DNA from: Patescibacteria group bacterium | Lineage (GTDB): Bacteria > Patescibacteriota > Patescibacteriia > Patescibacteriales > JBAZCA01 | Length of the DNA stretch: 64,000 nucleotides | Direction: 5' to 3' | Assembly (NCBI GenBank): GCA_041661505.1 | Contig: JBAZUF010000001.1 | Span: forward strand, 177,576-241,575 | Part shown: positions 1 to 64,000 of the stretch, one piece after another | How the letters are laid out: every line of letters begins with the position of its first letter | Position numbering within the stretch: position 1 is the stretch's first letter | Program-made: the position numbers and the translations under genes | The notes under the pieces: generated by a model | The model's input: only the letters and a program-made list of their open reading frames with translations | Databases searched by the model: none | What the model was told of the DNA's origin: nothing

Positions 1-1046
1 AAAATTTTAGGATTGGCAAGGAGCATTATAGCGGCGGCGAGCACTATCGAATTAGTCATTTTATTTAGCCGCCCAAGCTTCAAGGCCCATAAAAGAAGAA
101 AGCCCATCAGCCCGGCGCGGATGGCCGATGCCGGCATGGCAACGAGGATAATGAAGCCGATTATCCAGGCCGTAGTCGCGTAAAAAGCATACTTTCTTTT
201 TACGCCTGCCATCAAAAGTCCGTTCATGATCAGGACAACCAGGATGCTTACGTTCATTCCGGAGACGGCCATGATGTGCGTCAGTCCGGTTTGGGAAAAA
301 GCCAGGTTCAAGCCGGCCGGCACGCTTTGGCGGATGCCGAAGGTTATAGCTTGGGCGAGCGAGCTCTCGGGTTCCCCCAGGCTGGAATTTACTGTTCTTT
401 TAATTCCTTTTCTGAATTCCAGCACCTGATTATAAAACCAACGGGGCGACAGCATGGAATATTTTGCTTTCTTCACCAATTTCGCTTTGGGATAATAGCA
501 AACCGAATAGATGTCATAGCGCGCCAGATACCGGTCGTATGAAAAATCGTTTATCATGTCCGGCTGTTTTAAATGGCATTCTATTTCCAGCCGGTCGCCG
601 TAGTTATATTCGGGAAAAATATTTACGGTTGTGAGGACTCTCCCTTTGACCGGCAGTCTCTTGTTATCCATCATGAGACTGGCTGCGTCAATTTTTAATT
701 TCACATTGCTCTCGCGAATATCCGGATCATCCGCCACGGTTCCGGTAAATTTAATTGTTTCGCCGTTATAATGCCAAATCCGGTCAATGTAATTTTTCGG
801 CATGGAGACAGAGTAGCGCCAGATTCCAAAAAACAGAACCGCGGAAAACAAAAAAACAAGGCCAAGGCCCCGTTTCTTTAAATTCCACGCCAATATGAGC
901 ATTATAATCCAAACTATCGCCCCGGCAAACCACCAGGTCTCTTTAGAAAGCCACCCATCCGGAAAAAATGACGCCAGCCCAATGCCGGCGATAAACGACA
1001 AACAGGAAAACAACAAAATTTTTGATTTGGTAAAATAGCTAGACAT
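1..1046 (-). CDS. comEC: ComEC/Rec2-family DNA-uptake channel protein, N-terminal part (3' end runs off the window)
   Basis: Absent from the ORF track because there is no stop inside the window. Manual translation from the ATG at 1046..1044 gives MSSYFTKSKILLFSCLSFIAGIGLASFF... and later ...AITFGIRQSVPAGLNLAFSQTGLTHIMAVSGMNVSILVVL..., the ComEC competence-domain signature. The frame stays open to base 1. The ATG overlaps the prfB stop (ATGTCTAG). Confidence 0.75.
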   Translation of the reverse strand, partial: MSSYFTKSKILLFSCLSFIAGIGLASFFPDGWLSKETWWFAGAIVWIIMLILAWNLKKRGLGLVFLFSAVLFFGIWRYSVSMPKNYIDRIWHYNGETIKFTGTVADDPDIRESNVKLKIDAASLMMDNKRLPVKGRVLTTVNIFPEYNYGDRLEIECHLKQPDMINDFSYDRYLARYDIYSVCYYPKAKLVKKAKYSMLSPRWFYNQVLEFRKGIKRTVNSSLGEPESSLAQAITFGIRQSVPAGLNLAFSQTGLTHIMAVSGMNVSILVVLIMNGLLMAGVKRKYAFYATTAWIIGFIILVAMPASAIRAGLMGFLLLWALKLGRLNKMTNSIVLAAAIMLLANPKI

Positions 1047-2226
1047 TCTTCCGCAAATAACTTTCCATAAACCCGTCCAAATCTCCGTTTAATACGCCGT
1101 CGATATCCTGGGTTTCATGCTGGGTGCGGTGGTCTTTTACCATTTTGTACGGCTGCATGACGTATGACCGGATTTGCTTTCCCCACTCGGCTTTTTGGGC
1201 TTCGCCGCGGAGCTTTAATTCTTCAGCCCGCCTTTCGTCTTCGCGCATTTTGATTAATTTTGATTTTAATATTTTAAAGGCGTTTTCCTTATTTTGATGC
1301 TGGGAGCGCTCGGACTGGCAGCTTACAACAATGCCGGTCGGCTTGTGCACCAGCCTGACGGCCGAGTCGGTCGTATTGACGCTTTGGCCGCCCGGCCCCG
1401 AAGAGCGAAAAACGTCAATCCGGACATCTTCGTCTTTTATTTCCAAGTCGGGCGCGTCCGCCAGTTCGGGAATTACTTCAACCAAAGCGAAAGATGTATG
1501 GCGCATGTCCTCGGCGTCAAAAGGCGATATCCGGACTAACCGATGGACGCCGTTTTCCGAGCGGAGATAACCGTATGCCCAATCGCCCTTAACGCGTATT
1601 GTCGCGCTTTTTATTCCGGCTTCGTTGCCGTAGCTTTTGTCTAAAATTTCCGCTTTCCATTTTTTCTTTTCGGCAAACCTTAAAAACATGCGCTCCAGGA
1701 TTTGCGCCCAGTCCTGGGCGTCAGTTCCGCCGGTTCCGGCGTGGATCGAAAGGATTGCGTTTTCGGAGTCATACTTTCCGGAAAATAAAACCTTGAATTC
1801 CAATTTTTCAAATTTCTTTTTTAGCTCATTGAATTTTTCCCGCATCTCATCATGCAGGCCAACATCTATTCCATTGCCATCCAAATCCCCCTCGCCGGCT
1901 TTTTTCTTTTTGCCTGCGCTTTTTTCGTTGCGGTCTTTTTTTTCTTTTTCACGACTTTCTTCGGCTTCTTTTTCCGCCAAAGCGACAAACTCTTCAAGCT
2001 CCCTTACTTCTTTTTCCAGCTCATCCCATTCGGCGGCTTCAGATTCCAGGCTTTCCATGCGCCGCCCGGCTTCAACAGCATGCTCGCGGTCATTCCAAAA
2101 TCCGGCTTTTCCCATTTCCATTTTTAATTCTTTCACCTCAACCCTCTTTTTTTCAATATCCAAAATCCCCGTCGTTTGGGCGATTTTTTCCCTTAGCTCT
2201 TCCAGTTGTTTTAAGAGGTTTTCCAT
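1039..2226 (-). CDS. prfB: Peptide chain release factor 2 (uninterrupted frame, no programmed +1 frameshift)
   Basis: The SPF tripeptide (ISPFDAED) and GGQ motif (SGPGGQSVNTT) are present, followed by VVSCQSERSQHQNKENA. The ATG at 2226 (MENLLKQLEEL) is preferred over the upstream TTG at 2280, because the htrA terminator lies at 2278-2305. Confidence 0.9.
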   Translation of the reverse strand: MENLLKQLEELREKIAQTTGILDIEKKRVEVKELKMEMGKAGFWNDREHAVEAGRRMESLESEAAEWDELEKEVRELEEFVALAEKEAEESREKEKKDRNEKSAGKKKKAGEGDLDGNGIDVGLHDEMREKFNELKKKFEKLEFKVLFSGKYDSENAILSIHAGTGGTDAQDWAQILERMFLRFAEKKKWKAEILDKSYGNEAGIKSATIRVKGDWAYGYLRSENGVHRLVRISPFDAEDMRHTSFALVEVIPELADAPDLEIKDEDVRIDVFRSSGPGGQSVNTTDSAVRLVHKPTGIVVSCQSERSQHQNKENAFKILKSKLIKMREDERRAEELKLRGEAQKAEWGKQIRSYVMQPYKMVKDHRTQHETQDIDGVLNGDLDGFMESYLRKNV

Positions 2227-2277
2227 AATTAAAACATAAAACCACATCTTCATGGTATCTTTTTTCCTTATATTGGT

Positions 2278-2305
2278 CAATAAAAGGCGGATAAAAATCC
2301 GCCTT
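2278..2305 (-). terminator. Intrinsic terminator after the HtrA gene
   Basis: A 9-bp stem aaggcggat/atccgcctt with a 4-nt loop, followed on the minus strand by TTTTATT. Confidence 0.65.
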
Positions 2306-2334
2306 CTTAAAAAAAATTTATATTATTCACATGC

Positions 2335-3561
2335 CTACTGCTTCATCTCTTCCAGCTTCACTTTAATATTTTTTTCCTTTCCTTCGTGTAAAATTTTCAA
2401 GGACACCTCATCACCGGGCTTGAAACGCGAGAGTTCATTCGCGAGCGGGTTGGTTTCGGTAATGTCATGCCCGTTAACTTGCGTAATTATATCGTTTTCT
2501 TTAAGGCCGGCTTTGTCGGCGGGCGAACCGGGGATTACGGCTAAATCAGACGCGTTTTGGCCTTTAGTTATTAAAGCTCCATGATTAACCGGCAGTTTGT
2601 TATTGTCTGCCAGAGCCTGGTTAATTAAAACATACCGGAGGCCGAGCCAGGGCCGGACGATTCGGCCAGTGGCTTTGACGCTTTCAATTGAACCCTTGAC
2701 TTCATTAATCGGGATGGCAAAGCCGATATTTTGCGCGCCGGCGACAACCGCTGTATTGATGCCGATCACTTGCCCGGCGGCATTTAAAAGCGGGCCGCCG
2801 GAATTTCCCGGATTAATGGACGCGTCAGTCTGGATAACGTTAGAAAGCTGTTCGGAAGATTCAAAGCCGCCGCCGGCCACGACCGAGCGCGCTAACCCGG
2901 AGATCACTCCGACAGAAACCGTATTTCTAAATTCGCCTAAAGCATTGCCTATCGCGATGGCGGTTTGGCCGACATTCAGATTCGAGCTATCGCCCAGCTC
3001 AACCGCCGGGAGGCCGGCGGCGTCGATTTTTAAAATCGCCAAGTCATTAACCGCGTCCCGGGCCAATACTTTGGCCGGGTATTTTTTTCCGCTGTTAGTC
3101 AAAACCGTATAATCGGCTTTATCGTCGGAAACTACGTGCCGGTTGGTAGCGATATAGCCGTCAGCAGTCAGAATAAATCCGCTGCCTCCGCCAATTTCCT
3201 GTTTTTGGAGATTTTGGTAATCTTGGTTTCCGTTGTTCGGCGTCCCTAAGTTAAAATCATTGCCGAAAAACTGCCGGAAAAAATAATTATTAAATAAATC
3301 ATTTTGACTGCCGGCCGGCAGGTTCTTAGAGATTATTATGCTCACTACCGCCGGTGAAACTTTTTTTACCGCGTCAACGACTGCCGATTCTTCATTAACC
3401 ACCCTTACTCCGCCCGAGCTAAAAGTCCCTCCCAGCCGGCTCAAATCGGCGTTTTGCGAGATCACCCCGGACCAAAAACCAACCACTCCGCCAAAAATCG
3501 AGCTTACAATAATTGAAATTATCACTATTGTGCTTAAGAACTTTTTATTTTCTTCACTCAT
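2335..3561 (-). CDS. HtrA/DegP-family serine protease (trypsin-like domain plus C-terminal PDZ), N-terminal membrane anchor
   Basis: Contains the catalytic-Ser motif INPGNSGGPLLN, the His region ATNRHVV, and a PDZ-like C-terminus (GALITKG...PADKAGLKENDIITQVNG). Confidence 0.9.
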   Translation of the reverse strand: MSEENKKFLSTIVIISIIVSSIFGGVVGFWSGVISQNADLSRLGGTFSSGGVRVVNEESAVVDAVKKVSPAVVSIIISKNLPAGSQNDLFNNYFFRQFFGNDFNLGTPNNGNQDYQNLQKQEIGGGSGFILTADGYIATNRHVVSDDKADYTVLTNSGKKYPAKVLARDAVNDLAILKIDAAGLPAVELGDSSNLNVGQTAIAIGNALGEFRNTVSVGVISGLARSVVAGGGFESSEQLSNVIQTDASINPGNSGGPLLNAAGQVIGINTAVVAGAQNIGFAIPINEVKGSIESVKATGRIVRPWLGLRYVLINQALADNNKLPVNHGALITKGQNASDLAVIPGSPADKAGLKENDIITQVNGHDITETNPLANELSRFKPGDEVSLKILHEGKEKNIKVKLEEMKQ

Positions 3562-3588
3562 ATATTAAATGCTAGCATCTATATTTCC

Positions 3589-3909
3589 TCACAGTCTCAT
3601 GAATTTTTCATTAAAATCTTTTATTTTGCCTTTTATTATCGCAAGGCCCTCGCGCCCAAGGAGTTCGGCTTTCTTTTTCGCCCCTCCGGCATAACCTCCC
3701 AAAGCTCCATCCGATTTTACGATCCGGTGGCAAGGCACTTTTGGCGCGTGCGGATTTTTATTTAAAGCGTTGCCAACCGCCCGGGCGGCCTTAGGCCTCC
3801 CCAGGGCTCTCGCCGCTTCCCTGTAAGTTGACACTCTTCCTTTTTTAATCTTTTTTATAACCTCCAGGACTTCATTTTCAAAATCAGTTAATTTATTTTT
3901 TACCGCCAT
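3589..3909 (-). CDS. MGMT/Ogt-family methylated-DNA-protein-cysteine methyltransferase (DNA-binding/active-site domain only)
   Basis: Has the PCHRIV active-site motif preceded by VSTYREAARALGRPKAARAVGNALNKNP. Confidence 0.85.
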   Translation of the reverse strand: MAVKNKLTDFENEVLEVIKKIKKGRVSTYREAARALGRPKAARAVGNALNKNPHAPKVPCHRIVKSDGALGGYAGGAKKKAELLGREGLAIIKGKIKDFNEKFMRL

Positions 3910-3924
3910 AATATTTACAATTTT

Positions 3925-4257
3925 CTATTGGTTGTCCATGATATTTTTAAGCTGGGGCGAAACATTTCGGACGTCCGAAGGGTTTACGGCCTTTAAAAAA
4001 TCCGAACCCAGATTAGAGCTTTCCCCTCCTAAAAGCGATTGGTACTGGCCGATCATGTTTCCTAAAAGCGGGGGGAGAAAAATCAAACCGGCGATAATCG
4101 GAAGAACAATTATTAACAAATAAATTATGCTCATCACCTTTTGGAAGTTTATATAGCTTTTTATGCCCTTGGTCATTTTGTGAATCTCTTCGGTCAATTG
4201 GAGATTTCTCTCCATAAGCTCTTCCAACTGTTTGTTGTTTGAATTTTCGCCGTTCAT
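3925..4257 (-). CDS. Hypothetical single-pass membrane protein
   Basis: ORF with a hydrophobic helix IIYLLIIVLPIIAGLIFLPPLL. An ATG lies at 4257; the track start at 4272 is a TTG. Confidence 0.4.
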   Translation of the reverse strand: MNGENSNNKQLEELMERNLQLTEEIHKMTKGIKSYINFQKVMSIIYLLIIVLPIIAGLIFLPPLLGNMIGQYQSLLGGESSNLGSDFLKAVNPSDVRNVSPQLKNIMDNQ

Positions 4258-4356
4258 AGATTCTGATTTCAATTAGAAATGATCAATTTTTTCCCGCCCT
4301 TAAAGCGGTTATTAAAAATTGCCCATTGAAAATTGTTTACCTTGATAATTTATTAA

Positions 4357-5094
4357 TTATCTAATCCCGCAATTTTTTACGTATTTCAAAGCAATTTTCC
4401 GAAGTCCCTCCATCTCTTTCATATTATACGCTTTTTCTCCCCGAAATCTTTCATTTACCAGTTCGGTTTCTTTTTTAAACCCCTGTAAAAACCAATTTTC
4501 CTCCCCTTTTATAAGTTTTCCCAGGGCTTCAATATCGCTTTTATCAACCAGGCCGGGAACCGCGGTCGTCCGGAATTCGCGCGCCACCCCGCTTTCCCTA
4601 ATTATTTTAATACTTTTTTTTATTTTATCCAAGCCGAACTTAATGCCGCAGGCTTTTTCATATTCTTCTGGCGCGGCCTTTAAATCCATGGCAATATAGT
4701 CAGCTAATTTTTCCTTAAAAATCCGGGAAAGCATCTTTGGGTTCGAGCCATTGGTATCCAGTTTGATGAGATAGCCGAGCTTCTTTATTTTGGCGAGGAA
4801 TTCGGGCAGGTCAGGTTGGATGGTCGGCTCTCCGCCGGTTACTACCACCCCGTCCAGCTTCCCTTTTCTTTTTTTCAGAAAATCAAAAAGATCACCCTCC
4901 TTAATTCGGGGATGACCTTCTTGCCCTTCACCTTTTGGTGAAGGATATTTTACCTTGCCTCGCCTTTTGGGCCAGACAAGCACGGGGTTGTAGCAGTAGT
5001 GGCAGCGGAAATTACAGCCCTGGGTGAAAACAATGGCTGCGATCTTTCCCGGGTAATCGAGCAAGCTGAATTTTTGTAATCCGCCGATTTCCAT
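4357..5094 (-). CDS. nrdG: Anaerobic ribonucleoside-triphosphate reductase activating protein (radical SAM)
   Basis: N-terminal FSLLDYPGKIAAIVFTQGCNFRCHYCYNP (CX3CX2C). It sits directly downstream of the nrdD ORFs, and its start overlaps the preceding stop (TAATG). Confidence 0.85.
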   Translation of the reverse strand: MEIGGLQKFSLLDYPGKIAAIVFTQGCNFRCHYCYNPVLVWPKRRGKVKYPSPKGEGQEGHPRIKEGDLFDFLKKRKGKLDGVVVTGGEPTIQPDLPEFLAKIKKLGYLIKLDTNGSNPKMLSRIFKEKLADYIAMDLKAAPEEYEKACGIKFGLDKIKKSIKIIRESGVAREFRTTAVPGLVDKSDIEALGKLIKGEENWFLQGFKKETELVNERFRGEKAYNMKEMEGLRKIALKYVKNCGIR

Positions 5095-5270
5095 TACTCA
5101 TCGCATTCTTTTACATTAAACATCTTCCGGTTGGAAAATTCCGCCTGTTTGGAATCGTTCCATTGCTGGACCGGGCGGAGATAACCGCAGACGCGGCTGT
5201 AAACTTCGCAGGGCTGTCTTTTTGTTTCGATTGGGCTCATATTTTTTCTTTTTTTGGTTTTAATTTTCAT
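5094..5270 (-). CDS. Small ORF encoding the NrdD C-terminal glycyl-radical segment (separate from the main nrdD ORF)
   Basis: Below the 60-aa track threshold. Manual translation gives MKIKTKKRKNMSPIETKRQPCEVYSRVCGYLRPVQQWNDSKQAEFSNRKMFNVKECDE. The RVCGY motif is the class III RNR glycyl-radical motif. An alternative ATG lies at 5240. Confidence 0.7.
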   Translation of the reverse strand: MKIKTKKRKNMSPIETKRQPCEVYSRVCGYLRPVQQWNDSKQAEFSNRKMFNVKECDE

Positions 5271-5342
5271 TTTTGCATGGGGAAAATTAAATCCAATATT
5301 TAATTATATATATTTAAGTAAAAATACTTCTAGGCATATTAA

Positions 5343-7556
5343 TCAGGCAAGCAGCCGGATTAAATCGCGATCCAGATTTACTTTGTCTTTTCCCGCTGAT
5401 TCGGCGCCTCTTTCTTCTCCTTTAATTCCCTGGCTAGTTTTAGGATTTTCATAACCCGCTTTCCGGCCAGGCCCATTGCCGCCGGATCCGGATTCTCTAA
5501 ATTTATCAGTCTTTAATTCAACAATCCCGTTCTCGGCGTCGCACTTGGGACAGAAATAATGTTCGCCGGCCAGGTAGCCGTGCTTGGGGCAGACCGAAAA
5601 GGTCGGAGTGATAGTAAAGTAAGGCAGATGGTAATTGTAAGCGATTTTTTTTACCAGGCTTTTAACCGATTCGGCCGAAGGCAGGGCTTCGCCGACAAAA
5701 GCGTGGAAAACCGTTCCGCCCGTATATTTGGTCTGCAGGTTGTCCTGCAAGTCCAGGGCTTCAAACATGTCGTCGGTGTAATTGACCGGCAATTGGGTCG
5801 AATTGGAATAGTAAGGCGAAGCTTTGCCGGCCATAACGTCTTTGTCGTTTGCCACGATTAATCCCGGGTATTTCTTTTTGTCCAGATTGGCGAGGCGCCG
5901 AGTTGACCCTTCGCCCGGCGTCGCTTCCAGGTTATATAGATGATTGGTGGAATTCTGGTAATCCATCATTTTCTCGCGGATGAAATTCATCATCTTGTCG
6001 GCAAAAGCTTTGCCGGCCGCGGACGTAATTGAAGCTTTGATCGGCGCGAAATTTAAAAGCGCTTCGTTCATGCCAATAATGCCGATAGTTGAAAAATGGT
6101 TGTTCCAATAGCCGCCAAAGCGCATCTTAACGCTGTCGAGATAGTGCCGGGCATAAGGATAAAGCCCGCCGTCGGTAAGATCTTCCAAAATTTTTCTTTT
6201 CATTTCCAAACTTTCTTTGGCAATTTGCATTAAATTGGACAAGCGCTCGAAAAATTCTTCTTCGGTTTTCGCGAGATACCCGATGCGGGGAAGATTGATG
6301 GTTACAACGCCGACCGAGCCGGTCAAGGGATTCGCGCCGAACAATCCGCCGCCCCTTTTTCGGAGTTCCCGGTTATCAAGGCGCAACCGGCAGCACATAG
6401 ACCGCGCGTCCTCCGGCGACATGTCCGAATTGATAAAGTTGGAAAAATACGGAATGCCGTATTTGGCGGTCATATCGAAAACTTTCATCGCCACCGGAGA
6501 ATCCCAGGCAAAATCCTTGGTTATATTGTAAGTCGGAATCGGGAAAGTAAAGACCCGCCCTTTAGCATCCCCTTCCATCATCAGCTCGGCAAAAACTTCG
6601 TTAAAAATATCCATTTCAGCCTGGAATTCCTTGTAGGTTTCTTTCTGGGGCTGACCGCCGATAATCACCGGCTCATCTCGCAAGCTCCCGGTAACTACCA
6701 AGTCCAGGGTTATATTGGTAAATGGGGTTTGGAAGCCGACCCGGGTTGGGACGTTAATATTAAATAAAAATTCCTGCAAAGACTGGCGGACTTCTTTTCG
6801 GGTTAAATTGTCGCGGCGGATAAAGGGGGCAAGATAGGTATCGAAGTTGGAAAAAGCCATAGCGCCGGCCACTTCGCCCTGCACGGTATAGAAAAAGTTA
6901 ATCACCTGGCCTAACGCGGTTCGGAAATGCTTGGCCGGCCCGGATTCGATTTTTCCCGAAACACCGCCGAATCCGCGCGTAAGCAAATCGCGCAAATCCC
7001 AGCCGGCGCAATAGGGGGCGATAATTTGCAGGTCATGCAAATGCAGATCGCCGTCTTTATGAGCCTCGCGGATATTGGCCGTATAAATTTTATTCAGCCA
7101 ATAATTCGAAGAAATATCCGAAGCGATATGGTTATTTAACCCTTGCAAGCTGTAGGACATGTTAGAATTTTCCTTTACTCTCCAGTCGGTATTATTAATG
7201 TACGAGTCAACTAGGCTCGCGTAATCAACCAAAGATTTCATGTCCCGCAGGCGCGCTCTTTGGTCGCGGTACAGGATATAAGATTTAGCGGCTTTAATCT
7301 GGCGGTTAGAAATTAAAACCTCTTCAACAATGTCCTGGACTTCCTCGACGGCCGGAATAGACCGGGCGTGGAATTTTTTGTTTAAGGTTTCGATTACGTC
7401 CGCGCTTAACTTTTTCGCCAATTCGCGGTCCGGCGCGCCGATAGCTTCGGTTGCCTTAAAAATCGCTTCAGTAATTTTTTCCGGCAAAAACGGAGCTATA
7501 TCGCCTGAACGTTTTAAAATCTGCGTTACTTTGTTTTCGACTTGCATGGGTTCCAT
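5343..7556 (-). CDS. nrdD: Anaerobic (class III) ribonucleoside-triphosphate reductase, large ORF lacking the glycyl-radical motif
   Basis: Has an N-terminal ATP-cone, the core motifs SNMSYSLQGL, CCRLRLD and NLEATPGEG, and a Zn site CPKHGYLAGEHYFCPKC. It then runs into a 60-aa low-complexity tail ending at a TGA. Confidence 0.9.
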   Translation of the reverse strand: MEPMQVENKVTQILKRSGDIAPFLPEKITEAIFKATEAIGAPDRELAKKLSADVIETLNKKFHARSIPAVEEVQDIVEEVLISNRQIKAAKSYILYRDQRARLRDMKSLVDYASLVDSYINNTDWRVKENSNMSYSLQGLNNHIASDISSNYWLNKIYTANIREAHKDGDLHLHDLQIIAPYCAGWDLRDLLTRGFGGVSGKIESGPAKHFRTALGQVINFFYTVQGEVAGAMAFSNFDTYLAPFIRRDNLTRKEVRQSLQEFLFNINVPTRVGFQTPFTNITLDLVVTGSLRDEPVIIGGQPQKETYKEFQAEMDIFNEVFAELMMEGDAKGRVFTFPIPTYNITKDFAWDSPVAMKVFDMTAKYGIPYFSNFINSDMSPEDARSMCCRLRLDNRELRKRGGGLFGANPLTGSVGVVTINLPRIGYLAKTEEEFFERLSNLMQIAKESLEMKRKILEDLTDGGLYPYARHYLDSVKMRFGGYWNNHFSTIGIIGMNEALLNFAPIKASITSAAGKAFADKMMNFIREKMMDYQNSTNHLYNLEATPGEGSTRRLANLDKKKYPGLIVANDKDVMAGKASPYYSNSTQLPVNYTDDMFEALDLQDNLQTKYTGGTVFHAFVGEALPSAESVKSLVKKIAYNYHLPYFTITPTFSVCPKHGYLAGEHYFCPKCDAENGIVELKTDKFRESGSGGNGPGRKAGYENPKTSQGIKGEERGAESAGKDKVNLDRDLIRLLA

Positions 7557-7568
7557 AAAATATTTAAT

Positions 7569-8045
7569 TTATTTTTGTTTGGTTTCCTTAGCTTTTCTCG
7601 TCAAAAGTTTATCCAGCTCCTCGGAGAATTCGTTAATGTCCTTAAACGACTGGTAGACGCTTGCAAACCGGATATAGGCTACCTTATCGATTTTTTTCAG
7701 GTGCTTCATAATTAAGTGTCCGATCTGATCCGCCGTCACTTCGCTTTTGCGCAATTTCTGTAAATCCCTTTCGATCAAATTAACGAGCTTTTTGAAACTG
7801 TCCTTGGTAATCGGCCTTTTTTCCAAAGCTTTTTTAAGTCCGTTTTCAAGCTTTTCCCGCTGATACGCCTCTTTCCGCCCGTCCCGCTTAATAACCATCA
7901 TTTCCAGGATTTCCAATTCCTCGTAAGTCGAGAACCGGAAAAGGCATTTTAAACATTCCCGCCGCCTTCTTATCGAAAAACCGTCAGAGGCCACCCTTGA
8001 GTCCACCACTTTAGTATCCTTATAGTAGCAGATGGGACACTTCAT
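7569..8045 (-). CDS. nrdR: Transcriptional repressor NrdR (zinc ribbon plus ATP-cone)
   Basis: MKCPICYYKDTKVVDSRVASDGFSIRRRRECLKCLFRFSTYE. The ATG at 8045 is preferred over 8063. Confidence 0.9.
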   Translation of the reverse strand: MKCPICYYKDTKVVDSRVASDGFSIRRRRECLKCLFRFSTYEELEILEMMVIKRDGRKEAYQREKLENGLKKALEKRPITKDSFKKLVNLIERDLQKLRKSEVTADQIGHLIMKHLKKIDKVAYIRFASVYQSFKDINEFSEELDKLLTRKAKETKQK

Positions 8046-8121
8046 GTAGTTCGTTAGACGCATATCCCTAAAGGATAACGCGTCCGAATTAAAGCCTTAT
8101 TAATTTAGTGGCCCGTCCAAT

Positions 8122-8151
8122 AAAAAACCTGCCTGACGCCAGGCAGGAAGC
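8122..8151 (-). terminator. Terminator-like hairpin plus U-run inside the nrdR 5' leader (member of a repeated hairpin family)
   Basis: The minus strand reads CTTCCTGCCTG-GCGT-CAGGCAGG-TTTTTT. A near-identical hairpin occurs at 53984-54016. Confidence 0.55.
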
Positions 8152-8284
8152 CTGTTCATTTTGATCCTGCGGCCATTTAAAGTACCCAATCCTTCTTCCC
8201 TCCTTACCTTCACCCCCGCAACTTGCGGCGGCTCCAGAGTCCAAATTTGACTAAATCGATAAATCTTACTCTAATTTAGTCTAA

Positions 8285-8331
8285 ACAACATATTGAGTCT
8301 CTTTTTTTACTCCTGACACAATATATAGTGT
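8285..8331. promoter_or_regulatory. NrdR boxes: one perfect (8316-8331) and one degenerate (8285-8300), 31 bp centre to centre
   Basis: ACACAATATATAGTGT matches all 16 positions of the published NrdR-box consensus acaCwAtATaTwGtgt. The second site, ACAACATATTGAGTCT, matches about 11/16. The spacing equals three helical turns, as is typical for tandem NrdR boxes. Confidence 0.75.
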
Positions 8332-8346
8332 TTACGCTCTTGTTTA

Positions 8347-8374
8347 ATTATATCATTCCGATTGATTCAGTCAA
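8347..8374 (-). promoter_or_regulatory. Sigma70-type promoter of the nrdR-nrdD-nrdG operon
   Basis: The minus strand reads TTGACT (8374-8369), a 16-nt spacer, then TGaTATAAT (extended -10, TATAAT at 8352-8347). The predicted TSS is near 8340, just upstream of the NrdR box. Confidence 0.6.
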
Positions 8375-8410
8375 GTCTTTTTAACCTAAAAAATTATATT
8401 TAACATTACA

Positions 8411-8437
8411 GAAAAAAATAAGGCCCTTGCCGGGCCG
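8411..8437 (-). terminator. Intrinsic terminator of the exonuclease/helicase unit
   Basis: Stem ggccc/gggcc with a 5-nt loop, followed on the minus strand by TTATTTTTTT. Confidence 0.6.
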
Positions 8438-8480
8438 AATTTCAAACCGTACTTTTTAAAATTTTTTTCATTTTTTCCCC

Positions 8481-8519
8481 TGTGGATAACCCCGAATCTT
8501 CATTAAGAACTGTGGATAA
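8481..8519. promoter_or_regulatory. Two perfect DnaA boxes (TGTGGATAA = reverse complement of TTATCCACA) 30 bp apart
   Basis: Exact 9-mers at 8481-8489 and 8511-8519, in the same orientation, next to an AT-rich tract upstream of the nrd promoter. Confidence 0.6.
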
Positions 8520-8522
8520 ACA

Positions 8523-9230
8523 TTAAAACTTCATATACTTCTCCCAGCGCTCGTATAAAGCTTTAGTGGCGACTAAATCCCCGACATTATACCGGGCAAT
8601 GTCTAGGAAACGGCCTTCGCGAAAGAGCCCGGCTACGTCATCCCCGGAAACTCCGTACGCTTTCGGGCTTTTTATCCCAAAGGCGCGGCAATAGAGATGC
8701 AGGCTTTTATTACGGGTGGCGCCGTAAAAAGACAACTGATCCATTAAATCAATATGTTTAGCATTATTATATTTCTGGCTCCCTAAATAACGGTTAAACA
8801 TTAAATCCTGGCTTGGCCGCAGTCCATGGATGGCCGAACGGATCATTAGATACGGCGCATCAAAACCGCGCCCGTTAAAACTGATAAACTCATCGTATTT
8901 TTCCGCGACTTCCCAAAAAGTCTTCAGCATTCCCTTTTCATCCATTGGCCGGAATTTGATACCGTCTTCTTCCGAATCTTTTTCTTTTGTTCCCGGCGCC
9001 TGGTAATAGACCGCGCCCTTGTTTTTGTCGCCGTCCAAAACCCCGATAGCAACAATCTCGCCGGTTAAAGGTGAAAGGCCGAGGGTTTTTTTTATCTCGC
9101 GAACCGCGGCGTCATGCTCATCTTCCCCTTCTTCGCCTTTTATCCATTTAGTCATAACATTCTGCGTCGTTTCGTCCAGCTCGTCATAATTTTCCCCGAT
9201 AGTTTCGATGTCAAAGATTAGTTTAGGCAT
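8523..9230 (-). CDS. RNase H-fold 3'-5' exonuclease related to the PolB exonuclease domain
   Basis: MPKLIFDIETIG (ExoI DxE), ISFNGRGFDAPYL (ExoII) and HIDLMD. ATG at 9230. Confidence 0.7.
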   Translation of the reverse strand: MPKLIFDIETIGENYDELDETTQNVMTKWIKGEEGEDEHDAAVREIKKTLGLSPLTGEIVAIGVLDGDKNKGAVYYQAPGTKEKDSEEDGIKFRPMDEKGMLKTFWEVAEKYDEFISFNGRGFDAPYLMIRSAIHGLRPSQDLMFNRYLGSQKYNNAKHIDLMDQLSFYGATRNKSLHLYCRAFGIKSPKAYGVSGDDVAGLFREGRFLDIARYNVGDLVATKALYERWEKYMKF

Positions 9231-9287
9231 AGAAATTGATTTAATAATATTTAAACACCCGCCTGATGCCATTGTATGAATAATACC

Positions 9288-10514
9288 TTATTCTGACAAA
9301 TTTTTAAATTCCAAATCTTTTAGGAGAACTTCCGGGTCAACCCGCAAGGCCTCTTTGTTTATTCCCATAAGCCGCATGCCTGCCAAAGTCCTTACCCTTG
9401 AGAGCGCGACGTAGCCCATGCCGTATTCAAATGATCGCGACAAATCAATTTCCGCCGCGTCCAGGCTCATGCCCTGACTTTTATGGACCGTAATGGCCCA
9501 AGCGAGGCGCAAGGGGATCTGTGAGATTGCGGCTAAAACCGTCTCGTCTTCCTCAATTTCCCAGCTGGATGAAACGGCGACAATTTCCTTATCCGATCTG
9601 GTTTTGACAATCGGATAATTATCCTCGTTAAAACCGATTATAACGCCCAATGTTCCGTTCACGTAACCGGCGTCAAAATTATTTTTTACGAACATTACCA
9701 TGGCCCCGGTTTTTAATTTCAGTTCTTCGGGCGCCAGACAGGCTTTCTTTAAAAAATTTATAAGCTCCCGCGGGCCGCGTTCGGTCATTTTATAGGCCAG
9801 CTCTTCTCCGGCAACGCGCGAGAGTTCATAGCTGTTTATCGCGTCTACATCGGCGTTATGGGTATAAAGCTTTGTGGGTTTCGCCAGGCCGTTTATCGGC
9901 TTATAAAGCCGCTTTTTTAACATACTCATTTCATCCGCTCCGGCCTCGTTATTCCTGATCCGGTTAAGAATTCCAGTGAACGCCGAATCATCCTGCCTAA
10001 ACTGCTCGTCAAGATAGCAGACTCTTGCCTTAGCCTCTTTCCAGGCCGAGGATTCATAAGCGAACTTCGCGTCTTTATCAACCGGCGGAAGCTGAAAAAA
10101 ATCGCCGCTCATGACAATCTGGATTCCGCCGAACGGTAAAAACGGATTTTTAACCGCTTTGCATATCTCGTCCGCAAGATTAAGCCGGTCGGCGTCCAGC
10201 ATGGATATTTCATCAATAATCAGGACTTGCGCCTCTTCAATCCTTTGCCTGGTCTTTTTATTCCTAAGGATTTTACTTATTTTTTTCTGGCTTAACTTTT
10301 TCTCAATGCCGATTCCCGCCCAGGAATGGATGGTCCGGCCGCCGATATGGGTGGCGGCGATGCCGGTTGAAGCGGTAATCCCGGCCTTAGTTTTTTCATC
10401 TTTCAGCCAGCCGATGAATTTATTTATCAAAAAAGTCTTCCCCGTTCCGGCCGATCCGGTCAAAAAGACATTTTCTCCCGATTTTAATATTTTAAGGGCT
10501 TGGGATTGGGTCAT
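9288..10514 (-). CDS. Pif1/RecD-like superfamily-1 helicase
   Basis: Walker A LTGSAGTGKTF, Walker B LIIDEISML, the sequence GDFFQLPPV, and C-terminal ITVHKSQGMSLD...YVALSRVR. The ATG at 10514 is used because the track start at 10535 is a TTG. Confidence 0.85.
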   Translation of the reverse strand: MTQSQALKILKSGENVFLTGSAGTGKTFLINKFIGWLKDEKTKAGITASTGIAATHIGGRTIHSWAGIGIEKKLSQKKISKILRNKKTRQRIEEAQVLIIDEISMLDADRLNLADEICKAVKNPFLPFGGIQIVMSGDFFQLPPVDKDAKFAYESSAWKEAKARVCYLDEQFRQDDSAFTGILNRIRNNEAGADEMSMLKKRLYKPINGLAKPTKLYTHNADVDAINSYELSRVAGEELAYKMTERGPRELINFLKKACLAPEELKLKTGAMVMFVKNNFDAGYVNGTLGVIIGFNEDNYPIVKTRSDKEIVAVSSSWEIEEDETVLAAISQIPLRLAWAITVHKSQGMSLDAAEIDLSRSFEYGMGYVALSRVRTLAGMRLMGINKEALRVDPEVLLKDLEFKNLSE

Positions 10515-10560
10515 TGGTAGTGAATTACTTCTCAATAATACTATAGCCTACAAAACAAGA

Positions 10561-10590
10561 ATAAAAAAGAGGCGTATTTCCCCGCCTCTT
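10561..10590 (-). terminator. Intrinsic terminator closing the LexA-like/MazF/TcmP/three-Cys operon
   Basis: An 8-bp stem aagaggcg/cgcctctt with an 8-nt loop, followed on the minus strand by TTTTTTAT. Confidence 0.7.
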
Positions 10591-10609
10591 TCACAATCCT
10601 GTTTAAATT

Positions 10610-11464
10610 CTAAACCGCGTAACTAAATAACCGATTTGACGCGCTTCTAAATATCTCCTCGGTCTTTTTATCGTCAACTTTCTTAGTTCCGTATTTTATA
10701 TGGTAGTCAATGTTATTCTTCATGCAAAAATTAATCACAATACCCGCTTGCTCCTCGTAAAAATTCTTATTACTTCCGAAATCCGAAACTTTTACGTTAT
10801 AATTCAGCTTGCCAAAAATTATTTTATCAACGAATTTTATTTCCTTCAATATCGTCGTTAAATCCTGCTTTACAAGATTGGGTGTTGGATAAGGCTCCAT
10901 GCTCACCCAGGTTTTAAGGCCATTGTCGTGTAAATATTTCAAGGATTTTATCCGCTCGTTATACGGCGCCGCCCCCGGTTCAAATCTTTTCTTAAAATTA
11001 TCGTCCAGCGAAACCAAAGTTATCGCGTATTCATTGTTTTTTCCGTAAATATCCGAATCAACTAAGTCTTTCGGGTAAATCCCTTTAGTAAGCACGGTGC
11101 ATTTAATATTGTCTTGATTAAACCTTTTAATGATTTTTAGGGTTAACTCACCGATTTCATTTTGGCCGTACATAAACGGGTCGGTGGTAAAACATAAATG
11201 TACGAATTTAATCTTGTCTTTCAGCCTGGGAATTTCTTCATCCAGAAGTTCCAGCGCGTTTTCCACGATTTTCGGCTTAATCCAGTCGTCATAATCTTTT
11301 ATCACCCCGCATCTTTTTTTCATATTCATGGCGTAGCAGGGAAAGCGGCAGCCATGCGAACACCCTTCTGCGTGGTTAACGCAATAATCAGCGTACTCAA
11401 CGCCGCTTTTATAGAGAAGTGATTTTCGTTGAATTTTTTTAAGCATGAGGATGTCAGTTTTCAT
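10610..11464 (-). CDS. Radical-SAM-like three-Cys protein with non-canonical CX3CX3C spacing (DNA-repair-photolyase/SplB-like or Gp37/Gp68-like; family uncertain)
   Basis: Contains VNHAEGCSHGCRFPCYAM near the N-terminus and has the length and pattern of a TIM-barrel-like protein. It lies 11 nt downstream of the TcmP-like gene. ATG at 11464. Confidence 0.55.
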   Translation of the reverse strand: MKTDILMLKKIQRKSLLYKSGVEYADYCVNHAEGCSHGCRFPCYAMNMKKRCGVIKDYDDWIKPKIVENALELLDEEIPRLKDKIKFVHLCFTTDPFMYGQNEIGELTLKIIKRFNQDNIKCTVLTKGIYPKDLVDSDIYGKNNEYAITLVSLDDNFKKRFEPGAAPYNERIKSLKYLHDNGLKTWVSMEPYPTPNLVKQDLTTILKEIKFVDKIIFGKLNYNVKVSDFGSNKNFYEEQAGIVINFCMKNNIDYHIKYGTKKVDDKKTEEIFRSASNRLFSYAV

Positions 11465-11475
11465 TATACCATGTT

Positions 11476-12597
11476 TTATAAAAACTCTATAACACAGCAT
11501 TCGTTAGGAAATGTGCCTAATCGAGGCTTGCAAGTACCATTTTTAAGACACACATCGCACCTTCTTCTCAATTCCGGCTCTGTCGCTTTTTCCATTTTTG
11601 CCAGAATATTACTTTTATAATGAGTTTCCCTAAAAGGTGTTTTTGTTATTATAAAATATTCTAGATCGCTAATTTTTACTAACTTATTTTTAAAATTATT
11701 TATTAATATTTTTTTAAGTAAATAAAAATTCGGCTTATTCGAGAATAGGATTGCTTGCGAAGGATTGTAAGTGGCGTCAGAAAATTCAAAAGCTCCAGTT
11801 TCGTCAATCTTCCACATAGCTTCTTTTATCTTTTTCAAACCAAGGATATTATTAGTGCCAAAAAATAGGAAATAGTCGTCTTTATTCATTTTATTTTTCA
11901 TTTTAAATGAACGTACAAATTTTACACCAGCTTCATTTTTAAGCTGATCGCGATAAATGTTATGAAGCATCTCCGATCTTTGTTTCGAATCTTTCTCGGA
12001 AATAACCGCTTTCCAAGTGTCCGTCCCAAAAGTTTCTTCTAATGAAGGCCATAATTTCTCCAATCCAATAAACCTGTTAATTTCCTCATACATAAAAGTA
12101 ATCATCACCTCGCATTTTTGATTTTCCATAATCCTTTTTATCAAGTCTAATGGTATGCCGGTAAATCCAAAAGGATCTATAAAAACCAAGGCTGGAGCAA
12201 TTTTTTTCTTCTGCTCTTCAAGTAAATTTAATACTTCGGATAAAGTTTTATCAAACTCACCATGCTTAACGGTTATATTTATATTTTTCGGCTTATCCAG
12301 GGATGCAACCATTTTTTCTAAATGCTCACAGCGCTTGGCGTCTTTTTCTATAAAAAATAAAATCATCTCCGATGAAATTGGAAATTTATGTTTTATTATA
12401 GCTTCAAAAGCAATCATTGGCGATCCCGGCTTTCCTCCAATATATTCGCCTGGTCCGGCAAATCCATCAATAAATAAAACCCGGCCATTCCATCTTGTTA
12501 TTATCGGAAGCCATGCGTTTAAATATTTTTGCAATATTTTATGCTTGGCTTCCGTATGAGGTTCCAATTTCCAAATAGTAGGGGCTATTTTTGACAT
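11476..12597 (-). CDS. TcmP-like (three-Cys-motif partner) protein with methyltransferase-like Rossmann motifs
   Basis: The N-terminus is WKLEPHTEAKHKILQKYLNAWLPI. FIDGFAGPGEY resembles SAM-MTase motif I, and VFIDPFGFTG resembles motif IV (DPPY-like). The gene is visibly more AT-rich than the flanking core genes. Confidence 0.5.
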   Translation of the reverse strand: MSKIAPTIWKLEPHTEAKHKILQKYLNAWLPIITRWNGRVLFIDGFAGPGEYIGGKPGSPMIAFEAIIKHKFPISSEMILFFIEKDAKRCEHLEKMVASLDKPKNINITVKHGEFDKTLSEVLNLLEEQKKKIAPALVFIDPFGFTGIPLDLIKRIMENQKCEVMITFMYEEINRFIGLEKLWPSLEETFGTDTWKAVISEKDSKQRSEMLHNIYRDQLKNEAGVKFVRSFKMKNKMNKDDYFLFFGTNNILGLKKIKEAMWKIDETGAFEFSDATYNPSQAILFSNKPNFYLLKKILINNFKNKLVKISDLEYFIITKTPFRETHYKSNILAKMEKATEPELRRRCDVCLKNGTCKPRLGTFPNECCVIEFL

Positions 12598-12623
12598 ATA
12601 ATTTTATTAATCCTTTTTGATTA

Positions 12624-12980
12624 TTATAAATTTTGAACTTGATCACCCCAGAAATGCTTCTTTAAATAACTTTCAACTTGCTTGATAATTTTTTCATCAG
12701 CTTTTCCTATTTTATGGATAAATCTTGATTTATCATAACTAATTATATGATGCGCTTTAATGATCGAATCTTCGCGCAATCTATTGCTTAAGTCTTTTTT
12801 AATATTGATGTCGTCCCAATGGTAGCGGCCGGAAGAGGATAATGGCATAATTGTTACCACGCTCGCAGAGTTAATAATGTCATTCGCCATTATAATAAGC
12901 GCGGGGCGGTCATTAAAATATTCATGTCCGACGCTTTTTTCCTCAACCAATTTAATGAGCCATATTTCCCCCTTCTTCAT
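12624..12980 (-). CDS. MazF/PemK-family endoribonuclease toxin
   Basis: MKKGEIWLIKL...VGHEYFNDRPALIIMAND...VVTIMPLSS...IISYDKSRFIHKIGK follows the PemK pattern (GDIW..., GHE, RPxlivs, vxvxPlTs, ID+xRl). Confidence 0.8.
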   Translation of the reverse strand: MKKGEIWLIKLVEEKSVGHEYFNDRPALIIMANDIINSASVVTIMPLSSSGRYHWDDINIKKDLSNRLREDSIIKAHHIISYDKSRFIHKIGKADEKIIKQVESYLKKHFWGDQVQNL

Positions 12981-12986
12981 ATTTGA

Positions 12987-13733
12987 TTACTTTAAATTTC
13001 TATAATAATCAGCTTCTGCTTCCGATATCGGCCCTAAAGCCTTAAGGGCGTCGTTACCGGCGGCATCCTGCATGACGGAAAACTCTTTGGAAAAAAACGA
13101 ACTCTTAATTACGTTTTTCACTAAGCCGTTAATCATGTAATCGTCGTCGGCATGGATATATATCGGCTTAAAGGCTTCCGTTGATTCGGAAACGAGCGCG
13201 ATCTGTTTTTCCTTTTTATCCAAAAAAAACTTTTTTATATTCGCGCACCCTTCAATCACCGACAACACATAATCTCCGTTGCGCGGATTTTTATTGGCCG
13301 GGTCAACTAATACATAATCGCCGTCCTCTATTGTCTGCGCGCCGTTAACCTTAGCGCGGTTCATTGAGTGGCCTTTGGCGCGCACGGCGAAAACATTTTT
13401 TATTTTGCCAACTAAGCGCCGCGACACTCTTAAATAGCCTTCTAAATTTTCCTCGGCAAAAAATTTTGCTTCTCCGCAATCAGCCGCGCCGTAAATCGGC
13501 ACTACCACAATTTCATTATTGCTTTGCTTTGTTTTTAAACCAACCAATCTCACTTCTCCGGTCTTTTTGTCCGTCTCAATAAACCCCTTCTTTTCCAACT
13601 GACTTAAATGATGGCTTATCTTTTGCGGATGACTTTCTTCAACGAGTAAACCAATGTCCCTCAAGCTCATTTTTTTCAGATTGATCTTGGGAACAATTTT
13701 TAATAATTTTTCCTGTATAGGATGTATGCGCAT
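12987..13733 (-). CDS. LexA-type repressor: N-terminal winged HTH plus S24 autopeptidase domain, with a 45-aa C-terminal tail
   Basis: SLRDIGLLV...ISHHLSQLEKKGFI (wHTH). VPIYGAADCGEA is a LexA cleavage-region analogue. AKGHSM carries the Ser nucleophile and CANIKKF the Lys. Confidence 0.75.
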   Translation of the reverse strand: MRIHPIQEKLLKIVPKINLKKMSLRDIGLLVEESHPQKISHHLSQLEKKGFIETDKKTGEVRLVGLKTKQSNNEIVVVPIYGAADCGEAKFFAEENLEGYLRVSRRLVGKIKNVFAVRAKGHSMNRAKVNGAQTIEDGDYVLVDPANKNPRNGDYVLSVIEGCANIKKFFLDKKEKQIALVSESTEAFKPIYIHADDDYMINGLVKNVIKSSFFSKEFSVMQDAAGNDALKALGPISEAEADYYRNLK

Positions 13734-13753
13734 AGAATTTATGTTTTATATAC

Positions 13754-13762
13754 TTATCCACA
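13754..13762. promoter_or_regulatory. Perfect DnaA box TTATCCACA abutting the -10 of the LexA-like promoter
   Basis: Exact 9-mer match. Confidence 0.4.
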
Positions 13763-13790
13763 GTTTATGCCAAGATTATTATTTTGTCAA
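13762..13790 (-). promoter_or_regulatory. Candidate promoter for the LexA-like operon
   Basis: The minus strand reads TTGACA (13790-13785), a 17-nt spacer, then TAAACT (13767-13762). A second in-phase candidate is TTGACA (13801-13796), N17, TAATCT. Confidence 0.45.
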
Positions 13791-13812
13791 GTTTTTGTCA
13801 AGATTTTATAAT
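13784..13812 (+). promoter_or_regulatory. Candidate promoter for the plus-strand small gene
   Basis: TTGTCA (13784-13789), a 17-nt spacer, then TATAAT (13807-13812). Confidence 0.5.
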
Positions 13813-13832
13813 ATACAGTCAAGCCTCTTGAC
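13784..13832. promoter_or_regulatory. Operator-like array: direct repeats TTGTCAAG x2 (11-bp period) plus palindrome GTCAAG-cct-CTTGAC
   Basis: TTGTCAAG at 13784-13791 and 13795-13802; GTCAAGCCTCTTGAC at 13818-13832. GTCAAG starts fall at 13786, 13797 and 13818, i.e. 11-bp and 21-bp phasing. The array overlaps both divergent promoters. Confidence 0.55.
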
Positions 13833-13940
13833 AAGAGTATAAATGATGCCGTAAGCTCAAAGGTGAAGTACTTTTCTCGCTACCCGGGAGCGAGTTAATT
13901 AACCTGCCGGAGCCCGGGACAATGGCTAAAATATACGAAA

Positions 13941-14213
13941 ATGAATACTATTTTAATTTCGTATGATTTACGCGCGCCAGGAAAAGATTATTCCTCTCTT
14001 TGGAACTATCTTGAATCCTTCAAAAACTGGGCGAAGCCGCTTGAATCAGTTTGGCTGATAAGAACGACTTATAATGCTGAGCGATTCCGAAATGACGCGC
14101 TTAATCATATTGATTGGAATGATAAAATTTTTGTAGTGGATGTTACCAGCAGACCCTCAGCTTGGAAAAATCTTACGGCTGAAGTGGTGGGGTGGATAGG
14201 AATGACATTATGA
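13941..14213 (+). CDS. Hypothetical 90-aa protein (only plus-strand gene in the window)
   Basis: ATG ORF MNTILISYDLRAPGKDYSSLWNYLESFKNWAKPLESVWLIRT.... It has its own promoter, a 120-nt leader with the hairpin ctcgct-acccggg-agcgag, and a convergent terminator. Confidence 0.55.
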   Translation: MNTILISYDLRAPGKDYSSLWNYLESFKNWAKPLESVWLIRTTYNAERFRNDALNHIDWNDKIFVVDVTSRPSAWKNLTAEVVGWIGMTL

Positions 14214-14333
14214 GGCCGATGATTGGTTTGGTACTAATCAAGCAACTCACCTCAAAAAAATATTAAAATTATACGATTGAAGATTTTAAGAGAGTTAAAA
14301 GACCGCCCCCGCTACATCTCCTAATTTCACCTT

Positions 14334-14360
14334 AAAGCCCGCCAATAAAAGGCGGGCTTT
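14334..14360. terminator. Bidirectional hairpin terminator between convergent genes
   Basis: aaagcccgcc-aataaaa-ggcgggcttt, a perfect 10-bp stem with A/T runs on both sides. Confidence 0.6.
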
Positions 14361-14381
14361 AAAATTTATCTATTTTAAAAA

Positions 14382-14732
14382 CTATCCCAAAATTTTTTCA
14401 AGAAAAATTGCAATAATGGTTGTAATTAGAGCCGTTATTACTGAAATAATTATAGTCCGAATATCGCCTTTAATTCCTGACCAAATCTTAACATGCCATG
14501 GTGAGAACGCTAAAAGGCCTTTTTCGGTGGCGCGATAAAAATTTACTACATGCGTCGAACCTAATTTAACTCCTCCTATATCCTGTGGTACTTCTTCTAT
14601 ATATCCTCTCGCCACTAAATTTTCTACTGATTTTCTATCCCTTTGCGCAATTCCATTAATTAAATCGGCGGGTGACAAAAGACCACCCCTATTCACTACT
14701 GTTCTTAATATTATTTTTTCACTTTCGGTCAT
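14382..14732 (-). CDS. Membrane-anchored winged-HTH protein (MarR/PadR-like N-terminus plus C-terminal TM helix)
   Basis: SEKIILRTVVNRGGLLSPADLINGIAQRDRKSVENLVARGYIEEV, then IRTIIISVITALITTIIAIFL. It starts 4 nt after the R-M gene stop. Confidence 0.45.
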   Translation of the reverse strand: MTESEKIILRTVVNRGGLLSPADLINGIAQRDRKSVENLVARGYIEEVPQDIGGVKLGSTHVVNFYRATEKGLLAFSPWHVKIWSGIKGDIRTIIISVITALITTIIAIFLEKILG

Positions 14733-14736
14733 AATT

Positions 14737-17613
14737 TTATTTTCCCTCTACCACTTTTATTTCCTCCTCCCCCAATCCGTAAAGCTCAAAAACCTCCTCG
14801 TCAATTTTTTTATCGGTTCTGGCGATTTCGTCTTTGAGCTTGCGCCAATCATCGGAATTTTCAGTTAATTCGCTAAGTTTTTTGTTTAATTCCAACATTT
14901 TATCAACCCAAATTGCTATTTGTTCTTGTTGTTTTTCATTCCCAATACAAATTGGAATTTGCTGTAAAGGCTCCGTATCAATTTGAAACATATCTCCTTG
15001 AAGTTTACCTTTTTGTTTTAGCCAGAAACAAATAAGTTTTGAATTTAACAATCCGACGAGGTATTTTAAATTTACCTTATCTGTTTTTATAATATTAAAA
15101 GTTAACATCACATAACAATCATCTTCCGTATATGAAAATGTTGGAACTTTACATTTTCTAACAGAAATTATTTTCGGGCCTTTCTCAAAATATTTTAGAT
15201 TTCTTGGCCAATGTAAATTATAATATTTAATAGAACCACTTAAATTTTTCCTGCGCTCCTCCATTATTGGCCTATATTTATTCAAATGTTGTAGAAGTGT
15301 TGAATTCTCTGATACTTTTTCATTTTTTGGGATATAAATCAATTCTTTATCATTATTTTTATCAAATTTATATCTTCCGATTTGACCCGTATCAAAAAGT
15401 GGTTTTATGTATTTCTTCTCTGGTTCAGAAATATTCAAGTAATTTTTAGGGATTACGAAAACTCCGTCGTTAATGTTTATGTTGAATTGTTTTACATAAT
15501 TATCAGGTATTTTTTTAATATTTCTGGCATTTATTATGTCTGGATTAGGAACAATCCCCTGTGTTAAATCGTCATTAGCAAAATAATAATTTGCTTTCTG
15601 AATTATCTTGTTTAAAATTTGGTCTAATTCTACTGTTGAAAAAGTTATATTTTTTCCAATCAATTTTTGCGGTTCAATTTCAATTTTATTTTTACCAAAG
15701 AACATCTCAGCTACCAATTTTTCCTCAGAAATATCTTTGTCCGTGATTCGCAAGTATTCTACCAAATATTTTTCTTGAGGTTTATTTTTTTCAAAGACAA
15801 AAACCATTGTCTGAATTCCAGCCTGTTTAAAAACTTTATAATCGCCAAAATCTATAAAAGTCCTTAATTCGCCTTCGTTTAAAATTTTATCTCTAAAAAT
15901 ACTTGCTCCATAATTTGAAATCCAGCTATTTGGGGCAATAAAACTTAAAAAACCGTTTGGTTTTAGCAGATCAATGCTAACGCATCCAAACATAGTCCAG
16001 ATATCCATTTTACCTTGATAGTACGGGCTATTATGGAGTCCCTTAAAAGCTTCCTTATTTGCATCTTCCTTAATATACGGCGGATTACCGATAACGCAAT
16101 CAAAACCGCCTTGTTTGAATACCTCGGGAAATTGTTCCTGCCAGTTAAATGGGAGCTTGTCGCGATAATTCTTGCCGAAATATTTTATTAGCTCTTCGTC
16201 CGGGCCGGAAATGAGCGAGTTGCCGTTTTTGATGTTCCCGCCTAAATTCGGCAGTTTTGTCTGGCTGTCAAAAGTGTTTAATAAGAGGTTTAGGCGCGCC
16301 AGTTCCACGGCCTGCTGATCAAGGTCAACTCCGTAAATATTATTCTGCAAGATCTGAATTTTTAATAAGCCATTAGACTTGGAGCCGAATTCCTCGTACT
16401 TTTTTATTAGAAAATTCATCGCCGCGACTAAAAATGAGCCCGAACCGCAGGCCGGATCAAGAATTTTTATTTTTTGGAGATCGTTTATGCTTTTGCACTT
16501 ATCCAAAACCGGACCAAGCGCGTTTTGTACGATATAATCCACGATGAATTTTGGCGTGTAGTAGATGCCCTGCTCCTTGCGTTTTTTCAGGTTCTTGCCC
16601 GCGGCTTCTTCCTTTTTGGATTTTTTCAGCTGATGGCCGAGATAATTTTCATAGACATTGCCTAAAACATCAGCCGGAATTACCGAAAAATCGTATTCAA
16701 AATAATTTTTCTTGCCGTGCAATATGTCAATTACTTTTTCGGTGGCGCCGCTAAACTCTTCCCACTTTTCAAAAGGATGTTCGTCAAAAAGATTGGAATT
16801 ATAAATAACGTCAAGCTCCCGAAATTTTTTTACCATAGCCAAATACGGGCTAATTTCGCCGGCCTTGCCGCTCGACCGGTATTCATGGATTAACGGCATA
16901 AGCGTCGGCGGTTCAATTTTCCGATCCTCGGCCGACCGGATGAATATGAGCCGATTTAATAGTTTTTGTACTCCCTCGTCAATAAGATGTGGGTCAACTT
17001 TATCGTTCCATTGGGAAAAAGCCTCGGTAAGAATTATGCGACAGTCGTTTAAATCCTTGGACAAAGTTTCCGTAACCGATACTTTTTGCAGCTTCTTTCC
17101 AACTTTTTCCGCTTCTTTGTCTAAAATATCCTCGCTGAAAGCTTCTTTTGAAAGTCGCCAGAGTTCATCAAAGCGGGCTAAATACTCTTCATGGGTAAAA
17201 GACAAATATTTTTTTCCGGCCAGAGTCTTTTCCGGCGACAACGCGTTAAATACTATGAGGCCTTCAAAGTCGGTAAGAACCGCCCAGGTTGCTCCTTTAT
17301 TCCAGGAATAACGAATGGCCTGTTTGGCAAAATCTTCGCGATTTAGGTCGGCCGACAATTTTTTCGCCTCCAGGTAAAACTTTATCCGGCCATTAAGGTA
17401 AAAGCCATAATCCACCCGGTCGCCGGAAATCTGCTCCTCGGCCGTAACTTCCATTTTATCATGAACATTCCAGCCCAAAGCCTCGAACAGCGGCTGAATA
17501 AAACCGATTTTAGTTTCCTCTTCACTGTAAGTTTTTATCTTGCCTAAGTCAACCACTTCCCGGTATTTATCCACCAGCCGTTTTATCTTGTCCTTGGCTT
17601 CTTTCCTGTCCAT
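14737..17613 (-). CDS. Type IIG/IIL restriction-modification fusion enzyme (PD-(D/E)xK nuclease plus N6-adenine methyltransferase plus specificity domain)
   Basis: The N-terminal DRVDYGFYLNGRIKFYLEAKK is a D...ExK nuclease motif. Motif I is ILDPACGSGSFLVAA and motif IV is VIGNPPYIKE. A long AT-rich C-terminal TRD-like region follows. Confidence 0.85.
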   Translation of the reverse strand: MDRKEAKDKIKRLVDKYREVVDLGKIKTYSEEETKIGFIQPLFEALGWNVHDKMEVTAEEQISGDRVDYGFYLNGRIKFYLEAKKLSADLNREDFAKQAIRYSWNKGATWAVLTDFEGLIVFNALSPEKTLAGKKYLSFTHEEYLARFDELWRLSKEAFSEDILDKEAEKVGKKLQKVSVTETLSKDLNDCRIILTEAFSQWNDKVDPHLIDEGVQKLLNRLIFIRSAEDRKIEPPTLMPLIHEYRSSGKAGEISPYLAMVKKFRELDVIYNSNLFDEHPFEKWEEFSGATEKVIDILHGKKNYFEYDFSVIPADVLGNVYENYLGHQLKKSKKEEAAGKNLKKRKEQGIYYTPKFIVDYIVQNALGPVLDKCKSINDLQKIKILDPACGSGSFLVAAMNFLIKKYEEFGSKSNGLLKIQILQNNIYGVDLDQQAVELARLNLLLNTFDSQTKLPNLGGNIKNGNSLISGPDEELIKYFGKNYRDKLPFNWQEQFPEVFKQGGFDCVIGNPPYIKEDANKEAFKGLHNSPYYQGKMDIWTMFGCVSIDLLKPNGFLSFIAPNSWISNYGASIFRDKILNEGELRTFIDFGDYKVFKQAGIQTMVFVFEKNKPQEKYLVEYLRITDKDISEEKLVAEMFFGKNKIEIEPQKLIGKNITFSTVELDQILNKIIQKANYYFANDDLTQGIVPNPDIINARNIKKIPDNYVKQFNININDGVFVIPKNYLNISEPEKKYIKPLFDTGQIGRYKFDKNNDKELIYIPKNEKVSENSTLLQHLNKYRPIMEERRKNLSGSIKYYNLHWPRNLKYFEKGPKIISVRKCKVPTFSYTEDDCYVMLTFNIIKTDKVNLKYLVGLLNSKLICFWLKQKGKLQGDMFQIDTEPLQQIPICIGNEKQQEQIAIWVDKMLELNKKLSELTENSDDWRKLKDEIARTDKKIDEEVFELYGLGEEEIKVVEGK

Positions 17614-17697
17614 AAGTTTTGATTATTGAATAATCATTTCTTCCTTAAAATTAGCATTTTTTTGCCTTAAAATCAACTACATCCACTTTAAAAACCC

Positions 17698-18438
17698 TCA
17701 CAAATCCCTCTCATCCCACATCCTCACCAATTCCCCCTCCCAGCCAAAGCAGGTTGATTGTTTGCAAAGTTGTTCAAATGTCTTCAGGCAGTTCGGATCT
17801 ATTTTGACGAATTCCACAAGGATTTGAACAGCTTCCTGGATAAACCCGCCAACCGTGCCGTCTGAATCGTCAACGCCGCCGGTGCATAATTTTTTATCCA
17901 GCCTCAAAAGCAGTTTTACGAGGAGATCGGCCGTTTGCGTGCTTACTGGTAATTTGGAAACGACTTCACTTAACAGATTACAGCCTTCGGAAAGTGAATT
18001 TTGATAGGCAAACCAAGTTCGCGAAGGGCCAGTGTAAGACTTAATCAGCCGCGCGGCCGCGGAAATTTCTTTTTTTACTTCCGCCGTTTCTTCTTTTGTC
18101 AGAATTCCTAAACGCCCGCTCAATCTCACTTCACCGACCGGCTCTTTATCTTCTTCTTTTATTTTCTTGCCTTTAAGCACCGCCTGAAGCGCTAGGGCGA
18201 CCATGTGCTTGCATAAAACATCTTTTTCCCCGAGATAACAATCACAATGCCCCTGATTAAAATGTCTTGCCGATACCGAAACCTGATAAGACTTCCCTCC
18301 GAGTACTAAAGCCGAGTAGCCGCTAACATCTTCACCAAAGCGAGTCACTTTTCTTTTTTCATATAAAGCCATCGCTCTTTCAAAAGTCGGCCGATCGGTT
18401 ACATACTTAATTTTTTTAAAATCGTAGCTGGGCATCAT
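17698..18438 (-). CDS. SWIM zinc-finger protein
   Basis: GHCDCYLGEKDVLCKHMVALAL matches the CxC...CxH SWIM signature. Confidence 0.7.
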   Translation of the reverse strand: MMPSYDFKKIKYVTDRPTFERAMALYEKRKVTRFGEDVSGYSALVLGGKSYQVSVSARHFNQGHCDCYLGEKDVLCKHMVALALQAVLKGKKIKEEDKEPVGEVRLSGRLGILTKEETAEVKKEISAAARLIKSYTGPSRTWFAYQNSLSEGCNLLSEVVSKLPVSTQTADLLVKLLLRLDKKLCTGGVDDSDGTVGGFIQEAVQILVEFVKIDPNCLKTFEQLCKQSTCFGWEGELVRMWDERDL

Positions 18439-18595
18439 TTAAGTGAATTTTAAAAATCCTCACTAATTCCTAAATTCAAATTCTGGCTGTCAATAAAGGC
18501 GTAATTGTTGTGTTTTTTTAGCAATAATTAATTTTTGTCTTTAGCCTCCCTTAAATTTACCACTATAAACTCAAGAATTCAAGTAATATCAGCCT

Positions 18596-18646
18596 AAAAA
18601 AAACAAGGGCAGAGTTCAATGGCGAGTGAGCCTGAACTTGCCCTTG
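18596..18646 (-). terminator. Intrinsic terminator of the orphan gene 18706..19116
   Basis: A 14-bp stem caagggca(g)agttca / tgaacttgcccttg, followed on the minus strand by eight T. Confidence 0.7.
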
Positions 18647-18705
18647 GATGATAAAAAGAGACACAAATAGCGAGAAAGCGAGAAGTCGCAGCATGATTAA
18701 TCTGG

Positions 18706-19116
18706 TTAGCAGACTACGATATCCGGCTCCATTTCCTTGTAAATGGCTACCCTCACCGAAACCCAGTTAAAATTGCTCAACTTAACTCGGACTTCAGGGA
18801 AATCGGTTAAAAAATTCCAGGTAGCCGCATTGACATGTCTGGCATGGAATCCCTTTTCCAGAAACCATTTAACGGCCTGGAATGCGCTCAAGTGCAAAGT
18901 GAGGTCATTGGGGTCGGCTCCTTCCGCCAGAGCTTTTCCCAATTCTTCGCGGATACGAAGAGTAGTTGCATTGTCGGCCTCTTCGCAGGCATTTCCATTG
19001 ACTACCTTTCTGCCATTTATCCACTTTCCGTTATTACTGTAAATGGTTATGCCATGATTGGCTATTTCTATTGGACAAAAATCCGAGTGGACATGCACAA
19101 CATGACTAGGTGCCAT
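18706..19116 (-). CDS. Hypothetical protein (orphan; own promoter region and terminator)
   Basis: ATG ORF of 136 aa with no motif I recognise. It is flanked by 267-nt and 244-nt non-coding spacers. Confidence 0.45.
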   Translation of the reverse strand: MAPSHVVHVHSDFCPIEIANHGITIYSNNGKWINGRKVVNGNACEEADNATTLRIREELGKALAEGADPNDLTLHLSAFQAVKWFLEKGFHARHVNAATWNFLTDFPEVRVKLSNFNWVSVRVAIYKEMEPDIVVC

Positions 19117-19284
19117 TGAAGCTACCTCCCTCTTCTTAAATGTTCACTGCACTGTTTACTCTTTTCAAAACAAGCCAACGGCGCATTGCCTATATAAATT
19201 AAAGGCGATGGGCTGTTGACTGGTCATTTAAATGAGCGACTATTTATCTTAGCTTTTTTTTAGATTTTTTTCAAGTCAGGGCGC

Positions 19285-19310
19285 AAAAAAACCGAACAAA
19301 ATCGGTTTTT
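19285..19310 (-). terminator. Intrinsic terminator after ftsZ
   Basis: aaaaaccga-acaaaa-tcggttttt, with a U-run on the minus strand. Confidence 0.6.
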
Positions 19311-19360
19311 CTTTAAAATATCTCGGTATTCATTTATTGTTCCAAAGCTTTGGCGGTAAA

Positions 19361-20545
19361 TTACATCATCTTCTTCCGAATAAAGGCTGGGATGGAAAGT
19401 TCATCATCTTCTTCCTGGTAATCGTTTTTCTTCCGGGCCGGTTCGGCCTGGGCCTGCTTTAAGGAGGAAACTTTGGATTTCTTCCGCTCCGGCACGACAA
19501 ATTCTTTTAGCTCGTCTTTTCTTTCTTCTGACGATAGAAAGGGGCTGGGAGTATAGATCCGTTCTTTAACCTCGCCTTCCCTTTTTCCGGATTTATAGTC
19601 AAAACCGGTGGCGACGACCGTAATTTTTACTTCATCTTTCATTTTTTCGTCAATCACCGCGCCAAAAATTATTTTCGCTTCTTCGTCGGCCGAAGCGGTG
19701 ATTACCTTGGCGGCTTCGGAGACTTCGGACATGGACAAGGTTGTTCCGCCGGTTATGGTAAATAGTATTCCGCGAGCGCCTTCAATTGATAGTTCTAAAA
19801 GCGGCGAATTAATCGCCATCTTGGCGGCTTCAATCGCTTTGTTTTCTCCTGAAGCCTGGCCGATTCCCATTAAGGAAGATCCGGCGTTGGACATAACGGC
19901 TTTAACATCGGCAAAGTCGACGTTTATCAGGCCCGGGATGGTAATTACGTCGGAAATGCCCTGGACGCCTTGGCGCAGGACATCGTCAACAACATTAAAG
20001 GCGTCCAATAGGGAGGTTTTTTTATCGATAACTTGCAATAGTTTGTCATTGGGAATAGTAATAATCGTATCTACCTTGTCAATCAGTTCGGCCAGTCCGC
20101 GCTCGGCGATATTTTTCCTTTGCGACCCTTCAAATTGAAACGGCTTGGTAACGACGGCGACCGTAAGGGCGCCCAAATCTTTTGCCAGTTCGGCAACGAC
20201 CGGCGCGGCTCCGGTTCCGGTTCCGCCTCCTAATCCGCAAGTGATAAAAACCATATCCGAATCTTTAAGAATATCGCGGATTTCGTTTTGGGATTCTTCG
20301 GCCGCGTGCCGTCCCAGCTCCGGGTTCATCCCGGCCCCGAGCCCCCGGGTAACGGCTTTGCCGATATGCAATTTTTTTGAAGCTTTATTATAATGCAATG
20401 CCTGGACGTCGGTATTTACGGCAATAAATTCGACTCCTTTGACTCCAGCGTCAACCATCCGGTTGATGGCGCTCCCGCCGCCGCCGCCAACGCCAATAAC
20501 CTTGATTTTGGCAATGGTTTCAATTGCTGGTTTGACTTCAGGCAT
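19361..20545 (-). CDS. ftsZ: Cell division GTPase FtsZ
   Basis: [17 protein letters not shown], the tubulin signature [13 protein letters not shown], and NVDFADV. Confidence 0.97.
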
Positions 20546-20699
20546 ATTTTTATTGGGTTTTATGAGTTATTTTAGGTATGATAAGTTTAAACTATTCCCA
20601 AAAATATTGCAAGACCCTTAATTAACGCATAAATTCAAAATTTGAGGCCGGGATTCTGTCCCGCGATTCCTTCGTATTTTTTCTTTATTTGCCCGTCTT

Positions 20700-21965
20700 T
20701 TAAGGCATTAAAGAGGACATCCACCGCTTAATTTTATCGACTGATTTTCCGACTGCCTGCCCGCTCCGCGTCCAGTCCAGTTTCCGGCCTTTTTCCTGAT
20801 CTAGAGCCTGGTTGCCCCAAACCGCTAACCCCAGGGCGGTTAAATAATTTACGTCTTCCACTTTGTCGATAACGGTCGACGCGACGCGGTTAGTTCCCAA
20901 ACAGGCCGGCAGGCGAAGTTTCTTTTTAGCCGATTCGACGATATGGGATAATTTCGCCCCGCCGCCGACTAAAAAGACTCCGGCCGGAAGCATCCCCGAG
21001 CGGTCGATTTTTTTAAATTCAGCGTCGATTTTTTCAAATATTTCGTCCACCCGCGCTTCGATAATTTCTGAAATGTATTTTTGGGAAACGGTTGTTTCTC
21101 CGTCGTTTTCCCCTTCCTCGACCAAAGCGCTGATATCGATTTCGTCTTTTTTGGAATATTGGTCCGGCTTGGCCGATCCGAATTCGATTTTAATTTTTTC
21201 GGCAAGATTAATAGGGCATCGCAGTCCGATGGCAATGTCGGCGGTTATATGCTCGGAGCCAAGGGGAATGACGGCCGTATGCAAAAGTTCGCCTTCTTCA
21301 AAGACTGCCAGGCTGGTGGTAGATGACCCGATATTTACTAAAGCCGCGCCCAGCTCTTTTTGCTTCGGGTTGATTACCGCTTCGGCCGAAGCCAAAGGCG
21401 ATAAAACCAAATCTTCTATTTCCAGGCCGGTTCGGTAAATAGCTTTAGTTAAATTCTTGATTTGGGAAGTTAATCCCTGGATAATCAGGGTTTCCACTTC
21501 TAAACGGACCCCGGTCATTCCGATCGGATCCTTTATTTCTTCCTGGTTATCGACCGTAAACTTGACCGGAATAACGTGCAAAATTTCATAATTCGGGGGA
21601 ACGGAAAGAGCCCGCGCCGCCTCGAGCGCCCGCTCGACGTCATCCGGCGTAATTTCACCGTCAGACTTGCCGACCGCGACAACGCCCCGGCTTTTTTCGC
21701 ATTTAATATTAGGGAAATTTATTCCCACCCAAACGCTTTTAACCGGCGAGCCGACGAGCCTTTCGGCTTTTTCTAAACAAGCCGAAATTGAAGACGTCGC
21801 ATCCTCAATCGAATTTACAATCCCGCGGCTAATCCCTTCAGTCGGGACTTCTACGGCGCCGATAATCTGGAAGTTTTTCTCTTCCCGGCTGATACTCTTT
21901 TGTCCGATTACCAAACGTATACTGGCCGAGCCAATATCTAATCCGGCGATAATATTTTCTCTCAT
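20700..21965 (-). CDS. ftsA: Cell division protein FtsA (actin-like ATPase)
   Basis: IIAGLDIGSASIRLVIG, VNIGSSTTSLAVF and LVGGGAKL. It lies immediately upstream of ftsZ. Confidence 0.9.
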   Translation of the reverse strand: MRENIIAGLDIGSASIRLVIGQKSISREEKNFQIIGAVEVPTEGISRGIVNSIEDATSSISACLEKAERLVGSPVKSVWVGINFPNIKCEKSRGVVAVGKSDGEITPDDVERALEAARALSVPPNYEILHVIPVKFTVDNQEEIKDPIGMTGVRLEVETLIIQGLTSQIKNLTKAIYRTGLEIEDLVLSPLASAEAVINPKQKELGAALVNIGSSTTSLAVFEEGELLHTAVIPLGSEHITADIAIGLRCPINLAEKIKIEFGSAKPDQYSKKDEIDISALVEEGENDGETTVSQKYISEIIEARVDEIFEKIDAEFKKIDRSGMLPAGVFLVGGGAKLSHIVESAKKKLRLPACLGTNRVASTVIDKVEDVNYLTALGLAVWGNQALDQEKGRKLDWTRSGQAVGKSVDKIKRWMSSLMP

Positions 21966-22029
21966 AGTTCGTGTGGGCGAATCCCGCTATAATTTATCTT
22001 GTTTTATCTTAATTATTATACCAAAAATG

Positions 22030-22395
22030 TTATAGTCCGCCAAATATATAAGGCAAGAATATTACGAGCCCGGCAACCAAGCACATGGCCGCGGAGAGCA
22101 TTACCGCCCCAGCCATAATATCTTTAATTTCCTTGACGTAGCTATCGATTCTCGGCTTTAGGACATCCGCCGTCCTTTCAATCGCCGAGTTAATGATTTC
22201 CATTAAGAACACCAGGGTAAAAGCGAATGCCATGAAAAACCATTCGGTCCGGCTGATCCGGTAAAAAATTCCCGCGGCCGCCGTAACCAAAGCGGCCATA
22301 AGCTGGATCCGGATATTTTGCTCCTCGCGAAAAACTTTAAGAAGTCCTCTGTAAGCGTAAAAAAAACTTTTTATCAGCCTTCTTGCTCTTATCAT
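22030..22395 (-). CDS. dgkA: Prokaryotic diacylglycerol/undecaprenol kinase family protein
   Basis: 121 aa, three TM helices, FREEQNIRIQL...MEIINSAIERTADV. Confidence 0.8.
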   Translation of the reverse strand: MIRARRLIKSFFYAYRGLLKVFREEQNIRIQLMAALVTAAAGIFYRISRTEWFFMAFAFTLVFLMEIINSAIERTADVLKPRIDSYVKEIKDIMAGAVMLSAAMCLVAGLVIFLPYIFGGL

Positions 22396-22411
22396 ATAAC
22401 TATTAATAAAT

Positions 22412-22819
22412 TTATACGGGTTTATTTTTCCTTAAAAACTCTTCCCCTTCTTTAATCATCCTTACCCTGCCTTTTTCCGTCTTGTCGTCAAGGCCGATTA
22501 AGTGCAAAAGGCCGTGGATTAAAATAAAAATCAATTCATCCTCCGCGGTTTTTTTAAGCTCTCTCGCCTGGCGCTTGATTTGCGCGAGACCAAGAACAAT
22601 TTCCCCTAAAAATTTTCCTTCTCCGGGAAACGATAAAACGTCTGTCGGCCGGTTGATTTTCCGGTATTGCCGGTTCAATTTTTTTATTTCCGAATCGCTT
22701 ACTATCGCGATGGAAAGTTCGTAATCCGCCTTCCTTTTCTCTTTCAAAAATTTTTCCGCGGTCTTCCTTATCAGCAACGCGTTAATCCGGGCTTTAGTCC
22801 TGTTGTTTATTTCTACCAT
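22412..22819 (-). CDS. ybeY: rRNA maturation endoribonuclease YbeY
   Basis: HGLLHLIGLDD metal-binding motif and TDVLSFP. Confidence 0.9.
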   Translation of the reverse strand: MVEINNRTKARINALLIRKTAEKFLKEKRKADYELSIAIVSDSEIKKLNRQYRKINRPTDVLSFPGEGKFLGEIVLGLAQIKRQARELKKTAEDELIFILIHGLLHLIGLDDKTEKGRVRMIKEGEEFLRKNKPV

Positions 22820-22828
22820 TTTTGTTTT

Positions 22829-24196
22829 TTATGTCCCGATTTGGAAGCTGTCAATCATTGTCTGATAAATATTCGGGTATTCCAAAATTTTTCCCTCGCC
22901 CGGGCTATAGCTTAACACATATATATACTCCTTGGCCAAGTTCGTTAAATAAAGCGTCAAATTATCCGGACTTTTTACCGCGCGCCAAAGCGTTTTGCCG
23001 TCCGCATCGGCCTTTTCCATTACCGCCGGAGTGGTGGTGGCATTTTCAAACTGGGAATTATACCAGGCTTCAATCTCTTCTTTGTTGGCATTGGGCTGGA
23101 CTAAAACCTGCAAAAACTGGTTGTCCGGCGACCGGAAAATTATCGTATCCCCGCCGGTAACTTTTTCAATATTCCATTTGGCCGGATAATACAGGTTGTA
23201 GCTGAAATTCTGATTGGCGTAAGCTTTAATGTTCGGATTATCGGCCAATTTTCCCGTTCCGGCCGGATTATATAAGTTCTTTAATTCACTCAAATCAGAA
23301 TAGTCGTCCGCGTCAGAATCGCCCTTTTCACTATCGGTTCCGATAAGCGTTTCTTCAGTATCAGTCAATCCGTCCGCGTCGCTGTCTTTAGCCGGAACCA
23401 GCTGTTCCCCGCTTTCAGGCAAGACGCCGCTTGCTTTTTTATCAATCCACTCCGCCAAAGCCGCCGGAACGCCGCTCTCGTCAAGGCATTTATATCCTTG
23501 CTCGCTGACGATTTTCCATTCGCCGTTCGCTTTCATTAAATCGGCGGAAACCGCGAAGCTTGAGCTGGTGACCGTAAGCGTAATTTTTCCGTTTGCATCG
23601 CGTACGCCTCCCAATAAATTCTCTATTTCAGAAATTTTCGGCTGGCAGGTTTTAATATACTCTATAAATGAATCTTGGTCCGATTGGCTAAGCGCCAAAG
23701 CCTTGTCTTTAACGCCGCTCCAGTCAGCCAGAAACTGGCCTTCCGCCTGGCTTTTAACCAGCGCGTCATAATCGGCCGCCGATCCAAGGCTGGTGATTTT
23801 ATTTCGAAATGCGGCATAAGTATTTTTGGCGTCCTTAATTTGGGCCGCTTCTTCCTCCTGCTCTGCGGCGCCGGTAGTTGCCTCTGCGGCGGGATTTTCT
23901 TCCGTAACAACCGGCTCCGGTCTCGGTTCAACCGGAGAGCCTGGCTTCATAATATAAAAATAATAATAGCCGCCAGCGCCCAGGGCGATTAGCAGAAATA
24001 TTCCGGAAGCAAGAATTATCAGCCCGGCGTTTTTTGAATTCTTGGCATGGCTGGCCGCGTCAAGAAAACGCTTAGGCATAACATGGACGGAAAGGTTTAG
24101 AGGAACTGGCTCTTCTTTTTTAACTTCATCCGCCTTACTCTCTTCCTTATTAGCTTCCGGCTCTTTTTTTCGAAAAAGTTTATTAAAATCAAACAT
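22829..24196 (-). CDS. Single-pass membrane protein with extracellular thrombospondin-type-3-like Ca-binding repeats and a C-terminal globular domain
   Basis: TM helix AGLIILASGIFLLIALGAGGYYYF, then DSDADGLTDTEETLIGTDSEKGDSDAD and LYNPAGTGKL. Confidence 0.6.
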   Translation of the reverse strand: MFDFNKLFRKKEPEANKEESKADEVKKEEPVPLNLSVHVMPKRFLDAASHAKNSKNAGLIILASGIFLLIALGAGGYYYFYIMKPGSPVEPRPEPVVTEENPAAEATTGAAEQEEEAAQIKDAKNTYAAFRNKITSLGSAADYDALVKSQAEGQFLADWSGVKDKALALSQSDQDSFIEYIKTCQPKISEIENLLGGVRDANGKITLTVTSSSFAVSADLMKANGEWKIVSEQGYKCLDESGVPAALAEWIDKKASGVLPESGEQLVPAKDSDADGLTDTEETLIGTDSEKGDSDADDYSDLSELKNLYNPAGTGKLADNPNIKAYANQNFSYNLYYPAKWNIEKVTGGDTIIFRSPDNQFLQVLVQPNANKEEIEAWYNSQFENATTTPAVMEKADADGKTLWRAVKSPDNLTLYLTNLAKEYIYVLSYSPGEGKILEYPNIYQTMIDSFQIGT

Positions 24197-24199
24197 AAT

Positions 24200-25015
24200 T
24201 TATTTAACTTCGTACAATTTTCCCGGTCCCTTGGGATTATACCCGCCTTTGACCTCGCTCCCGTCCTCATAGCCGTCGCCGTCGGTATCTTTGTTTAGCG
24301 GGTCGGTCTTATAGGTATAGACTTCTTCCTTATCAAATAATCCGTCGCCGTCGGTATCGACTTTTTGCGAATCAGTCCCCAGGCTTTGCTCTTCAGTGTC
24401 GTTTAAGCCATCGTTATCCGAATCAATTCCTTCCTGCAAATCAGCTCCGATTAACGCACTATTGGTTTTGTCTTGCTGTTCAATCAGCTGGCCGGCGCCG
24501 GTCAAATCTTCAGGGGTTGTTGATCCGGCATTCCCGCTGTTGGCTGTATTCGCGCCAGAACCGTTATTTTCACTAGTATTGGCGCTATTATTGGCCGCCT
24601 GGTTCGCGGAAGTGTTTGTATTAACAGCTTCATTTGCCGTTTCGGCATTAGTATCTTTCTTCTCCTGGCGGCCGGGCAAAAAGATATTGTAACTATACCA
24701 AAGCCCGACGAAGATTAAAATCAGCCCGCCTAAACCCAGTCCGGCGATAGCCAGCTTTTTTTTGTCGTCTTCGTGATGGATTGCCAGTCTTTCAGCTTCT
24801 GGTGAAGCCGGAGGGGTAATGCTTGATTTTGGCCGGAGCTCGGGCGGACGGGGCTTTTCTCCCCCTTCCATTTGGGAAAAAATATCCTCCACGCCTTCCG
24901 GTTTAGGGCCGGCTCCCGGCGCCGCGGGCATTGGAGGGCGGGGCATAGAATTATTTGCCTGCGGCCCGCCGGCCGGATTTTGGTTTTGGCTTTGAGAATT
25001 GGCGTTTTCAAACAT
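24200..25015 (-). CDS. Single-pass membrane protein, Pro-rich cytoplasmic N-terminus, extracellular TSP3-like repeats
   Basis: TM helix LAIAGLGLGGLILIFVGLWY, then DSDNDGLNDTEE...DTDGDGLFDKEE...DTDGDGYEDGSEV, ending GGYNPKGPGKLYEVK. Confidence 0.6.
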   Translation of the reverse strand: MFENANSQSQNQNPAGGPQANNSMPRPPMPAAPGAGPKPEGVEDIFSQMEGGEKPRPPELRPKSSITPPASPEAERLAIHHEDDKKKLAIAGLGLGGLILIFVGLWYSYNIFLPGRQEKKDTNAETANEAVNTNTSANQAANNSANTSENNGSGANTANSGNAGSTTPEDLTGAGQLIEQQDKTNSALIGADLQEGIDSDNDGLNDTEEQSLGTDSQKVDTDGDGLFDKEEVYTYKTDPLNKDTDGDGYEDGSEVKGGYNPKGPGKLYEVK

Positions 25016-25110
25016 ATTATTAGATTTATATATTAATATTTGTTAATTTTGGCCGGTTTGTCTTCAAAAAAATTTTTTTCTATTCGCATTTCGTCTATGA
25101 TAGAACACTT

Positions 25111-28100
25111 CTACTTATGCCTCAAGAAATAAAATTCTTTGAACACATCCTGGATTGTTGAACTGCCGCGGATTGCATCGCCGAATATTTTCGGCAGATC
25201 ATCGGCGGGATCGCCTTTTGCCCCCTTGTCCCGGCAATAGTAAATTTCCTGGTTAGTATAGAAACAACCCTGGTCGGTAATCGTGCAGTTTTCTTTGCAT
25301 GTCCCCTGGCCGAGAACGCATGACTCATCAACGGCGGCGCCAGCTGGGCAAAAGCCGATAGATTTTCCAGCCGAGTCTTCACAGCGCCGGGTGTCTTTCC
25401 AGGGCGACCAGGTTTTATCGGAATTTAGCGCCGGCCAGGGATTTTCGCAGACAAAAACGTAAATATCGCCGACTCCTTCCTTCCCGTCGCCTTCGCTTGA
25501 TAATGAAGACTCTGACAACTTAACAACGGCATGGGCTTTAGTTTCCCCTTCGGTTATATCCTCCTGGGCGGCGATTAATTCGAATTCGGTAAACCTGTTG
25601 GCCGGATCGCTTAAAAATTCATTTATTGGCCGGGTCGTAGTGGCCGCCACCAGCGTATTATCGATTTTCCAAACCCAATTCCAATAATAGCCCGCGACCG
25701 GCGACAATATCTGGTTATCATCTGAAACCGCAAAGCTCCGGTATTCTTTGTCGCTGTCTTTTTCCGTATCATAAGTCAAATCGCTTCTGTCAGTATCGAC
25801 TTCTGTAATACTGTTTTTCACGGTCTGGAATAAGTAAGAGTAAGGCTCGACATAGGCTTTATCAATGGTGCAAAGGCCTTTATTCGGCGCCGTGTCCGGC
25901 TTGGTGGTGAATGACCAGACTTTGGCGTGCTTAAATTCCACGCCGTTAAAAGTCATATTATCCGGGCCGTTCATTCCAACTTTCCAAGTGCTTAAAACGC
26001 CCTCTTTTATATCATCGTTTAAATTAGGGTCGCCTTTTAAGATGGCAAAATATTTTCTCTCTGAATCAAGCAGTTTTCCTATTCTAAATATGACTTGATT
26101 ATTGTAGATCATTACCGTAGTTGAGGCCGTACAATAATTCTTTTCCGGATTAGGGACGTCAGCGGCCGCGGTTTTCGTTTTTACGCGGACGATTCGTTTT
26201 ATGAAGTCGGTGATCCCAGTAGCCAGCCGGCTAAAGAAACCCTTGGGCGCCGCTCCCTTAGCCAGAGGCGTTGTCCCCGCCGGGCAGGCCGAATCATATT
26301 CACCGGCTAAAATCATGTTAGACGGCAGGCTGTTTACATCCATCTTTTGGTCAAAAGTAGCGCTTATCTCCGCGTTGCGGCAAACGTTTATCATCCCGTC
26401 AGTCGGAATTGTCGAGATAACGGTCGGCCTTGACCGGCAGCAAGAATCAGAACTGCAACCCACGTTGTTTGGGCTACCGCAATTAGAATCTTCAACACAT
26501 CCGCAACAAAGCCCGCGCTTATTTGTCGTGCAGGGCCGTTTATCAGCCTTACAGGACAATTTGCCTGATATTTCCCTTATCGGGTCAATAATCTTTTTAC
26601 ATTTATCATAATTATCCAGTTCCGGATCACTCCCGGTATTATACGGATCGCAACAACAAATGCAGGATTCATCGCCGGCGGAGCAGGCCGGGCGCGGAGG
26701 CAAAGGGGCGTTATCATAGCATCCGCTATTTCCGGTGTCGCCAAAGCATTGATAAGTATCTGGATGATCGCAGGTTAAGGAACAATTATCTGTATCCCTG
26801 TCAAAACAGGAACAGCCGACGCATTGTCCGCACTGATTATCGCATCTAGCATTGCCATATTGCCCGTCAATGGTCGGGGTTGAAGACGCGCATTGGTATT
26901 TCCCGGAGGTCTGGCAGTTATAGTATGAGCAGTAAGCTAAGTCAGGCGTGTCACCCTTGATAATCTCCTTATTGCCGGCCTGGCCGGAACAGCTATTGGA
27001 CTTTTTCGCGTCAACGCAACAAGAAGCCGAATGCTCCGAGCATTTGGAAGGAGAAATGAAAGTCAAACTAGTGCAGTCGCGGCAGACTCCGCCGGTTTCT
27101 TCCGAGTTAGTCATATCGCAATATTTTCCGGTCGTCCCTTCGCAGTTGCAAGCCCGGTCATGGTCGTCTTGGTTAGTTCCGATATTGGCACAACCCGAGC
27201 ATAAGCCAAAGTCTACGTCGCCCGAGTCGCTATAATTCCCGTTCAAAGGATTACTCTTATCAATTCCGCCCGAGCCGCAATCATTGCCGCAGATTAAAGG
27301 AGTACAGCAGGCCGGATTGCCGGGATAATTAGCGTTACCCGGCTCATAATTCGAATTAATATCACAGCAGCATTCACAATATCCGGGCGTTTCTTGTATA
27401 CAGACTCCGTTCGCGCACTCAAATCCGTTCGCGCAGACATCGCCAGAGAGGCCGCAGACTCCGATATAGTCGCTTGAATTGCCGTCAATTTTCCCCAATT
27501 CGTCAACGCACTTAAAATTGCCTGCGCAAAAATCGCAAACTTCCGCCGCGGTTTCCGAAACGCAGAGGCCTTGGCCGATATTTATAAAGCTTGATCCTAG
27601 AATCGCGCAGTTTCCGTTGCCCTTGTATTCGAAGTAGGTGTTGCCGTTATATTTGGCGCAAAACTTTTCAAAAGTATAATCCTGGCCGTTATAATTTTTG
27701 ATAATCGTCTGGTTTAAATCGCAAGCCAGGTTTCCGCTTCTTATGCATTTATTTAAATCAGTATGATATAAGCAAGCTTCGCCGTTGCACAACTCGGTGG
27801 TACAATAATCGTCGGTGCAAGCTGTTGCCTCAAACGGATTCTGGTTGGCCGAGCAGTTGCCCGGCGAATTCGGGCAGTATAGCGAATCAACGCACTGGAC
27901 TAAAGCATAACCCGAGCAGGATTTCGGCTCCGGTCCGGGATTACAAAGACAAGTAATTCTATTACAGGTAGTATCGGCCGGACATTTATTTTGATCCGGC
28001 ATGCAGACTCCGGTCATGCCACTCTTGCTGCAGGGAATTTTACAGCGGCAATCCGATTCATCGCAGATTTTTCCATTCACGCATCGGCTCTGGTCTTTTT

Positions 28101-31100
28101 GACAGCCAGGAGTTGCCGCGTCGCCATCGCAAAATTCCGGTTCGCCGGTATTAATATCCCACTCATAAACGCAGGAGTTGAATTGGGCATAGCATTTGTC
28201 AATGTTTTCCAGGCACCGGCCTTTAGCCGGAGAATCAGTCGGACAGCAGACGTTAGTCCCGCCGCATTCGTCGTCTTTTGAACATTCGCCGACTTTAAAA
28301 TTGAGCCCGTTGCCGGCTAATTCCGGGGAATTTTTTACGAGGCGCGCGGGTCCGGTGGACGCGGCCTTGGGAACAGTGGTTAAAGCCTTGTCCGGAACAA
28401 TTCCTGAAGGCGTGCTTGGCGCCGCTCCCCAGTAACTAATCGCCTCTCCCTCTTGGTTTTTATTTAAATGGAATCTAGCTTTGCTGTTTATGTCTTTTGT
28501 TCCAAAATATTCTCCCCAAAAACTTACGTCGCTTCCGACCGGTCCCATTTGGGGATCAATTTTACAAAGGCTCGGGCTTAAGGGAAGAGTCGAATCGACT
28601 TTGAATTTCGGCGTTGCCAGGCCCGAACTATCAATCGTCTGACTGCCTATTTGCATGGTTAATGTATAGTAGCCGTTAGCCAAATCTTCGGGGACTTTGA
28701 CTATTACCTGGTTATCTTTCCAGACGCTGTCTTTACATACCTCGGGAAAGCTGTAGCTTGCTTCTTTTCCGGAAACCGGTCCGAAAAAAACTTTGCTAGT
28801 CCCCTGGGCATTGCCGAACTTCCGGCCGCGGATAGTTACATACTGCCCAATCGGGCCGCGGGTCGGATCAAAAGATAAGATTTGGGGGCCGGCGTATGGC
28901 TCTTCATCTTTGGTAAAATTCAAATAATTGCTTCCCACCTTTCCTTTCACTACAAAACTCGTTGTCAGCCCGGGATAGATATTCGCCACATCGGCAGTCC
29001 CTTGCTTATTGCTATTAGCGCCAAACGCGGAATTTCCTCCCTGGACTTTATTTCCCCACCAGTCGCCAAAATAGGCTATAGCGCCGGTTGGAAGATTCAG
29101 GCCGTAATAAGTAAGCGTATCTCCAATCAGCCCGTGATCTTCTTCGCAAAGCGGATCGCCGGAGCATTTATTGTTCGCCAGCCGGCAGATGCCGGGCCTT
29201 ACAATCGTATTAGCCGTAAAATCTTTTATCATCGGCCCGTATGGATCGTCAGTAGCGTCAGTCAAGCCGTTTTCTCCGGTAACATTAATGCTTCCGCTAA
29301 CCGTGCTTCCGGGAACCGCTATTATGATTTGCCTATCAGTCCAGCTTGAGATGCAGGCCGGGTTTAAGTCAGTGGGGAAAATCCCCATTCTATCATCGCT
29401 TGCGTCGTCTTTTACCCCGACAAATTTCACTCCGGCATTTGAAGCGACCCGGGCAAACTGGAAATCATCAATATATATGTCGCTCCCCTGCGAATCAGTC
29501 GCGTAATAATTACCGGCCAAGCCGACTTCTATAACTTTCTTCCCGGTTTTGTCCCTTAGCCTGTCCATTTCCGCCGTGTAAATAAAATATGATTCATAGC
29601 TCTGCCAATCTTTGTAATCACCGGCCCTAATTGTTAAGAAGTTAAAGCCAATGTAAGGCTTGGTTTGCAGAGGAGCGTGATAACAGCAATAGTCCGGCGC
29701 CCCGGAGCACTGGCACTTCCCGGGGCTATTAGAGCAATATGATCCTCCTAATTCAACGCAGTTCGAATCATTCCCATAATCGGACTTCTTCCACGCCTGG
29801 ACCGTATTTCCTAAAGAGTATCCGGCGGCGATGCTTATATTTTTTTGCGTCCGTCCCTTGTATTTGAACCTTAATACGTATTTGTCTCCAACTTTAAAAT
29901 TCAATTTCGAAATATCATAAGTAAGCGCGTTCCACATCACCCGGTTGGTATACGGCCACCTCAAATTACTTCCTTCGTTAACTTTGCATTCCCCTTCTCC
30001 GCAATAGGCGTTATGGGGGAAAACGCATTTATTTACTCCGTCTTCATTCCTCCACTCGCAGGCAAAAGGAAATTTATCATAAATCCCTTGCCGCCGGCAC
30101 AACTCTTCACCGCAGACTCCCGGGTACGGCTGGCCGGCATCTTCATGCATCTTTACGCTTCTTTCGGGCGAAACATAATTTCCCGGTTCACTTACTATCC
30201 CGATCCAGGAATGATTCTGCTTAGCCGCCCTCCAGTCTTTCGGTACGCCTCCCAATGTCCCTTGCTCAAAATTGACGTTAGTTAAGACATTTTCCAGAAG
30301 ATTGCTCACCACGCCGAAATTTTTTCCAAAAATCGTCAAAAAATTGTTAGGCGCTCCGTTAGCCGTGTCTTTGTTGCAGGTAGCCGGACTTAACCCCGCG
30401 CAATCTCCGTCCACCTGGCAAAACTTATTAATATTGCCGTCGCAAAATCCGCCGGTCGGCGTTATTTTATTAATAATCGGCCTCTTTTTACATATACACG
30501 CGTCCGTAGTGCATTGGCAAAAGCTGGTAGAGCACAGCTCGTCGGCGCAATTGGAATTGCTGGCTCCGCATTGGTTTACTCCGGTTCGATTGCATGCCCC
30601 GCCTTCGCACGCCAGGCAATCCGCTCCTCCGCAATCAATATCTTCTTCGTCCGCGTCTTTTATCCCGTTACAGCAGTGTCCGGGTTTTACGTTAGTTATA
30701 AAACTCGCCGTTGAGGTAGCGGCCGCCATATCTTTGGCTAATACCTTAAAAGTATATTCATCGCCTATAGAATAATTTGTTGTATCATATTTCCAATCAA
30801 GATATTGGTATCTCTCCTCATTACCAGGCTCCAGGTGGTTCATTTCTTCACTCCCGCCGGTTTTTTGGGAATAAAATATTAAGGATCCCATAGCAATATC
30901 ATCCCGGCCCCAGCCGCCAACCGTATTGGCGTCTGGCTTTAAGGTGCCGTCGTCTTTACAAATTTGGGCCGGTATTATTCCGGCGGTTGGCGGTCCGGTA
31001 TCGATTAATTCTCCGGTGGCAAAAGTAAAGACGCAAGTCGCTCCGGCGGCGCAGGATAAAGATTTGCGGCCTACGGAAGAAATTATGCCCGAACCGCCGT

Positions 31101-31932
31101 TAATCGTTACCCGAATTTGGCTTTTAGCCGGAAAGCAATGAGTAGTTGAGGCTTCGTCCCCGCACTCGGCCGCGGCCGTAAAATTAATTTCCTCCCAGGC
31201 CGAGGACGTAGCGACCGACCCCATAATTCCTCCGGTCTGGGCCAGAGCGGTTAAGGCAATTAACTTCGGCGAGAAAAGCGGGAAGGTTTTCCCGTTATCG
31301 GCCACTGTCCCGATTTGCTCCACTTTAAAATTGTTATCCAGCGTTTCCTGGGTGGTTTGGTTATCAATTTGCTGATTAAAGAAAGCCTGGACAACAACGT
31401 TCCGGATAACGTTCGTTGACTGGTTCCTTGGAATTGTGCCCTTAACCGCGAAGACTCCTTCGGGCGGAGGGGTTCCGCAGCTTTCGGCGCAATAATCCCC
31501 GGGACAGCAGGTCAGTCCCTCGGCGCACGGCGGATCGCAAACCGGAGGGTTTCCGCAATTCGGCCCTTCGCAGGGCGGCACAAGCTTGGTTATAATAAAG
31601 CTTACAATAGCAAAAGCCGATAAAAGAATTATTAGCCCGATTACCGCGTTGCGGATGAGTTTTTTTGCTTTATCAACTTTTTCCGCCTCTCCCCCGGCCG
31701 TCATCCAAAGCCAGCCGCCGTACATGATAATGATTATCATTATCAAAGCCAAAAACCCGAGCATCACCCGGACAATATTAACAATCAGCGTTTTTGGGCT
31801 GGTATTTGACAGCCCTATCTGCTCCGCGGCATTAAGGCCTAGATCCGTTTGGGCCAAAGCGAAATGGGCCGCTCCCAAAAACAGTACGGCTAAAGCCAGG
31901 ACGAATAAATTTTTTATAATCTTATTTTTCAT
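25111..31932 (-). CDS. Giant (2273 aa) Cys-rich surface protein with an N-terminal T4SS-pilin-like (TrbC/VirB2-like) two-helix domain and IPT/TIG- and Ig-like repeats
   Basis: Signal peptide plus ...IVRVMLGFLALIMIIIIMYGGWLWMTAGGEAEKVDKAKKLIRNAVIGLIILLSAFAIVSFIITKL. IPT-like segments follow (ILSFDPTRGPIGQYVTIRGRKFG; CKIDPQMGPVGSDVSFWGEYFG), then many CxxC/CC clusters. The ATG at 31932 lies 4 nt after the upstream stop. Confidence 0.7.
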   Translation of the reverse strand: MKNKIIKNLFVLALAVLFLGAAHFALAQTDLGLNAAEQIGLSNTSPKTLIVNIVRVMLGFLALIMIIIIMYGGWLWMTAGGEAEKVDKAKKLIRNAVIGLIILLSAFAIVSFIITKLVPPCEGPNCGNPPVCDPPCAEGLTCCPGDYCAESCGTPPPEGVFAVKGTIPRNQSTNVIRNVVVQAFFNQQIDNQTTQETLDNNFKVEQIGTVADNGKTFPLFSPKLIALTALAQTGGIMGSVATSSAWEEINFTAAAECGDEASTTHCFPAKSQIRVTINGGSGIISSVGRKSLSCAAGATCVFTFATGELIDTGPPTAGIIPAQICKDDGTLKPDANTVGGWGRDDIAMGSLIFYSQKTGGSEEMNHLEPGNEERYQYLDWKYDTTNYSIGDEYTFKVLAKDMAAATSTASFITNVKPGHCCNGIKDADEEDIDCGGADCLACEGGACNRTGVNQCGASNSNCADELCSTSFCQCTTDACICKKRPIINKITPTGGFCDGNINKFCQVDGDCAGLSPATCNKDTANGAPNNFLTIFGKNFGVVSNLLENVLTNVNFEQGTLGGVPKDWRAAKQNHSWIGIVSEPGNYVSPERSVKMHEDAGQPYPGVCGEELCRRQGIYDKFPFACEWRNEDGVNKCVFPHNAYCGEGECKVNEGSNLRWPYTNRVMWNALTYDISKLNFKVGDKYVLRFKYKGRTQKNISIAAGYSLGNTVQAWKKSDYGNDSNCVELGGSYCSNSPGKCQCSGAPDYCCYHAPLQTKPYIGFNFLTIRAGDYKDWQSYESYFIYTAEMDRLRDKTGKKVIEVGLAGNYYATDSQGSDIYIDDFQFARVASNAGVKFVGVKDDASDDRMGIFPTDLNPACISSWTDRQIIIAVPGSTVSGSINVTGENGLTDATDDPYGPMIKDFTANTIVRPGICRLANNKCSGDPLCEEDHGLIGDTLTYYGLNLPTGAIAYFGDWWGNKVQGGNSAFGANSNKQGTADVANIYPGLTTSFVVKGKVGSNYLNFTKDEEPYAGPQILSFDPTRGPIGQYVTIRGRKFGNAQGTSKVFFGPVSGKEASYSFPEVCKDSVWKDNQVIVKVPEDLANGYYTLTMQIGSQTIDSSGLATPKFKVDSTLPLSPSLCKIDPQMGPVGSDVSFWGEYFGTKDINSKARFHLNKNQEGEAISYWGAAPSTPSGIVPDKALTTVPKAASTGPARLVKNSPELAGNGLNFKVGECSKDDECGGTNVCCPTDSPAKGRCLENIDKCYAQFNSCVYEWDINTGEPEFCDGDAATPGCQKDQSRCVNGKICDESDCRCKIPCSKSGMTGVCMPDQNKCPADTTCNRITCLCNPGPEPKSCSGYALVQCVDSLYCPNSPGNCSANQNPFEATACTDDYCTTELCNGEACLYHTDLNKCIRSGNLACDLNQTIIKNYNGQDYTFEKFCAKYNGNTYFEYKGNGNCAILGSSFINIGQGLCVSETAAEVCDFCAGNFKCVDELGKIDGNSSDYIGVCGLSGDVCANGFECANGVCIQETPGYCECCCDINSNYEPGNANYPGNPACCTPLICGNDCGSGGIDKSNPLNGNYSDSGDVDFGLCSGCANIGTNQDDHDRACNCEGTTGKYCDMTNSEETGGVCRDCTSLTFISPSKCSEHSASCCVDAKKSNSCSGQAGNKEIIKGDTPDLAYCSYYNCQTSGKYQCASSTPTIDGQYGNARCDNQCGQCVGCSCFDRDTDNCSLTCDHPDTYQCFGDTGNSGCYDNAPLPPRPACSAGDESCICCCDPYNTGSDPELDNYDKCKKIIDPIREISGKLSCKADKRPCTTNKRGLCCGCVEDSNCGSPNNVGCSSDSCCRSRPTVISTIPTDGMINVCRNAEISATFDQKMDVNSLPSNMILAGEYDSACPAGTTPLAKGAAPKGFFSRLATGITDFIKRIVRVKTKTAAADVPNPEKNYCTASTTVMIYNNQVIFRIGKLLDSERKYFAILKGDPNLNDDIKEGVLSTWKVGMNGPDNMTFNGVEFKHAKVWSFTTKPDTAPNKGLCTIDKAYVEPYSYLFQTVKNSITEVDTDRSDLTYDTEKDSDKEYRSFAVSDDNQILSPVAGYYWNWVWKIDNTLVAATTTRPINEFLSDPANRFTEFELIAAQEDITEGETKAHAVVKLSESSLSSEGDGKEGVGDIYVFVCENPWPALNSDKTWSPWKDTRRCEDSAGKSIGFCPAGAAVDESCVLGQGTCKENCTITDQGCFYTNQEIYYCRDKGAKGDPADDLPKIFGDAIRGSSTIQDVFKEFYFLRHK

Positions 31933-31936
31933 TACA

Positions 31937-34729
<2,793 letters not shown>

Positions 34730-34788
34730 GGGATATTTGGTTCTCTCTATTTTATTCCAATTTTATCGCGGCGATTATAGCGCTTTTT

Positions 34789-35664
34789 TTAAGTCTCAAT
34801 TTTTTTCACCTGATAGCGTCCGGCGCTCCCAAAAATTTTCACTTTCTCCCTTACGACTTTTTCCACTGCCTCGATAGTTGGCTTTAATAACACTCTCGGA
34901 TCGGTTTCTTCTTTATTGTTAACGCAAGTCTCAATTAATTTTTTTGAAAAGGCGATTTTCAAATCGCTTCCGATATTAATAATATTAACGCCCATAGCGA
35001 CCGCCTTTTTCATATCTTCGCTTTTTACGCCTGAACCGCCGTGCAGGACGAAAGGAATCGATATTCTTTCCTTAATAGCTTTTAAAACTTCGAGGTCGAC
35101 TCTTTCGTTTTCATAAACTCCGTGGGCGGTTCCGATGGGCGCCGCGACGGTGTCAATTTTTGTCGCTTTGACGAATTCCGCTACCTTATCCGGATCGGCA
35201 ATCGGAACATTATTAATAATATTTCCTGATTGGCCGTGCCCGCCGATCATCTCTCCGAGCTCCCCTTGCACCCAGACCCCTTTGGGCCGGGCCACTTCAA
35301 CTACGTGCCGGGTAAGATTTACATTCTCGTCATAAGGCAGGCTGGAAGCGTCAATATGGACCGAGGTAAAACCCGAATTAATACATTCGAAAATCGCGTC
35401 AAAACTCTTCCCATGGTCAAGATGCAGGGCGACCGGCACCTGGACCGCGATATTTTTCGCGATCGTCGAAACGATGTGGGTAATCGGCTTTACCCCCATG
35501 TATTCGATTACATTCTGGGAAACCTGGAAAATTACCGGAGAGCCGGTCTTTTCGGCCGCGTAAGCCACGCCCAAAGCCATCTCAATATTTAATATGTTAA
35601 AAGCCCCTAAAGCGTATCCCTCTTTTTCCGCGTCTTCAACCAATTCTTTAATATGAACCAGCAT
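34789..35664 (-). CDS. fba: Class II fructose-bisphosphate aldolase
   Basis: GYALGAFNI, PVALHLDHG, VLHGGSG. Confidence 0.9.
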   Translation of the reverse strand: MLVHIKELVEDAEKEGYALGAFNILNIEMALGVAYAAEKTGSPVIFQVSQNVIEYMGVKPITHIVSTIAKNIAVQVPVALHLDHGKSFDAIFECINSGFTSVHIDASSLPYDENVNLTRHVVEVARPKGVWVQGELGEMIGGHGQSGNIINNVPIADPDKVAEFVKATKIDTVAAPIGTAHGVYENERVDLEVLKAIKERISIPFVLHGGSGVKSEDMKKAVAMGVNIINIGSDLKIAFSKKLIETCVNNKEETDPRVLLKPTIEAVEKVVREKVKIFGSAGRYQVKKIET

Positions 35665-35673
35665 TAATTTTAT

Positions 35674-36441
35674 TTAGCTGTTAATTAAAATATTCGCGAC
35701 CTTGTAAAACTCTTCCGCGTTCAGACTCGCTCCCCCGACCAAAAGGCCGTCAAGATTTTCCAAATTGACGAACTCGTTTACGTTTTTGGAAGAAATGCTG
35801 CCGCCGTAAATTATCCGGAAGCATTTCTCCGAAATTTTAGAGCCGAACAATTCATTCAAGGTAAGGCGGATTATCTTGTGGGCGTAATCGCAGTCCGACG
35901 GCTCGATGGCTACGCCGGATCCTATGGCCCAAATCGGTTCGTAAGCGACGACGATTTTTTGGTTTTCCATAATACTCAAGCCTCCAAAGGCCTGGTTAAC
36001 CTGGTCAACCAGTATGAAATCCCTTTTTTTTGATTTCCTTTCGTCTTTTTCTTCGCCCAGGCAGACAACGGGCATTAAATTTTCTACTTCCAAAACCGCC
36101 TTTAATTTTTTATGAACCATCTCATAATTTTCAAGCAAATACTCCCGCCTCTCCGAGTGGCCGATGATCGCCATATCGCATCCGATTTCTGACAGGTTTA
36201 ACGGCGAAATTTCTCCGGTATAAGCTCCCTGGGCTTCCCAAAACACATTTTGCGAACCGCACATTAAGGGACTCCCTTCCAGATTTTTTTTTACTTCGGC
36301 CAAGGAAATAAAATTAGGGCAAATCCCGACTTCCCCGCCTTTAAAATCCTTGAATTTTATTTTCATCTCTTTGGCCAATGCAACCGACTCTTTATAACCC
36401 AGTTTCATCTTCCAGTTAGCAATGACTATTTTGTTTGCCAT
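35674..36441 (-). CDS. tpiA: Triosephosphate isomerase
   Basis: VIANWKM, IIGHSERR, AYEPIWAIGSG. Confidence 0.95.
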   Translation of the reverse strand: MANKIVIANWKMKLGYKESVALAKEMKIKFKDFKGGEVGICPNFISLAEVKKNLEGSPLMCGSQNVFWEAQGAYTGEISPLNLSEIGCDMAIIGHSERREYLLENYEMVHKKLKAVLEVENLMPVVCLGEEKDERKSKKRDFILVDQVNQAFGGLSIMENQKIVVAYEPIWAIGSGVAIEPSDCDYAHKIIRLTLNELFGSKISEKCFRIIYGGSISSKNVNEFVNLENLDGLLVGGASLNAEEFYKVANILINS

Positions 36442-36534
36442 AAGCCTTTTATATTTTTAATTTTCCTTTTTATGCGCGAAAAATCCAAAAATTAGAGGAC
36501 CTTAATTCCATTCCTTTTAGCTACCAGCATTATA

Positions 36535-37548
36535 TCATTTTTCCCCATCCGGCGCAATTTCATCTCCCCATCTAAAATTGGAAAAAATCCACTTAACTAA
36601 ATTGCCGGTTTCGGTAAACCGGGTATCAATTGAAGGGGTGCCCAAAACTACAGTAACAAGCTCGTGGCCATCATGCGAAAACCGGCCGACAAAGCAATAG
36701 CCGGCCTCATTGGTAAACCCGGTTTTTCCGCCGGCCATTTTTATGCCTTCCCCCATTTCTTCTTTTAAAAGCTGGTCGGTTGAAGGTATATTTTTTTCTT
36801 TTCCGTCCAGAGTTTTATAGCGGTAATTCCTCGTCAGGGTGGCTTTTTGGATTTCTTCATTTTCCAAAGCGATCCGGGCGAATTTGGCGATTTCTTCGGC
36901 CGTCGATTCGTTGGGTTTTAGGCCGGTTGAATCAAAAAAAGCAGTATTAACCATGCCGAGCAGATTTGCCCGCTCCCTCATCTTTTCGACAAATTGCCCT
37001 TCGGTCATTCCGGTTGAATGGACCAAGGCGGCTGTCGCTGTATTGTCTGAAGCGACCAGGCTGGTATAAAACAAATCTTTGATTTTAATTTTTTCGCCGG
37101 GAAAAAGAAAAACTTTTCCGCCCTCCCGGCGGTCTCCTTTTTTCATCTGGTATTCTTTTTCCCAGCCCGGATTATAATCTAAAAATACCAGAGCCGTCAT
37201 CAGCTTGGTGATGCTCGCGATCGGCCATTTTTCTTCCGCCGCCTGCTTAAAAATTATGTTATTGCTTTGGCAGTCGACGGCCACCGCGCTCCGGGCGGCG
37301 ATTTTCAGGCCCGCCACTTTATTTCGGATGACCGGCGGAGCCGGCTTATCCTCGCTTACCGGAAGTTTTTTATATCCCAGGAAGGAAAGCGACGCGTCCC
37401 TCGCGTTTTCCACCATTCCTAAAATCTGGCTTCCTTCTTCCTGGCGGTAGCCAAAAAAATCGGGCAAAACCCGGGAATAATCTAGGGATGTATTTAATAA
37501 GGCTGTTGAAAAAACAAAAGCCAAAGTAAAGGCAATGGAAAGAAACAT
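36535..37548 (-). CDS. D-alanyl-D-alanine carboxypeptidase (S11, PBP5-like)
   Basis: SxxK motif PIASITKLMT, SxN motif VASDN, KTG motif GGKTGFT. The ATG at 37548 avoids overlap with scpB. Confidence 0.8.
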   Translation of the reverse strand: MFLSIAFTLAFVFSTALLNTSLDYSRVLPDFFGYRQEEGSQILGMVENARDASLSFLGYKKLPVSEDKPAPPVIRNKVAGLKIAARSAVAVDCQSNNIIFKQAAEEKWPIASITKLMTALVFLDYNPGWEKEYQMKKGDRREGGKVFLFPGEKIKIKDLFYTSLVASDNTATAALVHSTGMTEGQFVEKMRERANLLGMVNTAFFDSTGLKPNESTAEEIAKFARIALENEEIQKATLTRNYRYKTLDGKEKNIPSTDQLLKEEMGEGIKMAGGKTGFTNEAGYCFVGRFSHDGHELVTVVLGTPSIDTRFTETGNLVKWIFSNFRWGDEIAPDGEK

Positions 37549-37555
37549 AATATTT

Positions 37556-38089
37556 TTAATTCTCAAGCATTTTCTCCAATGTTTCCTCCTTGTGAAGCCT
37601 GTTAAAATCCGGCAGCTGGCTTATTTCATTTAGCCCAAGGAAGCGGATAAAATCAAGCGTAACGCTATAATAAGTCTCGCGCTTTGCTTTGTCGTCGCGC
37701 GACTCAATCAGCCCCCGAATCAAAAGGTTTCGCAGAATCATCCCGCAGTTGACTCCCCGGATGCGGTCAAGGTCAATTTTTGATATCGGGCCGCGGTAAG
37801 CGATAATCGTCAGCGCCTCAAGGCTCGGGCGGGACAACTCGCCGGTCACTTCGTCTTTGACAAACTCCTTTACGAGGCCGGCGTTCTCGGGCGCCGACGC
37901 CATCTGGTATTTTCCGCCTTGCCGGATTATTTCCATTCCCCGGCCGCTTTCTTTATATTCTGCGAGCAACTCGGACAAGGCGCCTTCAACTTCTTTGGCC
38001 GGCGCCTTAATAATATCGGAAAGCTGTTTTACTGGCATAGCTTTGGCCGAGATGAATAACAAGGATTCGATTTTTGATTTTAAACTCAT
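37556..38089 (-). CDS. scpB: Segregation and condensation protein B
   Basis: KSKIESLLFISAKAMPVKQLS...LEALTIIAYRGPISKIDLDRIRGV. Confidence 0.85.
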   Translation of the reverse strand: MSLKSKIESLLFISAKAMPVKQLSDIIKAPAKEVEGALSELLAEYKESGRGMEIIRQGGKYQMASAPENAGLVKEFVKDEVTGELSRPSLEALTIIAYRGPISKIDLDRIRGVNCGMILRNLLIRGLIESRDDKAKRETYYSVTLDFIRFLGLNEISQLPDFNRLHKEETLEKMLEN

Positions 38090-38168
38090 AATTATTTAGC
38101 AAATAACAAAACATAATCTAACGGCCAGCCTTCTTTTTCCGGACCGATGCGGTAAGCCGCGCGAATGA

Positions 38169-38885
38169 TTAAAAGCCGCCATTTTTAACAATCATCATTT
38201 CCCCGAACAGCTCGTCCTGCTCAATGACAATATTATTTTGCTTGGCGAGCTCGAGCATAGCCAGAAAGGAAACAATAATTTCGGTTTTTGATTCGGCTTT
38301 CTCCAATAGCCTTTTAAAATTGAACTTAATCTTTTCGGTAAGGATCTTTTGGATAAGCAGTATCCGGTCTTCGATGTTTATCACCGCCTCAAGCTTTTTT
38401 TCATCCAAATCCGCCTGGGCCGGCTTGACGCGCTCAATAATTTCCGCTAAACAGGAAGCCATTATCCCGGCCGTCAAATTTTTTGGCGGCGAAAAATTAT
38501 TAATCGATAAAACGATGGCTTTACGGTTAAACTCCCGGGGGAACATAAAATTGTTTTTCTTCAAAATCGCTTCAATCGATTTAGCCGCTTCGAGGTATTC
38601 CTTATACATGCGAAGCTGGCGCTCCAGGTCGTCATTGTCCTCTTCATCGTCAGTTTCAATATAAGGAAACAAGGCTTTGGATTTTATGAACAAAAGCCGG
38701 GCGGCCAAAACTAAAAAATCAGCCATTTCGCCCGGTCTGATGGCTGGTGAATTTTTTACGAGATCAATGTACTGGTCGGTAATTCTTGCCAGGCTGATTT
38801 TAGTGATATCTAATTCCTCCTTTTCAATTAGTTTTAAAAGCAAATCCAAGGGGCCTTCGAATTTTTCGATTTTTATGTTTAGCAT
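38169..38885 (-). CDS. scpA: Segregation and condensation protein A (kleisin)
   Basis: KIEKFEGPLDLLLKLIEKEELDITKISLARITDQY. Confidence 0.85.
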   Translation of the reverse strand: MLNIKIEKFEGPLDLLLKLIEKEELDITKISLARITDQYIDLVKNSPAIRPGEMADFLVLAARLLFIKSKALFPYIETDDEEDNDDLERQLRMYKEYLEAAKSIEAILKKNNFMFPREFNRKAIVLSINNFSPPKNLTAGIMASCLAEIIERVKPAQADLDEKKLEAVINIEDRILLIQKILTEKIKFNFKRLLEKAESKTEIIVSFLAMLELAKQNNIVIEQDELFGEMMIVKNGGF

Positions 38886-38960
38886 TATTAATTTAGCCGG
38901 CCAATCTTTTTAATCGCTTCTGAAGCGGCAGCGCGCCGTTTAAAGAGGCTTTGGCAAGCC

Positions 38961-39578
38961 CTATTTTAGTTTGGCCAATTTCTTTTTAATTCCGAATTTT
39001 CCCAAGATTGGTTTTTCCAGTTTCAAAAAATCTTTCAGCTTCATCTCGATTGAATGGTTATGCTGGCCGGAAGAAAAAACCAGCTTCTTCGCCTTTTCCA
39101 AATTTTTTTCCGCCACTACCGGAAGGTTGTGCAATCCGCCGAAAGCGGTAATAGCCATATTTTTCGCCTTGACTACTTCGGCCATTATTTCTTCTCCGGG
39201 AATTTTTATCATCTTCACTTTCCGATCGCAGGCCTTGCCGATTACCGCCCCCAATTTTTTCATATCCAGATTGCGGTCAGCCGGAAGAATTGCCACGTAA
39301 TAATCCTTATCGGCCTTAACTAAAAGCGACTTGGCGATTTCATCCAATTTTTTTTTCATGGTCGCGGCCGCGTCATAAGCCGTATAAACGGTCTTGTGGA
39401 CTAGAACGCTATGGCTGACTCCGGCCTTTTCCAAATAAGCTAAGAGCCTGGCCGGAAGAATCGGGTTTTTTGCCGGGACTTTAACCCTAGCTCTTCCCGG
39501 CTTTACCGGCCCCGGACGTTTCGGTTTGCCCGAACGCGATTTAACAACCGGAGTTTTGCGCTTTTTTCCTTTTGCCAT
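38961..39578 (-). CDS. YbaK/ProX-type aminoacyl-tRNA editing (deacylase) domain protein with a basic N-terminal extension
   Basis: AKSLLVKADKDYYVAILPADRNLDMKKLGAVIG fits the YbaK pattern. The N-terminal 40 aa are Lys/Arg/Pro-rich. Confidence 0.6.
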   Translation of the reverse strand: MAKGKKRKTPVVKSRSGKPKRPGPVKPGRARVKVPAKNPILPARLLAYLEKAGVSHSVLVHKTVYTAYDAAATMKKKLDEIAKSLLVKADKDYYVAILPADRNLDMKKLGAVIGKACDRKVKMIKIPGEEIMAEVVKAKNMAITAFGGLHNLPVVAEKNLEKAKKLVFSSGQHNHSIEMKLKDFLKLEKPILGKFGIKKKLAKLK

Positions 39579-39669
39579 ATAATTGAAAATTAACTAATAT
39601 CCAATAATTCCCGGGAAACCCGCGGCTTTAAAAGCCGGGCGCCGTCCCGCATCTTTAGAGAATTAATCA

Positions 39670-40695
39670 TTACTGGTTTATCGGCTTAGCGGCGGAAATC
39701 GGATTCTTGATTTCTTCGGCTTTTTTGGTAAAGCATTGGCGGCCGGCGTCATGCTGCCAGCGCTGGTCAATATAGGGATCAATTTGTTCGGAACTGTCTT
39801 TGGCTTTGTTGGACAGGCTGAAGTCGGCGCAAATCTCATAGCTGTCCTTAGTTTTCTTTTTATACTCGAATTCTTTCCCGGTCTGGGGGTCTTTTATTGA
39901 ATCTTCGGTTAGATATATTTCCCTCGAAACGTCCCCAAACAGGTCTCCTAATTTTTCCGGAACGGATTTTGATTTATTGAAGTAAGAGTTTATGGCCGAA
40001 TCAACCTGATCCAGGTTTACCGCCACTTGCCGGTCATGGTTTCTCGCCCGGACTGTCGCGGGCGATTCGATGTAAAAAAAGCTGGCGGTAAGCGCCGCAA
40101 CCACTAAAACCAGCGAGCCATAAAAATAAATCTGAAGGATGCTGTCCTTTTTCTTCTCTACTTCTTTTCGGCGGATATCGTAAAAATAAAAGGAAAAAAT
40201 AACGGCCGAAATTAAAATTGACGTTAAGGCTTTCAAGATGAACTTGACAGTGAGCTCGCCGTTTAAAAAATTATTTAAGGTGGCGATCAGCCAGCCGATC
40301 ATGACGATAATTGAGACCAGTAAAATAAAATAGGTGAGCCATTTCCGGACGCCGGAATCTTTGCCTAGGCTTCCGTCTTTTAAATTCTTAAAAATCTGCC
40401 AGATAGTCAGGTAAAAAATCGGGGCGGCGATAATTAAAGCGGAAATGGCAAAGCGCAGAGCCCCGGAAGAAAACTGGCCGGGCTGATACATGCTTAAGGC
40501 TAAAGGGTCGGCCACGGTTTTGTTGATGATTTGGAAAATAATCATCCCTACTGAAACAGAGGTGAAAGTAAGCGCCACTAAAGAAAGCAGGTAAAAGAAT
40601 GCGAACTTGGCGGCATTTTGGTTTGAGTCCATAGTTTTTGCGGCCGCGAATAAAATGACGGCTAAAACGATAATAATAAGCGCCAGGCTGGCCAT
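39670..40695 (-). CDS. Multi-pass membrane protein (DUF5671-like), C-terminal extracytoplasmic domain
   Basis: Several TM helices (FAFFYLLSLVALTFTSVSVGMIIFQIINK). The ATG at 40695 is used because the track start at 40794 is a TTG lying next to a hairpin. Confidence 0.4.
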   Translation of the reverse strand: MASLALIIIVLAVILFAAAKTMDSNQNAAKFAFFYLLSLVALTFTSVSVGMIIFQIINKTVADPLALSMYQPGQFSSGALRFAISALIIAAPIFYLTIWQIFKNLKDGSLGKDSGVRKWLTYFILLVSIIVMIGWLIATLNNFLNGELTVKFILKALTSILISAVIFSFYFYDIRRKEVEKKKDSILQIYFYGSLVLVVAALTASFFYIESPATVRARNHDRQVAVNLDQVDSAINSYFNKSKSVPEKLGDLFGDVSREIYLTEDSIKDPQTGKEFEYKKKTKDSYEICADFSLSNKAKDSSEQIDPYIDQRWQHDAGRQCFTKKAEEIKNPISAAKPINQ

Positions 40696-40794
40696 TTTAT
40701 TCTTGGCTAAGATTATATGAAATCTTAAATCTAATATAATTATATCATCCTTTTTGCGAAAATCAAAGCCTTCCTGCCCTAAAAAAGGCTTCAA

Positions 40795-40828
40795 GAATCA
40801 CCCTGCCTTAAACCGGGCAGGGTGATTC
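40795..40828 (-). terminator. Strong hairpin downstream of yqeY (probable terminator)
   Basis: A perfect 13-bp stem gaatcaccctgcc/ggcagggtgattc with an 8-nt loop. A U-run on the minus strand begins 8 nt after the stem. Confidence 0.45.
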
Positions 40829-40880
40829 TATTTAGAAAAAATATTTTTAAGAGGTTATTTATCTTTTCCAGTCTGATTAA

Positions 40881-41333
40881 TTACTGCCCTGCCGCTTTCT
40901 TTACCATAGCGCTTACCCGGTTGCCGTCGGCTTTACCCTTAACTAAGGGCATAATTTTCCCCATTATTGCGCCGAAGTTAGCGCCCGCGCCCGCCTCCTT
41001 AACGGCTTTCATTACAATCGACTCCAGCTCTTCGTCCGCCATCTGTTCAGGCAGATAAGTCTCCAAAATATTCATTTCTTCTTTTTCGTTTTTCGCCAGT
41101 TCCGGCCGACCGCCTTTCTCATAAGCCTCGATTGAATCGCGGCGTTTTTTTATTTCGCTGGATATTACTTCCATTGCCTGGTCATCCGATAATTCTGCCT
41201 CTCCGCCCTTGCGCAAAGAAATTTCTTTCATTTGAATCGCACTACTAAGCATCCTTAAAACACCGAGTTTTTTCTCTTCTTTGGCGCGCATGGCGGCCAC
41301 GAGATCAATTTTAATTTTTTCTTTTAGGGTCAT
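40881..41333 (-). CDS. GatB/YqeY domain protein
   Basis: LKEKIKIDLVAAMRAKEEKKLGVLRMLSSAI...NFGAIMGKIMPLVKGKADG. Confidence 0.85.
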   Translation of the reverse strand: MTLKEKIKIDLVAAMRAKEEKKLGVLRMLSSAIQMKEISLRKGGEAELSDDQAMEVISSEIKKRRDSIEAYEKGGRPELAKNEKEEMNILETYLPEQMADEELESIVMKAVKEAGAGANFGAIMGKIMPLVKGKADGNRVSAMVKKAAGQ

Positions 41334-41337
41334 AAAA

Positions 41338-43128
41338 TTAATCGATTTTTATCCTAATATGCAGATCCCTTAACTGTTTCTCGTCAACATCCGACGGCGA
41401 ACCCATGAGTAAATCTTTTCCGCGGCCATCCTTAGGAAAGGCGTAAATATCGCGGATTGAGTCTAAATCGTTTAAGGCCATGAAGATGCGGTCTACGCCG
41501 GGCGCGTTGCCGCCGTGCGGCGGAGCGCCGAATTCAAAAGCCCGGATTATCGCGCCGAACTTAGCGTCCACTTCTTCCCGGGTGTAGCCCGCTATTTCAA
41601 AGGCTTTGTACATGATTAGAGGTTCATGATTTCTTATGGCCCCGGACGAAACTTCAAAGCCGTTTAAAATTAAATCATATTGGTAAGCCAGTATTTCCAA
41701 GGGTTTTTTCGATTCCAAGGCCTCTAAACCACCCTGGGGCATAGAGAAAGGATTGTGGCTAAAATCAATCTTTCCCGGCTCAATTTCGGACATATCATAC
41801 ATAGGAAAATCGACGATCCAGAGCCATGTTGCTTTCTTTTTGTCTTTAAGTTTCAGCTTGTCGGCACAAGCGCCGCGCACAACGCCTAGGGCATCGCAGA
41901 CCGTCCGCCAGTTATCGGCGCCGAAGAAAATTATATCACCGGCTTTGGCTTCCACATCTTTTATGATTTTCGCGGTCAGATCATCGCCTAAAAATTTAAT
42001 TATCGGCGATTGCAGTTCAGTCTCGCTTCGTACCACAATATAAGCTAATCCTTTAGCGCCTTTAGTTTTTGCCAGTTCAGTTAATTCGTCAATTTGCGAT
42101 CTGGTAAACTTCGCGCCCTTGTCCACTTTTAAGGCGTGCACCACGCCGCCGGATTCCACGGCACTAGCGAATACGCTAAAACCACAGCCACGCACCAGAT
42201 CCGTGACCGGCTTAATTTCCAGGTCAAAACGCAAATCCGGTTTATCGCTGCCGTAGCGGGTCATGGCGTCGCGCCAAGCCAGGCGCTTTAAGCTTCCGTC
42301 ATCATTCAAGCCGAACATTTTTTTCTTACTGAATTTTTTGGTAATGTCCTTGACCCAGGGTTCCATGATTTGGAAAACATCGTCCTGCTCCACAAAGCTC
42401 ATTTCCATATCCAGCTGGTAAAACTCGCCGTAGTGCCGGTCCATCCGCGGATCTTCGTCCCTGAAACAGGGCGCGATTTGGAAATATTTATCCAGCCCGC
42501 CGACCATCAATAGCTGCTTAAACTGCTGGGGGGCTTGAGGCAGGGCGTAAAACTTGCCTGGGTAAAGCCGCGACGGGACTAAAAAATCCCTTGCGCCTTC
42601 CGGCGAAGAGTTGGCTAGTATCGGGGTCTGCACTTCTATGAACCCGAGCTGTGAAAAATATTTCCTGGTAAACTGAAAAAATTTATCTTTCTTAATTAAT
42701 AGCTTCTGCAGTTCTTCGCGGCGCAGGTCGATAAAGCGGTATTTTAGCCGAAGCGCTTCATTAGCTTCGGTAACTTTTTCTTCGTCAATTTCAAAAGGCG
42801 GAGTTTTGGCCGCGGATAAAATTTCCAAACTTAAAACGCCCACTTCAATCTCACCGGTTTTTAGTTTTTTATTGACCATGTCTGCCGGCCGTTCAAGCAC
42901 TTTTCCCGACACTCGGATTACCCATTCGCTTCGCAAGTTCTCGCCTTTTTTCCAGGCTTCATCATTTATTTCCGGATCGAATTTAATTTGCGTCAGGCCG
43001 TAGCGGTCGCGCAGATCAATAAAAATAATTCCGCCGTGGTCTCTCCGGCGGTGCACCCAGCCGGTTAAAGTAACGCTTTGGCCGGCATTTGTTTTGTTTA
43101 GCTCTCCATTGGTGTGGGTTCGCATCAT
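41338..43128 (-). CDS. aspS: Aspartate--tRNA ligase
   Basis: GWVHRRRDHGGIIFIDLRD, FRDEDPRMDR, GAPPHGGNAPGVDR. Confidence 0.95.
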   Translation of the reverse strand: MMRTHTNGELNKTNAGQSVTLTGWVHRRRDHGGIIFIDLRDRYGLTQIKFDPEINDEAWKKGENLRSEWVIRVSGKVLERPADMVNKKLKTGEIEVGVLSLEILSAAKTPPFEIDEEKVTEANEALRLKYRFIDLRREELQKLLIKKDKFFQFTRKYFSQLGFIEVQTPILANSSPEGARDFLVPSRLYPGKFYALPQAPQQFKQLLMVGGLDKYFQIAPCFRDEDPRMDRHYGEFYQLDMEMSFVEQDDVFQIMEPWVKDITKKFSKKKMFGLNDDGSLKRLAWRDAMTRYGSDKPDLRFDLEIKPVTDLVRGCGFSVFASAVESGGVVHALKVDKGAKFTRSQIDELTELAKTKGAKGLAYIVVRSETELQSPIIKFLGDDLTAKIIKDVEAKAGDIIFFGADNWRTVCDALGVVRGACADKLKLKDKKKATWLWIVDFPMYDMSEIEPGKIDFSHNPFSMPQGGLEALESKKPLEILAYQYDLILNGFEVSSGAIRNHEPLIMYKAFEIAGYTREEVDAKFGAIIRAFEFGAPPHGGNAPGVDRIFMALNDLDSIRDIYAFPKDGRGKDLLMGSPSDVDEKQLRDLHIRIKID

Positions 43129-43192
43129 ATCTTGTAAAATAATTAGGTTTGCCTGAAGCTTAGCCTTATCTTAGCTTAATTTATTCGAAAAA

Positions 43193-43951
43193 TCAATTAT
43201 TAACAAGTAAAATAAGTGGGCGCAGGCGGCCGATAAATTCCGCTTCCAGCCGGCCGCTTCCTTTAATAAAAGAAAGTTCGCTTAAGCTTTTAGCCCCGGC
43301 GAGCCTTAATAATTTTATGCAGTTTTCCGTTAAGGCTAAAGGCCTTCCTTCCCGGCCATAATTCGCGCGCCGGGCCGCCTCGCCGGAGCCGGTTTCTTTG
43401 GTCTGGCACCCCGGGCAGACCAATCCGCCTTTTTCAAAATCAATAATATTTCCTTCCCGGCCTATTTTTTCCCGGCAATCGACGCAAAAATATAATTCCG
43501 GCTGATGCCCCAATTCGCCGAAAAGCTTAAGGACAAAAAGATGAAATAAAAAATCGGGGTTTATTTTATTTTTTCTGTCAGCCATTTTTAAAAAATCCAA
43601 AAGGAGAAAAAAAATTTTCTCATCCGGCTCATTTTCTTTTAGGAGTCGGTCAAAAATCTTTAGCGCGCGCCCGGCCGCCGCCAGCTTCAGGAGGTTTTTT
43701 TTAATCCCCGGGAAGGCTTCGGCGCAAACCGCCGATCCGGCATATTCCAATTGCCGGCCGCGGATGGCCATAATTTCGGAATAGCAAAACGGCTCAAGAT
43801 GGCCGGAGAGTTTTGATCCAATTTTTTTCGCCCCTCTGGCCACCAGCGCGAGCTTTCCTTTTTCCAGGCTGTAAATTATTATTTTCGAATCGCATTCCCT
43901 GAAAGGCTCTCTTTTTAAAATTATCGCTTTTAAATTACAGGTTTCATTCAT
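43193..43951 (-). CDS. recO: DNA repair protein RecO
   Basis: N-terminal OB-fold pattern KAIILKREPFRECDSKIIIYS, plus Zn finger CVDC...CPGC. Confidence 0.8.
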   Translation of the reverse strand: MNETCNLKAIILKREPFRECDSKIIIYSLEKGKLALVARGAKKIGSKLSGHLEPFCYSEIMAIRGRQLEYAGSAVCAEAFPGIKKNLLKLAAAGRALKIFDRLLKENEPDEKIFFLLLDFLKMADRKNKINPDFLFHLFVLKLFGELGHQPELYFCVDCREKIGREGNIIDFEKGGLVCPGCQTKETGSGEAARRANYGREGRPLALTENCIKLLRLAGAKSLSELSFIKGSGRLEAEFIGRLRPLILLVNN

Positions 43952-44324
43952 TTTGGTTTTGGTCCAAATAATTTTGTAAAATCAGCATGGCTGAAACCGC
44001 GTCGCGCTCCTGGCCGATGTTCTTCTTCATCAAAGCGTCCGCTTCCCGGCTGGACAGCCTTTCATCAATCACCTCAATCGTAACCGCTGTCTTTTTTTTC
44101 AATTCATCGGCGAATTTTACCGCTTCTTTGGCGGTTTCGCCGTTCTGGCCGGATAGGGTGAGCGGCAGTCCTATAATAATTTTTTCAATCTGTTCTTCTT
44201 TAACGGTTTCAATCACCTCGTCCGCATTTTTTACGACGCGAAAAGGAATAGCCATTTTTGTTTCCGAATCAGCCATAGCGAGCCCAATCCTCTTTTTTCC
44301 CCAGTCAATTCCTAAATATCTCAT
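43944..44324 (-). CDS. ruvX: Holliday junction resolvase-like nuclease RuvX/YqgF
   Basis: MRYLGIDWGKKRIGLAMAD...IIIGLPL...DERLSS. ATG at 44324. Confidence 0.85.
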   Translation of the reverse strand: MRYLGIDWGKKRIGLAMADSETKMAIPFRVVKNADEVIETVKEEQIEKIIIGLPLTLSGQNGETAKEAVKFADELKKKTAVTIEVIDERLSSREADALMKKNIGQERDAVSAMLILQNYLDQNQNE

Positions 44325-44401
44325 AAATTTAATTAAGTTTATAAGCGAGCAAATATTTACAATTTCGTGCGAGGACTTAAGCCAGCCCCCAATGCGAGTG
44401 A

Positions 44402-45295
44402 TCACAATAAAGTTAAAATCTCAAAACCTTTTTCCGTTACGGCTACGGTATGCTCAAAGTGGGCGCTCAAACTCCCATCTTTGGTATAAATGGTAAAACC
44501 GTCGGCCTCCCCTTCCACTTCGAAGCGGCCGGCGTTGACCATCGGTTCAATAGCAATCACCATGCCCGGCTTTAAAATCAAATCTTTAAACCCCTTTTCC
44601 CGGGGCACGAAATTGGGAATCTGCGGATCCTCATGTACCTCATAACCCACTCCGTGGCCGACCAGCTGACGTACTACGGAAAAACCGTGGCGCGAAACAT
44701 GTGTTTCGATTGCCCGGCCGATATCAGAGAGCCTGTTGTTCGGCCTAACCTGCCTGATGCCTAATTCCAAAGCCTCGCGGGTAGCTTTTAATAATTTTTC
44801 CTGCTCTTTGCCGATCTTCCCGACTCCGGCAGTCAAAGCCATGTCGGTTATAAATCCCCCGTCTTTGGAATATTTGTTGCGCGGCGGATTCGGCGCGGTT
44901 GTTACCATAAGAGGCTTGCCCGCCGACCTGCCCGGCCATTCTGGCCGGGAACGGGCGGGAGCCTTGGCGCAGGCGGGATACTCCATGCCGATGTCGATAG
45001 ATATCAAGTCGCCTTCATCCAGTTTCCGGGAAGGCAGGGCAGGCCCGTGCACCACCTCATTATTTATGGAAGTGCAAATTGAAGTGGGAAAGCCCTTAGC
45101 GCCGGCCCCTTGCTTATAGCCTTTAAAAGCCGGCTTGCCGCCCGCTTCGGTTATCCACTTAAAAGCCAGCTCTTCCAGATACCCGGTAGTTGCGCCGGGC
45201 TCAATTTCTTTGGCTAAATTATGAAGAATGCGGGCGAGAATTTTCCCTCCCTCCCGCATCACCGCGATTTCTTCTTTTGTCTTTATATAAACCAT
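44402..45295 (-). CDS. map: Methionine aminopeptidase type I carrying a ~39-aa insertion between the two Asp metal ligands
   Basis: VVHG, LISIDIG...(insert)...FITDMALT, VGHGVG, IEPM and EHTV. Confidence 0.9.
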   Translation of the reverse strand: MVYIKTKEEIAVMREGGKILARILHNLAKEIEPGATTGYLEELAFKWITEAGGKPAFKGYKQGAGAKGFPTSICTSINNEVVHGPALPSRKLDEGDLISIDIGMEYPACAKAPARSRPEWPGRSAGKPLMVTTAPNPPRNKYSKDGGFITDMALTAGVGKIGKEQEKLLKATREALELGIRQVRPNNRLSDIGRAIETHVSRHGFSVVRQLVGHGVGYEVHEDPQIPNFVPREKGFKDLILKPGMVIAIEPMVNAGRFEVEGEADGFTIYTKDGSLSAHFEHTVAVTEKGFEILTLL

Positions 45296-45349
45296 ATAAC
45301 AACCTCATTACCCAACTAACGGCTTTCGGATCCGCAAGCATGAACGCGC

Positions 45350-46012
45350 CTATCCGATGCTTGTTTCTTTCAGTCTTTTTTCAATTTCTTCGGCAACTTC
45401 TTTTATCGGCGGCTCTCCGTTTATTATTATCAGCTTACCGCTTTTTTTCCAATAGTCAATAACCGGATCGACGTTTTTATGGTAAACTTTGAGCCTTTCC
45501 TTTATTACTTCCGGCTGGTCGTCCGGCCGGACAACGAGTTTAGTCCCGCAGACGTCGCAGATTTCATCATTTTTCGGCGGTTTATAAATCATATGGTAAG
45601 TCGCCCCGCAAGCGCAAGCCCTTCTTCCGCCCAAGCGCTTTATCACTTCGTCATCGCTCACATCAACCAATAACGGCGTAACAACGGCCTCCGCTGTTTT
45701 TTTAAAAATACTTAAAAGAAAATCCTGCTGGTTCAAGGTGCGCGGATAACCGTCGAGGATAGCTCCTTGCCCGGCGTCTTTTTCCTTCAGGCGGTTATCG
45801 ATCATTTTCGCGACGATTTCATCAGAAACCAAATTGCCGGCGGCCATGATTGATTCCACTTCCTTTCCCAGCTCGGTTTTATTTTCGATTTCTTTCCGCA
45901 AAAGCACGCCGGTCGAAATCGTCGGCAGGTTGAGTCTTTTCCCTAAAATCTCCGCCTGGGTGCCTTTGCCTGATCCCGGCGGCCCGAACATGATGTAAAA
46001 ATTTTTTGCCAT
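45350..46012 (-). CDS. adk: Adenylate kinase (Zn-lid type)
   Basis: GPPGSGKGTQ and the lid CACGATYH...CDVCG. Confidence 0.95.
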   Translation of the reverse strand: MAKNFYIMFGPPGSGKGTQAEILGKRLNLPTISTGVLLRKEIENKTELGKEVESIMAAGNLVSDEIVAKMIDNRLKEKDAGQGAILDGYPRTLNQQDFLLSIFKKTAEAVVTPLLVDVSDDEVIKRLGGRRACACGATYHMIYKPPKNDEICDVCGTKLVVRPDDQPEVIKERLKVYHKNVDPVIDYWKKSGKLIIINGEPPIKEVAEEIEKRLKETSIG

Positions 46013-46056
46013 ATTTTATTTTATTTATTTCCTCGAATCGACGTTCTTTTCTTAAA

Positions 46057-46623
46057 TTAAAAAATCGGCCTTAAATTTCCCGAGGCGCTCGGCCTGCTCT
46101 TAACCACCGAGGCGCTGCCTTTCGATTTAACCGCTGAAGTTGAATTTCCCGGTTTGGCCGAGAATATCATTCCCTTGCTCATATCCTGGGTGCTTATTTT
46201 CCCTTGTCCGGCAATCCCGAAAGGTTTAGCTTTGTAGCCTAGCCCGGGATCATCAATCGGCGCCCGGCTGGAAAACGGAACGACCTTGTCTTTTCCTTTT
46301 TTTTGCGGCGGCGTCGCCTTCTGTCTTCCAGCTCTCTCGGCCGCCCGGGTATAGCCTTGCAAACGTTCTTTGTAGCTTTTAACATCAGCGTCAGTTACGC
46401 CTTTATTTTCACCCTTGAATTTGCGCATGGCTTCCCGAATATTATCATCGGTTAAATAACCATACTTTATCTTTTTTTCCAGCCCTCCTTTCATCGTATT
46501 AGCCATGGCTTTTTTATCGCTTGAATTTCTCAAATGCGCGGGAAGTCCGGGGGAAACTTTCTTCATAAATTTTTCCGTAGAAAATCCGGCCCCTCTTTCG
46601 GGTAAAATTTTTAGATTTGTCAT
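46057..46623 (-). CDS. Hypothetical basic protein
   Basis: ORF of 188 aa from the ATG at 46623, with no recognisable motif. It lies between the TerC-like gene and adk. Confidence 0.4.
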   Translation of the reverse strand: MTNLKILPERGAGFSTEKFMKKVSPGLPAHLRNSSDKKAMANTMKGGLEKKIKYGYLTDDNIREAMRKFKGENKGVTDADVKSYKERLQGYTRAAERAGRQKATPPQKKGKDKVVPFSSRAPIDDPGLGYKAKPFGIAGQGKISTQDMSKGMIFSAKPGNSTSAVKSKGSASVVKSRPSASGNLRPIF

Positions 46624-46634
46624 ATTTTTTAAAA

Positions 46635-47579
46635 TTATTTTACTGTTTTCTTTCCGCTGTTTCCGTTTAATAATTCTTTTTTTGATTTCCAAAAAAAATA
46701 ACCGATTACGGCAAAGGTAACTACCGGCGAAAGCCAGCTGGGGATGTGGAATTTAAAGCTGTCCAAGATCATGATAAGCCCGAGAAAAAAAATCGAATAC
46801 ATGGCGCCGTTTTTTAAAAACACGTATTGCTTAATCCTTTCAATATTGCCGATAGTCAGTTGGCGGACAACAATTGCGCCGATACCGTTGCCGATTAAGA
46901 TTAGGGGGACGGCCAGAGTAAAGGCAAAAGCGCCTAAAACCCCGTCGATGGAAAAAGTCGTATCAATCACTTCCAAATATAAAATCTTGCTGATATCAGA
47001 AAGCCCGTTTCCCTTGCCTAAAAGGTTTTTTTCGGCCTGGGCGGCATTTTCCTTAAAGCCGTGGGTAATGAAAAAAGCGGTCGAGCCGACTACGGCCCCA
47101 AAGGCCATCAGAGGATTTTCGTGCAAACCGGCCCAGACGGTGAAAGCGAGGATTACGGAGACGACCGCGTAAAACCAGACTCCTTGTGATTTAAAAAATC
47201 TTTCCCCGGGCAGGCCAAAATGTTTTTCTTCCATAAACAGCCAGTGGAAAAAAAGAAAAATTAAAAATATTCCTCCGCCGACTAAAAGAATCGGCGCCGA
47301 AGACTCAATCGACTCGGCCACTTTTGGGTCGCCGGAAAAAGTCGCGGTAAACGCCCCTAAAAATCCCAGTTCCGTATTAGTGGCCCAGACGATTAGCCAG
47401 GGCAAAAGCCCGCGGACGACGAATACGGCAAAAAGAATTCCCCATACTAAAAACCACTTCTGATATTTCGGCTTCATCGTTCCGAGCACTTCGGCGTTAA
47501 TAATGGCGTTATCAATACTCGATACCACTTCAAATAGCGTCAATCCGGCGATGGTGATTAGAATTGTTGCTAAATTCAT
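46635..47579 (-). CDS. TerC/DUF475-family integral membrane protein
   Basis: LFEVVSSIDNAIINAEVL and a second repeat, YLEVIDTTFSIDGVLGAFAF. Contains multiple TM helices. Confidence 0.65.
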   Translation of the reverse strand: MNLATILITIAGLTLFEVVSSIDNAIINAEVLGTMKPKYQKWFLVWGILFAVFVVRGLLPWLIVWATNTELGFLGAFTATFSGDPKVAESIESSAPILLVGGGIFLIFLFFHWLFMEEKHFGLPGERFFKSQGVWFYAVVSVILAFTVWAGLHENPLMAFGAVVGSTAFFITHGFKENAAQAEKNLLGKGNGLSDISKILYLEVIDTTFSIDGVLGAFAFTLAVPLILIGNGIGAIVVRQLTIGNIERIKQYVFLKNGAMYSIFFLGLIMILDSFKFHIPSWLSPVVTFAVIGYFFWKSKKELLNGNSGKKTVK

Positions 47580-47586
47580 AGGAATG

Positions 47587-47776
47587 ATAATGAAAAGGTA
47601 ATTTTTATGAGTGAGTTTTTGAAAAATTATGGTAAATATTGATGAAAAATTTTTGTTATAAAATTTTACTGTTTGAGCGAAGCGGAGCCGAGCGAGTTTA
47701 AAATTTTGTTAAAAAATTTTTCATCAATGCCATAATTTTTCAGTCAGCGAGTGAATAAAAATTACCTTTTCATTAT
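47587..47776. repeat. 190-bp long imperfect inverted repeat (MITE-like or structured-RNA-like) with AT-rich arms and a GC-rich centre
   Basis: Terminal 21-bp perfect arms ataatgaaaaggtaattttta / taaaaattaccttttcattat. Further perfect blocks are tgaaaaattatgg and attgatgaaaaattttt. The centre is gtttgagcgaagcggagccgagcgagttt. Confidence 0.7.
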
Positions 47777-47789
47777 AACACAAAAAAAG

Positions 47790-47824
47790 CCTTCAAAAAA
47801 CCAGCCCCTTTAAGCTGGTTTTAA
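47790..47824 (-). terminator. Intrinsic terminator after secY
   Basis: aaaaccagc-ccctttaa-gctggtttt, followed by a U-rich tract on the minus strand. Confidence 0.6.
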
Positions 47825-47845
47825 CCGAATGTCTTGCAAATTTTG

Positions 47846-49114
47846 TCAGCCTTCGTATTCGCGCATCGTCAGCTGGGATTCCACCTGCTTCATGGTTTCA
47901 ATGACTACGGACACGACGATCAAAAGGCTGGTTCCGCCGATCGATAGGGCTTGGGCGCCGGTAAAATAACGCATGATCAAAGGTAAGACGGCGATAACGC
48001 CCAAAAACAGGGCGCCGATAAAGATGATTTTATGGGTCGTATTGGCCAAATAATCGGAAGTCTGGGTGCCGGGCCGGATGCCGGGGATGAACCCGCCTTG
48101 CTTTTGGAGGTTTTCGGCGATTTTTGTCGGATGAAAAATCACCTCGGTATAAAAATAAGTGAAGGCGAAAACCAGGATGAAATAAGAAATTCCGTAAAAA
48201 AGCTGGTTTTGAAAAAGATTAATTACCCAGTGGGCGCCGTTAGAAAGCCAGGCGCTTTTAGCCTGGACAAAAAACTGGGCCACCATGGACGGGAATAAAA
48301 TTATGGAAATCGCGAAGATAATCGGGATAACGCCGGCCATATTGACCCGAAGCGGCAGATGGGTCGAAGTCCCGCCGTAAACGCGGTTGCCCCTTATTTG
48401 CCTTGCGTATTGGACCGGAATATTCCTTTGGCCTTCGGTAATGATTACCACCCCGACAACCGTTACCAAAGCGATAATAATAAAACCGATAACCATAAAG
48501 AGTTGGGACGGATCGTAAGTGGCTAAAAATTGCTGGACGTCTTGGGGCAGGCGGGAAACGATCCCGGCAAAAATCAGAAGCGAAATTCCGTTGCCGACTT
48601 TTTTTTCGTTAATCAGTTCTCCGAGCCACATTAAAAATACCGTTCCGGCTGTAATAGTAATAATCATCCCTAAAAGCTGTACAGCGGAAACATCCCCCAA
48701 AATATGAATTGACGAACGGCGAAGCAGGGTGATCATCGAATATGACTGGAGCATCGCTAACGGGACCGTTAGCCAGCGCGTCCACATCTGGATTTTTTGG
48801 CGCCCGGTCTCTTCCTTATTCATTTCTTCAAGGCTTGGGACAATCATCGTCAAGAGCTGGAAAACGATTGAAGAAGTAATATAAGGGGCGACGCCCATCA
48901 TGATGATGGAAAAATTCTCCATTCCGCCGCCGGAAAATATATTTAAAAGCCCAAGAATCTGGTTGGAATCAAAAAAATCCTTAAGCGCGTTTACGTCCAC
49001 GCCGGGGATCGGGATATGGGCGGCGAACCGGTCAAGAGCCAAAATCGCCAAAACGAAAAGGATGCTTTTCCTTAAATCCTTGGCTTTCCAAATTTGGGTG
49101 AATTTTTCTAACAT
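47846..49114 (-). CDS. secY: Preprotein translocase subunit SecY
   Basis: Ten-TM pattern, GVAPYITSSIVFQLL, in the position after rplO. Confidence 0.95.
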   Translation of the reverse strand: MLEKFTQIWKAKDLRKSILFVLAILALDRFAAHIPIPGVDVNALKDFFDSNQILGLLNIFSGGGMENFSIIMMGVAPYITSSIVFQLLTMIVPSLEEMNKEETGRQKIQMWTRWLTVPLAMLQSYSMITLLRRSSIHILGDVSAVQLLGMIITITAGTVFLMWLGELINEKKVGNGISLLIFAGIVSRLPQDVQQFLATYDPSQLFMVIGFIIIALVTVVGVVIITEGQRNIPVQYARQIRGNRVYGGTSTHLPLRVNMAGVIPIIFAISIILFPSMVAQFFVQAKSAWLSNGAHWVINLFQNQLFYGISYFILVFAFTYFYTEVIFHPTKIAENLQKQGGFIPGIRPGTQTSDYLANTTHKIIFIGALFLGVIAVLPLIMRYFTGAQALSIGGTSLLIVVSVVIETMKQVESQLTMREYEG

Positions 49115-49153
49115 AAATCTTTGGCAAAATTTCCGGCCGCGGCTTCTTTCCGG

Positions 49154-49567
49154 TTATTTTAAGCGCTCTCTGGCCTTCTCGCTCATCTTTACTTTATCGA
49201 ATTTCAAACCCTTGTTCAAAGCGCCTTGGCCTAAGATTTTTATTGGCTTGCCTGTTTCGGAAACGAGCCCTTTGCGGAGTAAGGACCTAGGGCTGACCGT
49301 TTCCCCGGCCTTAAAATTTTTGTTGATATCACGAACGCTTACCACCTGGTTGGACGGCTTGGCTGATTTAAATCCTCTCACTTTCGGCGTCGCCAAAAGC
49401 ATTCTCTTTAATCCCAGCCTCTTTAATCCGGAAGCGCCCGAACGGGACTTTTGTCCTTTCAATCCGCGGGTCGAATAAGTGCCGTGCCCCGAAGAATTGC
49501 CCCGGCCGACTCGCTTGGCTTTTTTTACGCCCCGGCTTCTATAAATTGTATTTAGCGATAATGCCAT
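49154..49567 (-). CDS. rplO: 50S ribosomal protein L15
   Basis: KRVGRGNSSGHGTYSTRGLKGQKSRSG. Confidence 0.95.
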   Translation of the reverse strand: MALSLNTIYRSRGVKKAKRVGRGNSSGHGTYSTRGLKGQKSRSGASGLKRLGLKRMLLATPKVRGFKSAKPSNQVVSVRDINKNFKAGETVSPRSLLRKGLVSETGKPIKILGQGALNKGLKFDKVKMSEKARERLK

Positions 49568-49576
49568 ATTATATTC

Positions 49577-50362
49577 TTACTGTTTTTCCGCCTTAGCCGG
49601 AACCGCTTTGGGCTCGGCGTATTTTAGCGATCTCAAACCTTCTATCGCGCATTTGACGTTATTCAGCTTATTATTGGTTCCGAGAATCTTGGACACGATG
49701 TTCTTTATTCCGGCCAATTCAATTACCGCCCGGACCGCTCCGCCGGCAATTACTCCCCGGCCGGTTTTTGCCGGCTTAAACATTAACTTTGCCGCGCCGA
49801 CTTTAACCCGGACTTCATGGGGAATAGTATCGTTAACAATTTTAATTTTAATCAGGTTCTTCTTGGCCTTATTTACGGCTTTGGTAACCGCGCCCGAAAC
49901 ATCCGCCCCTTTGGCGACTCCGATGCCGACCGTCCCGGCTTTATTTCCGATGGCTACGCAAGCGCGAAAACGCATTCTCTTTCCGCCGGCCATAACCCTT
50001 GTTACGCGGGCAATATCGATAATCTTCTGATCGTACTCATCTTTCATTTCGTCGCGTCCGCCTCTTCTTCCGCCGCCCGGCCTACCTCCTGGCCGGCCTC
50101 CGCCGAATCCACCTCTAAAGCCGCCCCTTCGGGCGCCGCCGAATCCGCCTCTTTGGGCTTGGACTGGAGCGCCGGACTTCGCGGGTTCAGCTTTAGCCGC
50201 TTCCGCCTCTTTGACAGCATTAACTTCCGGATTTGCTTTAATTTCCGGCGCGACAGCAATTCCCGCGCCAGCATCCGCTCCGGCGCCGTTTCCGGTTTTT
50301 TCATTCGCCTCCGGCTGTCCGTTCTTTTCTTCTATTGAATTTTCTTTTTTTTCATTCTCCAT
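49577..50362 (-). CDS. rpsE: 30S ribosomal protein S5 with a ~110-aa Ala/Gly/Arg-rich N-terminal extension
   Basis: Core IDIARVTRVMAGGKRMRFRACVAIGNKAGTVGIGVAKG, preceded by the RGG-rich stretch GGFGGARRGGFRGGFGGGRPGGRPGGGRRGG. Confidence 0.9.
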   Translation of the reverse strand: MENEKKENSIEEKNGQPEANEKTGNGAGADAGAGIAVAPEIKANPEVNAVKEAEAAKAEPAKSGAPVQAQRGGFGGARRGGFRGGFGGGRPGGRPGGGRRGGRDEMKDEYDQKIIDIARVTRVMAGGKRMRFRACVAIGNKAGTVGIGVAKGADVSGAVTKAVNKAKKNLIKIKIVNDTIPHEVRVKVGAAKLMFKPAKTGRGVIAGGAVRAVIELAGIKNIVSKILGTNNKLNNVKCAIEGLRSLKYAEPKAVPAKAEKQ

Positions 50363-50434
50363 AATTGCTCTGCAATTATCCCGCAAAATGCGGGGTGCGA
50401 GCGAGCTCGCATATGAATCTTAATTCATCTTGCC

Positions 50435-50794
50435 TTAAAAAACCAGCCCGCCTTCTTTGGCGCCGTCCGCCACCGCCTTAACCCGGCCGTGGAATTTATA
50501 TCCGCCGCGGTCAAATACGATTTTCTCTATTCCTTTTTCTTTAGCCTTGGCGGCCAAAAATTTCCCCAATTCAAATCCCCGGTCGGTTTTTTTCATCCCT
50601 TTAACGGCCTTTAGTTCATTTACTCTCGCGCTGACCAAGGTTTTTCCGATTGAGTCATCAATCAATTGCAGATAAATCCCTTTATTGGATTTGAATACTG
50701 AAAGCCTCGGACGTTCTTTGGTTCCGGAAATTTTAGCGCGGATGCGGTTTTTGCGGCGCTGTCTTTTTAATTGTTTTGAAATTCCTTTCGACAT
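50435..50794 (-). CDS. rplR: 50S ribosomal protein L18
   Basis: RKNRIRAKISGTKERPRLSVFKSNKGIYLQLIDD...FDRGGYKFHGRVKA. Confidence 0.95.
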   Translation of the reverse strand: MSKGISKQLKRQRRKNRIRAKISGTKERPRLSVFKSNKGIYLQLIDDSIGKTLVSARVNELKAVKGMKKTDRGFELGKFLAAKAKEKGIEKIVFDRGGYKFHGRVKAVADGAKEGGLVF

Positions 50795-50800
50795 AATATA

Positions 50801-51340
50801 TTATTTAGCCGCGGTCTTTCCGGCTTTTCTTCTTAAAATCTCATCCGAATATTTTATCCCTTTACCCTTGTAAGGCTCGGGCTTTCTTATTCTTCTCACT
50901 TGCGCCGCCGATTCCCCGACCCGGTATTTATCGATTCCGGACAGGGTAATAACATTCCCTTCCACTTTGGCGGAAATCCCTTCCGGCAAAACGAATTCAA
51001 CCGGATGGGAGTAGCCGGCATTGACAATTAGTTTGTTGCCGCTTACCGCCGCGCGGTAACCGACGCCGGAAATTTCTAATTTCTTTTCAAAACCCTTGTT
51101 GACGCCGTCAACCATGTTTTTTACCAGGCCTCGGAACATTCCCCAAAGCGAGCGTTCGCTTTTCTCTTCCGGATTGGCAACGCTTACTTTTACTTCCTTA
51201 TCGCCCAATTCAAGCTTTATTTTTTCGTGGACTTTTTCTTTTAATTCGCCTTTCGGCCCTTTAACATATATAAAACCTCCCTGAAGTTTTACTTCGGTCC
51301 CGGCCGGCAATTCAATTGGCAATTTTCCTAATCTCGACAT
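50801..51340 (-). CDS. rplF: 50S ribosomal protein L6
   Basis: MSRLGKLPIELPAGTEV...GVGYRA. Confidence 0.95.
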   Translation of the reverse strand: MSRLGKLPIELPAGTEVKLQGGFIYVKGPKGELKEKVHEKIKLELGDKEVKVSVANPEEKSERSLWGMFRGLVKNMVDGVNKGFEKKLEISGVGYRAAVSGNKLIVNAGYSHPVEFVLPEGISAKVEGNVITLSGIDKYRVGESAAQVRRIRKPEPYKGKGIKYSDEILRRKAGKTAAK

Positions 51341-51353
51341 ATATTCTTATTTC

Positions 51354-51458
51354 ATCAAGTCAAAATTTAATGGCAGTAGGACTTGTCCGCTATTAAATTT
51401 TGACTTGATACCTTATATTTTTTGAAAGTATTGAAAACTTTTTTAAAAAAGTTTTCAA
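51354..51458. repeat. Composite intergenic repeat, copy A: 18-bp-arm hairpin, conserved 21-nt spacer and a 28-bp perfect palindrome
   Basis: atcaagtcaaaatttaat-(20 nt GC-rich loop)-attaaattttgacttgat; spacer accttatattttttgaaagta; palindrome ttgaaaacttttttaaaaaagttttcaa. Homologous to 57057-57163 in the inverted orientation. Confidence 0.8.
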
Positions 51459-51461
51459 ATT

Positions 51462-51872
51462 CTAATACACCTCGCAAATAACTTCTCCCCCTAAACCTTT
51501 TTTCTTGGCTTCCCGGTTGGTCATTAACCCTTTCGGCGTGGAAATAATCGCGATTCCCAAATTATTTAAAACTCTCGGCAACTCGCTTTTCTTTACGTAA
51601 ACCCGAAGCCCTGGCTTGGAAATCCTCTTTATTGAGGAGATGGCCGGATGGCCGGCCCGGTCGTATTTTAAAACTATTTTTATTTCCTTGAATTTAGTCT
51701 TCTCTTTCTTTCCCTGGCCTTCGGCTTCCGAGACCTTTTCTACAAGGCCGTTCTCTTCAAGAATTTTCGCGATCTGATATTTCATTTTACTCATAGGCAA
51801 AACCACCTCTTCCTTCCGGACGGCTAGCGCGTTCCTAACTCTTGTAAGCATGTCGGCGATTGGGTCTGTCAT
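51462..51872 (-). CDS. rpsH: 30S ribosomal protein S8
   Basis: MTDPIADMLTRVRNA. Confidence 0.95.
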   Translation of the reverse strand: MTDPIADMLTRVRNALAVRKEEVVLPMSKMKYQIAKILEENGLVEKVSEAEGQGKKEKTKFKEIKIVLKYDRAGHPAISSIKRISKPGLRVYVKKSELPRVLNNLGIAIISTPKGLMTNREAKKKGLGGEVICEVY

Positions 51873-51933
51873 ATTTTATTAAATGATAATTTCTTATTGA
51901 TAATTGTTAATTGAAAATTGACAATTGGGCTTA

Positions 51934-52119
51934 TTACCAGGAAGATTTTCTAACCCCTGGAATGCTTCCTTGCGTCGCCAGTTCCCGAAAACAAATCCGG
52001 CAAAGGTTAAAGTCCCTCATATAGGCCCGGTTGCGGCCGCAACGCCAGCAACGGTTCACCTTGCGGGATGAATATTTCGGGGTTTTCTTCGATTTTGCTA
52101 TCATTGCCGTTCTGGCCAT
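51934..52119 (-). CDS. rpsN: 30S ribosomal protein S14, Zn-ribbon (type Z, 61 aa)
   Basis: [23 protein letters not shown]. Confidence 0.95.
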
Positions 52120-52174
52120 ATAATTACTTTAAATCCCGCCTCGCGAAATGCGGAGCGCGGATGCTAGCGTTGCG

Positions 52175-52726
52175 CTAGCCTTTTTTTTCCTCTTCCTTAA
52201 AAGGAAAGCCAATTAGTTTTAATAATTCTAATCCTTCTTCCCTGGTCTTGGCATTAGTCGTAACGCTTATTTCCAGGCCGTGGATATTCTCGACTTCATC
52301 CTGGCTTATCTCGGGAAAAACTATATTCTCTTTAAATCCGACAGTTAAATTTCCGGTCCGGTCAACTTGCGACGCGCTAATCCCCCGAAAATCCCTTACC
52401 CGCGGAAAAGATATATTAACCAATTTTTCCAGAAAATCATACATTCTCCGGCCACGCAAAGTCGCCATCACCCCGGTAATCGTCCCTTGCCTTAACTTAA
52501 AGGAAGCGATTGATTTCTTGGCCTTGGTCTGGACCGGCTTTTGGCCCGAAATCTGGATAATGCTTTTTACCACTTCATCCACGTATTTATGATCTTTGGA
52601 ATTCCTTCCCACGCCGACATTAATCGTCGCCTTTATGATTCGAGGCACTTCCATTCCATTTTTATAGCCGAACTTCTCTTTCATTTTCGGCACGATTTGT
52701 TTTTGGTATTTTTCCTTAAGTCTCAT
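52175..52726 (-). CDS. rplE: 50S ribosomal protein L5
   Basis: RLKEKYQKQIVPKMKEKFGYKN...NLTVGFKE. Confidence 0.95.
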   Translation of the reverse strand: MRLKEKYQKQIVPKMKEKFGYKNGMEVPRIIKATINVGVGRNSKDHKYVDEVVKSIIQISGQKPVQTKAKKSIASFKLRQGTITGVMATLRGRRMYDFLEKLVNISFPRVRDFRGISASQVDRTGNLTVGFKENIVFPEISQDEVENIHGLEISVTTNAKTREEGLELLKLIGFPFKEEEKKG

Positions 52727-52730
52727 AAAT

Positions 52731-53054
52731 TTAGTCGATTATGCCTTTGCATTTTTTGCATTCCCGGAACTTCTTTTTCTTTCCGTCCGGCGAAACGGTG
52801 ATTTTATAATTCACCCGGGTCGGTTTTCCGCATTTCGAGCAAATAAGCATCAAATTAGAAACGTTTAACGGGGCCGGAAATTCAATTCTCTGCCCGGTCT
52901 CGCCTTGGCGTCTTGGGCGCAAATGCTTAATAAGCAAATTAATGCCTTCGATGCTGGCGCGATTTTTGGGCGGAAAAACCTGTAAAACTTTTCCGGTTTT
53001 ACCCTTGTCTTTTCCTGCTAGAATTTTCACCTTGTCGCCTTTTTTTATATTCAT
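52731..53054 (-). CDS. rplX: 50S ribosomal protein L24
   Basis: IKKGDKVKILAGKDKGKTGKVLQV. Confidence 0.95.
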   Translation of the reverse strand: MNIKKGDKVKILAGKDKGKTGKVLQVFPPKNRASIEGINLLIKHLRPRRQGETGQRIEFPAPLNVSNLMLICSKCGKPTRVNYKITVSPDGKKKKFRECKKCKGIID

Positions 53055-53079
53055 ATTCTTAAAAAAGTTTTCAAATTCT
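53055..53079. repeat. Half-copy of the palindrome motif filling the rplN-rplX spacer
   Basis: taaaaaagttttcaaattct is identical to the distal half of copy A. On the minus strand it reads TAG-AGAATTTGAAAACTTTTTTAA. Confidence 0.7.
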
Positions 53080-53451
53080 CTACAAAACTTCTGGAGCCAA
53101 GGACGCGATTTTAATGTATCCGGCTTTTCTTATCTCTCTTGCTACCGGCCCGAATACGCGGGTGCCTTTCGGCTCTTTTTTGGCCTTATCAATTACGACG
53201 CAGGCATTCTCGCCAAAGCGAAGGTAAGTCCCGTCGGCTCTGCGGATTTCTTTTTTAGTCCGGACAATGACGCAGTGCACCACGTCGCCTTTTTTTATCG
53301 GCGCGTGCGGAACCGCTTCTTTGACCGCGGCGGTAATCATATCGCCTACTCCGGCATACCGCCGTTTGTAGCCGGCCAAAACCCGGATGCACATTACGGT
53401 CTTTGCTCCTGAATTATCGGCAACTTTTAATCTCGATTGGACTTGAATCAT
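53080..53451 (-). CDS. rplN: 50S ribosomal protein L14
   Basis: [17 protein letters not shown]. Confidence 0.95.
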
Positions 53452-53477
53452 AAATATTTAATCTTTTTGCCTTCAAA

Positions 53478-53732
53478 TTAATATACAACTTTCCATCTTT
53501 TATCTTTGGACAAGGGGCGGCATTCAACGAACTGGACCTTGTCGCCTTCTTTGTATTGGTCCTTTTCATCATGGACTTTATACCTTTCGGAAACGACATA
53601 TCTTTTTTTATAGCGGGGATGCATTTTTGTCCGGTTAACCCGGACTACAATAGTCTTCTGCATCTTATCAGAAACCACCACTCCTAAAAATTTTCTTGAC
53701 TTTGCTGTTTTTTTGGATTTATTGTTCTCCAT
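53478..53732 (-). CDS. rpsQ: 30S ribosomal protein S17
   Basis: FLGVVVSDKMQKTIVVRVNR...YKVHDE. Confidence 0.95.
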   Translation of the reverse strand: MENNKSKKTAKSRKFLGVVVSDKMQKTIVVRVNRTKMHPRYKKRYVVSERYKVHDEKDQYKEGDKVQFVECRPLSKDKRWKVVY

Positions 53733-53754
53733 ATAATAATATTTCGCTTCAAAT

Positions 53755-53967
53755 TTATTTCTCTCCCTTCCGGCGGGCCGGTTGTTTTTTATTATTCAAT
53801 ACGGTCATGATTCTTGCGATGTCTTCCCGGAGCTTGCGGATGTCTCGGACATTTTTTAACTGCTTGGACGCGTCCTTAAACCTCGAATCCCGGAGCTTAT
53901 CGCGCAACTCGGCGAGCATTCTTTGCAGTTCGCTTTCGGATTTGTTTATTATTTCTTTCATTTCCAT
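53755..53967 (-). CDS. rpmC: 50S ribosomal protein L29
   Basis: A 70-aa helical protein, ELQRMLAELRDKLRDSRFK, in the position between rplP and rpsQ. Confidence 0.9.
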   Translation of the reverse strand: MEMKEIINKSESELQRMLAELRDKLRDSRFKDASKQLKNVRDIRKLREDIARIMTVLNNKKQPARRKGEK

Positions 53968-53983
53968 ATGCTATATTTTCATC

Positions 53984-54016
53984 TTTTAAAACCTGCCTGC
54001 CGGCAGACAGGAAGTT
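53984..54016 (-). terminator. Hairpin plus short U-run between rplP and rpmC (second copy of the CTTCCTGYCTG...CAGGCAGG hairpin)
   Basis: The minus strand reads CTTCCTGTCTG-CCGG-CAGGCAGG-TTTT. The single arm difference forms G-U on the minus-strand RNA but C-A on the plus strand. Confidence 0.45.
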
Positions 54017-54023
54017 TTCAAAT

Positions 54024-54428
54024 TTACTTGGCGATAAACTTGCACTTAACCGGCAGTTTATAAGCGGCCATTTCCATAGCTTCGCGGGCCTGCTCGCTTG
54101 TTATTCCTTCCATCTCAAACATAATCATCCCGGGTTTGACTACGGCGACGTAATGGTCAACCGCTCCTTTGCCTTTTCCCATCGGCATTTCCCCGCCTTT
54201 GGACGTAACCGGCTTATCGGGAAAAATCCTGATCCAAATTTTTCCGCCTTTTCTCGTATAGCGGGTCATAACGCGCCGGGCGGCTTCAATTTGTTTTGAA
54301 GAGACCCAGCAATTTTCCATGCTTTTCAATCCGAAGCTTCCGTAGCTAACCTTAACGAGGCGAGTGGCTTTTCCTCCCCGCTTGCCTTTCATCATTTTTC
54401 TGAACTTTGTCCTTTTTGGCATTAACAT
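54024..54428 (-). CDS. rplP: 50S ribosomal protein L16
   Basis: [19 protein letters not shown]. Confidence 0.95.
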
Positions 54429-54493
54429 ATTTAAATCTGTTGGCTATTAACTTTATTTTCTTTAATTTATTTTTGCATTCCGCGCTTCAGGCT

Positions 54494-55186
54494 TTATGAT
54501 TTTCTTCTTCCAACCACTTCGCCTTTGCCGTTATCGGCTTTTTTAAAAACTTCTCCGCGGTAAATCCAGACTTTTATGCCGATGGCTCCGTAGGTGGTAA
54601 AAGCCGTTCCGCGGGCGTAATTAATATCGGCTCTCAAGGTATGCAAAGGAATACTGCCGGAAGCTAATTTTTCTTCTCTCGCGATTTCGGCTCCGTTTAA
54701 TCTTCCTTTAACCAGCACTTTTACTCCCAAAGCTCCGGCCCGCTCCACTCTTTGGACGGCCTGCTTCATCGTCCTCCGGAAAGCGATTCTTTTTTCAAGG
54801 TCGGCCGCGATTTGCTGAACTACAATTTGGGCGGATAAACTCGGGCGGTCAACTTCGGAAACGTTAATGTTGATGTCTGACGGCCGGTAGTGACATAAAA
54901 ATTTCTTATGGATTTTTATTTTTAAATCTTCAATTCCTTTTCCGCTTCGCCCGATTATGAAACCCGGCTTGCCGGTATGGATATTTATCGTAATCTTATT
55001 GGCGTTTCTTTCGATTTCCACCCGGTCGATGCCGGCTTCGCGAAGCTCCCGGGTTAAAAATTTACTTACTTTAACATCTTCTTCCAGATTTTTTATATAT
55101 TGCTTTTTGTCATCAGAAAACCACCGAGACGACCAGGTCTTGATTACTCCCACTCTGAATCCTTTTGGATTTACTTTCTGTCCCAT
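54494..55186 (-). CDS. rpsC: 30S ribosomal protein S3
   Basis: MGQKVNPKGFRVGVIKTWSSRW. Confidence 0.95.
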   Translation of the reverse strand: MGQKVNPKGFRVGVIKTWSSRWFSDDKKQYIKNLEEDVKVSKFLTRELREAGIDRVEIERNANKITINIHTGKPGFIIGRSGKGIEDLKIKIHKKFLCHYRPSDININVSEVDRPSLSAQIVVQQIAADLEKRIAFRRTMKQAVQRVERAGALGVKVLVKGRLNGAEIAREEKLASGSIPLHTLRADINYARGTAFTTYGAIGIKVWIYRGEVFKKADNGKGEVVGRRKS

Positions 55187-55283
55187 ATTATATTCAATTT
55201 ACAATTGTCAGTTAATCAATTTTCAATGGCTTAATTCTTCTTCATTTTAATTGATAATTGCTCATTGTTATCTGATAATTGAT

Positions 55284-55880
55284 TTAACCGCTTTTTCTTC
55301 TAAAAACTTTTCCGATGAATCCTTTTTCCGACGCTCCTTCTATTTTTGTATGTTTTCCCTTTCCTTCGGCCCTCGGGTCAACAATCTTTTTTCCCTTTTC
55401 ATCTTTAGCTTTCACCAAAGGCTTATCTTCTTTTTTATGCTTGATTTTTACGCCATCATCTTCTTTTGGAGCTTTGCCTCGGGCGAGATCTCCCAGTTTT
55501 ACCGGCGCTTCAACTTTCTGCATCTTCGGCCCTTTTTTTCCGCTGGCTACGATTTCGCCCAAAGTAAGACTGATGTGCGAGGTTCTTTTTCTTATCGGGG
55601 TGGCCCGGCCGTGGGCTTTCGGCATCCAGCGCTTCAGCATCGCTCCGCCGTCAACCTTAACTTCTTTAATAAATAAATTATTTTTGTCTAAGTCAAAATT
55701 ATGTTCGGCGTTGGCTATGGCGGAACTTATCAATTTAGCCACCGGCCGGCTCGCCTCTTTTTTAATAAAATTCAGCTGGGTCAGGGCCTTGTTAGCTTCC
55801 ATTCCCCGCACTAAAGATGCTACGAGGCGGACTTTCCTCGGCGATATCCTTAAATTGTTTAATTGGGCTTTTACTTCCAT
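55284..55880 (-). CDS. rplV: 50S ribosomal protein L22 with a ~85-aa Lys-rich C-terminal extension
   Basis: AQLNNLRISPRKVRLVASLVRG...RATPIRKRTSHI. ATG at 55880. Confidence 0.9.
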   Translation of the reverse strand: MEVKAQLNNLRISPRKVRLVASLVRGMEANKALTQLNFIKKEASRPVAKLISSAIANAEHNFDLDKNNLFIKEVKVDGGAMLKRWMPKAHGRATPIRKRTSHISLTLGEIVASGKKGPKMQKVEAPVKLGDLARGKAPKEDDGVKIKHKKEDKPLVKAKDEKGKKIVDPRAEGKGKHTKIEGASEKGFIGKVFRRKSG

Positions 55881-55897
55881 ATATGAAAACAAAAAAT

Positions 55898-56194
55898 TTA
55901 TTTCGGCACTACGGCTCCCCTGGCCTGTTCTTTGGCAATCTTTCCGCCGTGGGAAACGAATTTCCGGGTCATAGCGAATTCGCCTAAACGGTGTCCAACC
56001 ATATTTTCCGTAACAAAAACGGGGACATGCTGCTTTCCGTTATGCACCCCGATAGTAAACCCTACCATTTCCGGGGAAATTGTGCAAGCCCGATCCCAAA
56101 CGCGAATAACGGTCTTATCGCCTTGGCGCAGATTCATTATTTTCTTTAATATTCGCTGATTTATGTAGGGTCCTTTTTTTAGTGATCTGGACAT
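55898..56194 (-). CDS. rpsS: 30S ribosomal protein S19
   Basis: [11 protein letters not shown]...[13 protein letters not shown]. Confidence 0.95.
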
Positions 56195-56216
56195 ATTTAT
56201 TGATTATTTAGCTTCT

Positions 56217-57050
56217 TTACTGGCTTCTTCTCTTTATAATTAACCTGTTGGATCTTCTTCTTTTATTCCGGGTCCGGACGCCCAAAGCTGGTTTGCCCCA
56301 CGGAGTTTTCGGGTGCTTAAGGCCGATTGATTGCTTTCCTTCTCCGCCTCCGTGCGGGTGGTCAACCGGATTCATGGCCGTTCCGCGGACAGTCGGGCGG
56401 ATGCCTAAATTCCTTTTTCTTCCGGCTTTTCCGTAAGAAATATTTTTAAATTCCGGGTTGGAAACTTGTCCGATAGTTGAAAGGCATTCTTTTTTTACCA
56501 GCCGGATTTCCTTTGATGGCATCCGAAGCTGGGCGAATTTTCCTTCAATGCCCATGACCGAAATCGCGTTTCCGGCTCCACGGGCCAATTTACCGCCTTG
56601 CCCGGGTTCTAACTCGACATTGTGGACAAAAACGCCGGCCGGGATAAATTCCAAGGGCATAGTATTTCCCGGCTTAACCGGAGCTTCTTTCTTTGAACTC
56701 ACTACCGTGTCGCCGACATTCATTCCCACCGGGGCGATAATATATCTCTTTTCTCCGTCCCGATAATGAAGCAAGGCCAGCCGCGCTCCGCGGTTCGGAT
56801 CATATTCAATTGAAGCGACTCGAGCCGGCACTTCGAACTTATCGCGCTTAAAATCAACGATTCGAATAAAGCGCCGGGCGCCGCCGCCTCTGTGGCGGAT
56901 GGTAATTTTTCCCTGGGAATTTCTTCCGGCCTGCTGTTTTCTGAAAATTATAAGCCGCTTTTCCGGTTCGGTTTTGGTAATATCGTTAAAATCGTCAAAA
57001 GTCATTTGACGCCGTCCCGGGGTTGTTGGTTTTACTTTTTTTACTGCCAT
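56217..57050 (-). CDS. rplB: 50S ribosomal protein L2
   Basis: [29 protein letters not shown]. Confidence 0.95.
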
Positions 57051-57056
57051 AGATAT

Positions 57057-57163
57057 TTGAAAACTTTTTTAAAAAAAGTTTTCAACGCTTTCAAAAAATA
57101 TAATGTATCGAATAAAATTTTTATAGCGGGCAAAGCCCTAGGGCCATAAAAATTTTATTCGAT
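57057..57163. repeat. Composite intergenic repeat, copy B (inverted relative to copy A)
   Basis: Palindrome ttgaaaacttttttaaaaaaagttttcaa; spacer cgctttcaaaaaatataatgt; hairpin atcgaataaaatttttat-(21 nt GC-rich loop)-ataaaaattttattcgat. The arm sequences differ from copy A but remain perfectly complementary. Confidence 0.8.
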
Positions 57164-57166
57164 GGA

Positions 57167-57667
57167 TTATACTCCCTCGTAAACATTAATGCTTTTTCCT
57201 TCGGGCAAAGTAACAATGGCTTTCTTCCAGCTTTTTCTTTCTCCGGATATGCGCCCGTATCGGACTTTCTTTCCCATATTATTAATCATGTTTACTTTTA
57301 TCGGTTTAATTCCGTAAACTTCAAAAATCGCTTTAGCCACTTCAATCTTATTGGTGTGTCGGGCGACGGAAAAAAGATATTTGTTCCCCGAACCTAAAAT
57401 CGAGGCTTTTTCCGTTACTAAAGGCTTAACTAAAACCCGGTAAGCTTGGCCGAGTTTTCTTTTTTCCCCGGGCTTCGCTCCTTGGCTTTCTTTCGCGGCC
57501 GCTCCCGAATACAAATCTTTCATGCTGGTTTTTTCCTTCTCATCCTTAGCCGGCGCATTGGAAACACTAGCCGGTTTTTTGTCAGCTTTTTTTACCGCCT
57601 TTTTTTCCTTGTCCGCCGCTTCTTTGGCGGAGGCGGGTTCTTGTTTTCCGAATAATGCGCTTGCCAT
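57167..57667 (-). CDS. rplW: 50S ribosomal protein L23 with a ~70-aa N-terminal extension
   Basis: Core YRVLVKPLVTEKAS...YLFSVARHTNKIEVAKAIFEVYG. ATG at 57667. Confidence 0.9.
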   Translation of the reverse strand: MASALFGKQEPASAKEAADKEKKAVKKADKKPASVSNAPAKDEKEKTSMKDLYSGAAAKESQGAKPGEKRKLGQAYRVLVKPLVTEKASILGSGNKYLFSVARHTNKIEVAKAIFEVYGIKPIKVNMINNMGKKVRYGRISGERKSWKKAIVTLPEGKSINVYEGV

Positions 57668-57690
57668 ATATAATCTCAATTTCTAATTTA

Positions 57691-58458
57691 TTATTTTTGT
57701 TTGCTTTTTCTGGCGGACGGCTGGCTATGCTTAACGCCGGACGAGCCGTATTTTTCTTCCAATTTTTTTACTGCCGGTTCCGTAATTATCATTTCCCGGT
57801 ATTTTAATAAATCCAAAACATTAATATTGTCCAAATTAATCACCCGGACTCCTTCTAAATTTTTTCCCGATCTCGCCGCCTTGTCGTCCTTTTTATCCAA
57901 AACGACAATGGCGCTTCTTTTCTTTTCTTTCTTTTTGGCGGCTTTGGCGCCTGCTTTGTCTCCCTGTCCGCCTACAGGCTTAACTTCCTGGGCAGAAATT
58001 TTCCCGCTTCCTAAAATTTTATTTAACACCTCTTCGAATTTTTTGGTTTTATATTCTTCCAATTTCAATTCGTTCAAAACAAAAAACTTTTCATCTTTTA
58101 CCCGGTCAGACATTACCATGCAGATCGCTTTCCGGTTCGTCTTCTTATTGATTTTCAATTTGAAATTGCGCTCTTTTAACGGCCCGAAAGTGATTCCTCC
58201 GCCTTTCCATAAGGGGGAACGGATTGTTCCGGCTCTGGCCCGTCCGGTCCCTTTTTGTTTCCAGGGCTTTTTTCCTCCGCCGCGGACGTTTGACCGGGTT
58301 TTGGTGTGGGCTAAAACTTTTCTTTTATTGGCCATCATGGCGGTTACCACCTGGCGCAAAACTTCGTTATTAGCTTCCACGCCGAAAACTTTATCGGATA
58401 AATTCATTTCTCCGACTTCCGCGCCTTCTTGGTTTTGAACTTTTATTTTAATTGACAT
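57691..58458 (-). CDS. rplD: 50S ribosomal protein L4 (with a C-terminal extension)
   Basis: HTKTRSNVRGGGKKPWKQKGTGRARAGTIRSPLWKGGG. Confidence 0.95.
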   Translation of the reverse strand: MSIKIKVQNQEGAEVGEMNLSDKVFGVEANNEVLRQVVTAMMANKRKVLAHTKTRSNVRGGGKKPWKQKGTGRARAGTIRSPLWKGGGITFGPLKERNFKLKINKKTNRKAICMVMSDRVKDEKFFVLNELKLEEYKTKKFEEVLNKILGSGKISAQEVKPVGGQGDKAGAKAAKKKEKKRSAIVVLDKKDDKAARSGKNLEGVRVINLDNINVLDLLKYREMIITEPAVKKLEEKYGSSGVKHSQPSARKSKQK

Positions 58459-58460
58459 AT

Positions 58461-59339
58461 TTATTTAGCTTTTTCTTCGGTTTTATTTTCCGCCTTAACC
58501 TCTTCAGCCGGCTTCACATCCACAGTCTTTGCTTCTTCCGCGGCTGGTTCAGCTTTTACTTCTGCGTTAACTGTTTCGGATTCAGTCTTCACCTTTTCAA
58601 CCGGCTTAACATCCTCGTCTTTCACCACTTCCACGGCAGGCTCAACGACCGGTTCAGCTTTAACTTCCGGAACGGCAACTTTCAGTTCTCCCGGACCCTG
58701 GACCATAACCAGGCTGTTTCTCGCTCCCGGGACTGAACCTCTAATATACAAAATATTATTTTCTTCGTCGATTTGGATAACTTCCAGATTAGTGGTCGTG
58801 GACTTGGCGTTGCCCATATGGCCCGGCATGCGCATCCCTTTAAAAACGTGGGCCGGTTCGGTAGCGCCGATCGAACCCGGCATGCGCAGCTGGTCTTTAT
58901 TTCCATGAGTAGCCTTTTGTCCGGAAAATCCGTGCCGTTTTACCACTCCCTGAAAACCTTTGCCTTTGGAAGTGCCGGTTACTTTTATAACATCACCGAC
59001 TTTAAAAGTAGTTACGTCAATGATGTCGCCCATTTTTACCTCGGCTTTTTCGCTTCTTCCGTTCTTATCCAATCTGAATTCGCGCACGTATCTTAAATCG
59101 GTTTTTTCTTTTTGCCCGGCTAGCTTTCCGGCTTTTTTCAAATGTCCTTTCACCGGCTTGGTCATGTTCTTTTCTTTCTTCGCGCCGTAGCCCACCTGCA
59201 CGGCCTGGTAACCATCCTTATCGGAATTTTTCACCTGGGTTACGAGACAAGGTCCGGCCTGAACCCGGGTCACCGGTATTACGGCGTCCCCTTTCCAAAC
59301 CTGGGTCATATCTAATTTTTTTCCTAGTATGAATTTCAT
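58461..59339 (-). CDS. rplC: 50S ribosomal protein L3 with a ~80-aa acidic/Lys-rich C-terminal extension
   Basis: MKFILGKKLDMTQVW...FKGMRMPGHMG. Confidence 0.95.
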   Translation of the reverse strand: MKFILGKKLDMTQVWKGDAVIPVTRVQAGPCLVTQVKNSDKDGYQAVQVGYGAKKEKNMTKPVKGHLKKAGKLAGQKEKTDLRYVREFRLDKNGRSEKAEVKMGDIIDVTTFKVGDVIKVTGTSKGKGFQGVVKRHGFSGQKATHGNKDQLRMPGSIGATEPAHVFKGMRMPGHMGNAKSTTTNLEVIQIDEENNILYIRGSVPGARNSLVMVQGPGELKVAVPEVKAEPVVEPAVEVVKDEDVKPVEKVKTESETVNAEVKAEPAAEEAKTVDVKPAEEVKAENKTEEKAK

Positions 59340-59600
59340 ACGCTTAACTGGATTGTTCTTTAAACAAAAAAACTGGTCTTAACACAAAAACCAGCATAAC
59401 AATTTATCGCCGTTTCTTTGTTGTGTTTTAGACTTTTTTAGAGAAAATATTCTCCTCTTCTTTGGTGCTAATTATTATAGGACTTTCCCTCGCGTTTTGC
59501 AACCCCCCTGGGAGTACCTATAATTATCGGCTCCAAATTTTAAATAACCGCGCCTTTTCCGCCTCTTCTGCCTCTTTAGGCAACAAGTTCAGCGGACAAG

Positions 59601-60002
59601 CTACATCTTTATTTCCACATCCACGCCGGCCGGAAGCGTCAAAGAGGACAGAGCCTCAATCGTTTGGGCCGTCGGGTCGATAATATCAATTAATCTTTTG
59701 TGGATTCGCATTTCGAACTGGTCTCGGGCGTCTTTATGGACAAAAGTCGATCGGTTAACCGTATATTTCTTCTTTTCCACCGGCAGGGGAATCGGTCCAA
59801 AAGTTTTGGCGCCGCTTCGCTCGGCGGTTTCAATAATCGTCCGGGCTGATTCGTCGATAATTTTATGATCAAAAGCTTTTACCTTAATCCGAATTTTCGG
59901 CTTTTCGTCCCCGCCTGACGGTCGAGCAGGTGTTTTCGGTGCGGCTTTCTTTTCTTCTTGCCTGACTGCCGTTGAGGCAGGTTTGGTTTTTACTGCTGGC
60001 AT
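59601..60002 (-). CDS. rpsJ: 30S ribosomal protein S10 with a ~35-aa N-terminal extension
   Basis: [30 protein letters not shown]...[12 protein letters not shown]. Confidence 0.95.
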
Positions 60003-60057
60003 GATTCTTGCTTTACAATTTACTGTTTAAATTTTTCAATCAAATAAACACTTAAAT

Positions 60058-60078
60058 CCGCACACTGGCAGTGTGCGG
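60058..60078 (-). terminator. Hairpin between tuf and rpsJ (attenuator or partial terminator)
   Basis: A perfect 9-bp stem ccgcacact/agtgtgcgg with a 3-nt loop. The downstream minus strand is only moderately U-rich. Confidence 0.4.
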
Positions 60079-60089
60079 ACAAAAAGTTC

Positions 60090-61277
60090 CTACTTGAAAA
60101 TCTTAGTTACTACTCCGGCACCGACGGTTCTTCCGCCTTCGCGGATGGCGAATCTTTGCTTTTCTTCCAAAGCGACCGCCGCGATCAGCTTCACTTTTAA
60201 ATTAACGGTATCGCCAGGCATAACCATCTCGGTTCCTTCCGGCAATTCAATTTCTCCGGTTACGTCAGTGGTCCGAATATAGAATTGGGGCTTATAGCCT
60301 TTGAAAAACGGTTTGTGGCGTCCGCCTTCTTCTTTAGACAAAACGTAAATTTCGCCTTCAAAATCAGTGTGCGGAGTTACGGTTCCAGTCTTAGCCAAAA
60401 CCTGGCCTCTTTCGACGTCATCCTTTTTGGTTCCGCGCAAAAGCAGTCCGGCGTTATCTCCGGCCCGGCCTTCGTCCAATTGTTTATTGAACATTTCTAC
60501 GCCGGTAACCACAGTCTTCGAAGTCGGACCCAGTCCGACGATTTCCACTTCTTCATTGACTTTAATTACTCCTCTTTCAATTCTTCCGGTAACGACGGTT
60601 CCGCGGCCTTCAATTGAGAAGATATCTTCAATCGGCATGAGGAATGGCTTATCGGTTTGCCTTACCGGTTCCGGGATGGATTCGTCTAAAGCTTTTAAGA
60701 GGTCGAGCACCGGCTTGGCGTCTTCGCCAGACGGGTTATTCAAGGCCTTTAAGGCTGAACCTCTTATCACCGGGATGGTGTCGCCGGGGAATTCATATTT
60801 TTTCAATAGATCGCGGATTTCTTCTTCGACCAAGTCAATCAAATCTTTATCTTCAACCATGTCGCATTTGTTTAGAAAGACGACGATTGAAGGCACGCCG
60901 ACTTGGCGGGCTAAAATGATGTGCTCCCGAGTTTGGGGCATCGGTCCGTCAGTAGCGGCAACGACTAAAATTGCTCCGTCCATCTGGGCGGCTCCGGTAA
61001 TCATGTTTTTTACGTAGTCAGCGTGTCCCGGACAGTCTACGTGGGCGTAGTGGCGGGCCTCCGACTCGTACTCGACGTGGGCGGTAGCGATGGTAATTCC
61101 TCGGGCCTTTTCTTCAGGAGCCGAGTCAATTTGATCTACCGATTTTTTTGTTGCTCTCATCCCCTTGGCATCCACAACATTAAGGATGGCGGCCGTCAAC
61201 GTGGTCTTACCATGGTCTACGTGGCCAATGGTCCCTACATTGACATGGGGCTTGGTGCGTTCAAATTTCTCTGCCAT
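60090..61277 (-). CDS. tuf: Elongation factor Tu
   Basis: [22 protein letters not shown]. Confidence 0.98.
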
Positions 61278-61393
61278 AGTTTAATTGGTTCGGCCCCCAT
61301 GCCAGGCATCGGGGTTTTTTCTCCCGAGAACTCGGGAGAACCAGCCGGAAAAATATTAAAATTTATAAATTATTTATAAAAAATGTCTTCTTT

Positions 61394-62050
61394 TTAATAG
61401 GGCAATTCATCAATCTCTTCCAAATAATTCTTTCCTTCTTCAACTACTTCGTCCGCCGCTTTTTTTCGGTCAGTCGGTATAGACCATCTGCGCGGCTTGT
61501 TTTCCATCGCTTCGGCCAAAGAAACATCGTCTCTAACTTCTTCTTCGGTAAACGGGCCGTAATAATATTTTTTGTCCGCTACAGCCTTAATTAAGTCTGA
61601 TTCATCTCTTAAAGCATCATGCCGGCCGGGCCTCTCTTCGGCTTTAAATTCCGCCTGTTCAAACTGGACGCCCATTTTCGGCGAAAATTGTTTATATTCT
61701 TCCGGCTCAAAATAGAATTCTTCTTCTAGCTCATCCTCCAGCTCTTCATGCAAGCTTTCTATTTCATCCTCATCCGCGATTTCTTCACCACAGCCATTTT
61801 CATAGTCCTTATCCAGATACTCATTAAAAAAAACCTGATCACTTTTCCAAATAGCAATATCGCGATTTATTTTATCAAGTAATTCATCTTCTGTCAACCC
61901 CCGAACCCCGCTCTTTTTAACCATCAATCTTTCATACTCATCCAGGGCCAAAACCACATACGGGGCATCAGATTTTACGTTATCAAAAACAATCAGCCGG
62001 TCGCCGGTCTTTTTCGCCAATTCCATCGCCCGCTTGAGTTGGTTTTGCAT
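61394..62050 (-). CDS. Hypothetical acidic protein
   Basis: ATG ORF of 218 aa. The N-terminal RLIVFDNVKSDAPYVVLALDEYERL loosely resembles a Phd/YefM-type strand-helix. The central region is Glu/Asp-rich. Confidence 0.4.
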   Translation of the reverse strand: MQNQLKRAMELAKKTGDRLIVFDNVKSDAPYVVLALDEYERLMVKKSGVRGLTEDELLDKINRDIAIWKSDQVFFNEYLDKDYENGCGEEIADEDEIESLHEELEDELEEEFYFEPEEYKQFSPKMGVQFEQAEFKAEERPGRHDALRDESDLIKAVADKKYYYGPFTEEEVRDDVSLAEAMENKPRRWSIPTDRKKAADEVVEEGKNYLEEIDELPY

Positions 62051-62053
62051 AAT

Positions 62054-62257
62054 TTAAAGACAATTAATGTCAATATTAGTGATTTTTATAATATTGCCAA
62101 GCGTGCCTTTTCGCAACTCCTTGTGGTTGGGGACAATAACAATTATCTTATTCTTCTTCAGCTTTATGTGGCTTCCTTTTTGGGATGCTAATTCAAATCC
62201 CTCTTTTATCAGGGTTTTTACCAACTGTTCTCCCGAAATTTAGGGCAATTTAGGCAT
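62054..62257 (-). pseudogene. hicA: hicA-type toxin gene interrupted by an in-frame TAA at codon 6
   Basis: Manual translation gives MPKLP*ISGEQLVKTLIKEGFELASQKGSHIKLKKNKIIVIVPNHKELRKGTLGNIIKITNI.... The HicA hallmarks (PKLP.SG.E..K.L...GF......GSH) are present. The ATG overlaps the hicB stop by 8 nt. Confidence 0.65.
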
Positions 62258-62483
62258 AACTGCATTTTACTTCTACCGGAACCATAAATTCATTCTCGCT
62301 CTCGATTTCGCAGAATTTTTTTTCATTTCCTTCCAGATATAATTCAATAGCTTCTTTAATATTTTTAATAGCCTCTTCAAAAGTATCACCCTGGGAAAAA
62401 CAGCCCGGCAACGAAGGAACGCTTACGCTATAGCCCCCATCCGCCTCTTCGGAAAAAATTACGTTGTACTTTTTTAGTTCCAT
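62250..62483 (-). CDS. hicB: HicB-family antitoxin (UPF0150 fold, no DNA-binding extension)
   Basis: YNVIFSEEADGGYSVSVPSLPGCFSQGDTFEEAIKNIKEAIELYLE. Confidence 0.8.
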   Translation of the reverse strand: MELKKYNVIFSEEADGGYSVSVPSLPGCFSQGDTFEEAIKNIKEAIELYLEGNEKKFCEIESENEFMVPVEVKCSYA

Positions 62484-62635
62484 ATTTTTAAAAGTCCGAA
62501 AAATCGCTCTCCCTAGAGCTTTTCAAATCTTCTTTAATATTATATGAATTTAAAAAAAGCGTCAAGAGTCCCGAAAGAAGTTAAAAACGGGTGGCAGCCC
62601 GTCTTTATGCTTGTTATATTCGTTAAATATTAAAC

Positions 62636-63256
62636 TCACGCCTCTAAAATTTTATTGGCTTCCGCCGCTATCTTTTTTTTCACCGCTTCCCAGTCCGTTT
62701 TTTTTATCATAATCGGCATCGGCTCATCTTCGGCATCTTCAAAAAAAACCAAACTTTTCAGTATGTGCAGCTTATTGTATTTTATATTTTGAAATTTTTT
62801 TTCAAAAAACCCGATTAATTCCGGCAACCGGTATTTTAGAAGCAAATAATAAATATCAATAAAATCTTTTTTACTGCCTCGGGAAGAGGCGGCGTCAATT
62901 TTCATAGCCGCGATATCTCTTTCATCGGCCAGCTTTATTCCCTCCCAACCGATTAACGGATAAAGCAGGCTATAGTCGTAGCGTAAAAAACTGACTTTCA
63001 CGCCGTCTAGCGCTCCATGCAGAGTCCATTCTTCTTCGCCGGACAATTTAAACTCGCCAAGGACGGATATTTTTTTCTTTACGGCTTCCAAAGAAAAACT
63101 ATCGGCCGTAAACCAGTCAAGATCGATAGATATTCTATGCCCAAGCTGGAGCGCTAAAGCCGTACCTCCAGCCAGATAAAAACTATCGGCTATACCGCTC
63201 CCGGCAATCTTTTCCAAAACGCGCCTTGTTTCCTGGCTGACTGTTTTTTCAAACAT
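62636..63256 (-). CDS. Nucleotidyltransferase AbiEii/AbiGii-family toxin
   Basis: FYLAGGTALALQLGHRISIDLDWF and SRGSKKDFIDIYYL. Confidence 0.75.
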   Translation of the reverse strand: MFEKTVSQETRRVLEKIAGSGIADSFYLAGGTALALQLGHRISIDLDWFTADSFSLEAVKKKISVLGEFKLSGEEEWTLHGALDGVKVSFLRYDYSLLYPLIGWEGIKLADERDIAAMKIDAASSRGSKKDFIDIYYLLLKYRLPELIGFFEKKFQNIKYNKLHILKSLVFFEDAEDEPMPIMIKKTDWEAVKKKIAAEANKILEA

Positions 63257-63492
63257 TTATTTTTATCTATGTTAAAATACTGGCACCAAAAAGAAAATGA
63301 TTTTTTATTCAAAACCGCCCCGCTCCCCGGCACCAAACTTTTTATCGCTTCCAAACCGTAAAACTTCCTCGCCCACCGGAAGTCGTCTAAATCTCCGGCG
63401 TCCAATATCCGGCGGATTACAAACACCTTGTTTTTTACCGCATTAATTTTGTCCGTATCCCAAAAAAGCGCTTTTTTTTCGGTTGGTTTCAT
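63190..63492 (-). CDS. Cognate antitoxin-like partner of the AbiEii-type gene
   Basis: ALFWDTDKINAVKNKVFVIRRILDAGDLDDFRWARKFYG...LNKKSFSFW, a pattern I associate with partners found upstream of small AbiEii genes. It overlaps the toxin ORF by 67 nt. Confidence 0.5.
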   Translation of the reverse strand: MKPTEKKALFWDTDKINAVKNKVFVIRRILDAGDLDDFRWARKFYGLEAIKSLVPGSGAVLNKKSFSFWCQYFNIDKNKCLKKQSARKQGAFWKRLPGAV

Positions 63493-63552
63493 ACTAATAT
63501 TATACACTATTTGGCGTTTTTTGCAAAGATTTTAAGGTGGCCAAATTTTCCC

Positions 63553-63585
63553 AAAAACAAAAGCAGAGCCAACAAATGCTCTGCT
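63553..63585 (-). terminator. Intrinsic terminator downstream of the partial TSP3-repeat gene
   Basis: Stem agcagagc/gctctgct, followed on the minus strand by TTTGTTTTTGGG. Confidence 0.55.
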
Positions 63586-63704
63586 TCAAACAATGTTTTA
63601 TTTTAAGCTTATTTCTTCCTCTTCTCAATAATTTCCAGCGCGACATTATTCGGGACTTCAGCGTAATGCAGGAGTTCCGTTGAGTAGCTCGCCCGGCAGA
63701 TATT

Positions 63705-64000
63705 CTACTCAATTATTTTGCCGCTTCCTTTGGGATTATAGCCGTCCAGCACTTCGGTTCCGTCCTTGAATCCGTCGCCGTCGGTGTCGGATTTTTTCGG
63801 ATCGGTTCCGAGCTTGGCTTCGGTCTCATCGGCGACCAGGTCCTTGTCCGAGTCCTTCTTCTGGGTGGCGCCGGAATAGGTTATCGCCTGCATGGCGTTC
63901 CAGTTTTCGGTCGTGCTTGGAGCTTTACCGAAAATATTCTTGAAAATTTTGATGCCGGCTTTTTCCGAGTTTAAATTCCGATTCTCGGCTTTTTGCCTTA
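63705..64000 (-). CDS. C-terminal part of a TSP3-repeat secreted protein (5' end beyond the window)
   Basis: The frame is open to base 64000. It ends ...TDPKKSDTDGDGFKDGTEVLDGYNPKGSGKIIE. Confidence 0.6.
   Translation of the reverse strand, partial: RQKAENRNLNSEKAGIKIFKNIFGKAPSTTENWNAMQAITYSGATQKKDSDKDLVADETEAKLGTDPKKSDTDGDGFKDGTEVLDGYNPKGSGKIIE

What the first reader, a model, noticed from the sequence alone, without database searches (positions are those of the whole stretch)
5094..5531. nrdD is split: the glycyl-radical motif (RVCGY) sits on a separate 48-58-aa ORF about 320 nt downstream of the Zn-finger
In intact class III RNRs, as I recall their C-termini, the CPxC zinc site is followed within about 10-20 residues by EVYSRV.GY. 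Here the large ORF reads CPKCDAENG and then continues into a 60-aa low-complexity tail (GSGGNGPGRKAGYENPKTSQGIKGEERGAESAGKD...). It ends at a TGA (5343).

An AT-rich spacer with a second in-frame stop follows. Then comes a new ATG (5270 or 5240) for ...QPCEVYSRVCGYLRPVQQWNDSKQAEFSNRKMF, whose stop overlaps the nrdG start.

Both ORFs are in the same reading frame, and the inserted stretch (about 5211-5528) is 318 nt. I see three possible explanations:
- a genuinely two-piece NrdD with a detachable glycyl-radical peptide, reminiscent of the GrcA spare-part of pyruvate formate-lyase;
- a self-splicing (group I-like) intron, as known for phage T4 nrdD;
- a decaying gene.
Basis: partly seen in the sequence, partly recalled or inferred. 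Interest (0 to 1): 0.62.

Follow-up and report, generated by a model that had tools for sequence, protein, structure and literature searches.

The report
Two-piece anaerobic ribonucleotide reductase
In this Patescibacteria genome, and in many related uncultured bacteria and archaea, the anaerobic ribonucleotide reductase is encoded as two proteins, with the radical-carrying glycine on a separate 48-residue peptide, an arrangement I could not find described for this enzyme class.

Summary
On the minus strand, nrdD stops (TGA, 5343-5345) 65 residues after its zinc site without a glycyl-radical motif. A 102-nt spacer of 18% G+C follows. A separate ORF (5094-5240, 48 aa, MSPIETKRQPCEVYSRVCGY...) carries that motif, and its stop overlaps the nrdG start.

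It is not decay, an intron or an assembly error:
- All 120 closest homologues of the large ORF lack the motif.
- More than 250 standalone 40-87-aa homologues of the small ORF exist, and 42 of 80 species-level genomes show the same split.
- The gap between the ORFs ranges from -59 to 294 nt, and all three relative frames occur.
- Several lineages have canonical Shine-Dalgarno sites before the small ORF.
- dN/dS of the small ORF is about 0.1. The tail's C-terminal motif (ERDLIxA[LIM]A) is kept through synonymous codon changes.
- Two archaeal relatives translate a homologous long linker contiguously.
- Rfam finds no intron.

Best reading: an obligate two-chain class III RNR, with barrel plus zinc site on one chain and the glycine loop on the other, activated by NrdG. 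How the chains associate, and whether the peptide is replaceable, is inferred only. Both AlphaFold2 attempts were unusable for docking.

I found no paper describing this. A 2026 review states that spare-part glycyl-radical proteins are known only for pyruvate formate-lyase.

The parts
7569..8063 (-). nrdR (NrdR repressor: zinc ribbon plus ATP-cone). It ends 12 nt upstream of nrdD.
   Evidence: Pfam PF22811 and PF03477; ORF list.
5343..7556 (-). nrdD large chain (737 aa plus stop): ATP-cone, alpha/beta barrel, zinc site and tail. It has no glycyl-radical motif.
   Evidence: PF13597 positions 1-531 of 562 and PF03477; NF006126 at 1044 bits; 120 of 120 closest homologues end the same way.
7254..7523 (-). 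ATP-cone domain of the large chain (residues 12-101).
   Evidence: PF03477 match; coordinates checked.
5541..5591 (-). Zinc-site segment CPKHGYLAGEHYFCPKC (C656, H659, C669, C672), entirely in the large chain.
   Evidence: It aligns with the CxxC...CxxC segment of Prevotella copri NrdD, whose GRD is described as containing a structural Zn site. Position 659 is Cys in some relatives, e.g. CPSCGY.
5346..5540 (-). 65-aa C-terminal tail of the large chain. It is a variable low-complexity linker with coding-like G+C (48%).
   Evidence: Tail lengths are about 10-65 aa in relatives. AF2 pLDDT is below 50. G+C.
5346..5378 (-). Conserved C-terminal tail motif NLDRDLIRLLA (consensus ERDLIxA[LIM]A).
   Evidence: It is conserved in homologues with synonymous codon turnover: Arg as CGC/AGG/AGA/CGG, and stop as TGA/TAA/TAG.
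5241..5342 (-). 102-nt intergenic spacer, 18% G+C, ending in an A-rich leader typical of this genome, which rarely uses Shine-Dalgarno sites.
   Evidence: No promoter or terminator hit on the minus strand. No Rfam family. Fold z-score -1.76.
5094..5240 (-). nrdD small chain (48 aa plus stop): glycyl-radical loop and C-terminal segment, MSPIETKRQPCEVYSRVCGYLRPVQQWNDSKQAEFSNRKMFNVKECDE.
   Evidence: PF13597 positions 531-562 of 562. More than 250 standalone homologues. Conserved MSP start. dN/dS about 0.1.
5181..5195 (-). Glycyl-radical motif RVCGY (Gly19 of the small chain, codon 5184-5186).
   Evidence: Translation. It aligns with the RITGY segment of P. copri NrdD, whose radical glycine is Gly711.
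4357..5094 (-). nrdG (radical-SAM activase). Its ATG overlaps the small-chain stop by one base (TAATG).
   Evidence: TIGR02495 NrdG2 at 205 bits. nrdG follows the glycine-loop ORF in 66 of 73 loci.

Best explanation
This is a naturally split class III (anaerobic) ribonucleotide reductase.

The 737-aa chain supplies the ATP-cone, the catalytic barrel with its CC finger loop, and the complete zinc site. A separately translated 48-aa chain supplies the buried loop with the radical glycine (RVCGY) and the C-terminal surface segment.

The genes nrdR, nrdD-large, nrdD-small and nrdG lie head to tail on one strand and look like one transcription unit.

Shown here:
- The split sits in the linker between the zinc site and the glycine loop.
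- It is conserved across many lineages, and both pieces are under purifying selection.
- The small ORF has its own initiation signals.
- nrdG follows immediately.

Inferred, not shown:
- The peptide docks non-covalently into the barrel, as the covalently attached loop does in one-chain NrdD.
- Docking is probably helped by lineage-specific complementary ends. Tails are mostly acidic and small-chain N-termini mostly basic. In Goldiibacteriota and an Elusimicrobiaceae MAG both ends are heptad-like amphipathic helices.
- NrdG installs the radical on the peptide, possibly while the peptide is off the barrel.
- After oxygen cleavage at the glycine, only a 5-kDa peptide would need replacing.
For: - Domain split at profile position 531 of PF13597.
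- 120 of 120 closest homologues of the large chain (71-100% identity) lack RVxGY.
- 251 proteins matched the small chain at E <= 0.01. All 120 listed are standalone proteins of 40-87 aa.
- In the library of 1.84 billion representative proteins, 139 of the best 148 matches are 100 aa or shorter, and 131 of those begin with Met.
- 42 of 80 species-level genome loci are split, 34 are intact and 4 are undetermined.
- The gap between the ORFs is -59 to 294 nt, and relative frames 0, 1 and 2 all occur.
- A canonical GGAGG lies 5-9 nt upstream of the small-ORF ATG in L038, L045, L047, L048, L051, L053 and L069, with weaker SD-like sites (GAGGTG, GGGGGT) in L026, L031 and L036.
- The window genome lacks Shine-Dalgarno sites generally (3 of 45 ORFs), and the small ORF has the usual A-rich leader.
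- Small-chain dN/dS is about 0.1.
- The tail motif is kept through synonymous changes.
- The intact relatives L043 and L072 translate a homologous long linker (CDxE[IL]G...KRxxCEVYSR) contiguously.
- nrdG is adjacent in 66 of 73 loci.
- Tails are net negative in 34 of 41 loci and small-chain N-termini net positive in 34 of 41. The polarity is reversed in the coiled-coil-like Goldiibacteriota pairs.
- In one-chain NrdD the glycyl radical domain is a highly mobile unit (PMC11226230).
Against: - There is no expression, proteomic or biochemical evidence for either chain, nor for a complex between them.
- Both AlphaFold2 attempts failed to give a usable model. Single sequence gave pLDDT 35. With an alignment pLDDT was 66, but TM-scores to solved NrdD structures were only 0.3-0.4. 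Docking geometry and any contact between the tail and the small-chain N-terminus are therefore untested.
- Only 64 kb of the genome was visible, so an additional intact nrdD elsewhere cannot be excluded.
- The charge complementarity is a weak statistic. The basic KRxxC segment is also present in intact long-linker forms.
Confidence: 0.85

Rival explanations
1. A self-splicing intron (group I or other) or another RNA-level joining event removes 5211-5531, so that a normal one-chain NrdD is made.
For: Phage nrdD genes are known to be interrupted by group I introns (PMC3653736). In this window the two ORFs happen to share a frame. The fold energy is slightly below shuffles (z = -1.76).
Against: - No Intron_gpI, group II or other relevant Rfam match even at E <= 10.
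- In relatives the distance from the end of CPxC to the Cys codon of CEVYSR ranges from about 40 nt (L026, L031) to about 420 nt (L017, L018). That is too short and too variable for a conserved ribozyme.
- The supposed intron 5' part encodes a tail whose C-terminal motif is conserved at the amino-acid level with synonymous turnover, followed by varying stop codons.
- The small ORFs start with a conserved Met and have SD sites.
- A homologous linker is translated contiguously in L043 and L072.
Confidence: 0.02
2. A decaying gene: nrdD was inactivated in this genome by a nonsense or insertion mutation, and the small ORF is a remnant.
For: The low-complexity tail and the AT-rich gap look like degraded sequence when this one genome is read alone.
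Against: - The same architecture occurs in 42 species-level genomes and in all 120 closest homologues.
- The small ORF has dN/dS of about 0.1.
- The start codon is conserved and nrdG coupling is retained.
- The large ORF is otherwise intact, with a full-length family match.
Confidence: 0.02
3. Translational recoding (stop-codon readthrough, frameshifting or ribosomal bypass) fuses the two ORFs into one polypeptide.
For: In a few archaeal loci the ORFs overlap or abut: L026 at -59 nt, L045 at -26 nt, L031 at -1 nt, and L038 with TGA directly followed by ATG in frame.
Against: - In the window two in-frame stops (TGA, TAA) and 102 nt would have to be passed.
- Across relatives the frame relation is arbitrary and gaps reach 294 nt, with no conserved slippery or take-off sequence.
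- RF2, which reads UGA as stop, appears to be encoded in the window (ORF 1039-2280). That identification is by eye from the SPF and GGQ motifs and was not tested.
- The overlapping or abutting cases have GGAGG or weaker SD-like sites before their own ATG.
Confidence: 0.04
4. A GrcA/YfiD-type spare part: the genome has an intact NrdD elsewhere, and the small peptide only rescues oxygen-cleaved enzyme.
For: This is the precedent for pyruvate formate-lyase (PMC13450708). Only 64 kb of the genome was examined.
Against: - The adjacent large ORF itself lacks the glycine loop, so it needs a partner to work at all.
- No other glycine-loop motif occurs in the window.
- Gene order and the overlap with nrdG match the position of the normal nrdD 3' end.
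- Patescibacteria genomes are small, so a second nrdD is unlikely. That last point is background knowledge, not tested here.
Confidence: 0.05
5. An assembly or sequencing artefact created the stops.
For: The source is a metagenome-assembled genome (name given).
Against: Independent assemblies from many studies and habitats show the same split, with different spacers and different stop codons.
Confidence: 0.01

Closest known systems
Canonical one-chain class III RNR NrdD with activase NrdG (phage T4, E. coli, Thermotoga maritima, Prevotella copri)
   Same: Same family and operon logic: ATP-cone, barrel, CC finger loop, zinc site, RVxGY loop, and nrdG immediately downstream.
   Different: The radical glycine loop is on a separate, independently translated 48-aa polypeptide. 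The large chain ends in a variable tail with its own conserved C-terminal motif.
GrcA/YfiD (and phage T4 Y06I), the autonomous glycyl radical cofactor of pyruvate formate-lyase
   Same: [quoted passage not shown] It is presumably a substrate of the cognate activase and able to complement a barrel that lacks a functional glycine loop (PMC13450708).
   Different: GrcA is a spare part that coexists with a complete PFL. Here the large chain never has its own loop. The peptide is about 48 aa and belongs to PF13597 (NRDD), not to the PFL glycine-radical family. The 2026 review states that spare-part proteins are known only for formate lyases.
Split class II RNR NrdJa/NrdJb (Pseudomonas aeruginosa type)
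   Same: An RNR catalytic subunit naturally encoded as two consecutive ORFs, with the C-terminal accessory part (including a zinc finger) on the second chain (PMC9669993).
   Different: It is a different RNR class and a different break point. The second chain there carries reductant-shuttling domains, not the radical cofactor.
Phage nrdD genes interrupted by group I introns, inteins or homing-endonuclease genes (T4 nrdD, Lactococcus phage 949, Clostridium phage c-st)
   Same: nrdD appears as two coding pieces in the DNA (PMC3653736).
   Different: Those are rejoined at the RNA or protein level, or are recent disruptions. Here there is no ribozyme or intein signature, and the two pieces are conserved as separate genes.
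Class I RNR alpha/beta architecture
   Same: The stable radical is stored on a polypeptide separate from the catalytic barrel.
   Different: The radical protein is unrelated (a ferritin-like NrdB with long-range radical transfer). Here the peptide is the excised native glycine loop, expected to sit inside the barrel. This comparison is conceptual only.

Membership tests
Class III RNR catalytic subunit NrdD (PF13597 / TIGR02487 / NF006126) | Full-length match of the barrel core to the family profiles | tested here: met
   PF13597 at 597 bits, TIGR02487 at 507 bits, NF006126 at 1044 bits (cut-off 548).
Class III RNR catalytic subunit NrdD (PF13597 / TIGR02487 / NF006126) | Finger-loop cysteine(s) that receive the radical | tested here: met
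   SMCCRLRL is present. Both Cys are invariant in the 51-sequence alignment A2 (C268/C269 in that numbering).
Class III RNR catalytic subunit NrdD (PF13597 / TIGR02487 / NF006126) | C-terminal structural zinc site (CxxC/H ... CxxC) | tested here: met
   CPKH...CPKC (5541-5591) aligns with the CLDC...CPKC segment of P. copri NrdD, whose GRD is described as containing a structural Zn site. Metal binding itself was not tested.
Class III RNR catalytic subunit NrdD (PF13597 / TIGR02487 / NF006126) | Glycyl-radical motif RVxGY in the same polypeptide as the barrel | tested here: not met
   The large ORF stops at profile position 531 of 562. The motif is on a separate ORF that covers positions 531-562.
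Class III RNR catalytic subunit NrdD (PF13597 / TIGR02487 / NF006126) | Cognate radical-SAM activase NrdG encoded alongside | tested here: met
   TIGR02495 at 205 bits (cut-off 131). The start overlaps the small-ORF stop.
GrcA/YfiD-type spare-part glycyl radical protein | Small standalone protein homologous to the glycyl radical domain of a glycyl radical enzyme | tested here: met
   A 48-aa ORF matches the last 32 profile positions of PF13597.
GrcA/YfiD-type spare part glycyl radical protein | Coexists with a complete enzyme that has its own glycine loop, and replaces that loop after damage | tested here: not met
   The adjacent large chain has no glycine loop, and there is no other motif in the window. 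The rest of the genome could not be examined.
GrcA/YfiD-type spare-part glycyl radical protein | Sequence membership in the PFL-type glycine-radical family | tested here: not met
   The only Pfam hit of the small ORF is PF13597 NRDD.
Group I / group II self-splicing intron | Conserved catalytic RNA core detectable by covariance models | tested here: not met
   cmscan of 4900-5800 at E <= 10 gave only chance-level hits (miRNA, snoRNA and similar families) and no intron family.
Group I / group II self-splicing intron | Insert of ribozyme size, conserved as RNA rather than as protein | tested here: not met
   Insert length ranges from about 40 to 420 nt among relatives. The tail motif is conserved through synonymous changes.
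Intein | Uninterrupted in-frame insertion with N-terminal Cys/Ser and C-terminal His-Asn plus a nucleophile | tested here: not met
   Two in-frame stops lie in the insert, and no intein motifs were seen on reading the 65-aa tail. The 107 codon positions of the insert are shorter than mini-inteins as I recall them.
Pseudogene | Lineage-specific disruption with relaxed selection | tested here: not met
   The split is shared across clades. dN/dS is about 0.1.
Split RNR (NrdJa/NrdJb-like two-ORF catalytic subunit) | Two adjacent ORFs that together cover a one-chain homologue, conserved across species | tested here: met
   The profile positions are complementary and the arrangement is conserved in 42 loci. 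This is an analogy in architecture only, because the RNR class differs.

The most novel reading that the evidence does not exclude
The 48-aa peptide is a free, exchangeable radical cartridge. NrdG would install the glycyl radical on it off the enzyme. It would then dock into a barrel that has no glycine loop of its own, and it would be discarded and replaced after oxygen cleavage.

That would make this the first glycyl radical enzyme whose cofactor-bearing element is an obligate separate subunit. It would also be a living analogue of the step by which ancestral RNRs came to take their radical from a separate protein.
Probability: 0.35. Interest if true: 0.82.

Novelty: new variant of a known kind. 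Interest (0 to 1): 0.68.

Why it matters
**Mechanism of activation.** Glycyl radical enzymes are thought to need their glycine loop to swing out of the barrel for activation and back in for catalysis. A natural enzyme in which that loop is a separate 5-kDa peptide would allow activation, docking, radical transfer and oxygen damage to be studied as separate steps.

**An open question in the field.** A 2026 review poses the question of whether spare-part or standalone glycyl radical proteins exist outside pyruvate formate-lyase (PMC13450708). This case would answer it.

**Annotation and metabolic reconstruction.** The split dominates in Patescibacteria and also occurs in DPANN archaea. In those genomes nrdD looks truncated and the small ORF is easily missed, which affects how their nucleotide metabolism is reconstructed.

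**Recurrent fission.** The split appears in several separate places in the tree of the barrel core, always at or near the same linker. This points to a structurally permissive site that could be useful for engineering.

Tried and rejected
- **Rfam scan** of 4900-5800 on both strands at E <= 10 found nothing relevant.
- **RNA fold of the insert** gave z = -1.76, which is not distinctive.
- **Promoter and terminator scan** found nothing in the spacer on the coding strand.
- **PDB sequence search with a 97-aa C-terminal construct** gave no hit. The full joined sequence was needed.
- **AlphaFold2 on the concatenated chains without an alignment** gave pLDDT 35.
- **Alignments for a second AF2 run:**
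  - MAFFT misplaced the tails of large-only rows onto the glycine-loop columns (A1).
  - MAFFT misplaced small-only rows inside the barrel when the chain order was permuted (A3).
  - The final run used tail-trimmed large rows, small rows and intact C-terminal fragments (A4). It gave pLDDT 66, with the finger-loop region and the tail below 50 and TM-scores of 0.3-0.4 to solved NrdD structures. I drew no docking conclusions from it.
- **Code 25 (UGA = Gly)** was considered and rejected. The second in-frame stop is TAA, and an apparent RF2 gene is present (identified by eye).
- **The Cys of CEVYSR as a fourth zinc ligand bridging the chains** was considered and rejected. Alignment to P. copri NrdD places all four ligand positions in the large chain.
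- **Five literature searches** found no description of a split NrdD in Patescibacteria. The library searched is incomplete.


Full report
**1. What is in the window.**

All relevant genes lie on the minus strand, in this order: nrdR (7569-8063), a 737-aa nrdD ORF (5343-7556), a small ORF, and nrdG (4357-5094).

The large ORF matches Pfam NRDD over profile positions 1-531 of 562. It also matches the NCBIfam equivalog NF006126 at 1044 bits. After the zinc-site segment CPKHGYLAGEHYFCPKC (5541-5591) it runs into a 65-aa low-complexity tail ending NLDRDLIRLLA, then stops at TGA (5343-5345).

A 102-nt spacer follows. Its G+C is 18%, against 48% in the tail and in the small ORF. It contains a second in-frame stop, TAA.

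The small ORF matches the missing NRDD profile positions 531-562 (E = 1e-10) and contains RVCGY (5181-5195). Its TAA overlaps the nrdG ATG by one base. No other glycyl-radical-like motif occurs in the 64 kb.

**2. The split is shared across clades.**

- All 120 best homologues of the large ORF (71-100% identity, mostly labelled Patescibacteria, Parcubacteria or Falkowbacteria) end 20-65 residues after CPxC without any RVxGY.
- The small ORF matched 251 proteins at E <= 0.01. All 120 listed are standalone proteins of 40-87 aa, mostly 45-51 aa.
- A search of 1.84 billion representative proteins (one per 50%-identity cluster) gave 2529 hits at E <= 0.001. This search used a near-identical 47-residue small-chain homologue as query (P0124 without its first Met). 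Of the best 148 hits, 139 are 100 aa or shorter, and 131 of those begin with Met.
- Among 80 species-level genome loci, 42 are split, 34 are intact and 4 are undetermined.
- By record title, the split loci come from Patescibacteria, DPANN-type archaea (Woesearchaeota and unnamed archaeal MAGs), Goldiibacteriota, an Elusimicrobiaceae MAG and a deltaproteobacterial MAG.
- A neighbour-joining tree of the barrel core places split forms in at least four separate positions, interleaved with intact ones. This suggests repeated fission or fusion. The tree is rough and unrooted in practice.

**3. The small ORF is a gene of its own.**

The conserved start is MSP(I/V)xTKRQxCEVYSR. In the window this is the ATG at 5240, giving 48 aa. 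The upstream ATG at 5270 is not conserved.

The distance from the large-ORF stop to the small-ORF start ranges from -59 to 294 nt (median 67), and all three relative frames occur. The shared frame in this window is therefore coincidence.

Seven lineages that use Shine-Dalgarno sites have GGAGG 5-9 nt upstream of the small-ORF ATG: L038, L045, L047, L048, L051, L053 and L069. L026, L031 and L036 have weaker SD-like sites. The window's own genome almost never uses such sites (3 of 45 long ORFs). The small ORF has the same A-rich leader as its other genes.

dN/dS over the 33-codon core is about 0.1, with dS saturated. nrdG follows the glycine-loop ORF directly in 66 of 73 loci, whether split or intact.

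**4. The tail is translated and selected as protein.**

Tails vary from about 10 to 65 residues and diverge quickly. In the window's clade, however, they end in a conserved E-R-D-L-I-x-A-[LIM]-A motif.

Across 11 loci this motif is encoded by different synonymous codons: Arg as CGC, AGG, AGA or CGG; Leu as TTA, TTG or CTC; Ile as ATC, ATA or ATT. It is followed by TGA, TAA or TAG. This pattern indicates selection on the protein, not on an RNA.

Two archaeal relatives translate a homologous long linker without interruption: L043 (CPICDAELGITEEQARSKSVKRTKCEVYSR...) and L072. The inserted stretch is therefore an expanded protein linker that has been cut into two genes.

Intact relatives with the short form read CPxC-x3-CEVYSRVVGY. 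Against these, the extra stretch in the window is 5211-5531, or 321 nt.

**5. Rivals.**

*Intron.* No Rfam family matched at E <= 10 and the fold z-score is -1.76. Insert length varies from about 40 to 420 nt. Points 3 and 4 above also count against it.

*Decay or artefact.* This is excluded by the conservation across independent assemblies and by purifying selection.

*Recoding.* This is unlikely. Two stops and 102 nt would have to be passed, the frame relation is arbitrary, and the few overlapping or abutting archaeal cases have GGAGG or weaker SD-like sites before their own ATG.

*GrcA-like spare part.* This does not fit, because the neighbouring large chain has no glycine loop of its own. 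I could not see the rest of the genome.

**6. How it probably works.**

By alignment to Prevotella copri NrdD, the four zinc-ligand positions (C656, H659, C669, C672) are all in the large chain. The small chain corresponds to the buried glycine loop plus the C-terminal surface segment (domain description from PMC11226230). That paper shows the glycyl radical domain of a one-chain NrdD to be a highly mobile unit.

I infer that the peptide docks non-covalently into the barrel and that NrdG activates it, possibly off the enzyme. I also infer that oxygen damage would cost only the peptide.

Two hints point to a docking device:
- Tails are net acidic in 34 of 41 loci, and small-chain N-termini are net basic in 34 of 41.
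- In Goldiibacteriota and the Elusimicrobiaceae MAG both ends are heptad-like amphipathic segments with reversed polarity, for example ...RNKIRNEIQKLKEELIV with MEKKEILAKIEQLEQELLNV....

None of this is shown. The two AlphaFold2 runs gave no reliable model.

**7. Relation to what is known.**

- The enzyme is a class III RNR in every tested feature except that the radical motif is on a second polypeptide.
- It works like, but is not a member of, the GrcA/YfiD spare-part family.
- It parallels the split class II NrdJa/NrdJb (PMC9669993).
- It differs from phage nrdD genes split by introns or inteins (PMC3653736).

[quoted passage not shown] Five full-text searches found no description of a split NrdD. 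Public annotations simply label the small ORFs as anaerobic ribonucleoside-triphosphate reductase.

I rate this a new variant of a known kind, of fairly high interest. It is widespread, unexpected for the enzyme class and directly testable.

Noticed in passing
window 4357-5094 (-): NrdG carries a K/G/E/P-rich low-complexity stretch just after the CxxxCxxC cluster motif (…NPVLVWPKRRGKVKYPSPKGEGQEGHPRIKEGD…). Its composition resembles the NrdD tail. The closest relatives L001 and L002 also have longer NrdG proteins (257 and 265 aa, against about 230).
   Followed up: no
window, whole (45 long ORFs): The genome almost never uses Shine-Dalgarno sites: 3 of 45 ORFs have an SD-like hexamer. Start codons are preceded by A/T-rich leaders instead.
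   Followed up: partly
window 7557-8150: nrdR ends 12 nt before nrdD, so nrdR, nrdD-large, nrdD-small and nrdG look like one unit. A terminator-like hairpin (8128-8147, minus strand) lies just upstream of nrdR.
   Followed up: no
L038 (archaeon Dive96_bin3.446), around 1839 and 2490-2700: The large-ORF stop (TGA) is followed directly, in frame, by the small-ORF ATG. The large ORF is also interrupted a second time upstream (longest piece 469 aa). This could be recoding, a pseudogene or sequencing errors. Its close relative L043 is intact.
   Followed up: no
P0384, P0407, P0418: Some standalone glycine-loop peptides carry their own N-terminal CxxC…CxxC. In those lineages the break point therefore lies upstream of, or within, the zinc ribbon.
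   Followed up: no
P0363, P0364, P0366: Small peptides with a tandemly duplicated RVxGY segment, for example …CEVYSRVCGYFRPVSNWNKGRVCGYFRPVSNWNKGKKEEF…. These may be real duplications or assembly artefacts.
   Followed up: no
P0045: A 1012-aa homologue of the large ORF, about 320 residues longer than its relatives, with the same tail type. The extra segment was not examined; it could be an intein or a fusion.
   Followed up: no
L025: A split-type large ORF with nearly 3 kb of downstream sequence, but no glycine-loop motif within 700 nt by my pattern. The small ORF may be divergent, relocated or lost.
   Followed up: no

What the first reader, a model, noticed from the sequence alone, without database searches (positions are those of the whole stretch)
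12624..13733. MazF/PemK toxin whose only upstream partner is a 248-aa LexA-like autopeptidase, not a MazE-sized antitoxin
The PemK-like ORF starts 6 nt after the stop of a wHTH plus S24 peptidase protein. That protein keeps the Ser (AKGHSM) and Lys (NIKKF) dyad and a LexA-like cleavage loop (GAADCGEA), and adds an extra 45-aa C-terminal tail. No room exists for a small antitoxin ORF.

If the S24 protein neutralises MazF, through the tail or by transcriptional control alone, then RecA-stimulated self-cleavage would couple toxin release to DNA damage. That would be an unusual toxin-antitoxin logic.
Basis: partly seen in the sequence, partly recalled or inferred. Interest (0 to 1): 0.6.

Follow-up and report, generated by a model that had tools for sequence, protein, structure and literature searches.

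The report
LexA-type repressor fused to MazF antitoxin
In a group of tiny uncultured bacteria, the short peptide that normally keeps the MazF toxin in check is fused to the end of a self-cutting, DNA-damage-sensing repressor, so DNA damage might be able to switch the toxin on directly.

Summary
On the minus strand, a 248-aa winged-helix + S24 (LexA-like) gene (12987-13733) ends 6 nt before a 118-aa PemK/MazF gene (12624-12980). The cleavage site (Cys86-Gly87) and the Ser123/Lys167 dyad are intact, and about 37 residues extend beyond the LexA fold.

The pairing is not unique to this genome. Among 80 Patescibacteria lexA loci, all 17 with the tail have mazF abutting the stop codon. None of the 63 untailed loci has one.

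The tail is a conserved, uncatalogued 30-aa module (consensus ...D-x-L-K-x-L-G-P-I-S-K-x-E-Y-D-Y-Y-x-N-L). The same module forms the C-terminus of HTH-Panacea antitoxins. It also makes up 46-aa stand-alone proteins, each sitting directly upstream of a MazF of this lineage.

So a MazE-sized antitoxin is present after all. It has been grafted onto a LexA scaffold. All 63 tailed proteins keep the autocleavage residues.

I conclude this is a type II MazF system with a chimeric, probably self-cleaving antitoxin. Neutralisation through the tail is strongly inferred from comparative data. DNA-damage-triggered toxin release is plausible but untested, because after cleavage the tail stays on the S24 fragment. 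I found no prior description. I rate it a new variant of a known kind.

The parts
12987..13733 (-). Gene for the chimeric antitoxin: LexA-like winged-helix repressor + S24 autopeptidase + C-terminal MazF-antitoxin module (248 aa).
   Evidence: ORF. Pfam S24 67 bits and TIGR00498 lexA 84 bits. PDB LexA hits. AlphaFold2 model with pLDDT 83.
13545..13733 (-). Winged helix-turn-helix DNA-binding domain (residues 1-63). The recognition-helix motif PQKIxHHLxQLxKKG is the same in tailed and untailed homologues.
   Evidence: AlphaFold2 secondary structure H5-12, H24-30, H36-48, E52-54, E60-63. Invariant or near-invariant columns Q37, K38, H41, H42, Q45, L46 across 78 sequences. LexA_DNA_bind 19.2 bits, below threshold.
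13473..13478 (-). Predicted self-cleavage site, Cys86-Gly87 (TGC GGA).
   Evidence: Aligned to E. coli LexA Ala84-Gly85. Cys and Gly are invariant in 63 of 63 tailed proteins and in 78 of 78 tailed plus untailed proteins.
13107..13511 (-). S24 peptidase core (residues 75-209), with Ser123 (13365-13367) and Lys167 (13233-13235).
   Evidence: Pfam PF00717. Model pLDDT 85-94. Ser and Lys invariant in 63 of 63 tailed proteins.
12990..13100 (-). C-terminal extension (residues 212-248): a two-helix module, ...MQDAAGNDALKALGPISEAEADYYRNLK. This is the inferred MazF-neutralising element.
   Evidence: Absent from the 211-aa homologues. Helices 212-233 and 238-245, pLDDT 61-78. The tail profile hits the C-termini of PanA antitoxins at E = 4.6e-15. 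The module occurs in 43-90-aa stand-alone proteins. pS far exceeds pN. No Pfam or NCBIfam family.
12981..12986 (-). 6-nt junction (TCAAAT) between the antitoxin stop codon and the mazF ATG. The two ORFs are in the same frame.
   Evidence: Sequence. In other loci the junction is mostly an ATGA 4-nt overlap.
12624..12980 (-). PemK/MazF-family endoribonuclease toxin gene (118 aa).
   Evidence: Pfam PF02452 71 bits, full length. PDB MazF9 sequence hits. AlphaFold2 pLDDT 87; the listed Foldseek hits are MazF-family toxin structures, TM 0.80. Arg25 (DRPALII) is near-invariant, and the PL(T/S)S(N/S) motif is visibly conserved in the aligned MazF sequences.
13754..13835 (.). Promoter and candidate operator region. 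It holds TTGTCAA repeats (13784-13790, 13795-13801), the palindrome GTCAAG-CCT-CTTGAC (13818-13832), TTGACAA (13828-13834) and a DnaA-box-like TTATCCACA (13754-13762).
   Evidence: Promoter-like sites on the minus strand 13790->13762 and on the plus strand 13784->13812. The same TTGTCAA...TTGACAA layout occurs upstream of tailed and untailed lexA genes. Its role as an operator is inferred, not shown.

Best explanation
This is a type II MazF toxin-antitoxin module whose antitoxin is a chimera. The antitoxin is a LexA-like repressor (winged helix + S24 self-cleaving peptidase) carrying, at its C-terminus, the roughly 30-aa two-helix peptide that serves elsewhere as the small stand-alone antitoxin of this MazF lineage.

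Shown here:
- the gene pair, its tight junction and the domain content;
- intact catalytic and cleavage residues;
- strict co-occurrence of tail and mazF;
- the same module on three or more unrelated carriers, each directly upstream of this MazF lineage.

Inferred, about 0.8: the module binds the MazF dimer and blocks it, as the C-terminal segments of MazE-type antitoxins do. The LexA body supplies dimerisation and binding to TTGTCAA/TTGACAA repeats in its own promoter, giving autoregulation.

Inferred, about 0.4-0.5: RecA-stimulated self-cleavage at Cys86-Gly87 takes the repressor off DNA and exposes latent degrons. The S24-tail fragment is then degraded and MazF is freed. DNA damage or phage-induced damage would thus be wired straight to growth arrest. 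The defence-island setting fits an abortive-infection or stress-arrest role.
For: 1. Association. Of 80 lexA loci from GTDB species genomes, 17 of 17 tailed genes have mazF at -22 to +127 nt from the stop codon. None of 63 untailed genes has a PemK gene within 4 kb. In metagenomes, 12 of 14 tailed LexA genes are followed by MazF.

2. Portability. A 48-column tail profile matches the extreme C-termini of HTH_3 + SocA_Panacea proteins, at E from 4.6e-15 to 1.9e-7. Those proteins sit upstream, with a 4-nt overlap, of MazFs 38-45% identical to this one. The module lies outside the Panacea domain: Panacea covers 192-303 and the module 326-360 in L086. A module-profile search also finds 43-90-aa proteins made of little else. 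P0190 (46 aa) and P0200 (87 aa) each overlap a downstream PemK gene by 4 nt. In the census of 65 module loci, 49 are followed by MazF: LexA 12 of 14, PanA 25 of 27, small 6 of 18, other or cut 6 of 6.

3. The tail is selected as protein. In sister pairs, module pS is 0.57-0.66 against pN 0.05-0.22.

4. The self-cleavage machinery is kept. Ala84, Cys86, Gly87, Ser123 and Lys167 are invariant in 63 of 63 tailed proteins.

5. Structure. The tail is a two-helix appendage beyond the S24 core. The MazF model matches solved MazF toxins at TM 0.80, including MazF bound to just a fragment of its antitoxin, PDB 7DU5.

6. Precedent. In PanA antitoxins, separate elements such as the C-terminal Phd-C helices do the neutralising, while the globular domain is accessory or a sensor (PMC10440598). 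LexA-like proteins carry degrons on both sides of the cleavage site and are destabilised only after autocleavage (PMC5742171).

7. Context. The tailed pairs sit in variable neighbourhoods. In the window the pair lies between a type IIG RM enzyme and the PDC-M30A candidate defence pair.
Against: - No binding or toxicity data exist. A complex model could not be run.
- The module has only moderate model confidence, pLDDT 61-78. It shows no sequence similarity to any solved antitoxin.
- Self-cleavage leaves the module on the S24 fragment. Cleavage alone does not free MazF, and it might only derepress transcription.
- Eleven small module ORFs and 2 of 14 tailed LexA genes lack MazF. In GTDB locus L034 the mazF is frameshifted, and in L061 it is truncated.
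- The Fisher p-value ignores shared ancestry. The number of independent fusion events is unresolved: tailed proteins are not monophyletic on the core tree, with 0 of 100 bootstrap support for a tailed/untailed split, yet module, core and MazF co-diverge about equally, r = 0.56-0.61.
- No recA is present in the window.
- The protein scores below the NCBIfam lexA equivalog cut-off, 84 against 111 bits.
Confidence: 0.75

Rival explanations
1. The protein is a chimeric antitoxin, but without damage-triggered toxin release. The LexA body acts only as a dimeric DNA-binding scaffold. Self-cleavage merely derepresses the operon, making it SOS-inducible, and the S24-tail fragment keeps MazF neutralised. 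The toxin would be freed only by the usual routes, such as loss of the locus or a block to synthesis.
For: The cleavage site (residues 86-87) lies upstream of both the S24 core and the module, so the module stays attached after cleavage. Promoter repeats shared with untailed lexA genes point to a transcriptional role. From general knowledge of the field, stress often induces TA transcription without liberating the toxin.
Against: LexA-like proteins are reported to be destabilised on both sides of the cut after autocleavage (PMC5742171). Strict retention of Ser, Lys and Cys-Gly in 63 of 63 tailed proteins shows that cleavage matters, but it does not say what for.
Confidence: 0.3
2. This is the ordinary housekeeping LexA with mazF as just another SOS-regulon gene downstream. 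The tail has a function unrelated to MazF, such as oligomerisation or stability, and MazF is controlled only at the level of transcription.
For: The recognition helix and promoter layout are the same as in untailed lexA. The divergent 90-aa neighbour also flanks an untailed lexA in L010. No second lexA occurs in the 64-kb window.
Against: The tail occurs only together with mazF, 17 of 17 against 0 of 63. The same module is the C-terminus of PanA antitoxins and the bulk of 46-aa proteins upstream of the same MazF lineage. One genome, PCVT01, has both an untailed copy (L013) and a tailed-plus-MazF copy (L056). About 18 untailed genes sit in conserved housekeeping synteny, while tailed ones do not.
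Confidence: 0.05
3. The pair is a decaying or non-functional remnant. MazF is inactive, and the pairing persists only through linkage.
For: Some loci are visibly decayed: L034 has a frameshift, L061 a truncation, and L121 and L127 carry MazF stubs.
Against: The window MazF is full length and keeps the conserved Arg25 and the PLSSS motif. It folds as MazF at pLDDT 87. The module and core are under purifying selection. The pair is conserved down to about 45% identity across many lineages.
Confidence: 0.05

Closest known systems
MazEF / PemIK / Kis-Kid type II toxin-antitoxin systems
   Same: The toxin is a PemK/MazF-fold endoribonuclease. The antitoxin gene lies upstream and is translationally coupled. 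The antitoxin combines a DNA-binding part with a C-terminal toxin-binding segment. A short antitoxin fragment is enough to bind MazF in PDB 7DU5.
   Different: The DNA-binding part is not an AbrB-, RHH- or Phd-type domain of about 40-50 aa. It is a complete, 210-aa LexA-like repressor with an intact self-cleaving S24 peptidase. The neutralising module has no detectable sequence similarity to solved MazE, PemI or Kis proteins.
Panacea (PanA, DUF4065) antitoxins carrying separate neutralisation elements (Kurata 2022, PMC8832971; Ernits 2023, PMC10440598)
   Same: The antitoxin is modular: a large accessory or 'sensor' domain plus a small toxin-specific element that does the neutralising, such as Phd-C. 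The very module found here also ends HTH-PanA proteins paired with sister MazFs.
   Different: The window protein has no Panacea domain. Its large domain is a LexA-type autopeptidase, whose activating signal (RecA filaments on ssDNA) is known for the family. The signal for Panacea is unknown. Neither paper's main text mentions LexA or S24.
LexA / UmuD / lambda CI S24 autopeptidase repressors, and LexA-regulated toxin genes (tisB-istR, symER, yafNO, dinJ-yafQ)
   Same: It shares the winged helix, the Cys/Ala-Gly site and the Ser-Lys dyad. The promoter has inverted repeats. The theme is DNA damage controlling a toxin (PMC1891008 and PMC7826846).
   Different: In the known cases LexA only represses the toxin's transcription and never touches the toxin protein. 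Here the repressor polypeptide itself carries the antitoxin peptide. It falls below the NCBIfam lexA equivalog cut-off, and in at least one genome it coexists with an untailed LexA.
LexA-like repressors of self-lysis or bacteriocin genes (AlpR, PrtR of Pseudomonas; recalled from memory, not checked here) and protease-linked Xre modules (COG2856/ImmA-ImmR; Makarova 2009, PMC2701414)
   Same: A damage-sensitive, proteolytically inactivated repressor gates a harmful function.
   Different: Those systems act purely at the level of transcription, or use a separate protease. None has a toxin-neutralising peptide fused to the repressor.

Membership tests
PemK/MazF toxin family (PF02452) | Sequence match above the curated threshold over the whole domain. 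| tested here: met
   71.2 bits against a cut-off of 23.1, model positions 1-109 of 109.
PemK/MazF toxin family (PF02452) | SH3-like barrel MazF/Kid fold. | tested here: met
   AlphaFold2 pLDDT 87. All 50 listed Foldseek hits are MazF-family toxin structures, TM 0.75-0.83.
PemK/MazF toxin family (PF02452) | Conserved catalytic-loop Arg and the Thr/Ser of the P-x-T/S-S motif. | tested here: met
   Arg25 in DRPALII is at least 90% conserved. The PL(T/S)S(N/S) motif is visibly conserved in the aligned MazF sequences, and the window has PLSSS. The mapping to catalytic residues follows knowledge of the family; it was not made by structural superposition.
PemK/MazF toxin family (PF02452) | Endoribonuclease activity and toxicity. 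| not testable with these tools
   Needs expression and RNA-cleavage assays.
LexA (NCBIfam TIGR00498 equivalog) | Score above the equivalog cut-off. | tested here: not met
   84 bits against a cut-off of 110.95. I therefore call it 'LexA-like', not LexA.
S24 autopeptidase repressors (LexA/UmuD/CI) | Peptidase_S24 domain with the Ser-Lys dyad. | tested here: met
   PF00717 67.4 bits. Ser123 and Lys167 align to E. coli Ser119 and Lys156. Both are invariant in 63 of 63 tailed proteins.
S24 autopeptidase repressors (LexA/UmuD/CI) | Ala/Cys-Gly cleavage site in the linker strand. | tested here: met
   Cys86-Gly87 aligns to Ala84-Gly85 and is invariant.
S24 autopeptidase repressors (LexA/UmuD/CI) | N-terminal DNA-binding domain. 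| tested here: inconclusive
   LexA_DNA_bind scores 19.2 bits, below the 23.7 cut-off. The model nevertheless shows a three-helix plus beta-wing domain at pLDDT 81-91.
S24 autopeptidase repressors (LexA/UmuD/CI) | RecA- or alkaline-pH-stimulated self-cleavage. | not testable with these tools
   A biochemical assay is needed. No recA lies in the 64-kb window.
Type II toxin-antitoxin system | Adjacent, co-oriented, tightly coupled antitoxin-toxin gene pair conserved across genomes in varying contexts. | tested here: met
   6-nt gap here. ATGA overlaps in most other loci. 17 GTDB loci and 12 metagenome loci carry the pair. Flanking genes vary.
Type II toxin-antitoxin system | The antitoxin protein binds and neutralises the toxin. 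| not testable with these tools
   Only comparative inference is available: the module is shared with stand-alone and PanA antitoxins of the same MazF lineage.
MazE/PemI/AbrB-, RHH- or Phd-type antitoxins | Recognisable antitoxin domain. | tested here: not met
   The protein and the module have no Pfam or NCBIfam antitoxin family. The module profile finds no solved antitoxin at E up to 10.
Panacea (PanA, PF13274) antitoxins | SocA_Panacea domain. | tested here: not met
   The window protein has no PF13274 hit. It shares only the C-terminal module with PanA proteins.

The most novel reading that the evidence does not exclude
This would be a naturally self-cleaving antitoxin. RecA filaments formed on damaged or phage-derived ssDNA trigger autoproteolysis of the LexA-antitoxin chimera. 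The S24-tail fragment is then degraded and MazF is released. The toxin switch thus has its sensor, protease and inhibitor in one polypeptide. Because the chimera shares its recognition helix and promoter repeats with the resident LexA, it would also plug into the SOS regulon of these reduced-genome bacteria. In this genome it may additionally gate a downstream candidate defence operon (TcmP/radical SAM).
Probability: 0.35. Interest if true: 0.8.

Novelty: new variant of a known kind. Interest (0 to 1): 0.65.

Why it matters
How and whether type II toxins are ever released from their antitoxins in cells is a long-running dispute. The usual model depends on housekeeping proteases degrading the antitoxin under ill-defined stress.

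Here the antitoxin peptide is fused to a domain whose trigger and chemistry are among the best understood in bacteria: RecA-stimulated LexA self-cleavage. That gives a directly testable natural design, with point mutants that should lock the switch off (S123A, K167A, G87D).

It also extends the recent idea, developed for Panacea antitoxins, that antitoxins are built from a portable toxin-specific neutralising peptide plus an exchangeable sensor or regulatory domain. The same 30-aa module is seen alone, on HTH-Panacea and on LexA.

Finally, it gives a first view of lexA promoters and a candidate SOS-linked defence island in Patescibacteria, organisms that cannot yet be grown in pure culture.

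Tried and rejected
1. Complex modelling could not be done. 

2. A module-profile search of PDB sequences returned only designed alpha-helical repeat proteins, through an AAxDALGxIGD-type helix-turn match. I judged these spurious. No antitoxin was found.

3. Rfam and tRNA scans of the upstream region found nothing significant. The conserved hairpin there remains unexplained.

4. I tried to decide whether the fusion arose once or several times. The NJ tree on the LexA core puts tailed proteins in two or more groups, with 0 of 100 support for a clean split. The MazF tree mixes partner types. Mantel tests, however, show module, core and MazF co-diverging about equally. The question is left unresolved.

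5. I could not decide whether the window genome has a second, untailed lexA. Only one genome (PCVT01) demonstrably has both forms.

6. I looked for an alternative conserved partner after the orphan module ORFs. None exists; the downstream genes are unrelated to one another.

7. Literature searches for S24 or LexA-like antitoxins gave only two leads. One was a TADB domain label in Campylobacter for an Xre/HipA prediction. The other was a prophage with unlinked S24 and MazF genes.

8. The first module alignment was too short for the protein search and too diverse for the metagenome scan. Both were redone.
Full report
**1. Observation**

On the minus strand of the window, a 248-aa ORF (12987-13733) is followed, after a TAA stop and 6 nt, by a 118-aa ORF (12624-12980). 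The first ORF matches Peptidase_S24 (67 bits), weakly matches the LexA DNA-binding domain (19.2 bits against a cut-off of 23.7), and matches the NCBIfam lexA model below its equivalog cut-off (84 against 111 bits). The second is a full-length PemK/MazF match at 71 bits.

Alignment to E. coli LexA structures puts Cys86-Gly87 on the Ala84-Gly85 scissile bond, Ser123 on Ser119 and Lys167 on Lys156. That alignment stops at residue 211. The extension is therefore about 37 aa, not 45, and the site is Cys-Gly as in UmuD. No other ORF could encode a separate small antitoxin next to mazF.

**2. The organism and the two forms of the protein**

The exact protein is annotated in public data as coming from a Patescibacteria (candidate phyla radiation) MAG, on a 463-kb contig. 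Its homologues fall into two length classes: about 211 aa covering 84% of the query, and about 244-249 aa covering all of it.

The alignment shows the extra segment is a conserved module, roughly Q-x-A-[AS]-x-x-D-x-L-K-x-L-G-P-I-S-K-x-E-x-x-Y-Y-x-N-L. It persists down to about 50% overall identity and is cleanly absent from the short form.

**3. Tail and mazF go together**

A scan of one genome per GTDB species returned 80 lexA-like loci. A MazF profile search of all ORFs in these loci found a MazF gene directly after every one of the 17 tailed genes. It found none within 4 kb of any of the 63 untailed genes. Fisher p = 1e-17, not corrected for phylogeny.

Junctions are mostly ATGA 4-nt overlaps. 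One genome, PCVT01, carries both an untailed copy (L013) and a tailed-plus-MazF copy (L056).

About 18 untailed genes share conserved flanking genes. By sequence inspection these look like housekeeping genes: phosphoketolase, acetate kinase, MscL and a P-type ATPase. The tailed pairs sit in neighbourhoods that differ from locus to locus, and MazF is their only constant neighbour.

**4. The key finding: the tail is a portable antitoxin module**

The MazF clade is small, with 50 clusters. Its more distant members, at 38-45% identity, are preceded with a 4-nt overlap by 281-360-aa HTH_3 + SocA_Panacea (PanA) proteins. In one Nanoarchaeota contig the upstream gene is a 45-aa ORF.

A profile of the LexA tails hits the extreme C-termini of those PanA proteins at E from 4.6e-15 to 1.9e-7. 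For example, L086 ends ...KDVLKELGPISKKEYDYYENL. This lies outside the Panacea domain proper.

Searching 5.8 billion proteins with the module profile found 32 proteins of 43-90 aa that consist of little more than the module. P0190 (46 aa) and P0200 (87 aa) each overlap a downstream PemK gene by 4 nt.

A scaffold-agnostic metagenome scan for the module gave 65 loci:

| Carrier of the module | Loci | Followed by MazF |
|---|---|---|
| LexA-like | 14 | 12 |
| HTH-PanA | 27 | 25 |
| Small (110 aa or less) | 18 | 6 |
| 137-aa protein | 3 | 3 |
| Cut at contig end | 3 | 3 |

The exceptions are decayed mazF stubs, or orphans followed by genes unrelated to one another.

So a MazE-sized antitoxin is not absent from the window. 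It is fused to the LexA-like protein. The module matches no Pfam or NCBIfam family and no solved antitoxin by sequence.

**5. Selection and structure**

In sister-locus pairs the module's synonymous divergence (0.57-0.66) far exceeds its non-synonymous divergence (0.05-0.22). It is therefore conserved as protein, not as an embedded nucleotide signal.

All 63 tailed proteins (59 unique) keep Ala84, Cys86, Gly87, Ser123 and Lys167.

AlphaFold2 (pLDDT 83) gives a winged helix (1-63), a floppy linker, the S24 core (75-209, pLDDT 85-94), and then two helices (212-233 and 238-245) at pLDDT 61-78.

The MazF model (pLDDT 87) superposes on solved MazF toxins at TM about 0.8. These include MazF-mt1 bound to only a fragment of its antitoxin. 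A model of the complex could not be made with the tools available.

**6. Regulation**

The 207-nt region upstream holds back-to-back promoter-like sites, one for the lexA-like gene and one for a divergent 90-aa ORF. Both are built on TTGTCAA/TTGACAA repeats and a GTCAAG-N3-CTTGAC palindrome.

Tailed and untailed lexA genes share this layout: inverted TTGTCAA...TTGACAA, mostly 25-26 or 33-35 nt apart, with the second half-site doubling as the -35. They also share an invariant recognition helix. The chimera and the resident LexA therefore probably recognise the same sites. This is inferred.

No terminator-like site occurs until after the radical-SAM gene, at 10592-10565. In this genome the pair may therefore be co-transcribed with TcmP/rSAM, a PADLOC candidate defence pair (PDC-M30A). 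A type IIG restriction-modification enzyme lies just upstream.

**7. Mechanism, with shown and inferred steps kept apart**

Shown:
- gene order and coupling;
- domain content;
- intact cleavage machinery;
- the module shared with stand-alone and PanA antitoxins of the same MazF lineage.

Inferred with good support: the module binds and inhibits MazF, and the LexA body dimerises and autoregulates. There is experimental precedent for this division of labour in PanA antitoxins. There, C-terminal Phd-C helices neutralise and the globular domain is regarded as a sensor (PMC10440598).

Inferred with moderate support: RecA-stimulated self-cleavage leads to toxin release. The difficulty is that cleavage at residues 86-87 leaves the module attached to the S24 fragment. 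Release needs that fragment to be degraded. LexA-like proteins do carry latent degrons on both sides of the cut and are destabilised only after cleavage (PMC5742171), but this has not been shown here.

The main rival is that cleavage only derepresses transcription.

**8. Comparison with what is known, and novelty**

The system is a MazF type II toxin-antitoxin module by every feature that could be tested. Its antitoxin is not a member of the MazE, PemI, RHH, Phd or Panacea families. It falls short of the LexA equivalog threshold, so I call it LexA-like.

Known LexA-toxin links (tisB, symE, yafNO, dinJ-yafQ) are purely transcriptional. Here the repressor polypeptide carries the antitoxin peptide.

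Full-text searches found no description of such an architecture. The two Panacea papers do not mention LexA or S24 in their main text. The library does not cover subscription journals, so prior work cannot be excluded.

I rate this a new variant of a known kind. It would interest TA and SOS specialists, because it offers a natural antitoxin with a built-in, well-understood trigger.

**9. Limits**

- The association counts include related loci, and there is some overlap between collections. For example, L119 and L042 appear to be the same 112,311-bp contig.
- The number of independent fusion events is unresolved.
- Whether the window genome also has an untailed lexA, and a recA, is unknown.
- Nothing here demonstrates toxicity, binding or cleavage.

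Noticed in passing
window 13754-13762, and the lexA promoters of L001-L080: A perfect DnaA-box consensus (TTATCCACA; TGTGGATAA on the gene strand) sits in the lexA-like promoter. Copies with at most one mismatch occur in 44 of 63 untailed and 11 of 18 tailed Patescibacteria lexA promoters, usually between the inverted TTGTCAA/TTGACAA repeats. This may point to DnaA input into lexA expression, or it may be part of the unknown LexA box of these bacteria.
   Followed up: partly
window 12978-12989: The antitoxin stop codon and the mazF ATG are in the same frame (AAG TAA TCA AAT ATG). Stop-codon read-through would produce a LexA-antitoxin-MazF fusion. Most other loci instead have an out-of-frame ATGA overlap.
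   Followed up: no
window 13941-14213 (+), and L010 3478-3753: A 90-aa ORF with no Pfam, NCBIfam or PADLOC hit is transcribed divergently from the lexA-like gene. Its promoter-like site overlaps the repeats. A 47%-identical homologue sits in the same divergent position next to an untailed lexA in L010. It is a candidate SOS-regulated gene, and a hint that the window's copy occupies an ancestral lexA locus.
   Followed up: partly
window about 13873-13900, and L002 upstream region: A G+C-rich hairpin (CTCGCT...AGCGAG) followed by AAAAGTACT is conserved between the window and L002, upstream of the lexA-like gene. There is no Rfam or tRNA match. Its function is unknown.
   Followed up: partly
window 10610-12597 (-): TcmP (three-Cys-motif partner, TIGR04474 227 bits; PADLOC PDC-M30A 230 bits) overlaps a radical-SAM gene. 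The pair starts 26 nt after mazF, with no terminator-like site in between. This candidate defence pair may be under the chimeric repressor's control in this genome only.
   Followed up: partly
window 8523-10535 (-); also L034, L068, L090: A PIF1-family helicase (415 aa) and a PolB-exonuclease-like protein follow the island. PIF1-type helicases recur near module or MazF loci: cluster c22 in L034 and L068. In L090 a 45-aa module ORF directly precedes a 576-aa PIF1 helicase instead of MazF.
   Followed up: no
window 14737-18438 (-): A type IIG restriction-modification enzyme (958 aa; PADLOC 357 bits) and a SWIM-zinc-finger protein (PDC-S62-like) lie upstream. MmeI/Eco57I-type enzymes also flank the stand-alone-antitoxin locus L092 and the PanA locus L087. 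So this MazF lineage tends to sit in defence islands.
   Followed up: partly
L091 1524-3114: In a Giovannonibacteria MAG, an SDH_protease (PF01972, 324 aa) gene ends 2 nt before an 87-aa module antitoxin, which in turn overlaps MazF. This is another protease placed next to this antitoxin module.
   Followed up: no
L042 1184-1735: One LexA-linked MazF carries a Cys-rich C-terminal extension of about 70 aa that looks like a zinc ribbon.
   Followed up: no
L112 3106-3912 and L094 3123-3872: Two tailed LexA genes lack MazF. By sequence inspection, one is followed by a homologue of the E. coli SOS gene dinD and the other by a 249-aa NERD-like protein.
   Followed up: no
window 4357-8063 and 19361-21965: The island is bracketed by core genes: nrdR, nrdD and a radical-SAM activase on one side, and ftsZ and ftsA on the other. 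It is therefore chromosomal, not on a plasmid or phage. A 2287-aa ORF at 25111-31974 was not examined.
   Followed up: no

What the first reader, a model, noticed from the sequence alone, without database searches (positions are those of the whole stretch)
51341..51461. Composite ~110-bp repeat present in opposite orientations in two spacers of the ribosomal-protein operon, with compensatory arm changes
Copy A lies in the rpsH-rplF spacer (51354-51458). Copy B lies in the rplW-rplB spacer (57057-57163). Both share the same three parts:
- an 18-bp perfect-arm hairpin with a ~20-nt GC-rich loop;
- a nearly identical 21-nt spacer (ac[ca]ttatattttttgaaag..);
- a 28/29-bp perfect palindrome TTGAAAACTTTTTT|AAAAAAGTTTTCAA.

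Copy B is inverted relative to copy A. The hairpin arms differ in sequence (atcaagtcaaaatttaat versus atcgaataaaatttttat), yet each is perfectly self-complementary. In other words, the structure is conserved by covariation.

Spacers of 116-121 nt inside the S10/spc operon are unusual in themselves. The elements could be REP/MITE-like DNA elements, RNA processing or stability elements, or internal promoter or terminator modules.
Basis: seen in the sequence. Interest (0 to 1): 0.58.

Follow-up and report, generated by a model that had tools for sequence, protein, structure and literature searches.

The report
Dispersed two-hairpin repeat in Parcubacteria operons
The two look-alike spacers are real copies of a previously undescribed ~106-base, two-hairpin repeat that fills gaps between co-transcribed, highly expressed genes in one group of tiny uncultured bacteria, so it is a dispersed repeat family and not a regulator specific to these ribosomal genes.

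Summary
Copy A (51354-51459, minus strand) and copy B (57056-57163, plus strand) share one architecture: an AT palindrome (H1), an invariant A-rich linker, and an 18-bp hairpin (H2) with a conserved GC-rich loop.

The window is a Patescibacteria/Parcubacteria contig. I found 54 distinct copies in relatives and metagenomes.
- Size: the canonical form is 104-108 nt.
- Pairing: 98% of stem positions are paired. 14 of 18 H2 pairs show double changes. There is no G·U excess, which is a DNA-type pattern.
- Position: copies fill whole spacers. The upstream stop lies 3-9 nt before and the downstream start 6-24 nt after.
- Orientation: only copy B and its orthologue are antisense to the flanking genes.
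- Location: about half lie in ribosomal or translation operons.
- Density: copy number is low.
- Turnover: occupied sites differ between close relatives, and copies are more conserved than the flanking genes.

There is no Rfam match, no terminal inverted repeats, no consistent target duplication, no promoter or terminator consensus and no literature hit.

Best reading: a low-copy ERIC/REP-like interspersed repeat, propagated or homogenised as DNA and retained only in the sense orientation. It may serve as intercistronic mRNA punctuation; that part is inferred.

The H1-plus-tail core also occurs in high copy in gut Clostridia, Desulfobacterota and Planctomycetota genomes. This is unexplained.

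The parts
51354..51459 (-). Copy A, complete element. It is sense to the operon and fills the rpsH(S8)-rplF(L6) spacer.
   Evidence: Covariance-model hit of 113.7 bits, E=3e-17; sequence.
51431..51458 (-). Copy A, H1: 28-nt perfect palindrome TTGAAAACTTTTTT|AAAAAAGTTTTCAA. It starts 3 nt after the rpsH stop codon.
51410..51430 (-). Copy A, A-rich single-stranded linker. In mRNA sense it reads TACTTTCAAAAAATATAAGGT. It is almost invariant across the family.
   Evidence: columns 31-51.
51354..51409 (-). Copy A, H2: 18-bp perfect arms (51354-51371 and 51392-51409) around a 20-nt conserved loop. In the family model the loop carries a mini-stem (GGAC/GTCC in this copy).
   Evidence: the single-sequence fold pairs the loop differently on the mRNA strand.
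57056..57163 (+). Copy B, complete element. The element's sense strand is the plus strand, so it is antisense to the operon. It fills the rplW(L23)-rplB(L2) spacer.
   Evidence: Covariance-model hit of 123.9 bits, E=6.5e-19. An orthologous antisense copy in L166 carries one compensated arm change.
57057..57085 (+). Copy B, H1: 29-nt palindrome.
57086..57106 (+). Copy B, linker CGCTTTCAAAAAATATAATGT.
57107..57163 (+). Copy B, H2: arms 57107-57124 and 57146-57163, 21-nt loop with mini-stem GGGC/GCCC.
53059..53075 (-). Remnant in the rplN(L14)-rplX(L24) spacer: the first 17 nt of the element (TTTGAAAACTTTTTTAA). Relatives L186, L142, L203 and L205 carry a full copy in this spacer.
53983..54023 (-). 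H1 variant in the rplP(L16)-rpmC(L29) spacer: TTTGAAAAC..GTTTTAAAAG arms around the GC palindrome CCTGTCTGCCGGCAGGCAGG. Relative L131 has a full element in this spacer.

Best explanation
Copies A and B belong to a low-copy family of ~106-nt interspersed repeats found in one clade of Parcubacteria (Patescibacteria).

Each unit has three parts:
- H1, a 26-29-nt AT palindrome.
- An invariant A-rich linker, CTTTCAAAAAATATA.
- H2, an 18-bp hairpin of variable sequence. Its conserved top carries a 2-bp GC clamp, a covarying 4-bp mini-stem, an AAA loop and a TACG bulge.

What is shown:
- The unit occupies whole spacers between co-directional genes, starting a few bases after the stop codon and ending about 10 nt before the next start.
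- The same strand almost always lies in the mRNA.
- About half of all copies lie in ribosomal-protein or translation operons.
- Occupied sites differ between relatives.
- Copies at non-orthologous sites can be identical in H2 (arms and loop).
- Copies are more conserved than the neighbouring ribosomal genes.
- The stems keep strict Watson-Crick pairing with no wobble excess.

What is inferred:
- The unit is copied, exchanged or homogenised between spacers at the DNA level. Either an unidentified enzyme recognises it as a hairpin, or template-switch correction keeps the palindromes perfect.
- It persists only where and in the orientation in which it does not disturb operon expression.
- In that orientation the mRNA carries a hairpin at the end of the upstream cistron, an exposed A-rich stretch, and a hairpin just before the downstream cistron. 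It probably acts as harmless or mildly useful intercistronic punctuation for processing or stability.

It is not a regulator dedicated to rpsH/rplF or rplW/rplB.
For: Family and architecture:
- 54 distinct copies were found.
- The 43 canonical copies align over 108 columns at 91% mean identity, with 51 invariant columns.
- Length is 104-106 nt from the TGAAAAC core to the end of H2. A few copies of 121-144 nt carry nested GC hairpins.

Structure:
- 98.4% of cells are paired. 14 of 18 H2 pairs and 3 of 4 mini-stem pairs change on both sides, and 0 of 500 shuffles reach this.
- RNAalifold gives the same fold.
- There are 34 distinct arm sequences among 54 copies. Mismatches are 3 G·U, 7 A·C and 11 other among 970 pairs.

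Context:
- A same-strand ORF stops within about 10 nt of the TGAAAAC core in 41 of 54 copies, typically 3-9 nt before it.
- A same-strand ORF starts near H2 in about 44, typically 6-24 nt after it.
- Only window copy B and its orthologue L166 are antisense.

Sites:
- Occupied spacers are S8-L6 (7 loci), L14-L24 (4), L18-S5 (3), S12-S7 (2), L23-L2 (2), L16-L29 and S10-L3.
- Copies also flank SSB and lie upstream of L25, S11, NusG, YidC and pilin genes, and downstream of PilT.
- 29 of 54 copies lie in translation-related operons.

Turnover:
- L129 and L130 are 95-98% identical in coding DNA, yet only L130 has the element in the S8-L6 spacer.
- The L16-L29 copy of L131 has the same H2 as window copy A. 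The S8-L6 copy of L131 has a different H2.
- The window keeps remnants where relatives have full copies.

Conservation: copies are 84-92% identical to the window copies, while flanking ribosomal genes are 66-80% identical.

Low density: there are 2 copies in 84 kb of the source contig.

Nothing else explains it: no Rfam family and no promoter or terminator consensus.
Against: - No mobilising enzyme, terminal repeats or consistent target duplication was found, so mobility is inferred from distribution only.
- Low copy number, near-absolute sense orientation, fixed distances to stop and start codons, enrichment in highly expressed operons, and retention of the S8-L6 site in 7 lineages 66-80% identical in flanking DNA all look more like a selected cis-acting RNA element than like selfish DNA.
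- The invariant unpaired linker points to sequence-specific recognition that I could not identify.
- Copy numbers come from fragmentary metagenome contigs and one strict search pattern. Whole-genome counts and orientation relative to replication are unknown.
- No transcript data were available.
Confidence: 0.6

Rival explanations
1. The element is a selected intercistronic RNA module and not mainly a DNA repeat. H1 protects the 3' end of the upstream cistron. The A-rich linker is an endonuclease or ribosome/protein landing site. H2 protects or tunes the 5' end of the downstream cistron. Highly expressed operons recruit it for that reason.
For: - 52 of 54 copies are not antisense to their flanking genes, and spacing to stop and start codons is fixed.
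- 29 of 54 copies lie in ribosomal or translation operons.
- Copy density is low.
- The linker is invariant and unpaired.
- Copies are more conserved than the adjacent coding DNA.
- The fold is stable, z = -6 to -8.
- From my own knowledge: ERIC and Correia/NEMIS repeats are known to alter mRNA stability through RNase E or RNase III.
Against: - There is no G·U excess in the sense strand, and AU<->UA flips are as common as transitions. The antisense strand folds equally well.
- One antisense site is kept in two lineages.
- Close relatives do without the element at the same spacers.
- No transcript data are available.
Confidence: 0.25
2. The element is a classical non-autonomous transposon or a hairpin-recognised element: a TIR-MITE, an IS200/IS605-derived PATE, or a REP mobilised by a RAYT. 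A transposase encoded elsewhere in the genome moves it.
For: - The distribution is dispersed, with presence/absence polymorphism and identical H2 modules at different sites.
- Stems follow a Watson-Crick-only pattern.
- Stems vary while the bulge and loop are conserved, as in hairpins recognised as single-stranded DNA.
- Small GC palindromes are nested inside copies.
Against: - There are no terminal inverted repeats and no consistent target-site duplication.
- The two hairpins are unrelated to each other, unlike the left and right ends of IS200/IS605 elements.
- There is no 5' GTAG-type motif.
- Copy number is low.
- No transposase recurs next to copies of the H1+tail core in other phyla; neighbours of the Parcubacteria copies were not screened for transposases.
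- Polymorphic sites look like whole-spacer replacement, not clean insertion.
Confidence: 0.15
3. The element is a Nus-factor (boxA-type) loading site, or another processive-antitermination or RNA-chaperone signal, carried into long, highly expressed operons. H1 would act as a boxB-like hairpin and the linker CUUUCAAAAAA, or the left end CCUUUGAAAACU, as boxA.
For: - The linker ACTTTCAAAAAA and the left end CTTTGAAAAC resemble the boxA consensus GYTCTTTAANA (PMC5725501).
- They also resemble the Mollicutes rRNA-spacer sequence GTTCTTTGAAAACTGAAT used as a PCR primer (PMC3019172). That this sequence is boxA is my own recollection.
- Copies are sense-only and lie in translation operons and upstream of nusG.
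- PMC5725501 reports boxA near translation genes and rpsJ in gamma-proteobacteria.
Against: - The resemblance was recalled, not tested.
- The C before TTTG, critical in boxA, is not conserved. The window copies have A.
- The left-end motif is buried in H1.
- CTTTGAAAAC is not enriched elsewhere in the window (16 matches against 11.3 expected).
- Copies sit mid-operon, not in leaders.
- No rRNA locus of the clade was available to learn its own boxA.
Confidence: 0.07
4. The element is an internal promoter and/or terminator module that subdivides the S10/spc operon.
For: - In the antisense reading, H2 is followed by a U-rich stretch (ACnnUAUAUUUUUUGAAAG), which resembles the hairpin + TTTTTTGAAGG terminator after secY in the same genome.
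- A weak TTCAAA-17-TAAAAT match lies in copy B.
Against: - No promoter or terminator consensus hit falls in copy A, and none of the terminator type falls in either copy.
- In the sense reading neither hairpin is followed by a U-tract.
- The candidate -10 hexamer TATAAn varies exactly at its last, normally essential, position.
- Copies sit inside operons encoding ribosomal components.
Confidence: 0.05
5. The element is an operon-specific autoregulatory RNA, a binding-site mimic for S8, L6, L23 or L2, or else a chance similarity.
For: Copy A lies directly after rpsH. From my own knowledge, ribosomal-protein operons are often controlled by mRNA mimics of rRNA sites.
Against: - The same element lies between unrelated genes: SSB, pilins, PilT, YidC, NusG and ArsR-type genes.
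- It is absent from these spacers in close relatives.
- No Rfam ribosomal-protein leader matches.
- Shuffles, the covariance model and covariation exclude chance.
Confidence: 0.02

Closest known systems
ERIC / IRU elements of enterobacteria (comparison from my own knowledge)
   Same: - Imperfect palindromes of about 100-130 nt that lie only in transcribed intergenic regions, often inside operons.
- Low to moderate copy number.
- More conserved between species than the neighbouring genes.
- Presence/absence between relatives.
- Size variants with internal insertions.
- No transposase known.
- Reported effects on mRNA stability.
   Different: - ERIC is one long palindrome found in both orientations. 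This element is two unrelated hairpins joined by an invariant A-rich linker, with sense orientation in 52 of 54 copies.
- The host phylum differs.
- There is no sequence similarity.
REP/BIME elements mobilised by RAYT (TnpA-REP) (comparison from my own knowledge)
   Same: - Extragenic palindromes at gene ends and between cistrons.
- Stems kept by compensatory change.
- Presumably recognised as hairpins.
- Can stabilise upstream mRNA.
   Different: - REPs are 20-40 nt and present in hundreds of copies. They carry a conserved 5' GTAG-type tetranucleotide and flank a RAYT gene.
- Here the unit is 106 nt, copy number is low, there is no such tetranucleotide and no RAYT was seen.
MITEs such as Correia/NEMIS, RUP, BOX (comparison from my own knowledge)
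   Same: - Short non-coding dispersed repeats.
- Co-transcribed with neighbouring genes.
- Hairpins that RNases can cleave.
   Different: MITEs have terminal inverted repeats and target-site duplications (TA for Correia elements). Neither is consistently present here.
Single-stranded-DNA hairpin sites: integron attC, IS200/IS605 ends (comparison from my own knowledge)
   Same: - Stem sequence varies while pairing stays strict.
- Unpaired or bulged bases are conserved (TACG bulge, AAA loop).
- The site is strand-specific, which gives it a direction.
   Different: - The attC core GTTRRRY/RYYYAAC is absent, there is no integrase, and ribosomal genes are not cassettes.
- IS200/IS605 ends carry two similar hairpins. 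Here H1 and H2 are unrelated.
nut / rrn antitermination sites (boxB hairpin + boxA)
   Same: A hairpin is followed by a short conserved single-stranded CUUU-A-rich box. The site works only in the sense orientation and occurs in long, highly expressed operons. The boxA consensus GYTCTTTAANA comes from PMC5725501.
   Different: - The match to boxA is partial.
- The position is mid-operon and not in the leader.
- A second long hairpin is present.
- The comparison could not be tested.

Membership tests
Any Rfam 15 RNA family | Score at or above the family's gathering threshold. | tested here: not met
   No gathering-level match in the window or in 17 related loci. Searches by E-value gave only chance microRNA-like hairpin hits far below threshold.
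MITE (TIR transposon derivative) | Terminal inverted repeats at the two ends of the element. | tested here: not met
   The left end (C)CTTTGAAAAC and the right end ...ACTTGAT are not inverted copies of each other.
MITE (TIR transposon derivative) | Target-site duplication flanking each copy. | tested here: not met
   No constant direct repeat was seen at the junctions (visual inspection of the flanks, not a formal count). About 19 of 43 right junctions read T|AA, a weak excess that I judge inconclusive. Polymorphic sites look like whole-spacer replacement.
REP/BIME (RAYT-associated) | Palindromes of 20-40 nt in hundreds of copies per genome. | tested here: not met
   The unit is 104-108 nt. 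There are 2 copies in 84 kb of the source contig and single strict matches on contigs of 40-220 kb.
REP/BIME (RAYT-associated) | A RAYT (Y1 HUH) gene flanked by the repeats, and a conserved tetranucleotide 5' of the hairpin. | not testable with these tools
The called genes in the loci around the window include no Y1 transposase family, and no conserved 5' tetranucleotide is seen.
IS200/IS605-derived PATE | Two similar subterminal hairpins (left and right end) bound by one TnpA. | tested here: not met
   H1 (AT palindrome, 2-4-nt loop) and H2 (18-bp stem, 21-nt structured loop) are unrelated.
Intrinsic terminator | A GC-rich stem immediately followed by a U-tract on the transcribed strand. | tested here: not met
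   No terminator-like site falls in either element. In the sense reading, H1 is followed by AAUACUUUC and H2 by A-rich sequence. In the antisense reading the U-run starts 8 nt after H2.
Sigma-70 promoter | -35 and -10 hexamers at 16-18 nt spacing, with conserved A2 and T6 in the -10. | tested here: not met
   Only one weak 9/12 match, in copy B. The TATAAn hexamer varies at position 6 across copies.
Ribosomal-protein autoregulatory leader | Tied to one operon or protein and conserved at that position. | tested here: not met
   The same element lies between unrelated genes and is missing from the same spacers in relatives.
boxA/nut-type Nus site | A match to the organism's own rRNA boxA (GYTCTTTAANA in gamma-proteobacteria), single-stranded, in the sense orientation. 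| tested here: inconclusive
   Partial matches only: CTTTCAAAAAA and CTTTGAAAAC. The critical C is not conserved at the left end. No rRNA locus was available.
Integron attC | R''/R' core sites RYYYAAC...GTTRRRY, and cassette arrays next to an integrase. | tested here: not met
   Core sites are absent from the consensus. The flanking genes are ribosomal and other housekeeping genes.
CRISPR / TIGR-type arrays | Tandem arrays of repeats separated by spacers of regular length. | tested here: not met
   Copies are single, kilobases apart, and separated by genes.
ERIC-like intergenic repeat (works like) | A conserved palindromic unit restricted to transcribed intergenic regions, polymorphic between relatives, with no transposase. 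| tested here: met
   This is a functional analogy only; there is no sequence homology.

The most novel reading that the evidence does not exclude
The hairpin-plus-A-rich-tail core is [stem]GAAAACTTTTTT-G(A)-AAAAAAGTTTTC[stem'] followed 4-6 nt later by CTTTCAAAAAA. It would be a portable, orientation-dependent cis-acting signal read by a factor common to very different bacteria, for example an RNase, the Nus complex or a recombinase.

The core is shared by the Parcubacteria element and by abundant gene-end repeats in gut Clostridia, Desulfobacterota and Planctomycetota. In Parcubacteria it would be coupled to a second hairpin and act as a standard intercistronic 'punctuation' or antitermination module in ribosomal and other highly expressed operons.
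Probability: 0.15. Interest if true: 0.8.

Novelty: new variant of a known kind. Interest (0 to 1): 0.55.

Why it matters
Candidate-phyla-radiation bacteria have tiny genomes with very little non-coding DNA and almost no described cis-acting elements or repeats.

A 106-nt structured unit that fills intercistronic gaps could be either of two things:
- A tolerated parasite with unusually strict rules. It keeps one orientation, favours ribosomal and other highly expressed operons, and is more conserved than the ribosomal genes around it.
- A reusable mRNA-processing or antitermination signal.

Either reading bears on how these organisms organise operon expression.

The element is also a practical warning. 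Perfect compensatory change in a hairpin does not by itself show an RNA function.

The shared core motif in several phyla, present in many copies and absent from Rfam and from the literature I could search, is a concrete target for metatranscriptomic and biochemical work.

Tried and rejected
- Rfam searches at gathering and E-value thresholds on the window and 27 loci gave nothing.
- Full-text literature searches by sequence and by topic (Parcubacteria or CPR repeats, MITEs) found nothing relevant.
- BLAST of the core motif against annotated plasmids and phages gave only two chance hits inside a gene, or none.
- I looked for a protein family that always neighbours the core motif. There is none; the top cluster is an ABC transporter.
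- Promoter and terminator consensus scans found nothing convincing in the elements.
- Terminal inverted repeats, target-site duplication and a 'TAA' duplication are not consistent across copies.
- I tested whether stop codons are supplied by the element. This happens only occasionally: a TGA within TTTGA in L186.
- The covariance model found no further or diverged copies in the window, its 20-kb flanks or 110 loci beyond those already known.
- The boxA lead could not be tested. No rRNA locus is among the fetched DNA, the motif is not enriched in the window, and the key comparative paper is not held.
- A pseudoknot or alternative pairing between the H1 centre and the tail is possible on paper. 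The columns are invariant, or do not covary in the Parcubacteria copies, so there is no evidence for it.
- The idea that the L129 spacer keeps a recognisable right end of the element was dropped. Only the last ~15 nt before the start codon align.
Full report
**What is in the window**

The window is the reverse complement of part of a 335,486-bp metagenome contig (ENA ERZ27249449, k141_1664978). Its L6 protein is annotated 'Patescibacteria group bacterium'. The next relatives are 79% identical, and the named relatives are Parcubacteria or Falkowbacteria.

The tuf-S10-spc gene string runs on the minus strand from 61277 to 47846. As is usual for this radiation, there is no L30 gene.

**The observation**

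Both spacers are as described. The order below is the reading on the mRNA strand.

Copy A:
- rpsH stop codon, then 3 nt.
- H1: a 28-nt perfect palindrome, 51431-51458.
- Linker TACTTTCAAAAAATATAAGGT.
- H2: 18-bp perfect arms at 51354-51371 and 51392-51409, with a 20-nt loop.
- 13 nt, then the rplF start codon.

Copy B is the same unit on the other strand:
- H1 at 57057-57085.
- Linker at 57086-57106.
- H2 at 57107-57163.

The two copies are 84% identical over 73 nt in inverted orientation.

Shuffles never reproduce the palindrome. The exact half-site TTGAAAACTTTTTT occurs five times in 64 kb, always in spacers of this operon. Either strand of either spacer folds 6-8 standard deviations better than shuffles.

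The loops are homologous, not merely GC-rich.

Two further spacers hold fragments:
- rplN-rplX carries TTTGAAAACTTTTTTAA (53059-53075).
- rplP-rpmC carries an H1 variant whose centre is replaced by a GC palindrome (53983-54023).

**A family, not a pair**

I retrieved operons of relatives through their L6 proteins:
- L131 (79% L6 identity) has the element in the S8-L6 and L16-L29 spacers.
- L130 has it in S8-L6.
- L129 has a variant in S10-L3 and none in S8-L6 or L23-L2.
- L133 has none.

A genome-collection scan for the palindrome found a full copy between two non-ribosomal genes in Parcubacteria CG2_30_45_37 (L092).

A metagenome scan for the linker (CTTTCAAAAAATATANNGTAT) returned 103 loci, about 45 of which carry the complete unit.

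In all there are 54 distinct copies. The 43 canonical ones align without difficulty: 108 columns, 91% mean identity, 51 invariant columns.

A covariance model built from them finds only copies A and B in the window. It finds nothing more in 20 kb of extra flank or in the other loci. Copy density is therefore low:
- Two copies in 84 kb of the source contig.
- Single strict matches on metagenome contigs of 40-220 kb.

**Structure**

On the alignment, 98.4% of cells form standard pairs, against 90.5% after shuffling.
- 18 of 37 pairs change on both sides.
- No shuffle, and no version with every 3' partner shifted by 1-3 columns, comes close.

In detail:
- H2 has 14 of 18 pairs with double changes.
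- A 4-bp mini-stem inside the loop covaries at 3 of 4 pairs.
- A 2-bp GC clamp, an AAA loop and a TACG bulge are invariant or nearly so.
- H1 covaries once (G-C to A-U).

RNAalifold predicts the same fold independently.

There are 34 different arm sequences among the 54 copies.

One-sided (wobble) changes are almost absent. The 21 non-Watson-Crick pairs among 970 are 3 G·U, 7 A·C and 11 other. AU<->UA flips are as frequent as transitions.

That pattern is expected for a DNA hairpin, or for palindromes kept perfect by template-switch correction. It is not the usual signature of an RNA helix, and the antisense strand folds equally well. Covariation therefore proves that pairing is maintained. 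It does not show at which level.

**Context**

Context points the other way, towards transcription.
- In 41 of 54 copies a same-strand ORF stops within about 10 nt of the TGAAAAC core, typically 3-9 nt before it.
- In about 44 copies a same-strand ORF starts near H2, typically 6-24 nt after it.
- The rest are at locus edges or could not be called.
- Only copy B and its orthologue L166 are antisense. L166 is about 80% identical to the window in flanking DNA and has one arm change compensated on the other side.

Clustering of flanking proteins, alignment to the window and Pfam show these sites:
- S8-L6 (7 loci)
- L14-L24 (4)
- L18-S5 (3)
- S12-S7 (2)
- L23-L2 (2)
- L16-L29
- S10-L3
- Both sides of SSB
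- Upstream of L25, S11, NusG and YidC
- Upstream of pilin genes, downstream of PilT, and others

Translation-related operons hold 29 of 54 copies. The figure is 23 of 45 if the window and the loci fetched through L6 are left out.

**Turnover and conservation**

- L129 and L130 are 95-98% identical in coding DNA but differ completely in the S8-L6 spacer: 50 nt without the element against 118 nt with it. They also differ in three other spacers.
- The H2 of window copy A (S8-L6) is identical to that of the L16-L29 copy of L131. The S8-L6 copy of L131 has another H2.
- The window keeps only 17 nt in the L14-L24 spacer, where four relatives have full copies. 'Empty' L14-L24 spacers of other relatives are 7-26 nt.
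- Copies are 84-92% identical to the window copies, while the surrounding ribosomal genes are 66-80% identical.
- Some copies carry small GC palindromes nested in the loop or between the modules. One of these is the same CCTGYCTGCCGGCAGGCAGG found in the window's rplP-rpmC spacer.

**What it is not**

- No Rfam family matches.
- No sigma-70 or intrinsic-terminator consensus falls in the element. The TATAAn hexamer of the linker varies at its last position.
- There are no terminal inverted repeats and no consistent target duplication.
- No paper in the library contains the sequences or describes such repeats in this radiation.

**A wider core motif**

The genome scan for the palindrome hit its 120-locus ceiling. 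Most hits were gut Clostridia MAGs, many with several contigs each. Others were Desulfobacterota and Planctomycetota MAGs, with locus GC of 0.37-0.73.

In 106 of 129 instances a tail (C)CTTTCAAAAAACTT follows on exactly one side, 4-6 nt after the stem. The background rate for such a one-sided tail is 1.3%. None has it on both sides.

Once oriented by the tail:
- The loop begins with G in 94 of 106.
- The AT core is extended by a 4-7-bp GC stem of variable sequence and strict Watson-Crick pairing: 589 Watson-Crick, 1 G·U, 7 A·C, 5 other.
- Where a long ORF lies within 200 nt upstream, it is on the same strand in 50 of 61 cases, typically ending within about 30 nt of the hairpin core.
- Those upstream genes are unrelated to each other: pyruvate kinase, TIM, GroEL, S2, hydrogenase, SmpB and others.

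No neighbouring protein is constant. Annotated phages and plasmids hold no copy.

The Parcubacteria element has the same arrangement: H1, 2 nt, CTTTCAAAAAA. It therefore looks like this core joined to a clade-specific second hairpin. I could not establish what reads the core.

**Leads**

The left end CCTTTGAAAACT and the linker ACTTTCAAAAAA resemble boxA antitermination boxes.
- The gamma-proteobacterial consensus is GYTCTTTAANA (PMC5725501).
- The Mollicutes rRNA-spacer sequence GTTCTTTGAAAACTGAAT is used as a PCR primer (PMC3019172). That this sequence is boxA is my recollection.

This is a recalled resemblance, not a test.
- The critical C is not conserved at the left end.
- The motif is not enriched elsewhere in the window.
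- No rRNA locus of the clade was available.

**Conclusion**

The finding is real and statistically solid. It belongs to a previously undescribed family of structured intergenic repeats.

The best-supported account is an ERIC/REP-like unit that is exchanged between intercistronic spacers as DNA and is retained only in the sense orientation in highly expressed operons.

Whether it is merely tolerated there, or serves as mRNA punctuation or an antitermination signal, cannot be decided without transcript-end data and whole-genome censuses.

Noticed in passing
L004-L123 (genome-contig hits); e.g. L117:1076-1140 and 2076-2140, L029:3494-3560, L017:354-420: An oriented ~60-nt motif lies just downstream of unrelated genes in many gut Clostridia MAGs, and also in GC-rich Desulfobacterota and Planctomycetota MAGs. 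It reads [variable GC stem]GAAAACTTTTTT-G(A)-AAAAAAGTTTTC[stem'] N4-6 CCTTTCAAAAAACTT. It is often at contig ends and in many copies per genome. It is not in Rfam and has no constant neighbouring protein. It shares the H1+tail core with the window element.
   Followed up: partly
window 47580-47845 (secY-terC spacer, minus strand): The spacer holds a terminator-like hairpin + TTTTTTGAAGG and an extended -10 (TGTTATAAT). These are followed by a ~190-nt long imperfect palindrome bounded by 22-nt perfect arms (47587-47608 and 47755-47776). A spacer of similar length and layout precedes the TerC gene in L131 and L129. This may be a leader or riboswitch-like element, but no Rfam hit (for example yybP-ykoY) was found.
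   Followed up: no
window 59340-59600 (rpsJ-rplC spacer, minus strand): This 261-nt spacer lies inside the S10 operon. It has a good promoter-like site (TTGCAA-17-TATAAT, 59502-59474) and a hairpin + T-run (59395-59372) just before rplC. Relatives have 333-463 nt here. It resembles a leader or attenuator placed after rpsJ.
   Followed up: no
window 51873-51933 and 55187-55283; L129, L130, L131 spacers: Other spacers of the operon carry AT-rich inverted repeats built from short units (CAATTG/GATAATTG in the window; GATTGAA, TTAGTA and others in relatives). Nearly every spacer longer than 40 nt can form a hairpin, and the unit sequence differs between lineages.
   Followed up: partly
window 53992-54011; L172:~270-300; L206; L129:1650-1710: A second tiny palindrome family (CCTGYCTGCCGGCAGGCAGG and similar GC hairpins) is found alone in the rplP-rpmC spacer. 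It is also nested inside loops or linkers of element copies in other genomes.
   Followed up: partly
L129:8230-8407 (L14-L24 spacer of a relative): A 178-nt GC-richer insert is bounded by long inverted repeats (GGTCTAGCCTGGGCGGATAAG...CTAGACTAG / ...CTAGTCTAGG). It sits where other relatives have 7-26 nt or the two-hairpin element. It is a different structured insert.
   Followed up: no
window 62054-63507 and L238:3747-4399, 10001-11007: Toxin-antitoxin-type and abortive-infection-type genes (HicB-like, AbiEii, nucleotidyltransferase/HepT pair) lie between the str (S12-S7-EF-G) and tuf-S10 gene blocks. These blocks are usually adjacent.
   Followed up: no
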